From the NCBI GenBank assembly GCA_963663475.2, contig CAXXJV010000001.1, positions 2,304,001-2,368,000 of the forward strand: a stretch of 64,000 nucleotides of DNA, given 5' to 3'. The notes under the pieces are model-generated. The model made no database searches. It worked only from the letters and a program-made list of their open reading frames with translations, and was not told where the DNA came from. Below are positions 1-64,000 of the stretch, piece after piece (position 1 is the first letter of the stretch; the number at the start of each line of letters is the position of its first letter). This DNA comes from Candidatus Cloacimonadales bacterium. GTDB lineage: Bacteria > Cloacimonadota > Cloacimonadia > Cloacimonadales > JAFGVF01. A program made the position numbers and the translations under genes.

Positions 1-1
1 A

Positions 2-97
2 GACACAGATACAGGTTCAATCTTAAAGCAACAAATCACTGATTTAAAAAAGCTACTATATGCCTATTCACATGGCGATGTAAAGGAAAAATTATAG
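2..97 (+). CDS. fbp: 3' end of class III (Firmicutes-type) fructose-1,6-bisphosphatase, truncated at window edge
   Basis: Frame 2 reads DTDTGSILKQQITDLKKLLYAYSHGDVKEKL* (TAG 95-97), resembling the DTDxGxxLxxQIxDLxxLLxAY C-terminus of class III Fbp; only 31 aa visible. Confidence 0.6.
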   Translation, partial: DTDTGSILKQQITDLKKLLYAYSHGDVKEKL

Positions 98-112
98 GTA
101 AAGGAGAATGAT

Positions 113-967
113 ATGTCTGGAATAGTATTTTTTAAAACTAAGTCATTAGAAAATATCCATCACTTTTATCACAAGACTTTGGAAATGGAAGTATGGCTAG
201 AACAAGCTAACTGTTATATTTATAAAAAAGGTAATCTCATTCTTGGTTTTCTCCAATCTGATCAAGCTGAAACTCATGGAATAATCACTATTTTTAATCA
301 AAGAAAAACAGAAATTGATCAATATTACAAGAAATATGCTAATCTAGTAACTCAAGATCTAAAGGTTAACGAAAAGTTTAACATATACCATTTTTATATC
401 TGTGATCCTGAAGGAAGGAAAATTGAATTTCAAACCTTCTTACACCCACTGAATGCTTATCATTCACTAGATGAAGGATTAGTTAAAAGACGCTCAATAA
501 GAAACTTTAAGGACAAACAAGTAGAAAAAGAAGTTTTAGATAAGATTTTTTCTTTATGTCGTTATAGTCCTACTGCTAGAAATAGTCAAAGCTATTACTA
601 TTTAGTAATTCAAGACCCAAAAGATCTTAACTGGTTAGCTAATAGCAGAGGACCTGCTGGTAATCCTATAAAACAAGCACCAATGGCTGTTCTTGTAATT
701 TCTGATAATACTAAAACTAGAAGACTTGAACAGGATGCTGATATTGCTGCTACATACTTTATGTTAGCTGCTTATAGCTATGATGTAGCTAGTTGTTGGA
801 TTACTGATATGAACAAAGACCAAGTAAAGTCTTACTTTAATATTCCCCAAGAATATCATATTAGTTGTGCTATTGCTACTGGATATGCAGATGAATTTAA
901 GGTAATACCAGAAAGACGATCAACTCATGATTTTGTCTATTATGATCGATATGATATTCAAGATTAA
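113..967 (+). CDS. VOC/glyoxalase-like domain fused to nitroreductase
   Basis: N-terminal FYICDPEGRKIEFQ (VOC); C-terminal RRSIRNF, SPTARNSQ, ASCWI, IATGY (nitroreductase); AAGGAG RBS. Confidence 0.85.
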   Translation: MSGIVFFKTKSLENIHHFYHKTLEMEVWLEQANCYIYKKGNLILGFLQSDQAETHGIITIFNQRKTEIDQYYKKYANLVTQDLKVNEKFNIYHFYICDPEGRKIEFQTFLHPLNAYHSLDEGLVKRRSIRNFKDKQVEKEVLDKIFSLCRYSPTARNSQSYYYLVIQDPKDLNWLANSRGPAGNPIKQAPMAVLVISDNTKTRRLEQDADIAATYFMLAAYSYDVASCWITDMNKDQVKSYFNIPQEYHISCAIATGYADEFKVIPERRSTHDFVYYDRYDIQD

Positions 968-1040
968 CAGTGCATTATGATTAGGTGAGTAGCAATAATT
1001 TACCATAAAGCTTCTGCAAAGATTATTATTTAAGTTTAAG

Positions 1041-1075
1041 TAGATTAGGGACTGGTTAAAGCTGTCCCTAATCTA
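1041..1075. terminator. Hairpin between convergent genes, probable bidirectional terminator
   Basis: 12-bp inverted repeat TAGATTAGGGAC / GTCCCTAATCTA. Confidence 0.6.
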
Positions 1076-1108
1076 TTATAAAATGCAAAATCCCTTATTT
1101 CTTCCATG

Positions 1109-1171
1109 ATCCTTTCTTTACAGTCTTTCGATGAAAAGCGGACTTTCATCGAAAGACTGTAAAGGAAGGAT
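1109..1171. repeat. Long palindromic element family P, copy 1
   Basis: 21-bp perfect stem CTTTACAGTCTTTCGATGAAA, loop AGCGGAC; homologous to 28570-28628 and 53589-53645. Confidence 0.9.
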
Positions 1172-1220
1172 AATGGATGGATAAAGAGACATATCTAGAA
1201 TTTATAAAAAGATTCTGCAT

Positions 1221-1256
1221 TCTTCCCAAGAATTCTGAACTCTTCCCAAGAATTCT
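1221..1256. repeat. Short tandem duplication
   Basis: TCTTCCCAAGAATTCT twice, period 20 nt. Confidence 0.8.
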
Positions 1257-1268
1257 ACTGTGTTAGGG

Positions 1269-4200
1269 TTAATTATTATTTTTAGATTTTTTTTTGATTC
1301 TGTCGATTTGTTGTTGAGTAAAATCAGAATAATTTACATCTCCAGCATCTTTAAAGAGGAGATAAGCTTCTTCAAGTTTTTCAATAGCTTTTTGGTCATT
1401 AGCTAAAATTTCAAAGGTAATACCCCAGTTAAATAAGGCCTTTCCTTGTCCGATCTTATCACCGATTTCTTGCAAGCTATGATGTTGAATTTGGTAAAAT
1501 TCTAAGGCTTTGGGATAATTTTTCTCTTCTCTGAGAATATTAGCAAGATTCCCTATTGTATGGGCAATTCCTTCTTTATCTTGAAGCTCTTTTTGAAGTT
1601 CTAAATTTGATTCATAGTATATTTTAGCTTGTTTGAAGTCTTGTTTATTGAAAAAAGCATCACCAAGTCCGTCATTAGCATAAGTAATACCAATTTTATC
1701 ATTTATTAATTGAGCTATAGATTTAGCCTCTTGAAGATATTTTATAGCAAGGTCGAAATTTTGCAGAATGCTGTGTACATAACCAAAGTTGTAAAGAACA
1801 GTCTGCTCTTGTTGTTTATCTCCAATATACTTAGCCATCAATAAGCATTTATCTAAGGAATCAATGGCTTCTTGATCTTTACCTTGAGAGAAGAGAATCA
1901 TTGCTATTTCGGTATTTACTTTAGCAAAACCATGTTTATCCCCGATATTTTCAGCTATAGCAAGAGCTTCTGTAAAGTATTTTAAGGCATGATCTTGATT
2001 ACCTCTTCTTATCTCAATAATACCTAAGGAAGTTTTAGAGATGCGCAAGAAAATCTTTTTATTATTTTGGGAGGCTAGTTTACCTAATTTTTGGTAGCTA
2101 GCATTAGCTATATCATATTCAGCTCGATCTAGTGAATCTTGTCCAAGAATAGAATAATAGATTATTTGTAGTAAAGGTGATTGCTTACTAATCTCATTTT
2201 CTAACTTATTTTTTAAATTAAAGAATTTATTTCTAGCATTAGTCATTCTGAAATAATCCAACATTATTAAATCAATTCTTTGTTTTATTTCTGTAGAATT
2301 GATTTGTTTTTTTATATCTTCATGAAGTAATACTAGGTTTTTATAGTCTTTTTGGATATCTAACAATCTAAATTTTGCCAGATAGTAGAGATCTTTTTCT
2401 TGGTCATTTAGAAAATCAATATTTATTAAATCAAGATATTGTGTTACTTGAGGAGCTTTATTTTGTTCTAAGAATGAATTAACTAACTTTAGTTTTATTT
2501 GATTTTTTGTAAAATCATCAGTAGCAAAAGAAAGGGCTTTTACATAGTAATATGAGCATATTGAATAGGAAGCTTGCTTTTGGTTTTTATCAGCTGCTAA
2601 AAGAGACCATTTACAGGCTTGAGCAGGTATTTGGGCAGAAATAAAGTGATTAGCAATGACTTCATAGAAGGGAAGTAGATTATCTTTAAATTCTTGTAGA
2701 TAATAATTAGCAATTGTTTTATGAAGCTTACGTTTCTCAGTGAATAAGATTGTTCTGTAAATAGCATCTCTCATCAATGAATTATTAAAGTAATATTCAA
2801 TTTCGGGTAGAATTATTTTTTTAAAGAGTTGTTGATTTTGAGTTAGATTTTCTAAGACCTTTTCGATTTGGATTTGAACGAAGTCTTCAGAAAAGATATT
2901 TAAAACTTGATTATTAAAACTTACCCCCATGATAGAGGCATACTTTAGGACTTGTTTAGTTTGAGCATCAAGAGATTCAAATTCATTTAATAGAAGTGTT
3001 TCGAAAGTATTTGGTAATTTACCTTTTCTTACAAGTTGTTTAAAATCATTAAGATCAAATGTGCTATAATTATCAGTTAAATTTTCTTTAATAAGAGAGC
3101 ATATTTCTTTTATATAGGCAGGATTATTGTTAGCAAGCTTCAAAATCTCTTTTAAAGCAGCAGGAGTAATACTTAGTTTATGGAAGGAGACAAAATCCCT
3201 TAGTAAGTCTTCATCAAAATCTTTCATTTTAATAATATCTTGGGAATATAATCCATAACTAAGAAAAGAATCTAAACTACTAGAAGTTATACTAAGTCTT
3301 ATATTTTTAGAAAGTAATTTAGGAATAAGAATTTCTAGTAGTTTGGTTGATTCAAAATCTAACCATTGGAGATTTTCTAGAATTAGAATTTGATATTCTT
3401 CTAAGAGTAGGATTAATATTTCGGATAAAAGATCTAGGAGTAGAGGTAATTCTTTTTGCTTAATTTCACTATCACTTTCATTAAAAAATTCTTCAATTAA
3501 AGTCAAATCAAGGTTAATTTGCTTATTCTTCAAAAAATCTTCAATATGGGAAAGATCTGTTAGAATATTATCTAGTTTAGCATAAGCATTAAAAATATTA
3601 TAGAAGAGTGTGAAGGATTTTAGTTTATCATATTCACTCAAAACTAGAATTTTTACATGCTGATTATCATTTTTGTTTTTTAAATACTCATAAATTAGAT
3701 GAGATTTTCCGCTTCCTGATTTACCATAAATTAGGTTTAGCTTTTTATTATCCATATCTGCTAAAATATCATTATAAGCTATTAATTTACTATTTTTAAA
3801 CTTGTCAACATAGGCTGTCCAGTAATCAGAAAACTCATTACTAACATGATAAATTTCAATATCTTTGCTTATTCCTTTAACATTAACTTTATCTATGAAT
3901 TGTGTTTGATAACGTCCTTTGATAAATGGAAGGATTTCAGAAGAAAAAGCAAAGTCATTATCTTGAGATTTACTCATTAATCTTGCAGCAATATTAACCC
4001 CATTTCCTATAATACCATATTCATATCTGTCTATTGCCCCTAAAAGTCCACTGTAGATATTATTGTAAGTTAGGCCAATTTTTGTTTTTATAGCAGGAGT
4101 TTCAAGCTTGGATACTTTTAAACATGTGGCAAAAGCTCTTTCAATATCATCTTTATGGATAAATGGTACACCAAAGGTTATTAGTATTAAATATCCCTTA

Positions 4201-5009
4201 TCAGTGTAGTCTATCTTGTTAATTGTACCATCATAAAAATAGACAATACTTTGTAGTTTAGAGTAAAAATCTTGATAATGGATAATATCAATTTCTTTTT
4301 TTTCTAGAAGAGTACTTTCTAGTTGGATAAAAATTACGGCAGAGTTTTTTAATTCACCACTAAATTTTCCTGAGCTAAGCCAGTATGAAACTTTTTTAGG
4401 AAGAAAGTAGCTTGAACATTCGCTAGTTGTTAGATAATCTTGACTTGTTATCAGAGGTAGTTCACTTAAATTTCCTACCTCTAAGTTTTTATCACCTTGA
4501 ATAAAAATATCTTCAAGGGCTTTTCCTGAAATATAATAATCCAGATGGTGTTTAATATCACCAACAATATTAATATTTACTTTACCCCAAGACCAATTGC
4601 CGTGAAAAGCAATCTGAAATTTATAGATGTTCATAAATTTTTTATTAAGAATCTCAAGAGCTTTATTCATTTGGGAAAGGCTTATTAAGATTCTCTTACT
4701 TGCTATGTCTTGATCACCTGGGAAAAGAGCAAGTATAGAATCTCCACCAAACTTGATAAGGTCTCCCCCATTAGCTTCTAATACACGATACATTTCATCA
4801 AAATATGTATTAAGCATGTCAGTAATTCGTTCAATTGAATAATGTCCAGCTTGACTTATTTTCTCAGTAAGTTTGGTAAAGCCTTTAACATCAGTAAATA
4901 AAACTCCTGCATCGATACTAGTAGAATAGGGTATTTTATCAAGACAAAAGTCTTGACGACTGATAATTTTTCTAATTATATTAGGAAGTAATTTGGAATA
5001 ATTAAGCAT
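1269..5009 (-). CDS. Class III adenylate/guanylate cyclase (two cyclase domains) + STAND-type P-loop NTPase + TPR repeats
   Basis: FTDVKGFT and KFGGD in domain 1, GNGVNIAARLMS in domain 2, GKSGSGKS Walker A, LENLQWLD Walker B-like, C-terminal IGDK-type TPRs; ATG at 5009 follows a GGAGAG RBS. Confidence 0.9.
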   Translation of the reverse strand: MLNYSKLLPNIIRKIISRQDFCLDKIPYSTSIDAGVLFTDVKGFTKLTEKISQAGHYSIERITDMLNTYFDEMYRVLEANGGDLIKFGGDSILALFPGDQDIASKRILISLSQMNKALEILNKKFMNIYKFQIAFHGNWSWGKVNINIVGDIKHHLDYYISGKALEDIFIQGDKNLEVGNLSELPLITSQDYLTTSECSSYFLPKKVSYWLSSGKFSGELKNSAVIFIQLESTLLEKKEIDIIHYQDFYSKLQSIVYFYDGTINKIDYTDKGYLILITFGVPFIHKDDIERAFATCLKVSKLETPAIKTKIGLTYNNIYSGLLGAIDRYEYGIIGNGVNIAARLMSKSQDNDFAFSSEILPFIKGRYQTQFIDKVNVKGISKDIEIYHVSNEFSDYWTAYVDKFKNSKLIAYNDILADMDNKKLNLIYGKSGSGKSHLIYEYLKNKNDNQHVKILVLSEYDKLKSFTLFYNIFNAYAKLDNILTDLSHIEDFLKNKQINLDLTLIEEFFNESDSEIKQKELPLLLDLLSEILILLLEEYQILILENLQWLDFESTKLLEILIPKLLSKNIRLSITSSSLDSFLSYGLYSQDIIKMKDFDEDLLRDFVSFHKLSITPAALKEILKLANNNPAYIKEICSLIKENLTDNYSTFDLNDFKQLVRKGKLPNTFETLLLNEFESLDAQTKQVLKYASIMGVSFNNQVLNIFSEDFVQIQIEKVLENLTQNQQLFKKIILPEIEYYFNNSLMRDAIYRTILFTEKRKLHKTIANYYLQEFKDNLLPFYEVIANHFISAQIPAQACKWSLLAADKNQKQASYSICSYYYVKALSFATDDFTKNQIKLKLVNSFLEQNKAPQVTQYLDLINIDFLNDQEKDLYYLAKFRLLDIQKDYKNLVLLHEDIKKQINSTEIKQRIDLIMLDYFRMTNARNKFFNLKNKLENEISKQSPLLQIIYYSILGQDSLDRAEYDIANASYQKLGKLASQNNKKIFLRISKTSLGIIEIRRGNQDHALKYFTEALAIAENIGDKHGFAKVNTEIAMILFSQGKDQEAIDSLDKCLLMAKYIGDKQQEQTVLYNFGYVHSILQNFDLAIKYLQEAKSIAQLINDKIGITYANDGLGDAFFNKQDFKQAKIYYESNLELQKELQDKEGIAHTIGNLANILREEKNYPKALEFYQIQHHSLQEIGDKIGQGKALFNWGITFEILANDQKAIEKLEEAYLLFKDAGDVNYSDFTQQQIDRIKKKSKNNN

Positions 5010-5076
5010 GATTTCTCTCCCAGGCAAAGATAAAATATATATTCAACTTAGATTAGATTTTGACAAGTAATTTCTC

Positions 5077-5114
5077 AAAAAAACACAGAGAATAACAAGT
5101 GCTATTCTCTGTGT
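5077..5114 (-). terminator. Intrinsic terminator of the giant protein gene
   Basis: ACACAGAGAATA / TATTCTCTGTGT stem followed by a U-tract on the minus strand, 10 nt after the stop. Confidence 0.75.
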
Positions 5115-5124
5115 CATAGATTAA

Positions 5125-8100
5125 TTAATTCTTTTTAGACTTTGATAGAGAAGGTTTGATGATATTACCATCCCTTGTAAGGTATCTGTGAGTGTTGATA
5201 AAGTCTTCTAAAGACATTCTTTGGTTATTAACAAAACCAATAATGAAATAGAATTGTCTTGGAGCAAGTTCAGCAATATTAGAGTCTGTCCAAGTCAATT
5301 CAGTGACATTATCTCTATACTCATAGATACCATCTGCATCCAAGCAAGAATAGATTAAATAGGAAACATTGGCAACAGGTGAACCTGATATACTTTCACT
5401 AATTTCATTCCATTCTAGGATAATATCAGTATTTGACATTGAAATAAGAGGGTATTGAGGAGCAGGAAGAGGGTCATCTTGAGTAACCACGAAACCTTGT
5501 CTATTTACAATATCAGTGAAGGAACCAGTTGTCATAGTCAAAGTAACATTATAGATACCTGGTGATTGGTAAATATGTTCAGGATTACGTAAGCTACTTG
5601 AGTGACCATCTCCAAATTCCCATAAGATATCAGTAGTTGGATCATCATGACCTTCTGATTTATTATCGAAGTAGATAGGTATTCCAGGAGTATTGAATCT
5701 ACTGCTTGAATTGAAATTTGCTAGGTGGTGATGATAGTTCATACCAATATCAGCAATTGAACCATCAGGGTCTAAATCTAGGTTAGGGTTACCACCATCT
5801 ATGCAATTAGAGTGAATACTTAATTCTAAATTATGAAGATCTGAATCTGCAAATAAAGGGTCAGTATTCATATTGCCAATTCCAGGTGCATTATCAATAG
5901 CCATGGAAATATTGTTATATTCAAAAGTAGTTTCAATATCATTTCCACTGGCAAGATCTGCTTCACTAATTGGACTACCCCAAATAATATTCTGACCAAA
6001 ATAGAGAGAGCTGTTATTTGCATTAACAATCTTAGAATAAGAAAGTATATTATTATTTAAGATTTGAACATTTTGGATATCAGAAGCAAAGAGGAAGGTA
6101 GCAAGATCACCTAAGCTATTCTCTATATGATTATGATGAATCTGAGGCAAACATTCATTACCTGTAAGATCAAAAGAAACTAGGTTATCGAGGAAAGTAT
6201 TTCTCTCAATAATGGCATTATTATTGCCAGTAACTTTTAATCCACAAGCAAAGCCTGCTATTTCAGAGTTTCTAATCCAGGAGTTAGCTTGATTATTTAA
6301 AGTGATACCAACACCTAAATTTCTGCTAGTATTACTAGTATGTCTTACTCTAATATTTGTTAGGGTCGGGATAGTTTCATCAGATGAATCTAGATAAATA
6401 CCCGACATTACATTTTCAGATTCGAAGTCATGTAAATCTAAATTCAATAAACCAATACTTTTGAGAGCAAAAGCGTCAGTTCTAGAGGTATTAGTAGTGT
6501 GTCTAACTCTAATATTAGTTAAAACAGGAGTAAGAGATTCTGTACGGGAAAGATTTTCTAGGTAAATACCAGTTAAGCAATCTTCAATGAGAAGGGAATC
6601 AAGTAGAGCTTCAACCTGACCACTAATGTGGATACCAAAACCACCTAATTCTCTAGAAGTATTAGTAGTGTGGCGGACTCTAATATTAGTTAATACAGGG
6701 CTAGAGGAAGATGATGAGTAAATTGAAATTCCATCATGAACATTATCAGATTCAAAATCATCAAGAGAAAGATTTACTGAGCCTACACTATTGAGGGCTA
6801 GAGCGTCAGTCCTTGATGTATTAGTTGTATGACGAACTCTGATATTAGTTAAAACTGGAAGACTAGATTCACTTCTATTAGAGTTGTCAAAGTTCAATCC
6901 AGTGACATAATCTTCCAAAATCACATCAGACATTTGTGGAGATACATTACCCATACAGGTAATAGCAGTTCCACCTAAGTCTCTTGATGTATTAGTTGTA
7001 TGTCTTACTCTGATATTAGTGAGAGTTGGATTTATCGATTCTGAAGAATCATAGAGTATTCCATTATAGATATTATCTGATTCAAAGTCATTAAGACTCA
7101 TATTTACCTTGCCTAGAGATTTCAAGGCATACGCATTAGTCCTTGAAGTGTTAGTTGTATGTCTGACTCTTATGTTGGTTAAAGTAGGAGTAATAGCTTC
7201 TGTTCTGCTAGAATTATCAAAAATAATACCAGTGAGATAATCCTCGATTTCTAAGCTATCAATTACAGCATTAACACTTCCTGTAAATTCAAGGGCAGTA
7301 TCGGCTAATTCACGTGAAGTATTTGTTGTATGTCTTACTCTGATGTTTGTTAATACTGGACTAGGTGAAGAGTTCAAGGCATCGAAAGACATAGCCTTAG
7401 AAAAATCTTCAATTTCAATATTGCTAATGTTTGGTGAAGCATCCCCTTCTACTTTTATAGCATAAGTGTCATCTAACCTACTTGTATTAGTAGTATGTCT
7501 AACTCTTATGTTTGTAAGAACAGGAGCACTTGAACCTTGAGTAGATTTGATCTCAATAGCTTTAGCAAAATCTTCAATATCTAGATTATCAATATTGACG
7601 TTGGAGTTATGGATTTTAACAGCTATAGGATCGTTTTCTGTTCTAGAAGTATTAGTAGTATGTCTAACCCTGATATTTGTGATTACTGGAATATCTAAAG
7701 AAGCATCACCTAGTATTTCAATACCAGTGTTATATTTATCAATATCTAAGTCATCAATTATAGCTTGGCTAGGTCCAGAAATCTTTATTGCTGAATGTTC
7801 ACTATCCAGACCTTGAATAGTTAAGCCAGTTAGATTTGGGGAAGCTCCATTAATCTCGATTGCTTTTCTAGCATTTAAGATATAAGAGTTGGAAAGACTA
7901 GATATTTCGTCTGTAGAAGTAAATTTGATCCCTTCCCATTCACCTACTTGTCTTTCTTCACCAGCTACAGTTCCAAAAGTGACTCCATCTGCAATCAAGC
8001 CACCAGAAACAATAAAGTATGTATCTTCCATGATATTGATAACAGTTCCAGGCTCAATGTTTAAACTTGTACCACTTTCTACAGAAACTTGACCATAAAC

Positions 8101-11100
8101 ATTGTATGGAGACAGAGCTACTTGCCAATCACCAAAGTAATTACCACCAGGAATAGAAGTTCCTTCAACACTAATATAATTCTCATATCTTACACTATCA
8201 GAAGTTACTAGTATATCGTCTTCATCGATATAAGATACTACAAGTGATACTGAATATTCCCCCCCAATATTATAGTTGATACTTGGGTTTTGGAGATATG
8301 AATCTGGCACATCATCATTATCTAAATACCAAACCCAATGATTTGGATTACCTTGGGTTAAATCAGTAAATTGAACAGTTTGTCCTGAAAGAATTTCTGT
8401 ATTATCAGCAGTAAATTCAGCATTAAAGGAATCAGTTATTGTAATATCAATATCCTGTGAAGTAACTAGTCTGCCTGAACCATCACTTACATTTACTGTC
8501 AATGTTTCTGTTCCTGCCCAATCTTGAGGAGCATAGAAGGTAACTTCAAGACCTAGAATATTGTAAGTTACATGTTCATTATTATCAATACTTAAACTCA
8601 ACAATGATAAGCTTTGCTCAGGATCATAAACATGATTTGCAAAATCTATCACTTGTCTGGTAGTTTGTAAGATAGTAATAGACTCTGGAAGTTCTATGAA
8701 GTATGGAGCATCGGCAACATCGACAACTGTAACAGTAATAACATCACTCACAATACCTTGGTGATTGTCGGAAGCTGTGAAAGTTAATTCTTCAATTCCA
8801 AACCAATCTTGATTAGGTGCTAGAGTTACTATGCCATTAGTGATGCTTACATGAATATTATGATTACCAGATACTGTGAAGATGAGATTATCATTATCAC
8901 CATCACTGAAATATGTTCTTAAGTCAATCTCTTGGTTAATAGCATCCTCTTCCATTACTATATTAGGTATTGGTGAGGTTAACACAGGAATAGTATTTAT
9001 TACACTTATATAGTTATTTCTAAGAAGTGAATGACTTTCACCATTTTCGTTTTCTACAGTTAGTCTTACTGAATAACTTCCTCTATTTTCATAAGTATAG
9101 CTAGGATGAATCTCATAACTATCAACTATGCCATCGTTGTGGAAATCCCATTGATATTCACTTATCTGGGAACCGTCAGAAGTTTGAGCTAAGTTAGTGA
9201 AGGTAACTTCAAGCTCTTTTGGTCCACTAAGTGGAGTAGCTGTGAAGTTAGCTGTAATCAATCTCTCTGTTACTGTCATGGTTACATAGATTAATAAAGT
9301 TGAATTATCTGGGTCATCAGAATTAACTTGTACAATAGCGTTATAGTTTCCTTCAGTTAAATCGTAAGCAGAAAAACTTAGTTCAACTTCTTCACTTAAA
9401 CCTTGAGGAATAGTTAATGAAGTTGGTTCAACACTTAACCAGGAAGTTCCACTTACCCTTATAGATGAGATATGCAAATTACTATTCCCAGCGTTTGTTA
9501 TAGTGAATTGACCACTATCTGTTCCAAAGCGTGGTATAGTTGTAGCTATTGAAGTAGTTGAAAGCTCAATTTGAGGAGCTTCTATAGCTGTGGCACTTAA
9601 GGTAATGATTTGACTTTGGTTATTTGGGTCGTTAGACTCAATAATTAAGTTCTCAGTGAAAGTTCCAGCTTCAGAACTTTCAAAGGTTACAGTAATTGTT
9701 TCACTTTCTCCATTTTGAAGTACAAATGCTCTGTTAACTACACTGAAGAAACCATTTGAAGTTGTAAGTGAAGAAATACTAAGAGGGGCATAACCTTGAT
9801 TAGTTATCTGAATATTTTTCATTTTTGGATAACCAATATAGTTGCTTCCAAAATTGATTTCATTATTCACACTTAGAACTGGGTCTCCTGAAAGAATATT
9901 GAAATTAGTAGTTCTTTCACTTTGTTTTATATTTGTTGCAACATCATAGATGGCAAGCTTAACACTATAAGTGCCAATTTCACTATCAGGAGGTAAGTCT
10001 AAGTTTGCACTTGTTTGCTGATTTGATGTTACAGACAGATTAAGAGTCTCTTGATAGGTGTCAATCACTTGTAAATCTGGATTCAACAATTCATATTCAG
10101 CTCTGACAGCTTGATTATAAAGCTGAGTAGTTATGATAGAATTAACTTGAACTTCTTCTCCAGGATAATAGTTTGATCTATTCAAATTTAAAGAACTTAT
10201 AGTAGCATAAATCGGAGCTTGATTAAAGACAAACTGACCCCAAATTATTCTTGAATAACCAGAATCTGTACTATTAACATCTAATGAAATCTCAATCTCA
10301 TTAGCAACATTTTCTCCTAAGTTAATTAATTCAGGATTAATCATAAATTCTGTAATACTGTAATTGTTATTGCTGCCAACAAGTTGACCAACCCAAGTAC
10401 CATTTACAAAGACATAATTGATTTCTCCTGAGTCGATATCATAAGCTCTGATTCTTAATTTGGCGTAGTCAACCTCAGACTCATTAGTATAAATAAAGAA
10501 TTCTACAGGAGCATTTGGTGAATTCTCACTAATATTTATCCCAAGATCATTATCAGTAGTTTCTACAAAATCATTGCCAGCATTATCAGTATCGGTGAAG
10601 TTAAAGTTAGAATGATTAAGAATCATAGGTAGAGATAATTCTGAATTATCAGGGTCATTACTTGTAATAGTGAAATTAGCAAAATATGAGCCATAGTCTA
10701 TGTTCCTGGTATCTAGGGTTAGATTTATGGTAGCAGAAGCACCAGCTTCTATACTTCCTGAAGCAGGATTAGCAGTAATCCAAGGAAGCGCTAATGTCTC
10801 GGTAGAGAGAGAATAATCTAGTTGAGCTTGTCCTTCATTGCTGATAACTAATTCATCATAATAAAGAGTGTTATCCAGAATAAACCAATCTAGGGATGTT
10901 TTGTTTATAGTAATCTGCGGAACATTAACTCCACTACCACTCATATTTATTTCTAGACTGCTTTCATTATTTGCATTTGAAGTAATAGTCAAAACAGCTG
11001 TTTCTTCAGTATCACCTGTTGGAGTATATCTAACAAGCATTACTCTGTTATTACCAGGTTGGATATTGATAGGACTGTTCAAAGTTGGAAGAGACATTGA

Positions 11101-14100
11101 AACAAAATCAGGGTGTGAAGAACCGATATTGGTAATTCTCAATATTCCAGTTCCTTGATTGTAAAGAGTATATTCCAATTCTCTGTAATTTCCTACATTG
11201 ACTTGCGAGAAGTCTAAATTATCAGTTGATACCAATATTTCAGCAGTCGCTTCAACACCGTAACCTGTCAAAGCAACATGGTCTTCCCCATTCTCATCAT
11301 TACTAAGAATAGTTACACTTGCAGTCTTTGCACCTTGACTTAAAGGTGTGAAGGATACAGTAACACTTCTAGATGCTTCAGGAGCAAGGGTAAAGGATGG
11401 AGGACTTACTAAGAATTCATTACTTTCAAGGCTAACCGAAGATACTTGTAAAATAGAAGATCCAGTGTTAGAAACAGTAAATGTCTGATTTGCTGAGTTT
11501 CCAATCAAGACTGAAGCAAAGTCAATATCTGTCTCAGAAACTGAAATACTTGGATTACCTGATACATTTAGTTGAACAGGGATTTCTTGACTGCCTTGAG
11601 GGTCATTACTATTCACCAGCAATAAGGCTGAGTAATTTCCTGCATATACATCAGCTGCTGATAGATTTACTGTTACAGTTTGACTAGTTCCTGGATTAAT
11701 GTCTCCGGAAGTTGGAGTCAAACTTAACCAATCATTTGCTTCAACACTCCTACTTCTGCTATTATCATCACTTCTACTCCCTCCATTAATCATTATCTCA
11801 TAGGAAAGTGTTCTATCTCCAGAGTTTGAGATAATTAGCTCTCTATCTTCACTTTGTCCGTACTCTAATGATGAAACAATATTTTCAATAGATAAACCTA
11901 TGATTGGTGGTAGATAACCTTGTCCATTTAGATTAACTGATACTAATCCAATATTGGTTTGAATATCCATTATAGCATCAAATTCAATGTTGTTATCAGG
12001 ACTAAATTCAACATTAATATCGCTTGATGCTCCAGGTGCTAAAGAGCTTATATTTGTATTTGTTGTGAATATTCCAAGCGGTGTGAAAGTAATTGATTCA
12101 ATGGCTAGATCATCGCTTCCTATATTGCTAAGGCTTATACTCTGAATATCTGAATAACCGACTGCAACTTCACCGAAATTAATCTGACTGTCACTAATCT
12201 CATACTCAGGATAACCTTGAACACGCATAGTTACAGGAAGATTAATTAATGAATTCTGTGGTACATTAGATGTTAATCTAACACTTCCACTATAATCACC
12301 ACCATAAATACCTGTAGGATTAAAGGTAATATTGATGTCTTGATAATGGCCAGGTGCAATAGTTCCTGAAGTATTATCAGTAGATAACCAACGACCATCA
12401 TCTACTTGGAAAAGAGGACCAGAAACATCACTTATCCATAGATCTTTGCCATTGCTGGTAAAGGAGTAGATTACATCGTTATCCCAGAATGAATTCTCTT
12501 CTGTAACTACAATTGAGCTATTTACTAATTGTAGTTGAAGAATCTTTCCACCAATAATTACCTCATCTTCAATTGTATTCTGTAAAGCCCATAGTTCATT
12601 GTTATAATAGTCTTCTACCCAAACTAACTGGCTAATATTCATACCTAGGTAAGCACTATATGTCTCGAGAATATCACCATTGTGAGCAACTCGATAAATA
12701 CTTGACACAGGATTATCTCCAAATGCTCGGCTAATTAAGAAACTATCCCCCATATAGGTAAGAGCAGGGAAGTAATCAACAGGTGAGGAGAAGGATGCAA
12801 TAGGAGGATTTGTAGAAGTATTCAAGGTTGTTGGGTCGTAACAATAAACATTACCTGATTGATTACCAATCCAGAAATAGGTACCGTCATAAGTAATTCC
12901 ATAAGGCAAAGTATGAATAGGATAACTTTCGGTAATTTGATAAGTTTCTAAATCGTACTTAAGCAATCTTCCTGTAGCTTGAACTTCATTATCACGGTTA
13001 AAATCAACAATATATAGTTCATTATTTAACCAGTATAGTCCAGCATTCCAAGCAGGCATATTTGGATATGTAGCTATCTGATCACCAAGGAATCTATTAG
13101 CTTCACTTGTCACTAAATTTTGATATGGTAAGTCATTTATGACTATATTTCGGCTTTGGTCTGCAAAGAAACCCATTTCTCTTAACTCATAGTCATTAAT
13201 AAAATTCTCTTCACGTGAATTTACTTCATCAAGAGCAAGAGAATAAATTAAATTTGAACCACCGTTGTTAGTCAGCCTAAGAACTTGGCTTTCTTCTTCG
13301 TCTACTGTGAGATTAGCAAGAAGGGAAGCAGGATTGACTTCAAATGTTGGTTCTCCTTCAGCAATACCTGATAATTGAATTATATATTCACTATTAGCTA
13401 TATCATTAGAGTAAATAGTCATTTGAGCTGTTTTCACACCGCTGGATAGTGGAGTAAAACTTATGCTAATACTTTGACTTGTTAAAGGTTCAATACTTAT
13501 CTGGGTTTCTGTTACAGAGAAATCACTACTATTAAACATAATATTGTTTATTTCTAAGTCTGAAGAACCTGCATTTGCTAATTCAATCTCTTCAGTGAGA
13601 GTTTGTCCAATAAAGCATGTAGCAAAATCAAGCTCATTCTCAGATGATACTAACACAGCTTGTCCGATAACATCTAAGATAACATAAATTTCTGAGCTTG
13701 GCGTTTCTGCATCGTTACTATGAATATCTAGAACTGCTTCATATCTGCCTGCCATGAGATTCCTAGCATTATATTCTAAAGTAACAATTTGGTTTTCACC
13801 TTCTACTAATGAACCTGAATCAGGACTTACAGTTAACCAGTTAAACTCATGGATATTGTCTTCTATTCTGTATAATTTCGAATCAGTCTCTGAATCAGGA
13901 GCAATCCATAAATCTCTGCCATTATGGGCTAGGGCATAAGAAGTACCACTAAATTCATTATAGCTAATCTGCTTCAATAAACTTCCATCTGTAGGATTTA
14001 ATTGTCTAATCTTATGAGCAGAATAATCAAGCGCCCAAAGTTCTCCACCTGTGTGGTCAGCAACCCAAACTATCTGATTCATCTTGCCATTAAAATTAGT

Positions 14101-17100
14101 ATCTATAGTACTAATAACGCTACCATCAGTATCTAAAGTATAGATTTGAGGATTATTAACTGAAGAAGGAGAGATAATAAAGTTTTCTCCATTCCATGTC
14201 ATTGCATAATTACCTGTAAGAATACTGTTAAATTGATCTACCTGATTACCAGCTAAGTCATAAGCATAGAAGGTACTTGAAGATGAGCCTATCCATAAAT
14301 ATGTTCCGTCATAAGTAATCCCGAATGGTGAAGAGTGAATAGGATATTGAGCTATTACGCTTTCATTGCTAATGTCATATTTATATAACTTATTTTGGCT
14401 ATAAGAAATAATATACAAGTATCCATCTACCCAAACCATACCTTTATTACTGTTAGGAAGATTATCAAAGACACCAGATACTACATCACGATCTAAGACT
14501 TCTATAAGCTCAATATCAAAGTTAAGTTCTTCTCCTTGAATATTGCTTATAGTTAACTCTTGATTTGTTACCTGACCACTGTTAACAGTAGCTGAGAAGG
14601 AAGATGTGGATAAGGCGATTTGAGGAGTATAAACCCCATTACCAGTTATCTCAAGACTTCTCACTGCATTACCTGGTAAGTTAGTAGTAAAGGTAAATTG
14701 ACCTGAATAAACCCTTTCTGCTTCTGGAGTGAAATTAATAATGATTCTTTGGCTTTCATTTGCTTGAATACTTAACTGAGTAACTTCAGTAGTGAAGACA
14801 TCCTCTGATATGTTAAAATTACTAAGATTTAGAACATCACTTCCTGTATTGGTAATTAAGACAGATAGGGTATCAGAGTAACCTATATAGCTATTAGCAA
14901 AGTCAAGAGTCTCAGGAGTGATTACTATATTAGGAATACCTGTAACATTTACAGTTAGTGGGATTTCTATAATACTCTCATCAGGGTCATTAGAAGTCAT
15001 TTCTATTACTTGGTTATAAGTTCCTCCAATAATATCAGAAGCATCTAAATTAATATTGAGAGAAGTTAGGTTTCCTGGTCCAAGTTGACCTGAAGTGTTA
15101 GAGAATGAAATCCAGCTGGGAATGGTAGAGACATTACTTTCTGAAATCCCAGCATTACCATAAATAACACCAGTTGTTTGATAAGAAGAACCATCACGAA
15201 GGTCTTCTTGATCGAAGTTCCAGTAACCACCTAAATTCTGTTCATTACCTAATAATCTAACATTTCGGTAGTTAGCAATTTCAGTATGACTTCTAGCAGA
15301 TTCCCAAATTCTGAATTCATCAATGCCTCCATCAAAGCGATACCAGTTAGAACCAGTTTCACTCATCTTTCCCAATATCCAGGGGGCATAATTACCAGTG
15401 AAATTAACTACTTCTTCTTGAGTAATCTGATTGCCATCTAGATAAACGGTCATGATATTATCATTGTAAGTTACTGCTACATGATACCATTGATGAAGTT
15501 CAATATTATTAGCTACTAAGAATTCTCTATTGCTTCCATTGTTAAGAGCAACTTTAAGATTCTTATCACTTTCTTGATTATCTATTCCATCAGTATAAAT
15601 ACCAAATGAACCAGTCTGTGAAGATACAGATTTACTAACTATGCATTGCTTACCACCATTATAGATAGAACCATTAGAACTTTGACCAAGGTTAGAATCA
15701 ACTTTAAACCATAGTTCAACACTAAAGCTTCCTCCGTAGAGTTGAATAGGAGCTCTATTTCTTATATATCCATAATCAACGCTTGGAGAGTTAAATCCAT
15801 CTACTTCAAACATCATTCCAAAGTTATCTTTGATGTTCCAGGTTAATTCATTTCCTCCAGTATTACTTATCTCCAGATTTTCACTAATATTCTCACCTAC
15901 ACTCATAGCAATTTCGATGTCATTAGGAGCATAAGTTACTTGAGGAGCAATTGAACCCTGTCCAGAAACACTGATTACGAAGTTTGGTTGGTTATCAGCA
16001 TTACTGATAATTGTGATATTACCTGAGTATTGTTGAACAGCAAAAGGTTCAAACGTTACATTAACAAGAAGCTCTTCATTCGTATTTATAATAGCTCCTG
16101 CCAGATTATCATCCACAATAAAGTATTGATTATCAGAAATGATATTAGTAATTTCCAGTGGAGCAGGTCCTACATTTCTAATAGTAACTTCTTGGCTTTC
16201 TGGTACAATAGTATAGACATTACCAAAATCAAGAGAAGTATGAGAAACTTCAATATATGGAACATTCTCTATACCAATACCAGTTAAAGCTATAAGGAAA
16301 GCTGGAGTATTTGAAGCATTACTTATAATAGTCAAATTACCTTCCACTTGCCCTAGAGAGCTTGGAGTAAAAGAAATTATTATATTCTGCGATTCATTAT
16401 ATCCTATAGTTGTAGAAGTAATATTTGAAATAAAGTTTGCATGATCACTTGAAATTTCTGAAATAACTAAATCAGCATGCCCAGTATTAGTTATTGTTAT
16501 GATTTCTTGGCTTGTTTCATTTTCTAATACTGGTCCGAAATCTATAGTGTTAGTTTCAACAAAAATCTCAGATTCATAGGGTTTTACTTCAAAATTACTG
16601 GTGAATAAAGCTTGCTGAATATTGCTATTATTATCATATACTATTACTTGAAGCTCATAAATACCAGGACTATAATGGTCAGCAATTTCTAATGATTCGC
16701 TAAAAGCATCACTTTGACTTCCAATTATTGTTAAAACACGTGATGTACCTGTTACAATAGTGTCCCAAGGAGAATAGATAGTGGTCTCTACTCTAATCTC
16801 TTGATTCGCAAGATTAGTATCAATCTCTTCAGTAACACCAACATTTGCTCCCGCATAATAAGAAGTTTGATCTAAATCGATATATCTAATAGAAGCATTT
16901 AGACTTGTATTATCATAGCTTAACTGGCCCCAATCTACCTTGATAGAATTTCCGACAAAGTCACTGTCTACTTCTATCTCGACCTTGTTTACTAAACTAC
17001 CATCTAAATAACTGGGTTGAACTTCAAATAAAGTTGTTGTCCATGTATCACTTAATCCTCTTAATTCACCTAAAATATAATTATTAAGATAAACTCTATG

Positions 17101-20100
17101 AACTCCACCACCTGCATTATCGACATTCCAAGCTCTAAGGCTTAGTTTAACAGTCTCTGGATTAGGATTGTTACTAAAGATGTTAAATTCTATTGGTGCA
17201 TTAGCACTGTTATAACCAACAAGAACATCTAAGTCATTATCACTAACACCTAGACCACTGTTGTCATCATTATCAAAATCTGTAACATTATAGACTTGTC
17301 TGACAAGTTGTAAGTTAACATTTGTTACTGGGCTACCAGGCACATTACTGTTAACAGAAAATGAGCTGTCATAGATACCAGCTACTAAATTAATTGGATT
17401 AACTGTTATGGTAACTACTTGCTCACCAGCTGCTTCTAACTGCCCCATAAACGGATTAAAACTAACCCAGTTATCATCTGATTCAAGGTTATATTCTAGT
17501 GTTGAAGCACCGTTGTTTCTAATAAGAATTGTCTCTGTATCAAGACCACTGCCAAGAACATAGAATTCCAAGTCTTGACCAATTACCTCAATTTCTGGAG
17601 GATTTATTGCTTGGGCAAAAAGAGAAAGAACTAAAGGATTATGAAGATAATCAGTAGAATATATGTTTAAAGAAGCATCATCATTCCCTATGGTTTCTGG
17701 ATTAAAGCTTACTTCTATTGTTCTACTTTGACCAACAGGTATAACAAAATTGTTATAATTAACTGAATAATAATTACCAGTTGAGCTGATATTATTAATT
17801 GTTAATGTTGAAGATCCCGTATTATTGATTACTAAAGGTAATACTTGATTACTGTTAACGAAAACCTGACCAAAATCAAGTGAATTAGTAGAAACAGATA
17901 TTTCAGGTAAACCTAAAACTGTAAAAGTAACAGGTACTTCTATAAATTCCTGATTAGGGTTGTTATGATTAAATAAGATATTGGCATGATAGACACCTGC
18001 ATTTAAATCTGAAGCAGAGAATGTTATGTCAACTACTTGGTTTTCATCGACTTCAATATTACCAGAACTAGTGGCGATATCAAGCCATTCGGCAAGTCCA
18101 CTTTCTTGATAAGTGACAGATTCAAGTCCCCATTCTAAGGAACCTAGACCATTATTCTCAATTGTGAAAGTACTTGGGAAAGTCTCACCAGTTAAAACAG
18201 AAATAGTGAAGTTTTCTGGACTTACACTCATCTCAGGAGTTGGCCAAATATCTACCATAAAACTTAGGCTTATCTGATCAGAATGGTTATTATAAGCAGT
18301 TAATTCAATTTCAGCACTACCAAACATGTCTTCAGTAAAGCTCAAAGTTAAATTCATATCACTTATACTAGTTGTTACCAGCTCTTCGAAAGTATTTAGG
18401 GTTATTTCATAAGAGGTTATCTGACTATCAACATCGTAAAATCTTTCAGCTAGGTTAATCTCAAGGTCGGGACTATTCATAGGTTCATAGACATTATCAA
18501 TTGGATTATTCACAGACATTGGGTCATCTATCGAAGTAACAATTACCTCAATATTATCAGAAGCAATAGCTCGTGTTCTTCCAACATTAACTCTAGAAAT
18601 CCCATCTCCTGCTTGGTCATCTACTGTGAAGTATAAGACCTCGCTACCAAACCAATCAGGCATTGCAGAAAAGGTAACCATAAAACCATCAATCTCAGTA
18701 TAAATATTACTACTTTCTTCACAAGTTAATATAAGTTGATCATCCTCATCAATATCAGTTATATACTCAGAGAAATCTACATCTAAAGTAGTGTCTTCTT
18801 CAAAAGTGAATAATTCTGGAAGATTAATGTTTGGGTTATGATTAATAGCATTAACCCTAATATAATCTTCTTTAGTTTCTGTAACTGAACCGCTATCATT
18901 ACTGATAGTCAAAGAGACAGTATAGCTTCCTGGTTCTTGATAAACATGGTATGGATTTTCTTCAAGAGAAGAAGTTCCATCTCCAAAATCCCATAAGTAG
19001 GAATTACTATTACCAATTGATTGGTTAGTAAAAATCAACTCATCATATTGAGTACATATTGTTTCAGAAGCAATAAAGGCAGGATTTAAATTAATATATG
19101 CAAATATATAGTTGCTTCCATACCAAGAGCCTAAAGATATTAGATAATTATCAATATTATCATGAGCCATATAATTACCAGGTTTATTATGTTCATGACG
19201 TGAAGCATAATAATACCTAGAACTATTATAACTTGGGTCACCATTTCTTTTTACATAAGCTGAACTTCCATGATCTTCTAAACCTAAACTATCATACAAT
19301 ACTAGCAAGTCTTCACCGCGGTTATGATAAGCAACTAAATCGTACCAATCAGCTACCCTATAATCATTTCCAAGCAAGTTGTTGATAATTTCATCCCAAT
19401 TGGAATCATCTTCATAAGCTAATGTTGTTCTAGCAAAGTTATTGTAAAGATAGCTACTATTGAGAACAGTTATATAGTCTTCTTTCACTTCTGTAACACT
19501 ATCATCGCCCTCAAAAATAGTTAAAGAAACACTATAGCTACCTGCTTGTGTGTAGGTATGTAGTGGATTAGACTCGTTTGAAAAATTACCATCTCCGAAA
19601 TCCCAATAATAAGTTACATCACCTTGAGTGGAAAGATTAGTAAATTGGACTTCTTGGCCTGTGATAACTTGCAGATTATCAGTTGAAAAATCAGCTATAA
19701 GTTGATGAACAGTCACATTAACCCTATTGGAAGGATTAGAATCAACAGCTCCATAAACTTGGGTAACATAATATTCATATGATCCATTAGGTAAGTCATA
19801 ATCAACATAAGTCATAGTTTGAGCATCAAGACTAGCAATCAGAGATTCATCACGATAAACTTTATAGCCTGTCAAATCTCTTGTATTAGAGGAGTAGTCG
19901 GTCGAACTAGCAATTGGTCTTGTATAGCTAGCTAGAAGACTTTGCTTTTTACTATTAGCCTTTGATGTTAGCTGATATAGAGGTTGATAGTTTGAAACTA
20001 GTCTATCTTGTCCTGAATAGGAAGCGAAGGCTTTAATATTAAAGTTTACAGTTAATGATGAACTAAGATTATGGAGATAATCCCAATTTGAGCTATCATT

Positions 20101-23100
20101 AAACCTAATCATATTTCCACCTTCAACAAGCGGACCATTATCAGCTCCAGCTGGTAATCCTGATGGAGTATTGACTCTATAGCCAATATATAGTTGGCCA
20201 CTAGTAGGGATAGCTATTGTTGAATCAAGAATATATTCATTCCATTGTTGATTTTCAAAAGAAGTTATATTCTGAGAATAAAGTTCATCCATACCTGATG
20301 GTCCACCCCAAACTTTGAGAGTATAAGTTGCCTCTGCAACTCTTGGGAACATTTTAATAGAAGTTAAGTACATACCTTGATAAGCCAAGAGTTCTTCAGA
20401 TGTATATTTGAGAGCTACTGAGAATTCTGCTGCATTATTAGTTCCTATACCATTATAAGACGTGTCATTACATTTTTGTAACCAGACACCATCTTCTTCT
20501 TGCCAGTTTAGAATAACATCATTGTCGTTATCCTCTACATAAGCACTTAGTCCACTTGGTGAAGATACATAGACAGTCATGTATTCAGTTTTATATTCAA
20601 TATCGCTTGAATCATCATTATAGATAGTTAGCTTAACATCATAAGTACCTGGATAGTAGTAGGTATGGTTAGGATTAGCTTGGCTGGAATAAGAATCATC
20701 GCCAAAATCCCACTCATAAGTGTCAATATCACCGAGGGATAAGTTAGTAAAAGTAACTTCACTATTAGCAGAGATAGTTTGTTGAGATACAGTAAATTGT
20801 GCAACAAATTTATCTTCCCAACTTAAATAAGGATAATGACCTGATGAGAAAGTCCAAATATCTTCGCTTCCATTAGCAGATTCTCCTTGGAAATCCCAGC
20901 CTAAATCAATGAAGTTTGCTTGATCTAGAAATTCAAGACTACTTATACCTGCAAAATTAATTAAGTTACCAGTATTACCACCAGCTCCTAATTCAATATC
21001 ACAAGTTTCATTATTCCAGAGTGAATTACTTATTATAGATCCATTATTGAAACCTATAAAAGCACCTATTGAATTACTTCCGGAGACATTACCTGTGGAA
21101 TAGCAATTGACTATTTGTCCTGACTCTGAAGAAAGACCAACAAATCCTCCCACATAATCATCCAAACTTTGAATATTACCACTAGCATAAGAATCTGAGA
21201 TACTACCATTATTGTCAGCTACCAGACCTCCCCCATAAGAACCAGCACCATTAACGTTTGCTGAAGAATATGATTGAGTAATTGTTGAACCTGCCATATT
21301 CTTAGCCACAAGTCCACCTGTGTAAGAACCAATAGAAGAGATTTGTCCCTGACTATATGATTTAAAGATATGAGAACCATCATTAAAACCAACTAATCCG
21401 CCCACATTTTCTACCCCGTGAACATTACAGGAAACGTAAGAGTTTTCAATTGAGGCTCCACTTTGACTGTAGCCTACAAGACCACCTACAAAGTGGCCAG
21501 AGCAATCAATATTTTCAAGAGCAAAGGAATTAGAAATAGTTGATGAAATATTATAACCAACAAGTCCTCCTACTATATATGAACCATTCAAAATAGCCTC
21601 AGTATAGCAATTATTTATTGTAGATTCATAGTTATTACCTACAAGACCTCCAACCATCGTATTACTAGCCTCAGTACCTGTTATAATACCAGTTACTGAG
21701 CAATTTTCTATAAGTGTATTGGCGTAAGTTCTACCTACTAAACCTCCAACTTTTTCATTTCCATATACTTGAATATCAGAAACAAGCAGGTTAGATATTG
21801 TAGCTCCATATGTATAACCAAAAAGGCCAACATATTCTGCTTGAGGTAAGTTAATGTAGTAGTTGCTTATAGAGTGATTATTACCATTATAGTTACCCCT
21901 GAATAAATTACCCCATTCATAACCAATTGGACTAAAGCCTGAACCTTGAACATATTGACTTGATTCCGCATCGATATCAGCTGTTTGTTCAATATAGATT
22001 CCTTGTCCCCAATATTCATTATTTTTGGTTAATATGTATAAATCATCTATATCATTTATAAGGTATGGTGATTCTTGGCTACCTTGTCCTTGGAGAATTA
22101 GCTCATTAATTTCTACTTGAGCAATATTGGATGGGAATGATTCAATATCCCCATAAACACCAGTCACATAATAATATGATTGAGTATTAAAGATTGGGTT
22201 GTTATCTTGATAGTTTCCCTCAAAGACAGATGCTATCATGTAATAAGTATCATTATCATTATCAGCAGATCTATAAACACTATATGAATCTGGAATAATT
22301 CCTGAACTTGACCCAGTCTCTACTTCTACTCTTAAGGCTACATTAGAACATGAATAAGCATCTAGGGTACTTTGCCATTGCTCATTTGCATATGTGTAAG
22401 AATTAGCAGGACTACTAGTTGTTTCCATTAATAATCCAAAATTTGATGAGTTTTCATAATTGGCAATACCGATAAAAACGTTAGTGTTAGCAGGTATAGT
22501 CCAATTTTGATCAGAAACATCTATATTACACCAATCTGGATGAATCTGATTGATTGTTGTTGCTAAAGAATATAGTTCATTTCCAGGAAGGCCATTATCA
22601 TCAGACCAGACCTTAACATCTATATAATTATTTGTTAATGTCCCATATAAGACAAAGCCAATTGTATTAATTTGCATATTAGAAGAACTTGTATTTTCAG
22701 CTAATATAGCAAAAGTATTTTCACCATTTGCAAAATACTGCCAATTTTCATCTGTCCATTTAATCTCTTCTATACTTGATTCTATAAACTCGTCCCAAGT
22801 TAGATTAATGTTGGGATAATCTACTTGAGCTATTAAGTTTGTTGGAGCAGGATAATCATTAGTAATCTCTATTTCTACAACATTTGAAGCTTGTGATTCC
22901 TCTTCATCATAAACTGCTGTTACGTAATAAGAATATATATTACCCACTTCAATATTTGCATCACGATAAAGAGTATCTGGGATAACAGATTCAGTGATTT
23001 CAATACTATTTCGATAGACTTTATAGCCTTGCAATGCTCTTGTTCTACTTCCAGTAAACTGATATGGAGACCATGTTAAATCTATAAAGTTACCAACTAA

Positions 23101-26100
23101 ATTAGCTTGTAAATTACTTGGAGGATTAGATAAATTTTGAGCATATCCTTCCCATGCTAAATGGGGATAATTATCAGCAACAAATATCCAAATATCCTCT
23201 TCTCCGTTCTCTGTTTCGTCTGCAAAATCCCAGCCTTCATCAAGATAGGTTGAGAGAGTTTGCATAGCTTCAGTTGTTAAACCTGTACCACCAGCACTTG
23301 TTGATTGGTTTGAGATAACTGTGTCCCAGAAAGAGTTGTTCACAGAGCTTGAAGAATTATCTGCTACTAATCCTCCACTTGAACCACTACCACTAACAGA
23401 AATAGCAGCATAGCAATTATTGATAGTTGAGTTATTATATATTCTACCTGCTAAACCTCCATTAATATACGTTCCACTGATAGAGCCTCTAGCATAAGAA
23501 TTGCTTATAGATACTGAGCTACCGATACCAATTAATCCTCCAATATAGATATCATTAGCACTGATATCTACAGAAGTATAGGAATAACTAATATTAGAAG
23601 CATTAGCTGATCCCATTAAGCCTCCTATACCATAAGAACCACTTATATCTCCAGTAACACAAGAATTGCTAAGAATGATTGAGTTAGAATTGCCAATTAA
23701 GCCACCAATATATAGATTTCCTAAGAATTGAATATCAAGTAGTTTTAAATTTGAAATAGAAGCGTTACTTGCATAACCAAACATTCCAATATTATTAGTA
23801 GAAGGTCTATTGATAAAAAGATTACTTATTGAAAAACCTTGGCCATTATATGAACCTGTAAACATATTCTGAGAATCTCTACCAATTGGATTAAATCCTG
23901 CTCCCTCATTCCAATTATAAGTATCTGAAGCATCAATATCTCCAGTTTGCTTAAAACTTCCAGACCATAAAGATGGTATTTCATTCAACACTCTCAAGTC
24001 TGTTAGTGTCTCAATTATATAAGGAGATTCATAATTTCCTTGTCCTGAGAAATTGTAAGCATGCACTTCTTGTGTGTTTGATGCTTGCGATTGATTATAA
24101 CTATATAAAGCGATTACATAATATTCATAGATTTCCCCATGTTGAATATCTAGATCATTGAACAAAGTATCTACAACAACAGTTGGACTGATTTGAATGC
24201 TATTTCTATAGACATAATATCCAAGAGGAATATGACTAGTTTCATTCAATATCAATGGGCTATTCCATGATAATTGAACTGAACCATTATTGGCTATTCC
24301 AATGAGATTTCTTGGTGGTAGATATTCATCTACTGGTTCAGTTGAATCTAATATAATTTCAATATTTGGATAAGCACTTATCAATGTTCCACTTGGTGGG
24401 TTTGCTGGATCTGGATTAGTAGTATCATTTCTGTATTGTATGGATACAGTATTACTGGAACTTGAGTTGAAAAATTCATCTGAAGATGTATGATATCCAT
24501 AAGTATTCTCATCCCAGGCAATTACCAAATTTTCTGTATTATTATAATTAAAGGGGATATCTAAGTCAAAGGAAAGCCATTGATCTTGATTAGTAGTTGT
24601 GATTGTACCATCATAAACTTGGGTTAGTTCTTCTAGTGGTAACCAACTTGTTTGACTTTCAAAACTTGCTAATTGAGTATGTCCCATATAAATATTTAAA
24701 TCTTCAGGTCCCCAAGCTGAATTTCCATTATAATGAATCTTAAGACTTACTATACTTCCTTCATGACTTATTTGGTCAGCTTGATAAATTGTTTGCGAAT
24801 ATGTATAACCAAAGTAAGGTTCAATAGGCAAGCCTGTATTTGTTAATTCTTCATCGCCAATAGTAATACTAACTAGATTTCCTCTTAGTTCTGTTGTGAA
24901 TTGCCTAATATCGCTATCAATTACAAGTCCACTTAGATTATTTACAGCAGATACCCGCCAAAAATAACTTGTAGAGTTTTCTAAATCAGAGCATTCATAA
25001 GAGCTTATCAGTTGATTTTCTATCACCATAGCACTAGAACTCATATCTTCAACATCTTGCAAATTACTGGAACAATAAACATTAACACCTGTGGTATTAT
25101 CTCCTATCTCCCATTCTAAAATCGTATCTACTGAAACATTTGTAGCATGGTCTTCAGGACTAATCAAAGTCACTTGCGAAGGTTCATTTTCTGGTATTTC
25201 AAGAATAGTAAAATCATCAATATATATGCTTTGATATTGAGATAGCATTGAATGTTTAAAAGAGAAATATTTAATTGAGTAGTCTTCCGAAAATGAGTAT
25301 GTATAATTGTGAAATTCTTCACTTACAGAAAGAGTGTCAATAGCAGTGAAAGAGTCTGCATTATTAGGATTATCCATTGTTCCTATAACTACTTCAATTG
25401 GCAGATTATCTTGGCCAATTATTGAAAAACTTACTCTATTTCCTTGGGTAACAAACCTTGGAGATGATAGTATATAATCCCCTGATGTTGTTCCACTGTT
25501 ATGTAATCTAAGTGCTGCTGGAGCAGAATAAGCTCGGCCATAATCTACCTGGCAATAATTATAGCTGTTGCCTGTATTATCTAAGACATACCAACCATTT
25601 GGATGATCACCTTCAGAGTAGCTATCAAAATTTTGAATAAAAGGTATTTGGGCGAATCCATAGTCTGTAGTATATTTAAATATTTGACTTTCCGTGGAAT
25701 TACTACTTGAAGAAAATGCTTGCAACTTCCAATAGTAAGTTGTGTTATATTGATGTTCAAAGAAAAAGGGCGATTGAACATTAGTGAATGTTTCTGCATC
25801 AGTCAGATCTGCAGAAGTTCCAATAGTTAAGTTTATGTAGTCTGTATTAACTCCATTTGTCCATTCTAAGGGATACTCAAGTTCATAATTGATTTCATTA
25901 TTTGCTGGAGAAATAACAAGAGGTAAACTAGGGTATATTTCATCAGATTCTGCTAGGATTAATTGTATATTTGGAAAAGCATACTTTGCTTGTCCTGCAG
26001 GTGGATTTTGAGGATCAGGATTCGTTGAATCACTTTTATAAACTAATGATTGAGTATTTATAGTTGACGTATTATAAAATTCATCATTTGAAGAATGATA

Positions 26101-28131
26101 TCCTTGAGTATTCTCATCCCAAGCTATAACCAAGTTATCGGCATTATTATAATGAAAGGGTGTATCTAAATTGAATGTAAGCCATTGGTCTTGACTAGTA
26201 ACGCTCATACTACCAGCATAAACTAGGGTAAGTTCATCATAAGGAATCCAACTTGTAGTATTTTGGAAATTAGATTCTTGAGTATGCCCAATATAGATAT
26301 TTAAATCATCTGGACCCCAAGTAGAATTACCATTATAATGGATACTAAGAGATACTATGGCTCCACTAACATTTATCTGTTCTGGATAATAGATTGTTTG
26401 AGAGTAAGTATAACCAAAGAAAGAATCAATAGGTAAGCTAGTGTTTGTTAGTAGTCCATCACCTATAGTAATGCTAACTTGGTTATCAGGCAATTCAGTA
26501 GTAAATTGTCTTACATCACTATGAACTACAATTCCACTGATATTATTTAGAGCTGAAAGCCTCCAATAGTAGTTGGTATTGTTTTCTAAGTTCTGGCATT
26601 CATAGGTGCTTAACAAGTCATTTGTAAGGACCAGAGCAGAAGCTTCAAGATTTTCTACATCTTCAAGATTAGAGGAAAGATAAAGATTTATACCTGTTGT
26701 ATTTTCACCTATCTCCCACTCTAGTAGAGTATTTACCGAAACATCTGTAGCTTGATCTTCAGGACTGATCAAATTAACTATTGAAGGTTCATTTTCTGGT
26801 ATTTCTTCTATAAGAAAGTCATCAATATATATATTTTGATATTGAGAGAGCAGTGAATGCTTAAAAGAAATATGTTTGATTTCTCTATCATTTGGTAGGT
26901 TATATGAATAGTCAACAAACTCATTAGTGAGAGAAATAACGCCCAGTGCTGAGAAAGTAGATTCATCAGATGCATCACTCATTGTTCCTAAAACAACTTC
27001 TATAGGAAAATTATCCTCCCCAATGATTGAAAAACTAACCCTGTTACCAGCATTTTCAATTTTAGGAGATGATAATATGTAGTTACCCGAAGTAGTTCCA
27101 CTATTATGCAATCTGAGAGATGAAGGTTCTGAAAAAGCTTGTCCATAATCCACTTGACAATAATTATAACTATTGCCAGTATCATCTAAAACAATCCACC
27201 CGTTTACTTTGTCTTCTTCTTGATAAGAATCAAAATTTTCCTCATAAGGAAGCTGAGCTATCCCATAATCACTATAGAAAGTATATGTTTGAGTAGAAGA
27301 AGATTCTCCTTGGGGACTGAAAGCGACTAATTTCCAGTAATACTGACTATTATATTCTGTATCAGGATAATAATAAGGAGAAGAAGCTGGATTAACAATA
27401 AGAGCATCATAAAAGAGTTCATTGTCTGCAATATAAAGAACTACATAACTTGTATTTACCCCATTATTCCATATAAAATTAGTGTTGATTGCTACATTTA
27501 CAGACCCCATTTGGGGCTCAATAATGGTAGGGATACCAGGAAGACTATCATTCAAAATGTTAAACCTAGTGTTTGGAACAAAAGTTTTGTAACTTCCAGA
27601 CATATTTGGGAATGTCCCATCTCGATATTTATAAAGCGTTCTGTTAGCATCACTGTTGCGACCATAAAAATTTGGATAACCAGACTCATAAGAACCATCA
27701 TTATTTATATAGACAACTTCAAGATTGTCACTACCATTATAGTCAAAAGTCACATCTAAATCATAATCATTCCAACCTGTTTCTAAAATTACATTTCCTG
27801 AAAAAACTAATTGGAAAGAATCATCCGTACTTGGGTCTATATAATCAGTAGAGCTATATTCAGAAGCACTAGTGTGCCTCATATAAATAGATTGATTATT
27901 CATTGCAAAGCTATTAATATCATTACTTATGTTGTAGGATATCTTGTTAATGGTCATTTCTTGTAATAAGTCAGAGTAAAGATATATTGTCCTTGTCCAA
28001 CTGTAATCATAATAACCATCAGCTGGAATATACCTAATTGTGGTTTCTTGATTTCCAACCTCAACGTATTGTCCATAAAGTGTCATGCTCATAAGCATGA
28101 TTAAACTAAAAAATAATCCAAGTCTCTTCAT
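5125..28131 (-). CDS. Giant (7668 aa) secreted modular surface/adhesin-like protein: FN3, GLUG x2, PKD x6, cadherin-like, many ASH/choice-of-anchor-D/BACON-like Ig domains, LamG, two beta-propellers, parallel beta-helix
   Basis: Uninterrupted ORF with GAGG RBS and signal peptide; WDFGDG/NPxHxY PKD motifs, VGGLVG GLUG motifs, WYHVAVTY..IDEFRIW LamG, GITYDGTYxWI propellers, LDFG..NxG..L.I Ig repeats. Confidence 0.92.
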   Translation of the reverse strand: MKRLGLFFSLIMLMSMTLYGQYVEVGNQETTIRYIPADGYYDYSWTRTIYLYSDLLQEMTINKISYNISNDINSFAMNNQSIYMRHTSASEYSSTDYIDPSTDDSFQLVFSGNVILETGWNDYDLDVTFDYNGSDNLEVVYINNDGSYESGYPNFYGRNSDANRTLYKYRDGTFPNMSGSYKTFVPNTRFNILNDSLPGIPTIIEPQMGSVNVAINTNFIWNNGVNTSYVVLYIADNELFYDALIVNPASSPYYYPDTEYNSQYYWKLVAFSPQGESSSTQTYTFYSDYGIAQLPYEENFDSYQEEDKVNGWIVLDDTGNSYNYCQVDYGQAFSEPSSLRLHNSGTTSGNYILSSPKIENAGNRVSFSIIGEDNFPIEVVLGTMSDASDESTFSALGVISLTNEFVDYSYNLPNDREIKHISFKHSLLSQYQNIYIDDFLIEEIPENEPSIVNLISPEDQATDVSVNTLLEWEIGENTTGINLYLSSNLEDVENLEASALVLTNDLLSTYECQNLENNTNYYWRLSALNNISGIVVHSDVRQFTTELPDNQVSITIGDGLLTNTSLPIDSFFGYTYSQTIYYPEQINVSGAIVSLSIHYNGNSTWGPDDLNIYIGHTQESNFQNTTSWIPYDELTLVYAGSMSVTSQDQWLTFNLDTPFHYNNADNLVIAWDENTQGYHSSNDEFYNTSTINTQSLVYKSDSTNPDPQNPPAGQAKYAFPNIQLILAESDEIYPSLPLVISPANNEINYELEYPLEWTNGVNTDYINLTIGTSADLTDAETFTNVQSPFFFEHQYNTTYYWKLQAFSSSSNSTESQIFKYTTDYGFAQIPFIQNFDSYSEGDHPNGWYVLDNTGNSYNYCQVDYGRAYSAPAALRLHNSGTTSGDYILSSPRFVTQGNRVSFSIIGQDNLPIEVVIGTMDNPNNADSFTAIDTLSVSEEFHNYTYSFSEDYSIKYFSFKHSMLSQYQSIYIDDFTILEIPENEPSQVTLISPEDHATNVSVDTILEWEIGDNTTGVNVYCSSNLQDVEDMSSSAMVIENQLISSYECSDLENSTSYFWRVSAVNNLSGLVIDSDIRQFTTELRGNLVSITIGDEELTNTGLPIEPYFGYTYSQTIYQADQISHEGSIVSLKIHYNGNSAWGPEDLNIYMGHTQLASFESQTSWLPLEELTQVYDGTITTTNQDQWLSFDLDIPFNYNNTENLVIAWDENTYGYHTSSDEFFNSSSSNTVSIQYRNDTTNPDPANPPSGTLISAYPNIEIILDSTEPVDEYLPPRNLIGIANNGSVQLSWNSPLILNETSHIPLGYYVYRNSIQISPTVVVDTLFNDLDIQHGEIYEYYVIALYSYNQSQASNTQEVHAYNFSGQGNYESPYIIETLTDLRVLNEIPSLWSGSFKQTGDIDASDTYNWNEGAGFNPIGRDSQNMFTGSYNGQGFSISNLFINRPSTNNIGMFGYASNASISNLKLLDIQFLGNLYIGGLIGNSNSIILSNSCVTGDISGSYGIGGLMGSANASNISYSYTSVDISANDIYIGGLIGIGSSVSISNSYARGSISGTYINGGLAGRIYNNSTINNCYAAISVSGSGSSGGLVADNSSSSVNNSFWDTVISNQSTSAGGTGLTTEAMQTLSTYLDEGWDFADETENGEEDIWIFVADNYPHLAWEGYAQNLSNPPSNLQANLVGNFIDLTWSPYQFTGSRTRALQGYKVYRNSIEITESVIPDTLYRDANIEVGNIYSYYVTAVYDEEESQASNVVEIEITNDYPAPTNLIAQVDYPNINLTWDEFIESSIEEIKWTDENWQYFANGENTFAILAENTSSSNMQINTIGFVLYGTLTNNYIDVKVWSDDNGLPGNELYSLATTINQIHPDWCNIDVSDQNWTIPANTNVFIGIANYENSSNFGLLMETTSSPANSYTYANEQWQSTLDAYSCSNVALRVEVETGSSSGIIPDSYSVYRSADNDNDTYYMIASVFEGNYQDNNPIFNTQSYYYVTGVYGDIESFPSNIAQVEINELILQGQGSQESPYLINDIDDLYILTKNNEYWGQGIYIEQTADIDAESSQYVQGSGFSPIGYEWGNLFRGNYNGNNHSISNYYINLPQAEYVGLFGYTYGATISNLLVSDIQVYGNEKVGGLVGRTYANTLIENCSVTGIITGTEASNTMVGGLVGNNYESTINNCYTEAILNGSYIVGGLVGYNISSTISNSFALENIDCSGHFVGGLVGYSQSGASIENSYVSCNVHGVENVGGLVGFNDGSHIFKSYSQGQISSIGSYTGGLVAKNMAGSTITQSYSSANVNGAGSYGGGLVADNNGSISDSYASGNIQSLDDYVGGFVGLSSESGQIVNCYSTGNVSGSNSIGAFIGFNNGSIISNSLWNNETCDIELGAGGNTGNLINFAGISSLEFLDQANFIDLGWDFQGESANGSEDIWTFSSGHYPYLSWEDKFVAQFTVSQQTISANSEVTFTNLSLGDIDTYEWDFGDDSYSSQANPNHTYYYPGTYDVKLTIYNDDSSDIEYKTEYMTVYVSSPSGLSAYVEDNDNDVILNWQEEDGVWLQKCNDTSYNGIGTNNAAEFSVALKYTSEELLAYQGMYLTSIKMFPRVAEATYTLKVWGGPSGMDELYSQNITSFENQQWNEYILDSTIAIPTSGQLYIGYRVNTPSGLPAGADNGPLVEGGNMIRFNDSSNWDYLHNLSSSLTVNFNIKAFASYSGQDRLVSNYQPLYQLTSKANSKKQSLLASYTRPIASSTDYSSNTRDLTGYKVYRDESLIASLDAQTMTYVDYDLPNGSYEYYVTQVYGAVDSNPSNRVNVTVHQLIADFSTDNLQVITGQEVQFTNLSTQGDVTYYWDFGDGNFSNESNPLHTYTQAGSYSVSLTIFEGDDSVTEVKEDYITVLNSSYLYNNFARTTLAYEDDSNWDEIINNLLGNDYRVADWYDLVAYHNRGEDLLVLYDSLGLEDHGSSAYVKRNGDPSYNSSRYYYASRHEHNKPGNYMAHDNIDNYLISLGSWYGSNYIFAYINLNPAFIASETICTQYDELIFTNQSIGNSNSYLWDFGDGTSSLEENPYHVYQEPGSYTVSLTISNDSGSVTETKEDYIRVNAINHNPNINLPELFTFEEDTTLDVDFSEYITDIDEDDQLILTCEESSNIYTEIDGFMVTFSAMPDWFGSEVLYFTVDDQAGDGISRVNVGRTRAIASDNIEVIVTSIDDPMSVNNPIDNVYEPMNSPDLEINLAERFYDVDSQITSYEITLNTFEELVTTSISDMNLTLSFTEDMFGSAEIELTAYNNHSDQISLSFMVDIWPTPEMSVSPENFTISVLTGETFPSTFTIENNGLGSLEWGLESVTYQESGLAEWLDIATSSGNIEVDENQVVDITFSASDLNAGVYHANILFNHNNPNQEFIEVPVTFTVLGLPEISVSTNSLDFGQVFVNSNQVLPLVINNTGSSTLTINNISSTGNYYSVNYNNFVIPVGQSRTIEVSFNPETIGNDDASLNIYSTDYLHNPLVLSLFAQAINPPEIEVIGQDLEFYVLGSGLDTETILIRNNGASTLEYNLESDDNWVSFNPFMGQLEAAGEQVVTITVNPINLVAGIYDSSFSVNSNVPGSPVTNVNLQLVRQVYNVTDFDNDDNSGLGVSDNDLDVLVGYNSANAPIEFNIFSNNPNPETVKLSLRAWNVDNAGGGVHRVYLNNYILGELRGLSDTWTTTLFEVQPSYLDGSLVNKVEIEVDSDFVGNSIKVDWGQLSYDNTSLNASIRYIDLDQTSYYAGANVGVTEEIDTNLANQEIRVETTIYSPWDTIVTGTSRVLTIIGSQSDAFSESLEIADHYSPGIYELQVIVYDNNSNIQQALFTSNFEVKPYESEIFVETNTIDFGPVLENETSQEIITITNTGHADLVISEISSDHANFISNITSTTIGYNESQNIIISFTPSSLGQVEGNLTIISNASNTPAFLIALTGIGIENVPYIEVSHTSLDFGNVYTIVPESQEVTIRNVGPAPLEITNIISDNQYFIVDDNLAGAIINTNEELLVNVTFEPFAVQQYSGNITIISNADNQPNFVISVSGQGSIAPQVTYAPNDIEIAMSVGENISENLEISNTGGNELTWNIKDNFGMMFEVDGFNSPSVDYGYIRNRAPIQLYGGSFSVELWFKVDSNLGQSSNGSIYNGGKQCIVSKSVSSQTGSFGIYTDGIDNQESDKNLKVALNNGSNREFLVANNIELHQWYHVAVTYNDNIMTVYLDGNQITQEEVVNFTGNYAPWILGKMSETGSNWYRFDGGIDEFRIWESARSHTEIANYRNVRLLGNEQNLGGYWNFDQEDLRDGSSYQTTGVIYGNAGISESNVSTIPSWISFSNTSGQLGPGNLTSLNINLDASDIIGGTYNQVIEMTSNDPDESIIEIPLTVNVTGIPNIVITPETLDFANSYIGYSDTLSVLITNTGSDVLNLSNFNISEDVFTTEVTQLSIQANESQRIIINFTPEAERVYSGQFTFTTNLPGNAVRSLEITGNGVYTPQIALSTSSFSATVNSGQVTNQELTISNIQGEELNFDIELIEVLDRDVVSGVFDNLPNSNKGMVWVDGYLYIISYSQNKLYKYDISNESVIAQYPIHSSPFGITYDGTYLWIGSSSSTFYAYDLAGNQVDQFNSILTGNYAMTWNGENFIISPSSVNNPQIYTLDTDGSVISTIDTNFNGKMNQIVWVADHTGGELWALDYSAHKIRQLNPTDGSLLKQISYNEFSGTSYALAHNGRDLWIAPDSETDSKLYRIEDNIHEFNWLTVSPDSGSLVEGENQIVTLEYNARNLMAGRYEAVLDIHSNDAETPSSEIYVILDVIGQAVLVSSENELDFATCFIGQTLTEEIELANAGSSDLEINNIMFNSSDFSVTETQISIEPLTSQSISISFTPLSSGVKTAQMTIYSNDIANSEYIIQLSGIAEGEPTFEVNPASLLANLTVDEEESQVLRLTNNGGSNLIYSLALDEVNSREENFINDYELREMGFFADQSRNIVINDLPYQNLVTSEANRFLGDQIATYPNMPAWNAGLYWLNNELYIVDFNRDNEVQATGRLLKYDLETYQITESYPIHTLPYGITYDGTYFWIGNQSGNVYCYDPTTLNTSTNPPIASFSSPVDYFPALTYMGDSFLISRAFGDNPVSSIYRVAHNGDILETYSAYLGMNISQLVWVEDYYNNELWALQNTIEDEVIIGGKILQLQLVNSSIVVTEENSFWDNDVIYSFTSNGKDLWISDVSGPLFQVDDGRWLSTDNTSGTIAPGHYQDINITFNPTGIYGGDYSGSVRLTSNVPQNSLINLPVTMRVQGYPEYEISDSQINFGEVAVGYSDIQSISLSNIGSDDLAIESITFTPLGIFTTNTNISSLAPGASSDINVEFSPDNNIEFDAIMDIQTNIGLVSVNLNGQGYLPPIIGLSIENIVSSLEYGQSEDRELIISNSGDRTLSYEIMINGGSRSDDNSRSRSVEANDWLSLTPTSGDINPGTSQTVTVNLSAADVYAGNYSALLLVNSNDPQGSQEIPVQLNVSGNPSISVSETDIDFASVLIGNSANQTFTVSNTGSSILQVSSVSLESNEFLVSPPSFTLAPEASRSVTVSFTPLSQGAKTASVTILSNDENGEDHVALTGYGVEATAEILVSTDNLDFSQVNVGNYRELEYTLYNQGTGILRITNIGSSHPDFVSMSLPTLNSPINIQPGNNRVMLVRYTPTGDTEETAVLTITSNANNESSLEINMSGSGVNVPQITINKTSLDWFILDNTLYYDELVISNEGQAQLDYSLSTETLALPWITANPASGSIEAGASATINLTLDTRNIDYGSYFANFTITSNDPDNSELSLPMILNHSNFNFTDTDNAGNDFVETTDNDLGINISENSPNAPVEFFIYTNESEVDYAKLRIRAYDIDSGEINYVFVNGTWVGQLVGSNNNYSITEFMINPELINLGENVANEIEISLDVNSTDSGYSRIIWGQFVFNQAPIYATISSLNLNRSNYYPGEEVQVNSIITTQLYNQAVRAEYELLNPDLQVIDTYQETLNLSVTSNQQTSANLDLPPDSEIGTYSVKLAIYDVATNIKQSERTTNFNILSGDPVLSVNNEINFGSNYIGYPKMKNIQITNQGYAPLSISSLTTSNGFFSVVNRAFVLQNGESETITVTFESSEAGTFTENLIIESNDPNNQSQIITLSATAIEAPQIELSTTSIATTIPRFGTDSGQFTITNAGNSNLHISSIRVSGTSWLSVEPTSLTIPQGLSEEVELSFSAYDLTEGNYNAIVQVNSDDPDNSTLLIYVTMTVTERLITANFTATPLSGPKELEVTFTNLAQTSDGSQISEYQWDFHNDGIVDSYEIHPSYTYENRGSYSVRLTVENENGESHSLLRNNYISVINTIPVLTSPIPNIVMEEDAINQEIDLRTYFSDGDNDNLIFTVSGNHNIHVSITNGIVTLAPNQDWFGIEELTFTASDNHQGIVSDVITVTVVDVADAPYFIELPESITILQTTRQVIDFANHVYDPEQSLSLLSLSIDNNEHVTYNILGLEVTFYAPQDWAGTETLTVNVSDGSGRLVTSQDIDITITDSFNAEFTADNTEILSGQTVQFTDLTQGNPNHWVWYLDNDDVPDSYLQNPSINYNIGGEYSVSLVVSYIDEDDILVTSDSVRYENYISVEGTSIPGGNYFGDWQVALSPYNVYGQVSVESGTSLNIEPGTVINIMEDTYFIVSGGLIADGVTFGTVAGEERQVGEWEGIKFTSTDEISSLSNSYILNARKAIEINGASPNLTGLTIQGLDSEHSAIKISGPSQAIIDDLDIDKYNTGIEILGDASLDIPVITNIRVRHTTNTSRTENDPIAVKIHNSNVNIDNLDIEDFAKAIEIKSTQGSSAPVLTNIRVRHTTNTSRLDDTYAIKVEGDASPNISNIEIEDFSKAMSFDALNSSPSPVLTNIRVRHTTNTSRELADTALEFTGSVNAVIDSLEIEDYLTGIIFDNSSRTEAITPTLTNIRVRHTTNTSRTNAYALKSLGKVNMSLNDFESDNIYNGILYDSSESINPTLTNIRVRHTTNTSRDLGGTAITCMGNVSPQMSDVILEDYVTGLNFDNSNRSESSLPVLTNIRVRHTTNTSRTDALALNSVGSVNLSLDDFESDNVHDGISIYSSSSSSPVLTNIRVRHTTNTSRELGGFGIHISGQVEALLDSLLIEDCLTGIYLENLSRTESLTPVLTNIRVRHTTNTSRTDAFALKSIGLLNLDLHDFESENVMSGIYLDSSDETIPTLTNIRVRHTSNTSRNLGVGITLNNQANSWIRNSEIAGFACGLKVTGNNNAIIERNTFLDNLVSFDLTGNECLPQIHHNHIENSLGDLATFLFASDIQNVQILNNNILSYSKIVNANNSSLYFGQNIIWGSPISEADLASGNDIETTFEYNNISMAIDNAPGIGNMNTDPLFADSDLHNLELSIHSNCIDGGNPNLDLDPDGSIADIGMNYHHHLANFNSSSRFNTPGIPIYFDNKSEGHDDPTTDILWEFGDGHSSSLRNPEHIYQSPGIYNVTLTMTTGSFTDIVNRQGFVVTQDDPLPAPQYPLISMSNTDIILEWNEISESISGSPVANVSYLIYSCLDADGIYEYRDNVTELTWTDSNIAELAPRQFYFIIGFVNNQRMSLEDFINTHRYLTRDGNIIKPSLSKSKKN
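6321..7683 (-). repeat. Nine in-frame TNIRVRHT(T/S)NTSR motif repeats inside the giant protein
   Basis: Counted in the translation; spacing about 53-57 aa; DNA copies differ at synonymous positions. Confidence 0.95.
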
Positions 28132-28421
28132 TTAATCCTCCCTCAAAGGCTTTATGTATAATATTTTCAATACTTAGAATCCGTAAAAGTGTTGATATTT
28201 TTCTACACTTCTGCAAATATTCAACTATGTTTTCAAAAATATGTTCTAATGTGTATTTTGGTGGTTATAGAATCATATTTTATTCTTTTATTTTCTTACA
28301 TTATAATATTAAAACATCTTGTTATTAGTGATTGTATAGCTATTATGACCTAATATAGTACGGCTTAGTATATTTTCATTATAGAAATATTCACACATCC
28401 TAACTATCTGTCTATAAGATG

Positions 28422-28450
28422 AATATATAACTTAAAAATATTTTTGTCAA
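28422..28450 (-). promoter_or_regulatory. Candidate sigma70 promoter for the giant protein gene
   Basis: TTGACA-17 nt-TATATT on the minus strand, about 290 nt upstream of the ATG; AT-rich context lowers specificity. Confidence 0.45.
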
Positions 28451-28569
28451 TGATTTTTAAAACTTATATTTTTTCATAGTAATCTACTAACAAGGCTTAT
28501 CTAAAAATATTATATTGTGGATTATAAAATTTATTTAACCATAAGCTTTTTCCTATATTCATCCTTGAC

Positions 28570-28628
28570 CCTTCCTTTACAGTCTTTCGATGAAAGTCCC
28601 AGTTTCATCGAAAGACTGTAAAGGAAGG
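28570..28628. repeat. Long palindromic element family P, copy 2 (opposite orientation)
   Basis: 26-bp perfect stem CCTTCCTTTACAGTCTTTCGATGAAA, loop GTCCCAG. Confidence 0.9.
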
Positions 28629-28937
28629 TAAGAGGATGATAAGGTGGAATTACTAGAAAATTTATTAATGTTATTTTAACTTGAATAGTGCATTTAAAGT
28701 TTGATGAAGAGTGCTAATGCATTATTTGTGTTTAATTATATATCTTGATTCAGAATAATCCCGAATTGTGTAGTAGAGCATTAGAGAAGTAGAAGAATTG
28801 CATCTCATCTATGTCTTAAATTCTAAGAGTTTTAATCAATTTTCCTCCTACTAAACTAATCTTTTAAGATCTTACAAAAAAATATAGACTCATTATGCCC
28901 TAAAAATATTATGGTTAAAAATTATATTGGAGTTTAA

Positions 28938-30617
28938 ATGGAAGAAAATAAAGTAATTTATTCAATGAGTAAAGTAGGAAAAGTAATAGATGGTAATAAG
29001 CAAATATTAAAAGATATCTATTTAGGTTTTTATTATGGAGCTAAGATAGGTATTGTAGGACTTAATGGTTCTGGAAAATCTACCCTTCTTAAGATTATGG
29101 CAGGTATTGACACTGATTATCTAGGTGAAGTTGCCATGTCTAAAGGCTATACTATAGGTTATTTAGAGCAAGATCCTCAATTAGATCCAGAAAAAACTGT
29201 TTTAGATATTGTAAAAGAAGGTGCTGCAGAGTCTGTTGCTCTCTTAGAAAGATTTGAAGAAATTAACTTAAAGTTTGCTGAACCCATGTCTGATGAAGAA
29301 ATGGACGAGCTCTTAAAAGAACAAGGTAAGGTACAAGACCAGCTTGATGCTCTAAATGCTTGGGATTTGGATAGTAGATTAGACTTAGCAATGGATGCTT
29401 TGAGATGTCCACCAAGTGATTTAAAGTGTGGAGTAATATCTGGTGGTGAAAAACGTCGGGTTGCCTTATGTCGCTTATTACTTCAAGAACCAGACATTTT
29501 ATTATTAGATGAACCTACTAACCATTTAGATGCTGAGACCATTCTTTGGCTTGAACATCATCTACAGAGATATAAAGGCACTGTTATAGCCATAACTCAC
29601 GATAGATATTTCTTGGATAATGTAGCAGGTTGGATTTTAGAGTTAGACAGAGGGGAAGGAATTCCTTGGGAAGGTAATTATTCTTCCTGGTTAGATCAAA
29701 AACAAAAGCGTTTAGCTACTGAAGCCAAGGGTGAATCTAAAAGACAAAAAGCTTTGCAGGAAGAATTGGAGTGGATTAAGTCTAGCCCTAAGGCACGTCA
29801 TGCTAAAAGTAAAGCTAGAATAGCCAACTATGAAAAGATGGCTTCTGAAGAGTATCAAAGAGAAAATGCAACAGACCAGCTATACATACCAAGCGGACCT
29901 AAATTAGGTACAAATGTTATTAAAGCTGAAGGGGTTGCCAAGGGGTTTGATCAGAAATTACTTTATGAAGATTTAACATTTGACCTTCCAGCAGGTGGTA
30001 TCATTGGCGTTATCGGTGCAAACGGTGCAGGTAAAACCACTCTTTTCAATATGATAACTGGCAATACTCAAGCAGACAAGGGAACTTTCACTATCGGAGA
30101 AACAGTCAAATTATCATATGTGGACCAAGCTAGGATTATTGATTCTGATAAAACAATCTTAGAATTGATTGGTGATGGAAGAGATGTTATGATGGTGGGA
30201 GATAAAGAAATTAATGTAAGACAATATTTATCTAGATTCAATTTTTCAAGTAAAGAACATGGCAAGCCAATAAAGGTTCTTTCAGGTGGAGAAAAAAATA
30301 GAGCTTATTTAGCTTTAACTCTGCAAACTGGTGGAAATGTCTTGCTACTTGACGAACCTACAAATGACCTAGATATTAATACTATTAGAGCTTTAGAAGA
30401 TGCCTTAATGAAATTTGCTGGTTGTGCTGTTGTGATTAGTCATGATAGATACTTCTTAGATAGAATTTGTACTCACATATTAGCTTTTGAGGGTGATTCA
30501 AAGGTTAAATGGTTTGATGGAAACTTCTCTGAATATGAAGAAAATAAATTAGAAAGACTTGGAGAAAAAGCTCTTATTCCTAAAAGAATCACTTATAGAA
30601 AACTTACAAGAGACTAA
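28938..30617 (+). CDS. ettA: Energy-dependent translational throttle ABC-F protein
   Basis: Two ABC domains (GLNGSGKST, ISGGEKRR, LLDEPTN), GIPWEGNYSSWL and ELEWI linker motifs. Confidence 0.95.
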   Translation: MEENKVIYSMSKVGKVIDGNKQILKDIYLGFYYGAKIGIVGLNGSGKSTLLKIMAGIDTDYLGEVAMSKGYTIGYLEQDPQLDPEKTVLDIVKEGAAESVALLERFEEINLKFAEPMSDEEMDELLKEQGKVQDQLDALNAWDLDSRLDLAMDALRCPPSDLKCGVISGGEKRRVALCRLLLQEPDILLLDEPTNHLDAETILWLEHHLQRYKGTVIAITHDRYFLDNVAGWILELDRGEGIPWEGNYSSWLDQKQKRLATEAKGESKRQKALQEELEWIKSSPKARHAKSKARIANYEKMASEEYQRENATDQLYIPSGPKLGTNVIKAEGVAKGFDQKLLYEDLTFDLPAGGIIGVIGANGAGKTTLFNMITGNTQADKGTFTIGETVKLSYVDQARIIDSDKTILELIGDGRDVMMVGDKEINVRQYLSRFNFSSKEHGKPIKVLSGGEKNRAYLALTLQTGGNVLLLDEPTNDLDINTIRALEDALMKFAGCAVVISHDRYFLDRICTHILAFEGDSKVKWFDGNFSEYEENKLERLGEKALIPKRITYRKLTRD

Positions 30618-30663
30618 AATTATCATTAATTAAGAAGGTTAAATCCTCTGGTGTCTCCTTTAA

Positions 30664-30990
30664 CCCAAAGGGGATAAATAGTTTAGCCCGGGGTAAATTC
30701 CTGAAGGGAATGCAACCCCGGGTACTGGATGTAAAACAAAGCCTAACCCTGAAAGGGTTAAATAACATCATATATACCATAGACTTATTATAATACATTA
30801 TTTATCATTTTATTAAACCTTCCAGGGTAATATCTTTGGGCTAGCCATCATTACCCAGGCTTGTGATACTTTCAGCATTTTACCCTGGGCTAAATTATTT
30901 TATCCCTTTCAGGGATTTTTGATGAATCAATTAGTAATGAAATATTCTCATTTTCCAATATTATTACCACCGACTTGAACTTGAGCCTAA
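30664..30990. repeat. REP/REPIN-like non-autonomous element family R, intact copy
   Basis: Inverted arms of about 65 bp with AACCCTGAAAGGGTT / ATCCCTTTCAGGGAT hairpins and a tail ending ACTTGAACTTGAGCCTAA; very similar to 53912-53998 + 56368-56630. Confidence 0.85.
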
Positions 30991-31159
30991 TTTTACTGAT
31001 AGGAGTAGGTGTTGCTTGGTAAAAAGGATGCAATCCTGAAAGGATAAGTAGTAGATTTCCAGGGGGGATATTTGTAGAATGGTTAAACTGAGCTAGAAAG
31101 ACTAATTAGAGTGATAAAAGGGATTCATTAGATTATTTAAGATACAGCTTATATTCCTA

Positions 31160-31187
31160 TTGACATCTAATCAGGCTAAATTATCAT
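31160..31187 (+). promoter_or_regulatory. Candidate sigma70 promoter
   Basis: TTGACA-16 nt-TATCAT about 35 nt upstream of the ATG at 31223. Confidence 0.5.
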
Positions 31188-31222
31188 AGCATAAAAAAGA
31201 TATAAATTAGGAGCTCAAGCCT

Positions 31223-33568
31223 ATGAAAGTAAAATTTATTTTATTTATAGCCCTGCTATTTACCACTATGATTAATCTTTATTCAAGTGACTATCAAGAG
31301 TACTATTTCAAAGTCCCTTATCAAAGTAATAAGAAAATCAATGAACTTAATGAAATATGTTCAGTTGATAAATTTGACAAGCATTTCGTTTATGCTTATG
31401 CAAATCCCCAAGAATTTGCTAAAGTAATCCTAAATTTTCCTAAATACCAATTACTTACCAATCCATCTAAAGAATTTCAAGTCCCCATGGCCAAAAATGT
31501 ATCAGAGATGAGAGATTGGGATTCCTATCCTTCCTATTCAACTTATGTCACTATGATGAATCAATTTGCTATAGATTATCCCAATTTATGCAGTGTAGAA
31601 ACAATTGGGATGTCTGTTGATAACCGAGAAATAATTGTTGCCAAGATATCAGATAATGTGGCTATTGATGAAGCAGAACCAAAGTTTTTTTATTCAGGAC
31701 AGATGCATGGTGATGAAATTGTGTGTTCTATACTTTTTTTAAGATTGATTGATTACTTACTGGAAAACTATGCTAATGATCCTGAGATTTCTCAGATAAT
31801 CAATAATAGTCAGATATATATTAATCCTTTAGCTAATCCAGATGGTTTATATACTGATAATGATGAAAGCGTCTATGGTGCTACAAGATATAATGCAAAT
31901 GGTGTAGATTTAAACAGAAATTATCCTGGTGCAAATGGCAATCCAAATCCAGATGATAATCCTGTTCAGGTGGAGAATCTAGCTATGATGAATTTTGCAG
32001 AAGAACATAGATTTGTAATGTCATCAAATTCGCATAGTGGGGTTGTAGTTGTTAATTATCCTTGGGATACTTGGCCAAGACTACATCCTGATGATGATTG
32101 GTTCCAGTATGTAAGTAGATTATATGCAGATACAGTGCAAGAGAATGCTCCAGCACCATATATGACAGATTTTGAAAATGGAATCACAAATGGCTTTGCT
32201 TGGTATGTTGCCATTGGGTCTCGTCAAGACTGGTTTAATTATTATCGTAACTGCCGTGAGATAACTATAGAATTATCTTTTAATAAAACTGTACCCGCTA
32301 ATCAGTTAAATGCCCATTGGGAATATAATTATCAAGCTATGATTGAATGGCTAAAACAAGTTCAATATGGTATAAGAGGCTTTATTAGTGATGCTCAGGG
32401 AAACCCTCTTGAAGCGAAAATTGAAATCTTAAATCATGAAGAAGACAACTCCTTTGTTTTTAGCTCTCCCCTACATGGAGATTATTATAGACCAATAGCT
32501 GCAGGCACTTACTCTGTCATAGCTTCTGCACCTGGTTATGAAAGCCAGATAATTGATAACGTTAGCGTTCAATATGATTCTGCAACCCAAGTAAACTTTG
32601 TTCTAAATCCTGCTGTTTTAACCTCTGTGCAAGGAAATATTCTTGACCAAGCTTCTCAACCTATTGCTGATGCGACAGTTACTTTCACAGGTTCTTCTAA
32701 CTATAGTACTTCCACTGACACTGAAGGTTATTTCGCGATAGCAGATATTTATAGTGGACACTACACTCTTACTGTATCTGCAAGTGGTTATCAGACAAAT
32801 ATTACTGAGATTCAAATAAGTGAAAATACCCCAGCTTTAGAAATTTCTTTAGAAGAATCAACAGCTATTAGTTTTGAAAATGAACTTTCTGCAGACTGGT
32901 TTTCTTCTAGTAATAATCCTTGGACTAGAACAAATAATGAATCTTTAGATGGAGCTTATAGTTTAAGATCTGGTATCATTGGCAATGATGCTTCTTCTAA
33001 TATTCAGATTGAAACAGAAACACAAGCAGCAGTTATTTCCTTCTATTATAAAGTATCTAGTGAAGATGGTTATGATTTCTTCTCCTTCTATATAAATGAT
33101 GATTTGAGAGGATCATGGAGTGGTGAAATTGACTGGTCTTATGCTGAATTTCCAGTAAATGCAGGCAATAATACCTTCAAATGGGTATATGAAAAAGATG
33201 GTTATGTGCAAGATGGAAGTGATTGTGCTTGGATTGACCTAGTGCAATTACCTTCTGCAACAGAAAATTCAGATAATGATATCATGCCACTTGTAAATCA
33301 ACTTTCTTGCTATCCTAATCCCTTTAATCCATGCTTAAATATTCGCTACTATCAATCCCTTGATAAGCCAATTAACCGAATATCAATCTATAACCTAAAA
33401 GGTCAAAAAGTTAGAGATTTAATAAATCTTAGCAAAAAAACTGGCTACCATACTATCCAATGGAATGGCAGAAATCATAATGGTAATGATCTTTCATCAG
33501 GACTTTACTTCATATCAATTGATAATGACAATAGTAAATTCTTAAAGAAAGTAATTTTAATGAAGTAA
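31223..33568 (+). CDS. Secreted M14 zinc carboxypeptidase with carboxypeptidase-regulatory-like repeats and FlgD/T9SS-like C-terminal domain
   Basis: HGDE, NPDG, DLNRNYP, NSHSG..VNYPWD, TIELS; signal peptide; YPNPFNP..IYNLKGQKV tail. Confidence 0.92.
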   Translation: MKVKFILFIALLFTTMINLYSSDYQEYYFKVPYQSNKKINELNEICSVDKFDKHFVYAYANPQEFAKVILNFPKYQLLTNPSKEFQVPMAKNVSEMRDWDSYPSYSTYVTMMNQFAIDYPNLCSVETIGMSVDNREIIVAKISDNVAIDEAEPKFFYSGQMHGDEIVCSILFLRLIDYLLENYANDPEISQIINNSQIYINPLANPDGLYTDNDESVYGATRYNANGVDLNRNYPGANGNPNPDDNPVQVENLAMMNFAEEHRFVMSSNSHSGVVVVNYPWDTWPRLHPDDDWFQYVSRLYADTVQENAPAPYMTDFENGITNGFAWYVAIGSRQDWFNYYRNCREITIELSFNKTVPANQLNAHWEYNYQAMIEWLKQVQYGIRGFISDAQGNPLEAKIEILNHEEDNSFVFSSPLHGDYYRPIAAGTYSVIASAPGYESQIIDNVSVQYDSATQVNFVLNPAVLTSVQGNILDQASQPIADATVTFTGSSNYSTSTDTEGYFAIADIYSGHYTLTVSASGYQTNITEIQISENTPALEISLEESTAISFENELSADWFSSSNNPWTRTNNESLDGAYSLRSGIIGNDASSNIQIETETQAAVISFYYKVSSEDGYDFFSFYINDDLRGSWSGEIDWSYAEFPVNAGNNTFKWVYEKDGYVQDGSDCAWIDLVQLPSATENSDNDIMPLVNQLSCYPNPFNPCLNIRYYQSLDKPINRISIYNLKGQKVRDLINLSKKTGYHTIQWNGRNHNGNDLSSGLYFISIDNDNSKFLKKVILMK

Positions 33569-33574
33569 AATATT

Positions 33575-35728
33575 ATGACTATAAATAGTAGAGTAGAAGA
33601 AGAGATTATTAATGAAATTATTTCATTAACTCCTAACTTAAATTTAGCTATATTTAACAAAGCTATTGATGTAGCTTCAAAGGCTCATACTAAACAGAAA
33701 AGATTATCAGGGGAGAATTATATTATTCATCCCCTGAATGTTGCTTTAATTCTAGCAAAAATGAACTCAGATACTGAAACTCTCTGTGCTGCAATACTTC
33801 ATGACACATTAGAGGATACCCACCTAACAGAAGAAGATATCACAAAAGATTTCGGACCCACCATCTTTCGTTTGGTTGAAGGTGTTACTAAATTAGATAC
33901 TTTTCATTATGTAAGGAAAAAAAATAGGATAATTAAACAAGCTGAAAACTTTCGGAAATTATTACTTTTCACTATTAAGGATGTTAGAGTTCTTCTTATA
34001 AAGCTTGCTGATAGACTCCATAATATGCGCACAATTACTTTTATGGATAATGTAAGACAAATGAGAATAGCCCAGGAAACTATTGAAATTTATGCTCCTT
34101 TAGCAAACAGATTTGGACTTTCAATAATTAAGAGTGAGCTTGAAGATTTATCTTTTAAAATAATAAACCCCCAAGAATATCAAATCATCGCTAATATGAT
34201 CAAAGTGAAAAGTTTGAGTAGAGATTTATACATTAAAGATGTCATAAAAGAAACAATTACAGCCTTATCAAATCTAAATATTGAATTTGATATTCAAGGT
34301 CGTAATAAAGATTTCTATTCTATATATCAAAAACATATTCGAAAAAATATTTCCTATGATGATATCTATGACTTCATAGCAATTAGGATTATTACTACAT
34401 CCATAGAATTATGTTATAGAATTTTAGGAGTAATCCATTCACTCTTCCAACCAATAAATAACCGTTTTAAAGATTATATTTCTAAACCTAAAGAGAACAA
34501 TTACCAATCACTCCATACACTTGTAATGGGACCTGATGCCAAAAAAATAGAGTTCCAAATAAGAACTCAAGAAATGCACTTAGTTGCAGAAGAAGGAATT
34601 GCTGCTCATTGGAAATATAAAGAAAACCATTTGAATCTTGAACATAATTTTGTTAAGCAAATTGAGAAAATAAGATCTTTTATTAGCCTTTCAAATATTG
34701 AAGAAGATTTCATAGAGACTTTTAAAAGTAATTTCTTACATGATGAGATTATCGTTGTTACCCCAGCAGGCGATTATATAAAACTCCCAATTGATTCAAC
34801 AACCATAGATTTTGCTTTTGCTCTCCACACTGAGATTGGTTTAACCTGTACAGGAGCAAGAGTAAATTCTGAATTTGTACCTCTAAGAACTATCTTGCAT
34901 AACGGAGATAGTGTTTCCATTATTACATCTCCCAAAGCAAATCCAAGTTATGATTGGCTACGAGTTGTTAAAACTGCTAAAGCTAAAGCTAATATTAAGT
35001 CTTTCTTTAAGAAAAAAATGTTAGCTGATTCCATCCTTCTTGGCAAAGAGATTTTTAACAAAAGAATTAGGAAAAGTCCTTACCGAGTTAAAGAAGATTG
35101 TGATGTATTGAAATTAGCCCAGCATTTTAAATACCCAAATATTCAAGAGTTCTATGCTGGATTAGGCTCAGGAAAATTAGCTTTTTCTGATGTTTTAGAT
35201 TTTCTAAAAGAAGATGTGGAAACTAAAATTGATGAGCAAACTATAGAAAGCAATGATATTTCTCTTGAAAAGACTATGCAAGATACTATCTATTTGGATG
35301 ATATAAATAATTTGATGGTAAATTTTGCTAAATGCTGCAATCCACATTATGGAGATGAAATTCTAGGCTATGTAACTAGAGGTAGAGGTATAACAATTCA
35401 TAAAGCTGATTGTCATAATAAGAACTTTCTAAAAATTAAAAAAACAGAAGCAGATCGAGTTTTCAAAATTTCCTGGGATAAAGAGAAGATCTTTAGGAAG
35501 CCTAAAACTATAGAAATTTCAGGTTATAACAACAAAATAATTTTCTATGAAATTGTCGAAACTATAAGTAATTTTAATATTGATATTTTAGAAAATAGTT
35601 TTAATGCCCGAGGAGATAGATTCACTTACTATGTAAAATTTGATAGTAAGCATTTTAAAAACTTAACTATTCTACTGCAAAGTCTTAAGAGAATTGTTGG
35701 GGTAAATAAGGTAAAATATTTTGATTAG
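33575..35728 (+). CDS. rel: Bifunctional (p)ppGpp synthetase/hydrolase (RelA/SpoT family)
   Basis: ILHDTLED hydrolase motif, LADRLHNMRT, RFKDY, YQSLHT, EFQIRT, TGS (DFAFALHT), CCNP. Confidence 0.93.
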   Translation: MTINSRVEEEIINEIISLTPNLNLAIFNKAIDVASKAHTKQKRLSGENYIIHPLNVALILAKMNSDTETLCAAILHDTLEDTHLTEEDITKDFGPTIFRLVEGVTKLDTFHYVRKKNRIIKQAENFRKLLLFTIKDVRVLLIKLADRLHNMRTITFMDNVRQMRIAQETIEIYAPLANRFGLSIIKSELEDLSFKIINPQEYQIIANMIKVKSLSRDLYIKDVIKETITALSNLNIEFDIQGRNKDFYSIYQKHIRKNISYDDIYDFIAIRIITTSIELCYRILGVIHSLFQPINNRFKDYISKPKENNYQSLHTLVMGPDAKKIEFQIRTQEMHLVAEEGIAAHWKYKENHLNLEHNFVKQIEKIRSFISLSNIEEDFIETFKSNFLHDEIIVVTPAGDYIKLPIDSTTIDFAFALHTEIGLTCTGARVNSEFVPLRTILHNGDSVSIITSPKANPSYDWLRVVKTAKAKANIKSFFKKKMLADSILLGKEIFNKRIRKSPYRVKEDCDVLKLAQHFKYPNIQEFYAGLGSGKLAFSDVLDFLKEDVETKIDEQTIESNDISLEKTMQDTIYLDDINNLMVNFAKCCNPHYGDEILGYVTRGRGITIHKADCHNKNFLKIKKTEADRVFKISWDKEKIFRKPKTIEISGYNNKIIFYEIVETISNFNIDILENSFNARGDRFTYYVKFDSKHFKNLTILLQSLKRIVGVNKVKYFD

Positions 35729-35775
35729 ATTATTATCCTATATAATATTTATTTGATTTAGCTATTATATACTAG

Positions 35776-36153
35776 TTAACGATGGGGATTTTTAGTCTGA
35801 CTTCTAAATACTATAATCCCCCCAATAATGGCTATAACGATTATAGAAGCGATAGTAACAGCTACTAAGGGATGAATAACTCCTTGATTGAAAACAGGTA
35901 CATTCCAAGATCTATCAACTGACTTTTTTTGCCATTTACTCTTATCTACTGGTCCAGGATCTGAACCTGGCTCAGATGTATATCCACCTTGATAAGTCAC
36001 ATACTGAACACCACGAGATTCAAATGTTTTTTCAAAAAAATACTCAACAATAAAATAAATAGTAAAAACCCCAATTACAGCAGTTATCCCATAAATAGTC
36101 CAACTAAGTATTTTTTTATAATAAAACCAATTATTATCTTCTCTAATCATCAT
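35776..36153 (-). CDS. Hypothetical membrane protein with two predicted TM helices
   Basis: Two hydrophobic stretches; start overlaps the upstream gene's 3' end. Confidence 0.65.
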   Translation of the reverse strand: MMIREDNNWFYYKKILSWTIYGITAVIGVFTIYFIVEYFFEKTFESRGVQYVTYQGGYTSEPGSDPGPVDKSKWQKKSVDRSWNVPVFNQGVIHPLVAVTIASIIVIAIIGGIIVFRSQTKNPHR

Positions 36154-36922
36154 CTCTCCAGTATTTTGAAATGTCTCTTATTATTAGATTTATCATCCTG
36201 ATATAATCCTTACCAATTCCAGAATAATTTACCAAGCCAGAACTTAATATTGAACCATCGATGATTTTATCTTCATCTCTTAAATCAGCTCTTAGAGCTC
36301 TAAAATGACCATAAGCTCTGTTGGTGTTTAAGTTTAGCATGTACTTCTTTACTGAGTCATTTACAGAATTGAATATTGCTATCTCATGAGTCTGACCTTC
36401 ATCCCGCTTAGAAGGAACAATACCAGAACCAATTTTATAGGTCCAATGCCCAAACATATTGTTAGCTTTCTTAGCAAAGACTGAAGTTCCCCATCCTGAC
36501 TCTATAGCAGTTTGCGAGATAGCTAACTCAAGAGGAATAATATCTACTCTGCGTAAGATTTCTTGCCAGTCTATTGAATCAGAACTTTGCGATATATCAA
36601 TCTTATAAACTTTTTCTATATTATTAATATAATTAAGCTGGTCTTGTGTCAAACTATTTTTTTTGCTGAGCTCAATTATCTCTTGCCTATTAGCCAAAAT
36701 TTCCTGGTTCTCAGATTGAATTATCAATGACATAAAGTCACAAAACATTTTTTTTCGTAGACTTATGTCTTTAATCCTAGAAAAGTCATATACTTTTTTA
36801 GCCTGATAACGGTCATTTATATAGTCATAACTAATATAATCTTTATAGACCATTATACTTGCTAATTGGCTAACTGATAAAAATAAAAATAAAAAGATTA
36901 GTTTAAAAATAAACCTTTGCAT
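36143..36922 (-). CDS. Glucosaminidase (GH73/Bax-like) domain protein
   Basis: QTAIESGWGTS, NNMFG, YMLNLNTNRAY, YS motifs; ATG at 36922 precedes a signal/anchor helix. Confidence 0.88.
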   Translation of the reverse strand: MQRFIFKLIFLFLFLSVSQLASIMVYKDYISYDYINDRYQAKKVYDFSRIKDISLRKKMFCDFMSLIIQSENQEILANRQEIIELSKKNSLTQDQLNYINNIEKVYKIDISQSSDSIDWQEILRRVDIIPLELAISQTAIESGWGTSVFAKKANNMFGHWTYKIGSGIVPSKRDEGQTHEIAIFNSVNDSVKKYMLNLNTNRAYGHFRALRADLRDEDKIIDGSILSSGLVNYSGIGKDYIRMINLIIRDISKYWRDDD

Positions 36923-37400
36923 AATGTTTCTGAATAATTTTAATATTCTGTTTGTTAGGAATTTCAATTTCTTTGACTAGTTTCCAATTCTTTAAATCTA
37001 TCTTAGGGAAATATGTGTCTCCATCAACTTCAATATCAATTTCACTAATTATTAACTTACCAGCTAGAGGTAAATATAAATCAAAAATAGATTTTCCACC
37101 AATAACATAGAAAGTTTCATTAGCTTTTTCAAGTAAATGAAACATCATTTCACCGAAACCCTTAACTATAGTAGCATCAGGAATTTCAATATCATTTTTA
37201 CGTGTCATAATATAATTCTTTCTGTTAGGAAGCAACTTACCTATTGATTCATAAGTATTCATTCCCATAATAACATTGTTATCAGAGGTAATTTTCTTGA
37301 AACTTGCTAGCTCTTCTGGAATATTCCAAGGCATCTGATTATTTAAACCAATCACACCATTTTTAGAAACAGCAGCAATAATTATTACATTACTTTTCAC
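36903..37400 (-). CDS. folA: Dihydrofolate reductase
   Basis: IAAVSKNGVIG, MPW, VIMG..TYESIG..LPNR, VIGG, GDTYFP; probable GTG start at 37400. Confidence 0.93.
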   Translation of the reverse strand: MKSNVIIIAAVSKNGVIGLNNQMPWNIPEELASFKKITSDNNVIMGMNTYESIGKLLPNRKNYIMTRKNDIEIPDATIVKGFGEMMFHLLEKANETFYVIGGKSIFDLYLPLAGKLIISEIDIEVDGDTYFPKIDLKNWKLVKEIEIPNKQNIKIIQKHYAKVYF

Positions 37401-37962
37401 TATTCTTACCTTTGTTGAGATTATCTTTAGGGTTAGCACTCACGATTATCGTAGACATGAAATCGTCGTACTTGGCATTGCTTGCCATTTCACCTATACT
37501 GTTAAGAATTTCCATCATATTCTTGAATACTAACATCAAGTTATATTGTCGTTTTTTGTTTTTGTTATCAATATAATCAATAATTACATAACGTTTCTTA
37601 CTTTTACTCATACTAATTTTTGTAATACCATCAAAAGGAATCACTCTTTTTATACCTATTAAAGATTTGGCAATTAAAAATTCTTTAGTAAAAGTTAAAG
37701 TATGTATATTTAGCAAATTCTGTAATATGGTATTCAATCCAGCAAAGAAAATAATGATAGGAATAAGTTTGGCTACCATAGTTGCATCAGGCGAAATTGC
37801 AACTTTAGTAAGAAGATAATAAACAGCATAGATACAAACAAGTACTGCAAATGAGAGAATTATAAGTCTAGTTAATAAACTAAATCTGTAACTTCTAGGC
37901 AATCCCTTCTTCTGATTAATATTTATCAGTTCTGCAGGATCAATTAAATTATCTTTTGGCAT
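37390..37962 (-). CDS. Hypothetical membrane protein
   Basis: Two TM segments followed by a soluble domain; overlaps both neighbours. Confidence 0.7.
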   Translation of the reverse strand: MPKDNLIDPAELININQKKGLPRSYRFSLLTRLIILSFAVLVCIYAVYYLLTKVAISPDATMVAKLIPIIIFFAGLNTILQNLLNIHTLTFTKEFLIAKSLIGIKRVIPFDGITKISMSKSKKRYVIIDYIDNKNKKRQYNLMLVFKNMMEILNSIGEMASNAKYDDFMSTIIVSANPKDNLNKGKNSEK

Positions 37963-38794
37963 CTTCCACCTCTATTTTGTTTTTTAATAATCTATTTATG
38001 TTTTCAAATATTTTTATGTTTCCCTGATATGAACCTAAATCTTCTCTCCTCCCATAACCATGAAAATCACTTCCACCTGTGGAAATAAGATTCATATCAC
38101 GACATAGGCCTTCTAATCTTTTAATTTGCGATGGAGAATGATCATAGTAATAGGTTTCAATTCCATCAATTCCAGCTTTTTTAAAAAAATGAATATCTTC
38201 AATATTAATAGACTTATATGGATGAGCTAAAACAGCGAAACCCTTTGCTTTATGGATAGTATCGATAATTTCTTGAGGAGCTATTTCTATTTTAGGAACA
38301 TAGGCAAAACCTGAATCACCTATATATCTATCAAAAGCCTGTTGTTGATGTTTCACTATTCCTCGTTTTACTAAAGCCTGAGCTATATGTGGTCGGCCTA
38401 TAATATTCTCATTTCCAACTAAGTCTTTTACTTCAGAAAACTCTATATCTACGCCCTTATCACTTAATAGACCAAGAATCTTTTTAGCTCTTTCAATTCT
38501 GGAATTCTTTATGATATTGAGTAATTTAAGTAATTCTGGGTTGGTATAATCAATATCATAGGCTAAAATATGTACTTCTCTACCTGCATATCTACTTGAT
38601 ATTTCAGTTCCACGAATTACTCTCATTTCTTTATAATAATCACTTTCAAAATTATTAAAAGCATCTACAGTATCATGGTCTGTTATAGCTATTGCCCTAA
38701 AGCCTTTTAGATAATAACCTTCTAATACTTCTTCAAGAGTAAAAGTACCATCAGAAGCCCTTGTGTGTATATGAAGATCTATGTAATTATTCAT
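37949..38794 (-). CDS. PHP-domain phosphoesterase
   Basis: DLHIHT..SDG, ITDHDT, GRPHIA, LAHP, GGSDFHG. Confidence 0.92.
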   Translation of the reverse strand: MNNYIDLHIHTRASDGTFTLEEVLEGYYLKGFRAIAITDHDTVDAFNNFESDYYKEMRVIRGTEISSRYAGREVHILAYDIDYTNPELLKLLNIIKNSRIERAKKILGLLSDKGVDIEFSEVKDLVGNENIIGRPHIAQALVKRGIVKHQQQAFDRYIGDSGFAYVPKIEIAPQEIIDTIHKAKGFAVLAHPYKSINIEDIHFFKKAGIDGIETYYYDHSPSQIKRLEGLCRDMNLISTGGSDFHGYGRREDLGSYQGNIKIFENINRLLKNKIEVEDAKR

Positions 38795-39422
38795 AGCTTA
38801 TTTTCTTCCTTTCAACAAGAATATGCTTTAGGCGTGAAATTATCATGTCTATTGCTATCTTATTATGTCCACCTTCAGGAACAATAACATCAGCATAACG
38901 CTTTGTTGGTTCGACAAATCTTATGTGCATAGGACGAACCATAGTACGGTATCTATGCATGATAGATTCTAAACTTCTACCCCTCTCTGCCATATCTCTT
39001 TCTATACGACGTAAAATTCTTATATCTGAATCAGTATCTACGTAGATTTTAATATCAAGAAGTTTTCTTATTTCTTCATTCTCAAAGATTAATATACCTT
39101 CTATCACAATAATTGTGTTGGGGTAAACTTTACAAGTTTCTTCAGCTCGGGAATGAGTTTTAAAATCATAAATTGGTTGATTTACTGGAACTGAATCTTT
39201 AAGAGCTCTTATATGATTTATTAGCAGTTCAGTATCGATAGCACTAGGATGATCATAATTAATAGCATTTCTCTGCTCATAATTTAAATCTGTAAAATTT
39301 TTGTAATATGCATCTTGAGGGATGACTGTTATATGATCAGAGATAGACTCTTGAATTGCCTTAGTAACACATGTTTTACCTGAGCCAGTTCCACCAGCTA
39401 TTCCTATAATGACAGGATTCAT
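38787..39422 (-). CDS. udk: Uridine kinase
   Basis: GIAGGTGSGKT, QDAYYK, NYDHP, IEGIL, VRPMH..FVEPTK; ATG at 39422 after AAGGAG. Confidence 0.95.
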   Translation of the reverse strand: MNPVIIGIAGGTGSGKTCVTKAIQESISDHITVIPQDAYYKNFTDLNYEQRNAINYDHPSAIDTELLINHIRALKDSVPVNQPIYDFKTHSRAEETCKVYPNTIIVIEGILIFENEEIRKLLDIKIYVDTDSDIRILRRIERDMAERGRSLESIMHRYRTMVRPMHIRFVEPTKRYADVIVPEGGHNKIAIDMIISRLKHILVERKKISYE

Positions 39423-39430
39423 AATTCTCC

Positions 39431-40540
39431 TTAAATTTTCCATTTATATTTCATAATTACACCTCTTAAAGAGAAAATTATGAAGATTAAAACATATACT
39501 AGTGTAAATAAAAAATAGTATATGATATATTTTTTTTTATTAATTTTTATACAAAAATAGGTCATCATGAAAAGTTCAAAACCTATTCTTAAAGCCAATA
39601 ATATACAAAACATAGGCAATGAATCCATATTAAATGGGAGTAATATTGCCATAACAATAAAATATATATAATAAAAGAACACTAAGAGGCTAAAAAGTTT
39701 TAAAGCCCATGGGAAATACTTAAATTTGGAAGCTCTCCTAGTGTCAAGATTTACATGTGATGAAAAACTTTCTTTCTCCATGGTAATTACTGATGCTTGA
39801 GGTGTAAAGAGATACTTTTTCTTTCTTAGATGAATCCAAAGATTAAATAACTGTAAATCATCATCACCAGATTTAATATTTTTGTACCTACCAAAACCTT
39901 TAGCTTTTAGATAAGAACTTTTTCGGTAAGACATGTTGGAAGCAGAAGCTGTCATTGGAGTTCCATTCCCTAAGCCACTAGCAGCAATAACTCGATATAA
40001 TATAGCTTCAAAAGTCTTAATTCTATTAAAAAGGGTCTTCTTATTAAACTTAACATGGGTATAGGCTAAAATATAATCAGTTTCATCATCATAAGCCTTT
40101 GCAAAGGTCTCGATCCACTTAGGATTAGCTATACAGTCTGAATCTGTAAAAAGGAGAATATCATGACTAGCATGGTCAATTCCTTTAGCAATAGCATATT
40201 TCTTGCCATTTCGTCTTCCTTTTTCAGGTAATTCAAAAAGTTTCATATCTAGCTTTGAACTTTCCATATAGCCACATATCAAGCGATTAGTGTTATCATA
40301 ACTTCTATCATCTACTATTATTACCTCAAAGTATTCCTTAGGATATGTTTGGTCTTCTAAGGACTGTAATAAGCTAAGTACATTATTTTCTTCATTTCTT
40401 GCTGCAATAATAACAGAAATATGCTTTTTTTTATTATTGTCTATAGTACTTTTCCGAGAAATTCTTAAGAGACCGAGTATTAAATACGAGATTAATAATA
40501 TATAGATTATTGAAAATATTAAAAAACTTATTCCTAGCAT
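39431..40540 (-). CDS. Family 2 glycosyltransferase, membrane-bound
   Basis: VIIAARNEE, VDDRS, GKK.A, TDSD, SGDDD; N- and C-terminal TM helices. Confidence 0.9.
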   Translation of the reverse strand: MLGISFLIFSIIYILLISYLILGLLRISRKSTIDNNKKKHISVIIAARNEENNVLSLLQSLEDQTYPKEYFEVIIVDDRSYDNTNRLICGYMESSKLDMKLFELPEKGRRNGKKYAIAKGIDHASHDILLFTDSDCIANPKWIETFAKAYDDETDYILAYTHVKFNKKTLFNRIKTFEAILYRVIAASGLGNGTPMTASASNMSYRKSSYLKAKGFGRYKNIKSGDDDLQLFNLWIHLRKKKYLFTPQASVITMEKESFSSHVNLDTRRASKFKYFPWALKLFSLLVFFYYIYFIVMAILLPFNMDSLPMFCILLALRIGFELFMMTYFCIKINKKKYIIYYFLFTLVYVLIFIIFSLRGVIMKYKWKI

Positions 40541-42334
40541 CTAAAAATCTTTCTTCTTAACAATTCGATTAATTATCTTTGAATTTGTATCTTTGATTAG
40601 TTTGGCTAACTCTGGAATATCTTTTTGGATAGCCTCCATTGTTAACTCTTTTTCCTCTTTCTCTTCCTTATCAGTATAATCAACCTCAAACATCAAATCT
40701 CTTCCAAAGAAATCAATTAAATATTTACTTAACTTTTCTTTATTTTTGGCTAATATATCAGCAGTCATTTTCTTTTCTGTATTCACTCTGATAACTCTTG
40801 AAGTAACACTAGTAATTGTTACATAATTAAGCATACTCGCAAGCATTGAATCTTTTTTAGCAATAACTTTGATGAACTTATCCCAATGTTTGTTAATAAA
40901 ATCTATATCAAAAACAAGAGCTTCTTCACCTAAGGGTTTAACACTTGGAGCTTGCTTGGGTTTTATAGTTTTTTTCTCAACTTGAGAATTTTTATTATTA
41001 AATTCTTCTTCGAATCTCTGTTTTAAATTATTAGTGTTTGAGGTATTTTCTACTTTAGGTGAATCTTTTACTGCTTGTTCTTGTTTTGAGATAGTTTGCT
41101 TTTCTAGAACTGGTCTAGGATTAGGGCTGGAAGTAGACGCAGGTGTTTTATTGCCTATATTGTCAGGAATAGATTCTGAGATTTTCTGATTTAGATTATC
41201 AGCTTTAACTATTATGGGTTGGATTGGATTATTAACAGATTCTATATCAACAAGATCTTTAATTTTAGAAAGTTTAATCAAAACTATTTCAAATAGAATA
41301 GCTGGATTATCACCAGTTTTCATATCAACTTTTGTTTTCATTAATATTGATAAGATATACAATAAATCTTGATCATCAAATTTAGTTACTAGGCTTTTAA
41401 TGCCTGCTAGTTGTGCTTTTGAAATCTCCCCTGTATCAACATCATAATAAGCAAGTAAACATAGTCGTAAATAATCTAGAAATCCATTTACTATCTCAAT
41501 AATATCATTGCCCATTTCAATTATAGAATGGAGGTTCCTGATAACTTGAGCTGAATTACCAGAGTTTATTGCCAATAATATTTTCTCATAGATTTCAAAA
41601 GGTAGAATACCAAAAACATCTCGTACTATTAATTCACTAATAACCTCATTTCCCGTAGAGATAACTTGGTCCATTAATGATAAAGCATCTCTCATGCCAC
41701 CATCAGCTTTTTTAGCAATTTGAAACAAAGCTTCTTCTTCATACTTTAAGTTCTCTTGTCCACAAATATTCTTTAAATTTTTGACTATCAGTTCAATTGG
41801 TATTCTTTTAAAATCAAATCTCTGACATCTAGAAATAATTGTCGGTATAACCTTATGAGGTTCTGTGGTAGCAAAAATGAAAATTACATTATCAGGTGGT
41901 TCTTCAAGTGTTTTAAGCAAAGCATTAAATGCATTCTTAGATAACATATGAACTTCATCAATAATATATATTTTATATTGTGCTGAGTTTGTAGTATATA
42001 AGAGATCCCTTTGTAGATCTCTTATATCATCAACACCAGTATTAGAAGCACCATCTATTTCGACCACATCAGTTGAAGTACCATTAGTTATTTCTTGGCA
42101 GATAGAACAAGAATTACATGGGTGACCTTTTTCACCTTCTTGACAATTCAAAGATTTTGCTAATATTCTAGCCATCGAAGTTTTACCAACACCTCTGGGA
42201 CCTGTGAACAGGTAAGCATGGGCTATTCTACCTTGTTCTAAAGCATTTATAAGTATTTTTGTAACATGATCTTGAGCGTAAACATCGGCAAATGTTTGGG
42301 GTCTATATTTTCTAGCTAACACTATGTATGACAT
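40541..42334 (-). CDS. dnaX: DNA polymerase III subunit gamma/tau
   Basis: LARKYRP, GPRGVGKTS, zinc Cys motif, IIDEVHML, SRCQRF. Confidence 0.96.
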   Translation of the reverse strand: MSYIVLARKYRPQTFADVYAQDHVTKILINALEQGRIAHAYLFTGPRGVGKTSMARILAKSLNCQEGEKGHPCNSCSICQEITNGTSTDVVEIDGASNTGVDDIRDLQRDLLYTTNSAQYKIYIIDEVHMLSKNAFNALLKTLEEPPDNVIFIFATTEPHKVIPTIISRCQRFDFKRIPIELIVKNLKNICGQENLKYEEEALFQIAKKADGGMRDALSLMDQVISTGNEVISELIVRDVFGILPFEIYEKILLAINSGNSAQVIRNLHSIIEMGNDIIEIVNGFLDYLRLCLLAYYDVDTGEISKAQLAGIKSLVTKFDDQDLLYILSILMKTKVDMKTGDNPAILFEIVLIKLSKIKDLVDIESVNNPIQPIIVKADNLNQKISESIPDNIGNKTPASTSSPNPRPVLEKQTISKQEQAVKDSPKVENTSNTNNLKQRFEEEFNNKNSQVEKKTIKPKQAPSVKPLGEEALVFDIDFINKHWDKFIKVIAKKDSMLASMLNYVTITSVTSRVIRVNTEKKMTADILAKNKEKLSKYLIDFFGRDLMFEVDYTDKEEKEEKELTMEAIQKDIPELAKLIKDTNSKIINRIVKKKDF

Positions 42335-42342
42335 CTAAAACC

Positions 42343-44262
42343 TCATATTAAATTTTTCTTAGTGATGTTTCTGTAATCATCTTTTCTCTGAGTTATACCT
42401 AATTTATCAAAGATCTCTAAATAGTAAAGAGCAATCTTTCTATTTGTTCCAAGCATATCTCTAAAGTCTGCAATTCTAAAAGCTTGGTCTTTGAACTCTT
42501 CTTTCATTTTTGAAAGAATTTCTTCTAATTCTTGAAGACTTACATATAGATTATCATAAAAGAGGACTCTTTTCATTTCAATTAGTGAATTCATGATCGA
42601 GTTGAATTCCTGATTCTTAAGATTATACTTAATTTTAATATTTTCCTTAGTAACTTCTTCTGGGATTTCCTTTTTAAAACTATTGATATACTGTATTATA
42701 TCTTGTCTTTTATTCAGTAAATCAGTAAAATCTTGAGGATTATGATTTATCGGACAATAAGTATTTTGAGTAATCTTAAGTTTCTTAGAATCGACCATGT
42801 TATCCAAGATTATCTTTATACTATTCTTATCTAGTTTTTCCTTTGTTGAAAGAAGATATTTAGCAATATCACTTACATCTAGACCTTTTTCAGATAGGCA
42901 ATTATTGATCTGATTATGTCTCACAATTCTAATAATCTCATTATGAATCTTGTTTAAGTGAGATAAGATTATATATATTTCTAAATCATTTTGCTGGATA
43001 ATGGCCACTTCATCTGCTAAAGAATTAGCTAAATCTCTTACTCTTTCTTCTGGGATATTTAGTTTTAGACTTAAGTCTCGGCTATTTTCGATATCAATAC
43101 TTTTTTCAATTTCGTGGAGTAGCAAGTATTTCATATCAGATTCTGCTAGTTTTTGTAAATCTTCTATAAGTCCTTTAGGTCTTTTTCTATGTTTAAGAGG
43201 AAATGCATCAATAATTCTTCCTCCTCCAATGGTATAATTATTGGAAGTATCTCTTAAGATGTACTTATCATTATAATAGAAAAATGAACCTGTATCAAGA
43301 GTAATCTGGACAATTGCCCTAGAATTTTCTTTGAGTTCGTCACAATCAATAAGATGAACCTTAGCTTTACTCTTAAAAGTTCCAGAGAGAAATATAACAG
43401 TAGTCCACAGTTTTAATTTACTAGCTGAAAAGTTATCTAAAACACAATCTAGGAGTAAACTCATCTCTCTGGGATAGTTTGTTATAAGCATACCTCTTTT
43501 GAAGTCACTCTTCTTTAAACCAACCACATTTAAAGAAGCTCTATCACCTGCCTTAAGTTCATCAACTTCCTTATGAAACTTTTGCATTCCTCTAATTCTT
43601 AGATCCTTCCTTAAGGGTAACAAGGTAAGTTCATCTTGTTTGTGAATTTTACCACTCAAGACAGAACCATTTATGATTGTCCCATGTCCTTCAGAAGTAA
43701 AAATACGATCAATATACATTCTAAAAATTAAACCTAAATCTCGTTCATCAGTATTATCAATTTGATTAACAATTTCAGCTTTTATATCTTCTAAACCTTG
43801 ACCACTTTTTGTAGAAACTTTGATAATATTTGAATTCTCAAGGAAAGTTCCTTCAGTAAATTCTTGGATTTCTGCAATAGCTAATTCAAGCAAATCTTCG
43901 TCAACTAAATCAATTTTAGTCAAAGCTATAAAACCAGATTTTATATTGAGTAATTGCATAATTTTCATATGTTCTATTGTTTGTGGCATGATTCCACTAT
44001 CTGCAGCAATTACTAACATAACAAAGTCAATTCCAGATGCACCAGATATCATAGTATTAACAAAATCTTTATGACCTGGGACATCGATAACACCTACCTG
44101 ATGATCTTGATCAATAGAGATATTAGTAAAGCCTAAATGAATAGTAATGCCTCTACTTTGTTCTTCTTTATGAGTATCGCAGTCAAAACCAGTTAAGGCT
44201 CTGATTAGCGAAGTTTTACCATGATCTACATGACCAGCTGTTCCAAGAATTAAGTGTTTCAT
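42343..44262 (-). CDS. selB: Selenocysteine-specific elongation factor
   Basis: GTAGHVDHGKT, RGITI, DVPGH, TKID; C-terminal winged-helix FRD..G..RK motif; adjacent to selA and selC. Confidence 0.95.
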   Translation of the reverse strand: MKHLILGTAGHVDHGKTSLIRALTGFDCDTHKEEQSRGITIHLGFTNISIDQDHQVGVIDVPGHKDFVNTMISGASGIDFVMLVIAADSGIMPQTIEHMKIMQLLNIKSGFIALTKIDLVDEDLLELAIAEIQEFTEGTFLENSNIIKVSTKSGQGLEDIKAEIVNQIDNTDERDLGLIFRMYIDRIFTSEGHGTIINGSVLSGKIHKQDELTLLPLRKDLRIRGMQKFHKEVDELKAGDRASLNVVGLKKSDFKRGMLITNYPREMSLLLDCVLDNFSASKLKLWTTVIFLSGTFKSKAKVHLIDCDELKENSRAIVQITLDTGSFFYYNDKYILRDTSNNYTIGGGRIIDAFPLKHRKRPKGLIEDLQKLAESDMKYLLLHEIEKSIDIENSRDLSLKLNIPEERVRDLANSLADEVAIIQQNDLEIYIILSHLNKIHNEIIRIVRHNQINNCLSEKGLDVSDIAKYLLSTKEKLDKNSIKIILDNMVDSKKLKITQNTYCPINHNPQDFTDLLNKRQDIIQYINSFKKEIPEEVTKENIKIKYNLKNQEFNSIMNSLIEMKRVLFYDNLYVSLQELEEILSKMKEEFKDQAFRIADFRDMLGTNRKIALYYLEIFDKLGITQRKDDYRNITKKNLI

Positions 44263-44264
44263 AA

Positions 44265-45629
44265 TTATAAGTATAGTTTATTGATCTCTTGCGAGATATA
44301 TTGTATGTCAGAATCATCGACACTAATAATATCGATAATTAAGTTACCTTGAGATAAATAAGTAACTATAGGTTTATCTAGTTCTAATAATTTAAGATAG
44401 TTTTTAGCATTTAATTCTTCAGCTTCTTTAATTTGGATAGCAAAAGAATCTAATTCTTCACCAGGCATAGAACCACCACCAGTTTTAGCTTTGGAAGAAA
44501 TGACATCGTGCTTAATATCTTGACTAATAAGATTACATAGTTGATCTGCTCTATTTCTAAGTGTTGATTGAGATTGATTTAGCATCTTAAAGAAAGGAAT
44601 CTGACCATAATCATTTTCAAAATCTAAATAATTTTTCAGGGTGTAATAGAGAACAGCATCAGTTAGCTTACCAACCCGTAGTATTCTATAAAGTGGATTC
44701 TTTTTTAGTCTATCAATATATTCTTTTTTGCCTACAATAAGACCAGCTTGAGTTGCTCCGAGTAACTTATCTCCACTAAAACTAACTAGATCAATATCCA
44801 TATCAATAATTTCTTTAACTGAATGGTCCCATTTGATATTTATGTTATCTTTAGGTAATATTAAACCTGAACCAAGATCATAGTAAGAAATCAGACTGTT
44901 AGCTTTTGCTAAAGGAATTAAATCTTTAATATCTGTTTCTTCAGTGAACCCTATAATTTGAAAGTTAGATTGATGAACTTTCATAATCATAGAAGTATTA
45001 TTAGATATATTATTCTGATAGTCGGATAATTTAGTTTTATTGGTAGTACCAATTTCTTTAAGATTTGCTCCACTCATAGCCATAATATCAGGAACTCTAA
45101 AAGACCCACCAATTTCAACAAGCTCTCCCCGTGAAACTAGAACATCTGTGTTACGGGAAAATTCATTAAGTATCAGATAGGTTGCAGAAGCATTATTATT
45201 AACTACTAGAGCTGATTCAGCATTCGTTAAGTTACAGAGAAGTTGCTTTATGTAGTCTCCCCTCTTTCCACGTCTGCCTGTTTGTAGGTCAAATTCAACA
45301 TTTACATAATTAGTTAGTAATTCAGTGACTTGATTCATAACCTTTTTACTGAGAATAGCTCTTCCTAAATTAGTATGGAGTAGTGTTCCAGTACAGTTTA
45401 TTAGAGCTTTAAGCTCAGTAGGTTTATATTTCTTAAGGTCAGATTTAATCATATGTATAACATCACTTTTTTCAATTTTCATACCAGCTTTGATCTTTGT
45501 TCTTATGTCTGTAATAGATTTATTAAGAAGATCTTTTGCCTTGTCCTTTCCTAGTTGAGAAATTAAATCTTGCAAATCAATGTTTTCCAGAAGTGAGTTT
45601 ATTGATGGAATTACCGTGTAATCATTCAT
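44265..45629 (-). CDS. selA: L-seryl-tRNA(Sec) selenium transferase
   Basis: HTNLGRA, VVNNNA, SRGELVEIGGSFR, DLGSG, FSGDKLLG. Confidence 0.96.
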   Translation of the reverse strand: MNDYTVIPSINSLLENIDLQDLISQLGKDKAKDLLNKSITDIRTKIKAGMKIEKSDVIHMIKSDLKKYKPTELKALINCTGTLLHTNLGRAILSKKVMNQVTELLTNYVNVEFDLQTGRRGKRGDYIKQLLCNLTNAESALVVNNNASATYLILNEFSRNTDVLVSRGELVEIGGSFRVPDIMAMSGANLKEIGTTNKTKLSDYQNNISNNTSMIMKVHQSNFQIIGFTEETDIKDLIPLAKANSLISYYDLGSGLILPKDNINIKWDHSVKEIIDMDIDLVSFSGDKLLGATQAGLIVGKKEYIDRLKKNPLYRILRVGKLTDAVLYYTLKNYLDFENDYGQIPFFKMLNQSQSTLRNRADQLCNLISQDIKHDVISSKAKTGGGSMPGEELDSFAIQIKEAEELNAKNYLKLLELDKPIVTYLSQGNLIIDIISVDDSDIQYISQEINKLYL

Positions 45630-45663
45630 TGAATCATTCCTTTAAACTATTTAATTAAAAATA

Positions 45664-45685
45664 TGAGTCGGATTTCTCCGACTCA
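45664..45685 (-). terminator. Hairpin immediately after selC (terminator or processing stem)
   Basis: TGAGTCGGA-4 nt-TCCGACTCA followed by a U-rich run on the minus strand. Confidence 0.65.
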
Positions 45686-45689
45686 AATT

Positions 45690-45784
45690 TGGCTGAGAGG
45701 GCAGGAATCGAACCTGCCAAAGACGGTTTTATCCGCCTCTTATCGGTTTTGAAGACCGACTGAACCACCAGATTCATCCTCCCG
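45690..45784 (-). tRNA. selC: tRNA-Sec (anticodon UCA)
   Basis: 6-bp D-stem with TGGT loop, CTTCAAA anticodon loop, long variable arm, GCAGG-TTCGATT-CCTGC T-arm, GCCA end; directly upstream of selA. Confidence 0.95.
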
Positions 45785-45797
45785 TTATTATTTCAAT

Positions 45798-47636
45798 TTA
45801 GTAGATATCTTTTTTACTTTCTTGGATAGCATTTAGAGTTTCGTAATGCATTCCAGGGATAATATTAACTGCATGAACAGGGCAAACATCAGCACAGTTA
45901 CCGCATTTAACACAATCAAGTTGGTGAATAGTATATTTTTCTTCTCTACTACCAGTAATACAGTTTACAGGGCATTTTCTTGCACATAGAGAACAACCAA
46001 TACATTTTTCTTTATCTATATCAAAGTGAATTAGTGAAGTACAAACTTTAGCTGGACATGATTTATCTTTAATATGAGCATCATATTCTTCTCTAAAGTA
46101 TCTAATAGTACTTAATACAGGATTTGGAGCTGTTTGACCAAGACCACATAGAGATGATTTTTTAATATCGTTGCCTAGTCTGATTAACTCTTCAATATCC
46201 CCTTCTTTACCTTTTCCACTAGTAATGTTTTCCATTATACCATACATTTGTTTCAGGCCTAAACGACATGGGAAACATTTACCACAAGATTCTTCAACTG
46301 AGAAGTCTAAGAAGAATTTTGCAACATTTACCATACAGTTAGTATCATTCATAACAATAACACCACCAGAACCCATCATAGCACCTTTTTCGAGAAGTGA
46401 TTCATAGGTAATAGGAGTATCTAAATCTTTTTCAGTAAGACAACCACCTGAAGGGCCACCAAGCTGAACAGCTTTAAATTTTCTTCCATTAGTGATTCCA
46501 CCACCAACTTCAAAGATTAAATCTCTTAAGGTAATCCCCATTGGAACTTCTACAAGACCTGTATTCTTTACATCACCAGTTAAAGCAAAAACTTTTGTTC
46601 CTTTTGATTTACCTACACCCATTGATGCAAACCATTCTGCACCCTTAGTATAGATAGAAGTAAGGTTAGCTAAAGTCTCAACATTATTTACAACTGTTGG
46701 TTTTTCCCATAAACCCTTTTCAGCAGGGAATGGTGGTTTAGGAGTAGGCTGTCCTCTCATACCTTCGATTGAATGAATAAGAGCAGTTTCTTCACCACAA
46801 ACAAAAGCACCAGCTCCAGTTCTAACTTCTGCATCAAAAGCAAAACCACTTTCAAATATATTTTCACCTAGGAGCCCTACTTCACGCATGTTCTCCATAG
46901 CCATATTAATTCTCTTAATAGCAAGAGGATATTCAGCTCTAATATAGAAATAACCCTTTGAAGCTCCAATTGCATAACCAGCAATCATCATACCTTCAAT
47001 AACTCTATATGGGTCACCTTCAAGAAGTGATCTATCCATGAATGCGCCAGGGTCGCCTTCGTCAGCATTACAGATAATGTATTTTTGATCAGCTTTATTG
47101 TTAAAACCAAATTGCCATTTAAGACCAGTAGGGAATCCACCGCCACCACGGCCTCTAAGTCCTGATTCTTTTACTACATCAATAGTATCTTGTTGGCTCA
47201 TTTCTGAAAGTACTTTACCAATAGCTTCAAATCCACCTGTTGCAATGTATTCTTCTATTGATTCTGGATCAATATGTCCACAGTTTTCTAAAGCAACTTT
47301 TACTTGTTTTTGGTAAAAAGGAATCTCTTTTTTAGTAGCTTTTAATTTTTCATCTTCAGTAACCATTAAGCGCTGAACAGGTCTTCCCTTTAAGAAGTGT
47401 TCTGAAACGATTTCTTCTACATCTTCTACAGTAACTTTTTGATAAAAGACACCTTCAGGATAAACCATCATAACAGGGCCAAAATCACATGGTCCCATAC
47501 AACCTGTTTCAATGATATTTACTTCAGAGCGTAAGTCATTTTTTTCTAATAATTCGATAAATTTATTTTTAATTTTCAAAGATCCAGCTGATACACAACC
47601 GGAACCACAACATATAAGTAAGTCAATTCTTTTCAT
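45798..47636 (-). CDS. hndC: HndC/HydB/NuoF-like FMN- and NAD(P)H-binding diaphorase subunit
   Basis: LRGRGGGGFPTG, NADEGDPGAFMDR, CGEETAL, ESCGKC.PCR, N-terminal 2Fe-2S and C-terminal 2x4Fe-4S Cys motifs. Confidence 0.9.
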   Translation of the reverse strand: MKRIDLLICCGSGCVSAGSLKIKNKFIELLEKNDLRSEVNIIETGCMGPCDFGPVMMVYPEGVFYQKVTVEDVEEIVSEHFLKGRPVQRLMVTEDEKLKATKKEIPFYQKQVKVALENCGHIDPESIEEYIATGGFEAIGKVLSEMSQQDTIDVVKESGLRGRGGGGFPTGLKWQFGFNNKADQKYIICNADEGDPGAFMDRSLLEGDPYRVIEGMMIAGYAIGASKGYFYIRAEYPLAIKRINMAMENMREVGLLGENIFESGFAFDAEVRTGAGAFVCGEETALIHSIEGMRGQPTPKPPFPAEKGLWEKPTVVNNVETLANLTSIYTKGAEWFASMGVGKSKGTKVFALTGDVKNTGLVEVPMGITLRDLIFEVGGGITNGRKFKAVQLGGPSGGCLTEKDLDTPITYESLLEKGAMMGSGGVIVMNDTNCMVNVAKFFLDFSVEESCGKCFPCRLGLKQMYGIMENITSGKGKEGDIEELIRLGNDIKKSSLCGLGQTAPNPVLSTIRYFREEYDAHIKDKSCPAKVCTSLIHFDIDKEKCIGCSLCARKCPVNCITGSREEKYTIHQLDCVKCGNCADVCPVHAVNIIPGMHYETLNAIQESKKDIY

Positions 47637-47647
47637 CTCTACCTCGT

Positions 47648-48010
47648 TTAGTCTCTGCTTATAATATAATCGTTTACTGGTTGTCCGTTAACAATATGTT
47701 CTGAAATTACTTTTTTTGCTTTTTCAGGGCTCATATTTCCATAAGTAATAGTTTCTTTACCTTCTTCAATAACATCAACTACAGGTTCCATGGAAGAAAG
47801 GCCTTTTTCACCTGTTTGAGTTACTACCACATCAAGAATTTTTCTTGTTGCTATTTCATCTAAGAAAGTCTTCATTACTTCACGGGCTCCCATAGCAATA
47901 CCAGAAGTTCCCATGCCAACAACTATTTTTATTCTACTTCCCGCATTTCTCAATTGCATATCCTGCTGAGCTTTCTCGCGTATTTTTCTGAGGTCAGCTA
48001 ATGTTTTCAT
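47648..48010 (-). CDS. hndB: HndB-like thioredoxin-fold ferredoxin homolog lacking all Cys
   Basis: IVVGMGTSGIA.GAR, TGEKGLSSMEP, YGN, EHIVNG match the HndB pattern except at Cys positions. Confidence 0.8.
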   Translation of the reverse strand: MKTLADLRKIREKAQQDMQLRNAGSRIKIVVGMGTSGIAMGAREVMKTFLDEIATRKILDVVVTQTGEKGLSSMEPVVDVIEEGKETITYGNMSPEKAKKVISEHIVNGQPVNDYIISRD

Positions 48011-48579
48011 CAGATTTCTCCCATTTTTGTATTTTTTATTCCATTATTTACATCTTCCATGATAAATTGAATAACGTCCGGATAAGTCAAAGGAATGTCT
48101 CCCAACTCCTCTTTAATTAATCTAGTATCAAATTCATACTCAAAATTTTGTTCCTGCGTATTATGAGAAATTCGTAAGTAAAAATCTGTTTCCGGATGTC
48201 CAATTAAGGAACCGATTATAGTGTCTGCCAGACTTCCAACTGGCATTCTATCAATATGGCTTTTTTTAAATGAAGCTTCCAATTCTGTGCCCTGTCCTAA
48301 TTTACTTTTAACATCAAAGGAGCCATCACATAGTTCTGCGTTTTGCATAAAAAGTGGAATACCTAAGCCAACTTTTTTTTCACGTGATGTTTTAGATGTA
48401 TAAAAAGGATTCAAAGCATTATTGAGAGTTTCTTCATCCATCCCAGAACCATTATCGGTTATTTTAAACTTCAATATATCATTATTTTCATCAGCATCTA
48501 TAAATATTTGGATAAGTGAAGCTCCAGCTCTAGCTGAATTCTCAATAATATCTAATAGATGGAGTGATAAATCTTGCAT
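48010..48579 (-). CDS. Stand-alone HATPase_c (histidine-kinase-like ATPase) of hnd/hyd operons
   Basis: LDIIENS, DNGSGM, PFYTSK, GLGIP, GQGT, HIDRMPVG. Confidence 0.88.
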   Translation of the reverse strand: MQDLSLHLLDIIENSARAGASLIQIFIDADENNDILKFKITDNGSGMDEETLNNALNPFYTSKTSREKKVGLGIPLFMQNAELCDGSFDVKSKLGQGTELEASFKKSHIDRMPVGSLADTIIGSLIGHPETDFYLRISHNTQEQNFEYEFDTRLIKEELGDIPLTYPDVIQFIMEDVNNGIKNTKMGEI

Positions 48580-48584
48580 TATTA

Positions 48585-49067
48585 TTAACGATAGTGGTTA
48601 AGAATTTCAACAACTTGTGCTTTAGTTTCGATTCTGCCATAAGTTTCTTCACCTATAACAAAAACAGGTGCTAATGAACAAGCACCAACACATCTTACTG
48701 CTGAAAGAGTGAATAAGCCATCAGGAGTAGTTTCACCCATTTCAATGTTTAGTTCTTCACCAATCATTTGAATAATTCTAGGAGCACCTTTAACATAGCA
48801 TGCTGTTCCTGTACAAACATTAATAACATACTTTCCACGAGGTTTCATAGAGAAAAAGTTGTAGAAAGTTACTACACCATAAATCTTGTTAAGTGGTACA
48901 TCAAGTTCCATAGAAATGAACTCTTGTACTTCAATTGGTAAGTAACCAAAAATTGCTTGAGCTTCCCTCAATACTTCAATCAAAGGGTTTCTGAGCTTTT
49001 TCTTTTCAGAAATAATCTCTTTCAACTCTCTGTACATTTGGTTGTCGTAATTAGCTATTTGCGACAT
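48585..49067 (-). CDS. hndA: HndA/HydC/NuoE-like 2Fe-2S subunit
   Basis: GVVTFYNFF, CTGTAC, CVGACSLAP; GGAGG RBS. Confidence 0.9.
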   Translation of the reverse strand: MSQIANYDNQMYRELKEIISEKKKLRNPLIEVLREAQAIFGYLPIEVQEFISMELDVPLNKIYGVVTFYNFFSMKPRGKYVINVCTGTACYVKGAPRIIQMIGEELNIEMGETTPDGLFTLSAVRCVGACSLAPVFVIGEETYGRIETKAQVVEILNHYR

Positions 49068-49513
49068 TTTTCCTCCAATATTATATATTTTTTATTGAAA
49101 TTCATCTTTACTTAATAATTTTGCAATAAAACTTGCCCTTTATCCATGTTAAATAATAACTTAAGACAGTGTTTATGCAGGGGAGAAAGCTTAAGAAATT
49201 AGCATTTTATCTTAGTAATTCTCTTTTAAGAATTATTTTTCTAAAAGTATCAGATTAGTCAACTATCTTTTTTAAAATCTTTATTTTTATAATTTTTTAT
49301 CATGATTTTATACTTATAATTAGTTTAATGTTTATTTATAGCCTTTATTATATAACATGATTAAAGAAATATAATAAATTTTTTTACCATAGGCATTTGT
49401 CCTTTTTATTTTCTGCTTCATCTATCTTTACATAAATGGAATATTAATTGCATAAATTATATAAAGATAATAATATTATAATATAGATAAAATAACTAAA
49501 CAGGATGGCTTAA

Positions 49514-52500
49514 ATGAAAAAACTTATTTTTACGTTTTTTGTACTAACTTGTATCTTTTCTATGAATGCTCTAGTTATTGAAACAGGAAGTCTACGTGAA
49601 TTCCTATATGGACAAGAACCTACTTTAGAGTATGATAATTACGTATCTCATGTCTCTGAAGGAATTGCTTCTCCCAACTATAACTATTATGCACCTTTTG
49701 ATCCTCAAACAAACGGTTTTGGAGATTTCATTATCCCCAATACTGGTCAATTAGATGCTTGGGCTCAAATTTCCCAATCCTTCATAGACCAAGATTGGCA
49801 AGGTGCTCAAGACCTTTTAGATTTCTATGGATTCCCTTATAATGTTGTTCAGTTTAATGATACTGATTATGACAGAACATACTACATGCTTAGGGAAGTT
49901 TTAAATAGTGACACAGATAACAATATTGACACTGATACAGATGATGATGTTGTTGGTTCATTTGATTATGGTTGGGGTTTATATATCTTCAATCCAGATG
50001 CAGCTAACCCAATAATCGTTACTGTTCCTCATCCTACTGATGATTATCCTACAATTGTTTTAGGTTATCACACTTTTGTGAAATGGGACTCTGCATTTTT
50101 GATGGTTTCAGGTGCTGGTAGAGAAGTGAAATGGACTAATGTTCCTCCCTACTGGAACTCAAAATCTATAAGTGATCCAACTCGTAATCTTGACCATCCT
50201 TACAATGAGAGTTACCATGTCTTTGCTGATTATATTAGAGATAATTATGGAAGATTAGAATTCTCAGCCCAAATGCATTCATATGACTGGAACGACCGCC
50301 ATACTGGATATCCTAACACTCAAATCTCTGCTGGAAGTTCTAGAGGTAATGTAAATCTTCCTACTTTTGACCAATCTAATAATGGACAAGACTTACTTCA
50401 TTGGTCAGATGAGATAATTTTCCCAGCTAATACTTTTGGAATTCATAGACAAGTGGATAGAAATGAATATTATGGTATCCATAATACTGTCCATGAACTA
50501 TACTATGACAACAATCCTGAAACACCTATTAATACCTATATAGATCTTCCTGGGTACAGTCAAAACCGACAAATGCAATACACTTTATCAGGAACCACTG
50601 ATTATGATGTTGTTGATCCTTTCTTCCATATAGAAATTGATGAACTTCCTGAAGTATATGATCAAACTGAAGCCAATTACTGGTGGTTTTATGGATATGA
50701 TCCAACCACTGCAAAGTTTGTTCCTGAAAATATCTATCTAATGACAGAAAATTTCTATACTTACTGGATTGATATAATAGCAGAGAATATTGATACTTTT
50801 ATTGGTATTGATAATGATTCTCCTGCTCCTGCAATGCCAGAGAACTTTGCCATGGTTGCAGGGAACTATAGTGATATTTTACTGTCTTGGGATCCTGTGT
50901 CTGACCATAATTTCCAAAGCTATGAAATTCTTTATTCAACAGAACCAATTACAGGTCTTAACTATCAAGTTTTTGATAGAAGCAATAATAATAGCCTTGC
51001 AGACCAAAAAACTACTCAAGTTAATGTAACTGGCTTAACCCCTGATACAGATTACTACTTCCAAATTAGAGCAAAAGACTATTCTGGAAATTATTCAGAG
51101 ACTCATGAAGAAATCACTGCTTATACTACTCCAGTAAAATTTCTTAGTCTTGAAGCTAAAGCTGATGACCCATATATTCAAATTGAATGGAAAACTATGT
51201 ATGAATCTAATTTATCAATCTTCAAAGTAATGCGTAGGAATTTAGGTAGTGAAGATTGGGAAATAGTTTCAGAAAACATTTTAGCTAATAATTCTGCAAA
51301 TTTAAATACTTACACATGGTATGATGAAAGTGCAGAATATGGAAATTATTATGAGTATAAATTACAGGTTTATAATCAAGCTGGTTCAACCTATCAATAT
51401 GATCTTGTTGTTAGTGCTCATTTCTCAGACTTCTTAACTCTTGTAGCTTCTAATAATGATGGAACAGTCTCTGACCAAGTTATCTTTGGTGTGAATGAAG
51501 ATGCTAGTGATTCTTATGAGAGTAAGTATGACCAAACAACTTCAACATCTGGTACAGGAACATACGTCTTAGCTGCTTTCTATGAACAATATTATCAAAG
51601 TGCACAAAGGTATTTAGAGAAAAATATCTATGGCAATATTGATTTAGAAGAAGACTATAAAACATATACATTCCAAGTTAAAAGTTCACTTTATAATCAA
51701 CAGTTAAAAATCACTTTAGAAGATTTTGCTCAAGATAGATTTTCTAGAAAAGTTTGGTTAAAAGAATCAAATAATAACTATGTTGATCTTACCCAAGAAC
51801 CGCTATATTTTACTGTATCAAATTCTAGTTTTAAAACATTCACCCTCTATTATGGTAACATAAACCCAACCCTTGTAATGTCTTCAGCTCCTGCAGAAAA
51901 GATACATCATCCTAATGATATTATTAATTTCCAGTGGTCATATCAAAATAATGAAATGTTAGATCACTATAGATTAGATCTAATTTCCGCAACTGATTCT
52001 GTTAATATTGAAGATAATGTATCAGCAGACACCTACTTCTTCCCTTGGTTAGTTCCATATGAAACAAGTATTGAGGATGCAAAATTTGTTATTACTGCCT
52101 TTGCTAATGATGGTGAAGTCAGACGTTTTGAATCAAGCTGGAATATGGGTGTGCTACCAACAGAGTTAACCTATGACTTTGATGCTGGTTGGCAATTAGT
52201 ATCCCATGTTTGGGAAGCTGATGCACCTTCCGCAAGTGAAATTTTTGGTCCTGGAACTAGTCTAGTTGAATATATGCCAAGTCAGGTTTATGAACCAACT
52301 TTGTTCTATAGCCAAGGTAATGGTTACTGGGCTAATCTTCCTGAAGCCTATCAAACAACCAACAGTGGTGATATAAATAATGAAGAAGTAACTGTGGAAA
52401 TTCATCAAGGCTGGAATCTTTTAGGAAATCCTTATCCTTCTGAAATTGACCTTTCTTCTCTAATCTTTAATGTTGATGGTAGTGATTATACTCTTGGAGA

Positions 52501-53416
52501 GATGATTACCTATAACTATGTTTCTCGTGGCATTTACACCCATGATGACCAAGGTTATAAATTAGTAGATAGAGTTGCAGGTATGGAAGCTTTCTTCCTT
52601 TATAGTGCTTTAGGAGAATTTAATTATGTAACTTTAACATATACTCCTTATAGACATCATTGGCAATTAGATGAAATTCCTACTAATTGGACTGCTAAAA
52701 TCATTGCAGAAGCTAATGAAGACAAAGATAATTTTGTTATTGGTTTCTCAGATTATGCAAGTGATTATCTAGATCCTAATTTAGATTTCCCAAAAGCACC
52801 AAACAAACCATATGATGGTGTTGATATCTATACTAATTATCAAGATGATCTTGAAGTTTACGGACAACAAGATATTAAAGCTCCTCTTGCTCCAGAAGAG
52901 ATAAAAGATTGGACTTTTATTGTTAATGCAAGAAGTCTTGAACCTATTACATTGACTTTTGCATCAGATAATTTCCCTCAAACATCTCTTTATAGTGCTC
53001 TTGAATTCAATGGTAATATTTATTACTTTGATTTAGACCATGATTATGAATTCACTCCTACTGAAATAGGAGAACATCAATTTACACTCAAAATAGCTGA
53101 TAACCCACTAGATAATCAAAATGGAGATGTTAATCCTATTGCCTCTATCTTCAATGTTTATCCAAACCCATTTAATCCTGAAACTACAGTATCTTTTGAT
53201 CTTAAAAAGGAAGGAAAGGTTCAACTTTCTGTCTATAACTTAAGAGGTCAAAAAGTTAAAAGTCTTTGCAATGACGTATTAAGTGCAGGAAGACAAACTT
53301 TTGTATGGAATGGTAAAAATGCTGAAGGTAAACAAACTGCTTCAGGTATTTACTTTATGAAACTTGATAGACAAGGTGAAAAATCTAGGATAAGAAAAGT
53401 AATGTTAATGAAATAA
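49514..53416 (+). CDS. Secreted protein: unassigned N-terminal domain, FN3 domains, FlgD/T9SS-like C-terminal domain
   Basis: Signal peptide; VTGLTPDTDYYFQIRAKD FN3; GWNLLGNPY; YPNPFNP..VYNLRGQKV tail. Confidence 0.85.
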   Translation: MKKLIFTFFVLTCIFSMNALVIETGSLREFLYGQEPTLEYDNYVSHVSEGIASPNYNYYAPFDPQTNGFGDFIIPNTGQLDAWAQISQSFIDQDWQGAQDLLDFYGFPYNVVQFNDTDYDRTYYMLREVLNSDTDNNIDTDTDDDVVGSFDYGWGLYIFNPDAANPIIVTVPHPTDDYPTIVLGYHTFVKWDSAFLMVSGAGREVKWTNVPPYWNSKSISDPTRNLDHPYNESYHVFADYIRDNYGRLEFSAQMHSYDWNDRHTGYPNTQISAGSSRGNVNLPTFDQSNNGQDLLHWSDEIIFPANTFGIHRQVDRNEYYGIHNTVHELYYDNNPETPINTYIDLPGYSQNRQMQYTLSGTTDYDVVDPFFHIEIDELPEVYDQTEANYWWFYGYDPTTAKFVPENIYLMTENFYTYWIDIIAENIDTFIGIDNDSPAPAMPENFAMVAGNYSDILLSWDPVSDHNFQSYEILYSTEPITGLNYQVFDRSNNNSLADQKTTQVNVTGLTPDTDYYFQIRAKDYSGNYSETHEEITAYTTPVKFLSLEAKADDPYIQIEWKTMYESNLSIFKVMRRNLGSEDWEIVSENILANNSANLNTYTWYDESAEYGNYYEYKLQVYNQAGSTYQYDLVVSAHFSDFLTLVASNNDGTVSDQVIFGVNEDASDSYESKYDQTTSTSGTGTYVLAAFYEQYYQSAQRYLEKNIYGNIDLEEDYKTYTFQVKSSLYNQQLKITLEDFAQDRFSRKVWLKESNNNYVDLTQEPLYFTVSNSSFKTFTLYYGNINPTLVMSSAPAEKIHHPNDIINFQWSYQNNEMLDHYRLDLISATDSVNIEDNVSADTYFFPWLVPYETSIEDAKFVITAFANDGEVRRFESSWNMGVLPTELTYDFDAGWQLVSHVWEADAPSASEIFGPGTSLVEYMPSQVYEPTLFYSQGNGYWANLPEAYQTTNSGDINNEEVTVEIHQGWNLLGNPYPSEIDLSSLIFNVDGSDYTLGEMITYNYVSRGIYTHDDQGYKLVDRVAGMEAFFLYSALGEFNYVTLTYTPYRHHWQLDEIPTNWTAKIIAEANEDKDNFVIGFSDYASDYLDPNLDFPKAPNKPYDGVDIYTNYQDDLEVYGQQDIKAPLAPEEIKDWTFIVNARSLEPITLTFASDNFPQTSLYSALEFNGNIYYFDLDHDYEFTPTEIGEHQFTLKIADNPLDNQNGDVNPIASIFNVYPNPFNPETTVSFDLKKEGKVQLSVYNLRGQKVKSLCNDVLSAGRQTFVWNGKNAEGKQTASGIYFMKLDRQGEKSRIRKVMLMK

Positions 53417-53441
53417 TTAACATAAATATAAATATAAGTAT

Positions 53442-53468
53442 AACCCCTCTAATTAGAGGGGTTTTTTG
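53442..53468 (+). terminator. Intrinsic terminator
   Basis: AACCCCTCT-AATT-AGAGGGGTT followed by a T-tract, 25 nt after the stop. Confidence 0.85.
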
Positions 53469-53588
53469 GTTTAAGTTTAACCCAAATAGAGCTGTAGACT
53501 TTTGTGAATAGTCCTATATTCTTTTAGGAAATTATTAAAGTATAATTTTGAAATAAAAACCATCTTCTTTCTTATTCCATCCTTATTC

Positions 53589-53645
53589 CTTCCTTTACAC
53601 TCTTTCGATGAAAAGCGGACTTTCATCGAAAGAGTGTAAAGGAAG
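53589..53645. repeat. Long palindromic element family P, copy 3
   Basis: 25-bp perfect stem CTTCCTTTACACTCTTTCGATGAAA, loop AGCGGAC. Confidence 0.9.
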
Positions 53646-53911
53646 CTACAAGGATGAATATAAGTTAAATGCATGTTTCTATAACCCTGATTTATGTAAT
53701 TGAACTTTGGGAAATAATAGAGATTCACCAAAAAATCGGTTCTCTCCAAAGAAGACTAGACTTCCTCAATAGTACATTTTAATCCAAATAATGCATTATT
53801 GAGGTTAAACCACAATTTCAATGAAACATTCTGATTTACTTGAGTATTTTTTGTCAAGTACCAATATAGTGGACACCTTTTTTATGTATCCTGAGGGGAT
53901 AAGTCTTGAAT

Positions 53912-53998
53912 CCCCAAAAGGGGATAAATAGTTTAGCCCAGGGTAAATTCCTGAAGGGAATGCAACCCTGGGTACTGGTGATGAAAAACAAAGCCTAA
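53912..53998. repeat. Family R element, left part of the IS-interrupted copy
   Basis: Matches 30664-30746 up to AAAGCCTAA. Confidence 0.85.
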
Positions 53999-54068
53999 TG
54001 TCAATAGCAGTTTAAATTGGTACAGTTTTGGCAGTTTAAAATGGTACACTATTGTAAATCATATTTCC

Positions 54069-54797
54069 TTATAGTTTTCCTTTCATTCTATAACTATTTC
54101 CATCTATTAGAACTGTTTCTGCATGATGAACTAATCTATCTACTATAGCAGTAGTTATTACATTATCTCCAAAGGATTCTCCCCACTCTTGGAATAGCCT
54201 ATTAGAGGTAATGATAATAGACCTATATTCATATAACTCATTTATTAGCTTAAAAAATAAACTCGCATTTACTGCCTTAATAGGAAGATAGCCTATCTCA
54301 TCAATAATAATAAGATCATTTTTTACTAACTTTGAAATCCATTTTTTGAAGTTATTTTCTACATTAGCAATAATCATTTCATCAATTAGGTCATTCATAT
54401 TGTAAAAAATAACTTTATATCCTTTTAAGATAGCTTCATATCCTAAAGCTATAGATATATGAGTTTTACCTACACCAGGAGGACCCATTAATATTTTGTT
54501 TTCTCTGTTATCTATCCAAGTAAAGTCCTTCCACTCAGTAATCATTCTTTTAGTTATTGAATGCTGATATTTAAAATCAAAATCATCAAAACTTTTCAAA
54601 AGAGGAAATTTTGACCTTCTAATCTGTAAATTTATCATCGTTTGATTTCTACTATTGCATTCATTATCAATTACATATGAAAGAAAATTCATATAAGATA
54701 AATGATTATCTTGTGCATATTTAAGATATGATTCTAAATTATTAATAGTATGCCTGCATCTTAGTCTAAATAGATTTTTCTTTAATGTTTCGATCAT
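54069..54797 (-). CDS. istB: IS21 helper ATPase
   Basis: GPPGVGKTH, IIDEIGYLP, IITSN, DRLVHH, SYRM; 4-nt overlap with istA. Confidence 0.95.
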   Translation of the reverse strand: MIETLKKNLFRLRCRHTINNLESYLKYAQDNHLSYMNFLSYVIDNECNSRNQTMINLQIRRSKFPLLKSFDDFDFKYQHSITKRMITEWKDFTWIDNRENKILMGPPGVGKTHISIALGYEAILKGYKVIFYNMNDLIDEMIIANVENNFKKWISKLVKNDLIIIDEIGYLPIKAVNASLFFKLINELYEYRSIIITSNRLFQEWGESFGDNVITTAIVDRLVHHAETVLIDGNSYRMKGKL

Positions 54798-56278
54798 TTT
54801 TTTACCACCTTATTATAAATTGATAAATCTCTCTGTATAACTGATTTTTTTGTTTCTATTATCCCATTGACTTGATTTTGATAGTTAGCAGATAACTTAT
54901 TGCCTTTTATCTCTTCTTTGACTATAGACTCTATCTTTGTTGCTTTTATATCTTCTAATTCTAGTGCTTTAGAAATTATGTTTGACCAATTTAAGTATTT
55001 ATTTTTATTATACATTTTTAAAAATGCTAATAGTTGCTCTCTGGGATTTCTGTGATTATGTGCTATGAGTAAATTTAATAAAAGGATTATCTTGTCATTA
55101 TTGGGGAATAGTGAGCAAATATCTTCCTTTATATTATTAATTGTTTTCGAGTAGTCTATGTAATGACATTGAGATATGATAGGTTTTGTTCTTTCTCTGG
55201 AAATCCTATGAGATGCAACTTTTTTTCTACTATTCCTATCTATTATTTCTAAAGTGTCTTCATTTTCTTTAACTATAACTATCTTTTGTTGATAGATATA
55301 AGGAACTGAATATTTGTTACCATTCCATGAGATAAGACCTGTTTTATCTACTTTTCGTGTCTCTGCAATATTTAGGTTATATCTTCTTAATAGTTTTTCT
55401 TCTTCTTTAAACATTACTATAGGTCTTTCTCTAAGCGTACTGTGGATACGATTATTTACTTCTTCTAACCAGCTTTTTGATTTCAACTTAACTTCAGATA
55501 AACTAGTAAATACTTCACCATCAAGAAAATCATACTTAACTTCTTGAACTTGTCTTTCTACCAACCCTTTACTTTCAGGATCATAACCTTCACAAACATA
55601 AGGACTTATTGTTAGATTATTCATAAATTGAAAAAACTTATTATTATAAGTTACTTCTCGATAAATCTCCTTTATAACGACTAGTTTTGTTTGATCATAA
55701 ACCATTGTCTCTGGGATATATCCAAAATATTCAAAGCAATCTTTATGGGCTTGGATGAAGTCTTGAGTCTTATAAGGTCTTGTTTGAAAATGTACATATT
55801 TCATTCGTGAATAGCAATAGCTAAACACACAAAAGTATATTTTTAACTTGCTCTTATCAGATAAATAGATATTATACTCTCCGGGATCAACCTGCATCTG
55901 ATTTCCTGGTTCATAATTGACAACTCGATAATAACGCTTAGTTGGTTGTATTAAATTATTTTTTATTTTTTTTGAAAAATTAAAAAAAGCTCTTTGTTTT
56001 ACAGGTAATTTTCCATGCTGTTTGGATAATTTACGATATAATTTACTTAATCGCATATTAGGAAATTTTGTTAAATGTTTGCTAATTTCTTCCCTGTAAA
56101 TTTCGAGCTTACTTGTTCGATTGACTTTCATTAAAGTTTTTTCTACGGTTTCAATGTCTTTTTGTAAGTAACCCATAACTGTTGTTTTAGAGATACTTAA
56201 CTGTTCTGCTATTTCTCTTATACTCTTGCCATTTTCTCTTAATACTCTTATTGCGTGATACACTTGGACTCCTTTCAT
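54794..56278 (-). CDS. istA: IS21 DDE transposase
   Basis: N-terminal HTH, PGNQMQVD, YSR, VYDQ, ESKGLVER, N.RIH.T. Confidence 0.95.
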   Translation of the reverse strand: MKGVQVYHAIRVLRENGKSIREIAEQLSISKTTVMGYLQKDIETVEKTLMKVNRTSKLEIYREEISKHLTKFPNMRLSKLYRKLSKQHGKLPVKQRAFFNFSKKIKNNLIQPTKRYYRVVNYEPGNQMQVDPGEYNIYLSDKSKLKIYFCVFSYCYSRMKYVHFQTRPYKTQDFIQAHKDCFEYFGYIPETMVYDQTKLVVIKEIYREVTYNNKFFQFMNNLTISPYVCEGYDPESKGLVERQVQEVKYDFLDGEVFTSLSEVKLKSKSWLEEVNNRIHSTLRERPIVMFKEEEKLLRRYNLNIAETRKVDKTGLISWNGNKYSVPYIYQQKIVIVKENEDTLEIIDRNSRKKVASHRISRERTKPIISQCHYIDYSKTINNIKEDICSLFPNNDKIILLLNLLIAHNHRNPREQLLAFLKMYNKNKYLNWSNIISKALELEDIKATKIESIVKEEIKGNKLSANYQNQVNGIIETKKSVIQRDLSIYNKVVKK

Positions 56279-56367
56279 ATTGTCTCCTAGATTTCTCTAT
56301 TTTTTTATCTAGGAAACTGTACCAGATTAAACTGCCATTTGTGTACCAATTTAAAATGCCATCTACA

Positions 56368-56630
56368 CCTAACCCTGAAAGGGTTAAATAACATCATATA
56401 TACCATAGACTTATTATAATCCCAAATAATGCATTATTTATCATTTTATTAAACCCTTACAGGGTAATATCTTTGGGCTAGCCATCTTTACCCAGGGTTG
56501 CGATACTTTCAGCATCTTACCCTGGGCTAAATTATTTTATCCCTTTCAGGGATTTTTGATGAATCAATATTTAATAAAATATTCTCATTTTCCTATATTA
56601 TTCCCACACCAGACTTGAACTTGAGCCTAA
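56368..56630. repeat. Family R element, right part of the IS-interrupted copy
   Basis: Matches 30742-30990, from CCTAACCCTGAAAGGGTT to ACTTGAACTTGAGCCTAA. Confidence 0.85.
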
Positions 56631-56795
56631 TAAACACAAATTAACACTAATAATCAATATCTTAAAATCCTTAACACAGAGTTTTTAAGAAAAGGGAAGG
56701 AAGAAGGAAGAAAATTGCCACCGAAAACACTGTGAAAACACCGATATTAATGTCTCTCTCTTTGAGTAAAAGCTCTTTCATTTTTCACTTTTAGC

Positions 56796-56880
56796 GAAAG
56801 GGGAATGTTTACTCTCCCCGCCTTACGGCACCCCTCTCATACCGCTCTTTCGAGCTGAAAGGGGAATGTTTACTCTCCCC
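56796..56880. repeat. GC-rich structured repeat: two identical 24-bp units separated by 37 nt
   Basis: GAAAGGGGAATGTTTACTCTCCCC at 56796-56819 and 56857-56880. Confidence 0.85.
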
Positions 56881-56916
56881 TATTTTAGTCATGCCACAAA
56901 TAGCTTAGTATAATTT

Positions 56917-57056
56917 AACCCAGGGTTACGATACTTTCTGCATCTTACTCTGGGCTAAACTATTTAATCCTTACAGGGATATTTGATAATAAGTCACACT
57001 ATTAATGAAATATTCGGATTTACTTAAGTTTTTCACCAAACTTGAACTTGATCCTT
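56917..57056. repeat. Family R element, degenerate right-half copy
   Basis: ACCCAGGGTTACGATACTTTC..TGGGCTAAA..CAGGGAT..ACTTGAACTTGA. Confidence 0.75.
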
Positions 57057-57079
57057 AATTATTAGAAACTTGCCCAAAT

Positions 57080-58147
57080 TTAGATATATTTTTTAAGGAT
57101 ATGTGCTCCAGTAATTAAGTCTTCTTGAGGCAAGGCATAAGAAATTCTTATCCAATTTGCTAACCTCGGAGAGAAGGCTATCCCAGGAATAACAATTACT
57201 TTGTATTCTAACATTTTTTTAGCAAATTCGTAACCATCTTTAAGAATATTAATAAAAATATAGGGAGCAGCATCTGATTTAATTGGAGATAAATTTGACA
57301 TAATATCATGAAAGTTGCGATAGTTTAGTCGTAATTTAGCCCTCAGCTCTCTTTGATAGAGGTCTGCTTCTTGGGTAAAAGCATATTCGCATAAACGTTG
57401 ACTGAGATAATTTGCACAAGTAGTAAGATATTGGTGAGTTACACTTATCTCTTGAGCAATTTCAAGTGGAGCTTTAACCCAGCCAATCCTCCAACCAGTC
57501 ATACAGTGAGATTTCGATAATCCCGAAACTATAATGGATTTATCATAGATTTCATGAGCAGATGGGGCTTGCTTTTCCAAATAGAGGCTTGAATAAATTT
57601 CATCTGAAATTAGGTATAAATCATGAATTCTACATGAGTTTGCAATAACATTAAGCTCATTTTCACTTAAAGAAGTTGAGCTAGGATTTCCAGGACTATT
57701 TATCAAAATGGCTTTTGTTTTAGGACTTATCTGTGAAAACAAAGAATCTTTATCTAAGGAAAAATTATGTCTTTCATCTAACTTATAATATTTAGCAACT
57801 CCTCCAAGCATTTTAACAATAGATTGATAAGCAGAGAATCCAGGATCAGGGAGAATAATCTCATCTCCTGGATTAAGAATTGTTTTTAGACTAGCATAGA
57901 GAGCTTCTTGCGCTCCATTAGTTAATACAACCTGCTGGTAATTGGCTCCAGAGTATTGATTAGCAACGGCTATGCGAGAGTTCTTTAAGCCTGCATTAGG
58001 TGTATAACGCAAGTTTTCATTGAACAAAATTTTTACTGCTTCACTATGTAAGTATTCTGGCATAGGAAATTGTAGCTCACCTAAACCTAGATTTATAGAA
58101 TCAGGTGGAGCTGAATCAAATATTTGCCTTATTATAGACTTTTCCAT
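57080..58147 (-). CDS. PLP-dependent class I/II aminotransferase (possible DapC-type role from adjacency to dapD)
   Basis: INLGLGE, NSPGNP, SDEIY, GLSKSHCMTGWRIGW. Confidence 0.88.
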   Translation of the reverse strand: MEKSIIRQIFDSAPPDSINLGLGELQFPMPEYLHSEAVKILFNENLRYTPNAGLKNSRIAVANQYSGANYQQVVLTNGAQEALYASLKTILNPGDEIILPDPGFSAYQSIVKMLGGVAKYYKLDERHNFSLDKDSLFSQISPKTKAILINSPGNPSSTSLSENELNVIANSCRIHDLYLISDEIYSSLYLEKQAPSAHEIYDKSIIVSGLSKSHCMTGWRIGWVKAPLEIAQEISVTHQYLTTCANYLSQRLCEYAFTQEADLYQRELRAKLRLNYRNFHDIMSNLSPIKSDAAPYIFINILKDGYEFAKKMLEYKVIVIPGIAFSPRLANWIRISYALPQEDLITGAHILKKYI

Positions 58148-58157
58148 TGATAATACC

Positions 58158-58964
58158 TTATCTTAAAAGTTTTTCTAATTCTACTGATGCAGATGACTTA
58201 GCATCACGGTATTTCACAATAATTGGACAGTATAAGTGAAAGTTTGGGTTTGATTTAAGTGGTCTACTACCAGGTACTACAACTGCATTTTCTGGTATGC
58301 AAGGAGACTTCTCAAAATCTAAATACTTATCATTTACTGCATCGAAAACAGGAGTAGCTTTGGTGATTATTGTTCCTGGTGCTAAAATAGCATTCTTTTG
58401 AATAATTACACCTTCATATAATCCACTATTACCGCCTATGAAGGCATTATCTTCAATTATAACTGGTTGGGCATTTATTGGCTCTAAAACTCCTCCAACC
58501 ATAGCACCAGCAGAAAGATGAACCCCTTTGCCGATTTGAGCACATGAACCTACTAGAGCATGAGAATCTACCATTGTTCCTGTATCGACATAAGCACCTA
58601 CATTTATATAAGCTGGAGGCATAATTGTTACGCCTTTGGCTACATAAGCGCCAGATCTAATCGATGAACCACCAGGTACTATCCTAATACCTGACTTTGC
58701 TGTTATACTTTTTTCTGGATAAGTGTTTTTATCTGTGAAGTTTTTATTCTGCGAATATGGCATATCGATTATCTCACCAAGCCTAAAGCCTAATAATATA
58801 CCCTTCTTTACCCATTCATTAACTATCCATTTTCCATCTACTTGCTGTGCAGATCGTATTTCTCCTGTGTTCAAGAGATTGATAAATTGATTAAAAATCT
58901 CTATTGCTTGAATTTTATTAAAGTCTTTGTCTTCATAGATTGCTAATATTTTTTCTTTAATCAT
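58158..58964 (-). CDS. dapD: 2,3,4,5-tetrahydropyridine-2,6-dicarboxylate N-succinyltransferase
   Basis: WVKKGILLGF, RIVPG, NVGAYVD.GTMVD, VGSCAQIG, GGVLEP. Confidence 0.93.
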   Translation of the reverse strand: MIKEKILAIYEDKDFNKIQAIEIFNQFINLLNTGEIRSAQQVDGKWIVNEWVKKGILLGFRLGEIIDMPYSQNKNFTDKNTYPEKSITAKSGIRIVPGGSSIRSGAYVAKGVTIMPPAYINVGAYVDTGTMVDSHALVGSCAQIGKGVHLSAGAMVGGVLEPINAQPVIIEDNAFIGGNSGLYEGVIIQKNAILAPGTIITKATPVFDAVNDKYLDFEKSPCIPENAVVVPGSRPLKSNPNFHLYCPIIVKYRDAKSSASVELEKLLR

Positions 58965-58965
58965 T

Positions 58966-60129
58966 TTACAGGTCCTTTAAAGCATTTTCAAGATTATCCA
59001 TTGCTTGCACAAGAATAGAACGAGGACAAGCAAAGTTTAATCTCATGAAACCAGATCCTCTTTGACCAAATGAGACACCAGCATTTAAGGCTAATTTCGC
59101 TTTGTTCTTACAGAAGTCAGCTAATTGTTCATCGGTTAATTCTAATTCTCTAAAATCTAACCAAGCTAGATAAGTTGCTTGTGATTTATTCATTTTTACT
59201 TTAGGCATTTTAGCAATTCTCTCGAAGAGATAATCACGATTATTCTTAAGATATACTAAGAGTTCTTTTAGCCAATCTTCCCCATCTTCATATGCAGATT
59301 TAAAGGCAACTGTTCCTAGAGCATTTGAACCATATACATGAATATCAAAAAGATAGGTCCTAATTCTATCAAATAAGTCACTATTAGGAGCGATAATAAC
59401 AGAAGCTTGCAGACCAGCGATATTATACGTTTTAGCAGGAGACATCATAGTAATAGTGAAATCAGAAAAATCTTCAAGAGAAGCTATAGGAATATGTTTC
59501 GCACCAGGATAAACTAAATCATTATGAATTTCATCCGAGAATATTAAAACATTATGTTTCTTGCACAGATTTCCAATTTTGCTAAGTTCTTCTTTTGTCC
59601 AAACTCGGCCAACTGGGTTATGAGGAGAACAGAAGATAAATATCTTACTCTCGGCTAGCTTTGCTTCCAAATCAGCATAATCAATGGTATAATGACCATC
59701 AGATTCAATTAGATTATTAACTAGCAAGGATCTCTTGTGGGCCAGAACTGCTTGTCCAAATGGAGCATAAACAGGTTCTTGGATAGTTATCTTATCTCCA
59801 GGTTTGCTGAATATCTTGACCATAAAATTTATTGCAGGAACTATTCCAGGAGACATTTGCAACCATTCTGTTTTTAACTTCCAGTTATGGCCTTTTTCAA
59901 TATAATTTATAAATCCTTCGAAATGATTTGCTTGTTTAAAATTATAACCAAAAATTGGATGTTCCATTCTCTTACTAATCTTAGCAAGAATTTCAGGCGC
60001 TACTGCAAAATCCATGTCAGCTACCCATAATGCTAAGAGGTCATCACGTCCATAAACAGCAGACATAGCATCATATTTAAAACATCCAGATCCTTTTCTA
60101 TTATATATTTCATCAAAGTTATACTTCAT
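58966..60129 (-). CDS. patB: MalY/PatB family PLP-dependent C-S lyase
   Basis: LWVADMDF, HPIFGY, CSPHNPVGRVW, SDEIH, KTYNIAG, TYLAWLD, RLNFAC. Confidence 0.9.
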   Translation of the reverse strand: MKYNFDEIYNRKGSGCFKYDAMSAVYGRDDLLALWVADMDFAVAPEILAKISKRMEHPIFGYNFKQANHFEGFINYIEKGHNWKLKTEWLQMSPGIVPAINFMVKIFSKPGDKITIQEPVYAPFGQAVLAHKRSLLVNNLIESDGHYTIDYADLEAKLAESKIFIFCSPHNPVGRVWTKEELSKIGNLCKKHNVLIFSDEIHNDLVYPGAKHIPIASLEDFSDFTITMMSPAKTYNIAGLQASVIIAPNSDLFDRIRTYLFDIHVYGSNALGTVAFKSAYEDGEDWLKELLVYLKNNRDYLFERIAKMPKVKMNKSQATYLAWLDFRELELTDEQLADFCKNKAKLALNAGVSFGQRGSGFMRLNFACPRSILVQAMDNLENALKDL

Positions 60130-62101
60130 TCTTATTCTCCTTTTCGATTAAATAACCAAACTCCAATCCCCAGGGATTGACAACTAAATCATTTGTATGC
60201 AAAACATTGTTAAATGCTTGCAAAATAGCTAAAGATATATAAAAAATACTTTCATTTAGTTTTTTACCATTATAATCATGGTAATTATATTTTGATTTAT
60301 GATTTATCATATCATGCAGAGTAAACATAAAATCCTGCAAATCATAATTTTTTAATTCATAGAAGTGTTCATAATGTGTCTTACCTTCATAGATACAAGA
60401 TAAATTCTGAAAAACCTTTCCTACTCCATAGATACATGAACCTTCTTTTATTGGGAAATTATTATCATTAATCAGTTCTTCTATCTCCTGTTGAATTATT
60501 TCTGAAATTTGCTCAAAGTTATAACGTGAGTCTTTAAATCTTTGATAATAAATGAGAATACCGAGCGGTAAACTTAATAGTTCAATAATCTCTCCTTGTT
60601 TTATTAAGGATATCTCTGTAGATGAACCTCCAATATCAAGGTTATAAAAATCACAATTATTATTATCAACATTCAGAGATGAAATAACACCTAATTTTGC
60701 TTCTCTGTTAGGAGAAATCACTTCCCAGATTACACTATATTTTCTATTAATTTTTTCTTCAAATTGGCTGAAGTTCTGTGATATTCTTCCAATATTAGTT
60801 ACGAGGATATGTGGAATAATACCTGAAGCCTTACATAAATCTAGTTGGATAGATAATTCTCTTACCGCTTTAGTCATAGATTTCTGATTTATAAGTCCCT
60901 GATCAATATTTAAGCCTATACCTGTAATTCTAATATCATAATAGATAACTTGATGTTTGTCATTATCTAAAGAGTAAATTAAAAGTGTAGAATTGTTAGT
61001 ACCAAAATCAATCACAGCCCCTAGATTTGATGATTTTTCTTGCAAATATGAAGATATGATAGCTAAGCCAATTTCATTATTCTTTAAAGCAAATCTAGGA
61101 CTATAATATTTATCTATCTTCTCTTTAGGAAGATAAATATCTATCTTATCGTCTAATAATTGAAAATGCTGACTATGAGGATAATTCTTTAATTCCTCAA
61201 CCAAAGGTCTGTCTTCAGGAAAATTGTCTCTAGTAGCGTAACAAAGATATGTTCCTGCAGCACAAGTCTCGGCTAAAGTACTATACCCTACCTTAGTAAT
61301 TACTAGATCACATGAAGCGATAAGAAGTGAATAATCATAATCTCTAGGAAGTAAAACTATATTATCAGCCTGGCCAATTGGTGAGTTTGTTAGGAAAACA
61401 TAGTCTTTATTACTAGTTAGGTTTTCAAAATATGATATATCAGACATAATCCCACCAAAGGTTATTAGAGCCAGCTTTTTACTCTTATCAATATTAAATT
61501 GCCTACAAATCTCATCCCTATTAGCTTGAGAACTTTTAGCTAAATTTCCACATTTTACCTGATTGGGTAAAGCTTCCACACTTTTATCATTTGAAAAAGG
61601 AAGAATAAAGGATTTATTACACAGCTGGTATATCTTCTTAATTTCATTAATAATATTTTTAATCTTGCTAGGAGTTTGGTCATTTACTAGTTCTACATAA
61701 TTAAAATACCAATCAAAATTTGTTATAGCATAGACAGGGATTCCAGATCTTTTAGCTGCTAAAATTGGTAAAAAAGGTATATCTACAATTACTAAATCAA
61801 TGGAATTTGACTTTAAGAAATCTTCTTCTAAATCAACAATCCTATCTTTATTTTCCCATAGGTTAGTTAGTTCTTGATAAGTTTGCGAAATTGAAGGTAC
61901 TTTCCATGATTCTTGAATCATACCTGTATCTGTTTTTCTCTCTATTAAATGGCAAAAAGATCCCTCTTTTGGAAAAAGAAATTTTGGTCTATCTGTAATA
62001 ATATAACAATCACAACCATATTTAATTAAAACTTGAGTAAGAGCTGAAACTCTACTCGCGTGGCCAAATCCATGGGATGTAACATAAACTGCTATTTTCA
62101 T
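60119..62101 (-). CDS. GT-B glycosyltransferase-like domain fused to Ppx/GppA-like phosphatase domain
   Basis: N-terminal SHGFGHASR, NFDW, TKVGYSTLAE; C-terminal IDFGTNN, IS..REA, DIGGSSTE, LPLG. Confidence 0.8.
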   Translation of the reverse strand: MKIAVYVTSHGFGHASRVSALTQVLIKYGCDCYIITDRPKFLFPKEGSFCHLIERKTDTGMIQESWKVPSISQTYQELTNLWENKDRIVDLEEDFLKSNSIDLVIVDIPFLPILAAKRSGIPVYAITNFDWYFNYVELVNDQTPSKIKNIINEIKKIYQLCNKSFILPFSNDKSVEALPNQVKCGNLAKSSQANRDEICRQFNIDKSKKLALITFGGIMSDISYFENLTSNKDYVFLTNSPIGQADNIVLLPRDYDYSLLIASCDLVITKVGYSTLAETCAAGTYLCYATRDNFPEDRPLVEELKNYPHSQHFQLLDDKIDIYLPKEKIDKYYSPRFALKNNEIGLAIISSYLQEKSSNLGAVIDFGTNNSTLLIYSLDNDKHQVIYYDIRITGIGLNIDQGLINQKSMTKAVRELSIQLDLCKASGIIPHILVTNIGRISQNFSQFEEKINRKYSVIWEVISPNREAKLGVISSLNVDNNNCDFYNLDIGGSSTEISLIKQGEIIELLSLPLGILIYYQRFKDSRYNFEQISEIIQQEIEELINDNNFPIKEGSCIYGVGKVFQNLSCIYEGKTHYEHFYELKNYDLQDFMFTLHDMINHKSKYNYHDYNGKKLNESIFYISLAILQAFNNVLHTNDLVVNPWGLEFGYLIEKENKNEV

Positions 62102-63024
62102 AATAACTTTATCTCTTTTGCTATTTCACAAGCTAGTAAAACATTATTTTTCACTAGCTCAATATTTGTATCTAATGAATGTCCTTTAGTTAATTCGTAT
62201 AATCTTTGCAAGAGGTATGGAGTTACTTCTTTTCCTTTGATTCCTAAATCTACTATTTCTGCTAAGGCTTTTTGAATCACAATTTCTATATCTTCTGCTG
62301 GAATTTCATATTCTTGAGGAATAGGATTACCAACCAGAAATCCTGATTTTAATGATAGGTCTTTATGACTATGCCACATTAAGGCAATATCCTTTGCAGT
62401 ATCTACTTGACGTACTTTATTTCCACTTTTTGAGCTATAAAATGCTGGGAAATCAGAAGTTTTATAAGCTACAACAGGGACAGAATAAGAATCTAAAACT
62501 TCTAAAGTTTTTGGTATATCCAATATAGCTTTTGCTCCAGCTGATACAACTATGACATCATTATTCTTCAAAGAATTAAGATCAGCTGAGATATCCCAAC
62601 TTTCGGTAACCCCCCTATGAACACCACCAATACCTCCAGTAGCAAAAACTTCTAAGCCAGCTAATTTTGCTAGATAGGAAGTGGCAGCAACAGTAGTTCC
62701 TCCACTTTTTTCTTTAGCTAAACAATAACTTAAATCAGCTATTGATATCTTTTCTACTTGGCTAGTTAATTTGCTAAGTTCAAGTAACTTATCTGAGCTT
62801 AATCCAATTTGTATTTTGCCTTTATATAAGGCAATTGTAGCTGGAGTTACACCTTTATCTCTACAAAGATCTTCTAACATAGAAGCAGTTTCATAGTTTT
62901 GGGGATAAGGCATTCCATGGGTAATGATAGTTGACTCTAAAGCAAGTATTGCCTTATTGTCTGCAAAGGCTTGCTTAACCTCAGGAGAGAATTCAAAATA
63001 CTTCATATATAACTTGTCTTGCAT
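62098..63024 (-). CDS. psuG: Pseudouridine-5'-phosphate glycosidase
   Basis: ALESTIITHGMPYPQN, TTVAAT, FATGGIGGVHRG, DISADL, GAKAILD, GKEVTPYLL. Confidence 0.95.
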   Translation of the reverse strand: MQDKLYMKYFEFSPEVKQAFADNKAILALESTIITHGMPYPQNYETASMLEDLCRDKGVTPATIALYKGKIQIGLSSDKLLELSKLTSQVEKISIADLSYCLAKEKSGGTTVAATSYLAKLAGLEVFATGGIGGVHRGVTESWDISADLNSLKNNDVIVVSAGAKAILDIPKTLEVLDSYSVPVVAYKTSDFPAFYSSKSGNKVRQVDTAKDIALMWHSHKDLSLKSGFLVGNPIPQEYEIPAEDIEIVIQKALAEIVDLGIKGKEVTPYLLQRLYELTKGHSLDTNIELVKNNVLLACEIAKEIKLL

Positions 63025-63036
63025 TAACTACCTCTC

Positions 63037-63999
63037 CTACTTATTTATGTTAATACTTGTTGGAAAGAGCACTTCATCAACTAAGTTACCCTTATCTATC
63101 TCAATAAATGATTCTCCATCAAATTCTAGTATAACCCATGATGGACTAGTATAATCAAAAATAGCTTGAATATTACCTATCTCTTCATCACTATTCCATA
63201 ACCAAAAGGAAACTGACTTATTGATGTTAAAAGGATTTTGAGTATTTAAAATTAAAGAATATTTCTCTTTATCGAAAGTTCTTCCTTGGTATGAGAATTT
63301 ATTTTTTCCAAACTCGAAGCTAGGAGGCAAATAAGCTTCTACTTGTTCAAAGATTGGGTTCTTATAAAACTCACCAATGTAGAGAATAGACTTTTCTTCC
63401 CAATTAATATCTTTCAAACTTGATAATGGCATCATATCAAGAATAACTCCATTGCTCCTGAGAGTGTTGCCTATTGTATAGATATCAGTGAAATGTTCAT
63501 TATCAGAAGGAACAATTAAAATTGGTTTCTCTAAAAAAGTCCTTTTTAAATTAAAGATATGATCTTTATTATCTAAATATCTATAAAGTTTATATTCGGG
63601 ATCTAATTCTATTTTAGTAGCTTCAAAATTGAATTCTAAAACAGTTTCTTCTTTGTTAATTTTATAAGCTGTCTGAACAAAATTACTATCATTAGAAAGC
63701 TTGATATCTATGTTAAAATTACTTTTATCAGCTAGGGAACTGATTATTTTAAAACGTGTTTTTGTGCCCTCAGATTCAGCATTTCTTATATAAACTTTAG
63801 GAGGAATAACTTCATCTAACATGTTTTTAATTTCTGAAACACCTGTTTTTTCTGCAAGAAGATTAAAGAAGTCAAATCCAGAAAGACTTTCATTGCTAGC
63901 TAGAATATCTCTAATAGCTGCAAAAAATCTAGTCTCTCCTGATTTATTGTAAGCGTAATATAATATCATGCCTCCAATCTTATATCCATTTACAGCAGC
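63037..63999 (-). CDS. C-terminal part of a probable M1 aminopeptidase-like protein, truncated at window edge
   Basis: Frame is open upstream of the ATG at 63969 (AAVNGYKIGGMILYY, resembling the M1 GYxKGxM motif); LDPEYKLYR motif; no HEXXH visible in the window. Confidence 0.55.
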   Translation of the reverse strand, partial: AAVNGYKIGGMILYYAYNKSGETRFFAAIRDILASNESLSGFDFFNLLAEKTGVSEIKNMLDEVIPPKVYIRNAESEGTKTRFKIISSLADKSNFNIDIKLSNDSNFVQTAYKINKEETVLEFNFEATKIELDPEYKLYRYLDNKDHIFNLKRTFLEKPILIVPSDNEHFTDIYTIGNTLRSNGVILDMMPLSSLKDINWEEKSILYIGEFYKNPIFEQVEAYLPPSFEFGKNKFSYQGRTFDKEKYSLILNTQNPFNINKSVSFWLWNSDEEIGNIQAIFDYTSPSWVILEFDGESFIEIDKGNLVDEVLFPTSININK

Positions 64000-64000
64000 G

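Follow-up and report, generated by a model that had tools for sequence, protein, structure and literature searches.

Digesters and sediments harbor abundant anaerobes of the phylum Cloacimonadota, most of which have not been cultured. In a 64,000-nucleotide stretch of the genome of a Candidatus Cloacimonadales bacterium (which we will call the window), one very large protein carries nearly the same 13-residue motif nine times. Why has this motif been kept so uniform? An earlier note, made from the sequence alone, had placed the copies on a beta-helix and suggested that they might be substrates for a modifying or cleaving enzyme, self-processing sites, or else an Arg/His ladder that binds a polyanion or a metal.

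The gene lies at 5125-28131 on the minus strand, and the open reading frame and a domain scan indicate a multi-domain protein of 7668 amino acids. The protein is very acidic (computed pI of 4.05) and has a signal-like sequence at its N-terminus. The domains are Ig-like (HYDIN/ASH/DUF1573), PKD, GLUG, LamG, and cadherin-like, followed by a beta-helix and then PKD. The right-handed parallel beta-helix domain, as modelled, comprises 771 amino acids (5746-8058, minus strand; AlphaFold2, VIA-align, and Foldseek). After the motif array, it continues with ordinary beta-helix rungs and a C-terminal cap (5746-6204, minus strand), as judged from sub-threshold NosD-like similarity, the model, and the homologs. 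The cap residues W, N, and P-x-F are nearly invariant among the homologs. The PKD domain after the beta-helix is at 5521-5691 on the minus strand (PKD_4, residues 1214-1270 of P0001).

We found no C-terminal domain for type IX secretion (T9SS; Por_Secre_tail or CHU_C) in the last 1401 amino acids at E ≤ 1, and the gene is absent from the genome's 149 matches to Por_Secre_tail. A paralog from the same genome does have a T9SS C-terminal domain, as do some other relatives (8/35 have Por_Secre_tail and 3/35 have CHU_C). No autotransporter domain was found in a Pfam scan of the whole protein. We propose that this is an extracellular, adhesin-like giant protein.

A pattern search of the protein with TNIRVRHT[TS]NTSR gave nine exact matches, between amino acids 6818 and 7270 (6322-7680 on the minus strand), near the C-terminus. 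Copy 1 (TNIRVRHTTNTSR) is at 7642-7680, and copies 2 to 8 are at 7477-7515, 7312-7350, 7141-7179, 6982-7020, 6811-6849, 6652-6690, and 6481-6519. Copy 9 (TNIRVRHTSNTSR, at 6322-6360) has the sole substitution among the nine copies, T to S. Given these coordinates, the range in the earlier note (6321-7683) was correct, and so were its count and its single substitution. Successive motifs are spaced 55, 55, 57, 53, 57, 53, 57, and 53 amino acids apart. The invariant block is longer than first noted: a proline is fixed three residues upstream, which gives P-x-[LI]-TNIRVRHTTNTSR. Combining the pattern search with repeat analysis and the model, we delimited the array as nine two-rung units of 53-57 amino acids (amino acids 6815-7309; 6205-7689, minus strand). 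Units 3 to 8 form three A/B super-repeats of 110 amino acids each.

Nine exact copies of 8-13-mers cannot arise in one protein by chance. All of the top recurrent 8-mers in the protein come from the motif, and no other 8-mer occurs more than nine times. The motif is also where the positive charge is, as had been remarked from the sequence: 27 of the 31 arginines in the 495-amino-acid array fall within it, and the rest of the array has 58 D/E against 13 K/R.

Is the uniformity just a trace of recent duplication? The nine motif copies are 98% identical as protein, 79% identical as DNA, and 49% identical at third positions, while the array outside the motif has identities of 28%, 45%, and 39%, respectively. 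Both families of serine codons are used (TCA four times, TCT three times, AGT, and AGC), and arginine is encoded by AGA, AGG, CGT, or CGC. Where residues are identical, the synonymous codon identity is 0.480, compared to 0.476 ± 0.042 in 2000 simulations based on the codon usage of the gene itself, 45% of which reach the observed value. Tandem Repeats Finder reported no array at the motif region. There is no DNA-level similarity left among the nine copies, and we rejected recent DNA duplication as their source, in agreement with the earlier note. We also rejected gene conversion as the cause of the motif's identity in this gene, because codon identity equals the expectation. Within the window, the uniformity of the motif is due to purifying selection alone. 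In relatives, codon identity within the motif exceeds the expectation (0.545 vs. 0.375, with p ≤ 0.01 in 21/31 arrays). Part of the uniformity across the family therefore seems to come from DNA homogenization limited to the motif and not from selection on each copy.

The motif extends well beyond this protein, as the signature of a large, previously unnamed family of ~55-amino-acid repeats from Cloacimonadota, with the unit consensus sTPtLTNiRvRNS..s.R....G. A HMMER search of 1.84 billion representative sequences gave 422 matches at E ≤ 1e-3, and 75 of these reached E ≤ 1e-30. Among 150 matched proteins, 105 have at least three instances of the core PxLTNxRxRN at a spacing of ~55-58 amino acids. 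A hidden Markov model of the unit identified 811 units across 123 homologous proteins. The arrays of homologs range in length from 4 to 24 units. This model scores 84-96 bits on each of the nine units from the window. All nine have the features that define the family: a period of 53-58 amino acids, the residues P3, N7, R9, R11, R18, G23, and G45, and a loop of ~10 residues after column 12.

The repeat was found in 93 of the 232 genomes of the phylum and in 29 of its 66 genera. When we searched genomes from 185,579 species with a back-translated DNA pattern, we obtained 32 stretches, of which 30 have titles of the form Cloacimon* and two are titled "uncultured bacterium." Judging from these searches, the repeat is restricted to the phylum Cloacimonadota.

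The earlier note recognized no named family, and neither do the databases. Neither Pfam nor NCBIfam has anything above threshold on the array; NCBIfam gave only a tandem-95 repeat upstream of the array (below its cut-off) and noise. A search of PDB sequences gave no hits at E ≤ 1. NosD scores 16.6-17.6 bits on the protein, mostly after the array, and so falls short of its cut-off of 23.6. When 35 family members were aligned, 16 had matches to NosD and 11 had matches to PF13229 (E ≤ 0.01). In some relatives, one or the other aligns over the array itself: P0093 (615-769), P0057 (262-405), and P0047 (480-687). ESM Atlas returned generic beta-helix clusters only (scores of 0.90-0.93), with recognition below the mark. 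The very large surface proteins of this phylum have no annotation beyond "PKD," "choice-of-anchor D," "beta-helix repeat," or "hypothetical." The accessible portions of the literature on beta-helix or giant proteins of Cloacimonadota and on type IX secretion in Cloacimonas (including PMC8542988) do not describe the repeat, and a literature search for an arginine ladder in a parallel beta-helix found no matching paper.

As for the fold, the AlphaFold2 model of the 771-amino-acid domain is a right-handed parallel beta-helix, with a pLDDT of 90.6 and a pTM of 0.86. In VIA-align, beta-helix adhesins, NosD, and polysaccharide lyases all matched it with Z-scores of 24-28, and Foldseek matched the model to a PL6 lyase and to tailspikes (probability 0.99-1.0). 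On the basis of this model, the domain belongs to the right-handed parallel beta-helix (pectate-lyase-like) fold. Each unit has two rungs and four strands in the model, which bears out the idea of two rungs plus a loop. Within the unit, xLTNIRVR is a strand, and HTTNTSRxxxx has no secondary structure and forms a block with a pLDDT of 71-74, compared to 93-98 around it. Is the motif merely buried core, then? In the strand half (LTNIRVR), I and V are core residues by their pattern, so part of the motif's conservation is ordinary architecture.

In the second rung (rung B) of the unit, the positions that face R9 and R11 are columns 38 and 40, and these hold an acidic residue in 50-57% of units (E in 35-39% plus D in 14-18%). 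In 96% of units, a hydrophobic residue occupies column 10 as well as column 39, and the column pairs 8-37 and 8-36 co-vary (z = 5.2). These patterns support the register in which the two rungs are stacked. From the sequence pattern, DSSP, and pLDDT, we infer that the arginines point outward, that arginines and acids form a ladder, and that the loops stack. A homodimer prediction that covered residues 120-600 of the model gave a score of 0.00 and no verdict, which is evidence neither for nor against self-association.

Compared to five congeneric orthologs, the motif has dN of 0.028-0.084 at dS of 1.0-1.7, while the sequence outside the motif has dN of 0.27-0.38 at dS of 1.25-1.9 (dS between these orthologs is saturated). 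The alternating spacing (55/55/57/53 and so on) is also present in the orthologs. Across the family, some positions of the motif are held and others are not. The conserved columns of the unit are P3 (95%), N7 (93%), R9 (89%), G45 (88%), R18 (87%), G23 (82%), and R11 (79%), so homologs do not vary freely at the arginines or at the asparagine of the strand. They do vary freely, from one protein to the next, at the T-T-N-T-S positions, and the column that holds His in the window is N in 68% of units and H in just 8%, with His confined to the window's clade.

This variation is between proteins. In the columns that make up the loop "word" (8 and 12-17), identity is 73.9% within a protein and 30.1% between proteins, compared to 26.7% and 22.7%, respectively, for the 36 columns outside the motif. 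There are 85 different consensus words in 106 proteins. An exposed loop that is frozen within each protein yet differs between proteins is an unusual evolutionary pattern.

Our preferred explanation, to which we assign a probability of roughly 45%, is that the motif builds an architectural ladder whose regular, exposed ridge of arginines and loops does the protein's work by binding, at many points at once, a periodic and probably anionic polymer. The 13-mer is the conserved half of a two-rung repeat, specific to Cloacimonadota, of ~55 amino acids in a right-handed parallel beta-helix. P-x-L-T-N-I-R-V-R is the first strand of an unusual rung, in which I and V would face the core, N would form a ladder at the corner, and both arginines would face outward. 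H-T-T-N-T-S-R and four variable residues form an extended loop in place of the usual three-residue turn. The second rung is ordinary and PbH1-like, and its strand, [DN]-x-E-I-E-[GND]-[YF], would stack on the motif strand, with acidic pairs alternating with arginine pairs. Given this two-rung geometry, nine units would give one straight row of 18 outward arginines, nine loop-closing arginines, and nine identical loops, with one set per two rungs. The rise of a beta-helix is 4.8 Å per rung, and the period of the row would be ~9.6 Å per two rungs. One face of the rigid, rod-shaped helix would bear this row as a regular ridge. The protein-specific word in the loop would set the specificity, and purifying selection would keep the word uniform along the array.

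The polymer could be, for example, a polysaccharide of uronic acids or poly-gamma-glutamate made by the cell itself. The host genome encodes a poly-gamma-glutamate synthase (PgsB, 383 bits, above the cut-off), whose product is a candidate polyanion. PgsB is found in 205 of the 232 Cloacimonadota genomes, regardless of the repeat, so its co-occurrence with the repeat is uninformative and we set it aside. Also, the acidic residues at the stacked positions of alternate rungs weaken the case that the arginine ladder binds a polyanion. These acids would neutralize much of the arginine row, which argues for a structural salt-bridge ladder over a polyanion site.

This leads to an alternative that is possible but somewhat unlikely: the motif might only build the solenoid, and the array might be a rigid spacer of adjustable length, with binding elsewhere in the protein. 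Its parts would be the corner Asn ladder, the I/V core, a surface ladder of Arg-Glu/Asp salt bridges, and loops rich in Ser, Thr, and Asn, each hydrogen-bonded to its identical counterpart at a distance of two rungs. This fits with the strand and core-type pattern of half of the motif, with the acids opposite Arg, and with the variable length of the arrays. It also fits with the lack of a ligand, catalytic signature, or conserved partner gene in Pfam, NCBIfam, PDB sequences, or the flanking genes. Like-on-like stacking would yield words that are uniform within proteins and variable between them, and packing alone can explain the strong conservation of the exposed loop. A founder effect can also explain the protein-specific words, if each array grew from one unit and then changed slowly under purifying selection. 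However, the arginines (79-89%) are conserved far better than their presumed acidic partners. The loop has the lowest model confidence and yet the strongest conservation across orthologs, which is unusual for a connector, and ordinary beta-helix rungs, both here and elsewhere in the family, need only three-residue turns. A surface that joins copies of the same protein seems improbable to us. Such a zipper would rely on the stripes of Arg and acid along the face, and on the loops particular to each protein, to join copies side by side or in trans, which would give a surface lattice or cell aggregation. Basic (R-x-R) and acidic (E-x-E/D) rungs do alternate on one face, the words are protein-specific, and the fold resembles those of Ag43 (which self-associates through its helix surface), TibA, and pertactin (Z of 17-26), but the resemblance to autotransporter helices is no greater than that to lyases or NosD.

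The idea that the loops are identical sites for a dedicated glycosyltransferase (at N-T-S or Ser/Thr) or for cleavage after Arg is, in our view, a poor bet. All nine copies have the N-T-S sequon and the terminal Arg, the loops appear to be exposed in the model, and the beta-helix adhesins HMW1, AIDA-I, and TibA are glycosylated at multiple sites on their repeats. There is also a T9SS-tailed M14 carboxypeptidase ~3 kb upstream, on the opposite strand (31223-33568). But across the family, just 393 of 811 units contain the N-x-S/T sequon (shuffling gives 243), and 37 of 106 proteins have it in no more than 20% of their units, so we rejected N-glycosylation as the family-level function. What stays constant throughout the family is Arg, Asn, Pro, and Gly, and not a modifiable residue, and cuts within the loops of a beta-helix would release no fragments. 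No gene for a glycosyltransferase, protease, or other modifying enzyme flanks 5125-28131; the nearest GT2 is at 39431-40540, amid housekeeping genes. A His/Arg ladder that binds metal ions is very improbable. There is one His per unit, lined up along the helix, but the restriction of His to the window's clade led us to reject this as a family-level function, and the constant part of the loop lacks acidic or Cys ligands.

If the exposed ridge does bind a polymer, then a broader and rather speculative proposal is that the arrays are programmable multivalent readers of periodic polymers. The Arg pair and the closing Arg would provide generic affinity for an anionic backbone, and the seven-residue word, the same on every second rung, would provide specificity. 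The two-rung spacing of ~9.6 Å would roughly equal a disaccharide repeat, and a new word might spread through an array by gene conversion limited to the motif. Cloacimonadota would then hold a large, unrecognized repertoire of repeat-encoded, lectin-like adhesins. Apart from any such role, the phylum has a newly defined, phylum-restricted repeat in hundreds of very large surface proteins, for which a family model can be built. Should the ridge turn out to bind a ligand, it would help to learn what these cells attach to (substrates, partners, or their own capsule), and it would be a natural case in which a loop repeated along a rigid solenoid encodes specificity.

Among known systems, the PbH1/CASH beta-helices (PF13229 and PF05048; NosD, AlgG, and PL6 alginate lyases) have the same fold as the window's domain. 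VIA-align gave Z = 27.9 for NosD (7o0y_A; rmsd of 3.2 over 303 aligned residues), Z = 24.8 for AlgG, and Z = 25-26 for PL6 lyases. In each unit, the second rung follows the N-x-x-[IV]-x-[GND]...G-[IL] pattern that is ordinary for such helices. In contrast, every second rung of the repeat has the 18-residue signature sTPxLTNxRxRN[ST]xx[ST]xR, and this rung has a loop of 11-12 residues instead of a short turn. At the sequence level, no catalytic or copper-related features were identified. For the beta-helices of polysaccharide lyases and hydrolases (PL1/3/6/9, GH28, and GH87), the likeness observed is one of fold, with no PDB sequence hits at E ≤ 1.

Autotransporter adhesins (pertactin, Vag8, Ag43, and TibA/AIDA-I) likewise have a long, regular beta-helix in a surface protein. 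Z-scores from VIA-align are 28.0 for Vag8 (7akv_G; rmsd of 2.9 over 382 aligned residues), 25.6 for pertactin, 18.8 for TibA, and 17.4 for Ag43. In AIDA-I and TibA, each rung corresponds to one short repeat, and a dedicated heptosyltransferase modifies these repeats. The window's unit has two rungs and 53-57 amino acids, whereas the repeats of AIDA-I, TibA, and Ag43 have ~19 amino acids. The window's protein also lacks an autotransporter barrel and an adjacent transferase, and it is from a different phylum, with relatives that use T9SS tails. The beta-solenoid binding region of the Lactobacillus reuteri SRRP (5nxk; Z = 16.6) binds a polyanionic polysaccharide (polygalacturonic acid). It is an adhesin domain too, but it has no sequence relation to the window's domain (PDB sequence search) and no comparable repeat signature, and its context is Gram-positive and serine-rich-repeat, unlike that of the window's protein.

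The TxT arrays of insect and bacterial antifreeze and ice-nucleation proteins share the idea of an identical motif on each coil that forms a flat, periodic array of side chains, and in those arrays, as in the window's, the remainder of the coil is much less conserved than the motif. The fold class and the period are different. Where the TxT arrays present a flat face of Thr, the motif in the window combines Arg, Asn, Ser, and Thr with a projecting loop.

The nine peptides lie within a single minus-strand ORF (5125..28131) that encodes a giant protein of 7668 amino acids. A regular-expression scan of this protein for TNIRVRHT[T/S]NTSR found nine copies at residues 6818-7270 (window 6322-7680), with spacings of 55, 55, 57, 53, 57, 53, 57, and 53 residues. 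When the units are aligned, the invariant block extends three residues upstream of the 13-mer and starts at an invariant proline. The last six units, numbered 3-8, form three 110-aa super-repeats (6205-7365, minus strand) of alternating 57-aa and 53-aa subtypes: outside the motif, units of the same subtype are 0.39-0.57 identical, versus 0.17-0.35 for units of different subtypes. The alternation is also seen in congeneric orthologs. Of the 31 arginines in the array, 27 are in motif copies, while the array outside the motif has 58 D/E versus 13 K/R, and the computed pI of the giant protein is 4.05. This bears out the contrast, drawn in the earlier note, between a basic motif and an acidic protein. 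An 89-aa ORF overlaps the array on the opposite strand (7547-7816, +) and seems to be a side effect of how the repeat is composed.

Amino acid identity among the nine copies is 98% in the motif and 28% outside it. The corresponding values are 79% and 45% for nucleotides and 49% and 39% for third positions. The copies draw on both families of serine codons and both families of arginine codons. At identical residues, codon identity is 0.480, versus a random expectation of 0.476 +/- 0.042 if codons are drawn from the gene's own usage (2000 simulations, 45% of which reach the observed value). Also, Tandem Repeats Finder detected no array in the motif region. The scan, the identities, and the codon figures agree, and therefore the original observation of nine peptides, conserved as protein and not as DNA, holds in full.

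In five congeneric orthologs, the unit spacing and the loop "word" (unit columns 8 and 12-17) are unchanged, with scattered single substitutions (R->S, T->A, S->T, V->I). The array is older than the genus. Comparing the window's gene to each ortholog, motif codons have dN of 0.028-0.084 and dS of 1.0-1.7, while the remaining array codons have dN of 0.27-0.38 and dS of 1.25-1.9. Purifying selection is roughly 5-10x stronger on the motif than on its surroundings.

No family in Pfam or NCBIfam covers the array. Those scans identified PKD, Cadherin-like, and Big_9 domains upstream and a sub-threshold match to NosD at and beyond the last unit. A sequence search of PDB gave 0 matches at E<=1. With the 771-aa beta-helix region as query, HMMER was run exhaustively against 1.84 billion representative proteins and found 422 with E<=1e-3 (134 at <=1e-10 and 75 at <=1e-30). 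The top recurrent 7-mers in the matched proteins are variants of the motif (PTLTNIR, TNIRVRN, NVRIRNT, etc.), and 105 of 150 proteins contain a loose pattern for the motif at least three times, 53-60 aa apart. We built an HMM of the unit and, after one round of iteration on the retrieved proteins (our own fragment P0001 plus HMMER hits, excluding P0002, a near-duplicate of the query), identified 811 units in 123 proteins. Their consensus is STPTLTNIRVRNSTNSSRTDSTGIKLSGNVSATIDNLEIEGYDTGIEIENSNRT. The best-conserved columns are P3 (95%), N7 (93%), R9 (89%), G45 (88%), R18 (87%), G23 (82%), and R11 (79%). Judging from these matches, the window's motif is the signature of a repeat family. The few source names of these proteins are "hypothetical," "PKD domain-containing," "choice-of-anchor D," and "right-handed parallel beta-helix repeat-containing"; all of the named proteins are from Cloacimonadota/Cloacimonetes MAGs.

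An HMM built from the window's nine units matched 93 of 232 Cloacimonadota genomes. Among high-quality genomes, 70 of 151 have matches, and 29 of the 66 genera in the phylum are represented. All six other genomes from the same genus have matches, one of them weak. A DNA pattern encoding P-x-L-T-N-I-R-[VI]-R-[NH]-[ST]-x4-R, for which we calculate that less than one match is expected by chance, was also scanned against 185,579 species, each represented by one genome. Thirty of the 32 matching stretches are in records titled Cloacimonadota/-ales/-aceae, Cloacimonas, or Cloacimonetes, and two are in records titled "uncultured bacterium." Thus, the strict form of the motif appears to be restricted to this phylum.

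Outside this genome, motif codon identity averages 0.545 over 31 arrays (L010-L041, leaving out L028, which has fewer than four units), versus 0.375 from codon usage, with p<=0.01 in 21 arrays. For instance, it is 0.84 versus 0.50 expected in L016 and 0.80 versus 0.35 in L039. Across 36 arrays, the excess is 0.15 in the motif versus 0.03 at identical residues outside it. These figures suggest that much of the family is subject either to DNA homogenization by short-tract conversion or to a constraint on codons, in both cases confined to the ~48-bp motif. For the window's gene this is ruled out (0.46 observed versus 0.50 expected in the 36-array comparison), and of four loci examined in congeners, two (L005 and L006) are also near expectation. 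The window's array contrasts with that of L002 (G000:C1:498387-501767), a paralog in the same genome that has a T9SS tail. Its divergent 65-aa unit, …PTMDIIRIYYSPDSWKSNR…, follows an Asp run, and its repeats (497-1764 of the locus) are a young DNA tandem repeat with a period of 195 bp, 6.5 copies, and 94% matches. L002 contains two overlapping ORFs (32..1630 and 1528..3114), which suggests either misassembly or a break in the reading frame within the repeat.

Across the family, identity between units at the seven columns of the word is 73.9% within proteins versus 30.1% between them; at the 36 non-motif columns, it is 26.7% within proteins versus 22.7% between them. Non-motif identity is under 0.35 in 99 of the 102 proteins with at least four units, and among these 99, word identity is at least 0.7 in 55 and at least 0.5 in 82. 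There are 85 per-protein consensus words, a few of them alignment gaps, among 106 proteins. Because words are so similar within proteins and so different between them, T-T-N-T-S is not a family requirement: it is dispensable for the family but strongly constrained in the window's lineage, which is a context-dependent constraint.

AlphaFold2 modeled the beta-helix region from a 35-sequence alignment with mean pLDDT of 90.6 and pTM of 0.86. Each unit has four strands. The first is x-L-T-N-I-R-V-R, and the others form an ordinary rung pair (...G-I-x-L..., then I-x-N-L-E-I-E-D-Y-x-x-G-I-x-F). H-T-T-N-T-S-R and the 3-4 variable residues that follow lack secondary structure, and periodic dips in block pLDDT (71-74 versus 93-98 elsewhere) coincide with this segment. 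By Foldseek and VIA-align, the model belongs with the right-handed parallel beta-helices, but no one family stands out: VIA-align Z is 28.0 for Vag8, 27.9 for NosD, 26.5 for K5A lyase, 26.1 for RbmB, 25-26 for PL6 lyases, 25.6 for Pertactin, 24.8 for AlgG, and 23.8 for PfbA. In some relatives, Pfam's Beta_helix or NosD spans the array itself. The repeat is therefore a double rung of a divergent PbH1 type, with an 11-12-residue loop instead of a short turn on alternate rungs. The earlier note was partly right about this anatomy and about the lack of a family name. Unit columns 8 and 10 are hydrophobic, as is the pair 10/39 in 96% of units. With the motif rung (N-I-R-V-R-N) on the ordinary rung (N-L-E-I-E-G), R9 and R11 face columns where 50-57% of units have an acidic residue. 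Columns 8-37 and 8-36 covary with z of 5.2, computed on protein consensuses with kinship uncontrolled. From these columns, this register, and, more weakly, this covariation, we infer the likely side-chain orientation. Asn ladders are known from beta-helices, whose rise per rung is 4.8 Å.

The giant protein combines several kinds of domain in a mosaic: Ig-like (HYDIN/ASH/DUF1573), PKD, GLUG, LamG, and cadherin-like. We did not detect a T9SS tail in it, either by a C-terminal Pfam scan or among genome-wide matches to Por_Secre_tail (the T9SS sorting domain); the C-terminal domains of its relatives include Por_Secre_tail (8/35) and CHU_C (3/35). Its 3.3-Mb genome has 149 matches to Por_Secre_tail, which predicts a very large T9SS secretome. 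Two of these are in the window (49514-53416 and 31223-33568, both +). The latter encodes an M14 zinc carboxypeptidase that also carries CarboxypepD_reg domains; it lies on the other strand from the giant gene, ~3 kb upstream of it. Directly following the giant gene is one for a 1252-aa protein with adenylate/guanylate cyclase, AAA_16 ATPase, and TPR domains (1269-5027, -), possibly a regulator. The other genes nearby encode a nitroreductase, an ABC-F ATPase, RelA/SpoT, and a glucosaminidase. The window also contains adjoining genes for SelB and SelA (42343-45629, -), so the organism probably makes selenoproteins, and an IS21-type pair of an IstB-like ATPase and an integrase-core transposase (54069-56278, -). 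A study of Cloacimonadota MAGs describes elaborate envelopes, surface proteins with PKD domains, and synthesis of poly-gamma-glutamate (PMC8542988). This genome encodes the poly-gamma-glutamate synthase PgsB (G000:C1:829364-830479, 383 bits), but PgsB is near-universal in the phylum (205/232 genomes), so no correlation with the repeat is possible.

With a probability of roughly 0.45, we favor an architectural ladder that also presents a regular ridge of arginines and loops, which would be a multivalent binding face for a periodic, probably anionic, polymer. Residue ladders are also known from antifreeze and ice-nucleation proteins, and SRRP binds ligands. Context-dependent constraint on the word is what one expects when the loops share a single ligand, and also when each packs against an identical neighbor, as in a purely structural array, which we consider possible but doubtful. 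Founder expansion followed by slow change could yield protein-specific words as well.

The loops could instead be sites of modification or cleavage, as the earlier note proposed, but neither idea found family-level support, and none of the neighboring genes suggests a dedicated modifier; we consider this improbable, although AIDA-I and TibA are heptosylated and HMW1 is N-glycosylated. Metal binding is more improbable still: histidine is a minority state, occupying its column in 8% of units versus 68% for asparagine, and the proposed His ladder has no family-level support either. A homophilic zipper, with self-association as in Ag43, is unlikely, if slightly less so than modification or cleavage.
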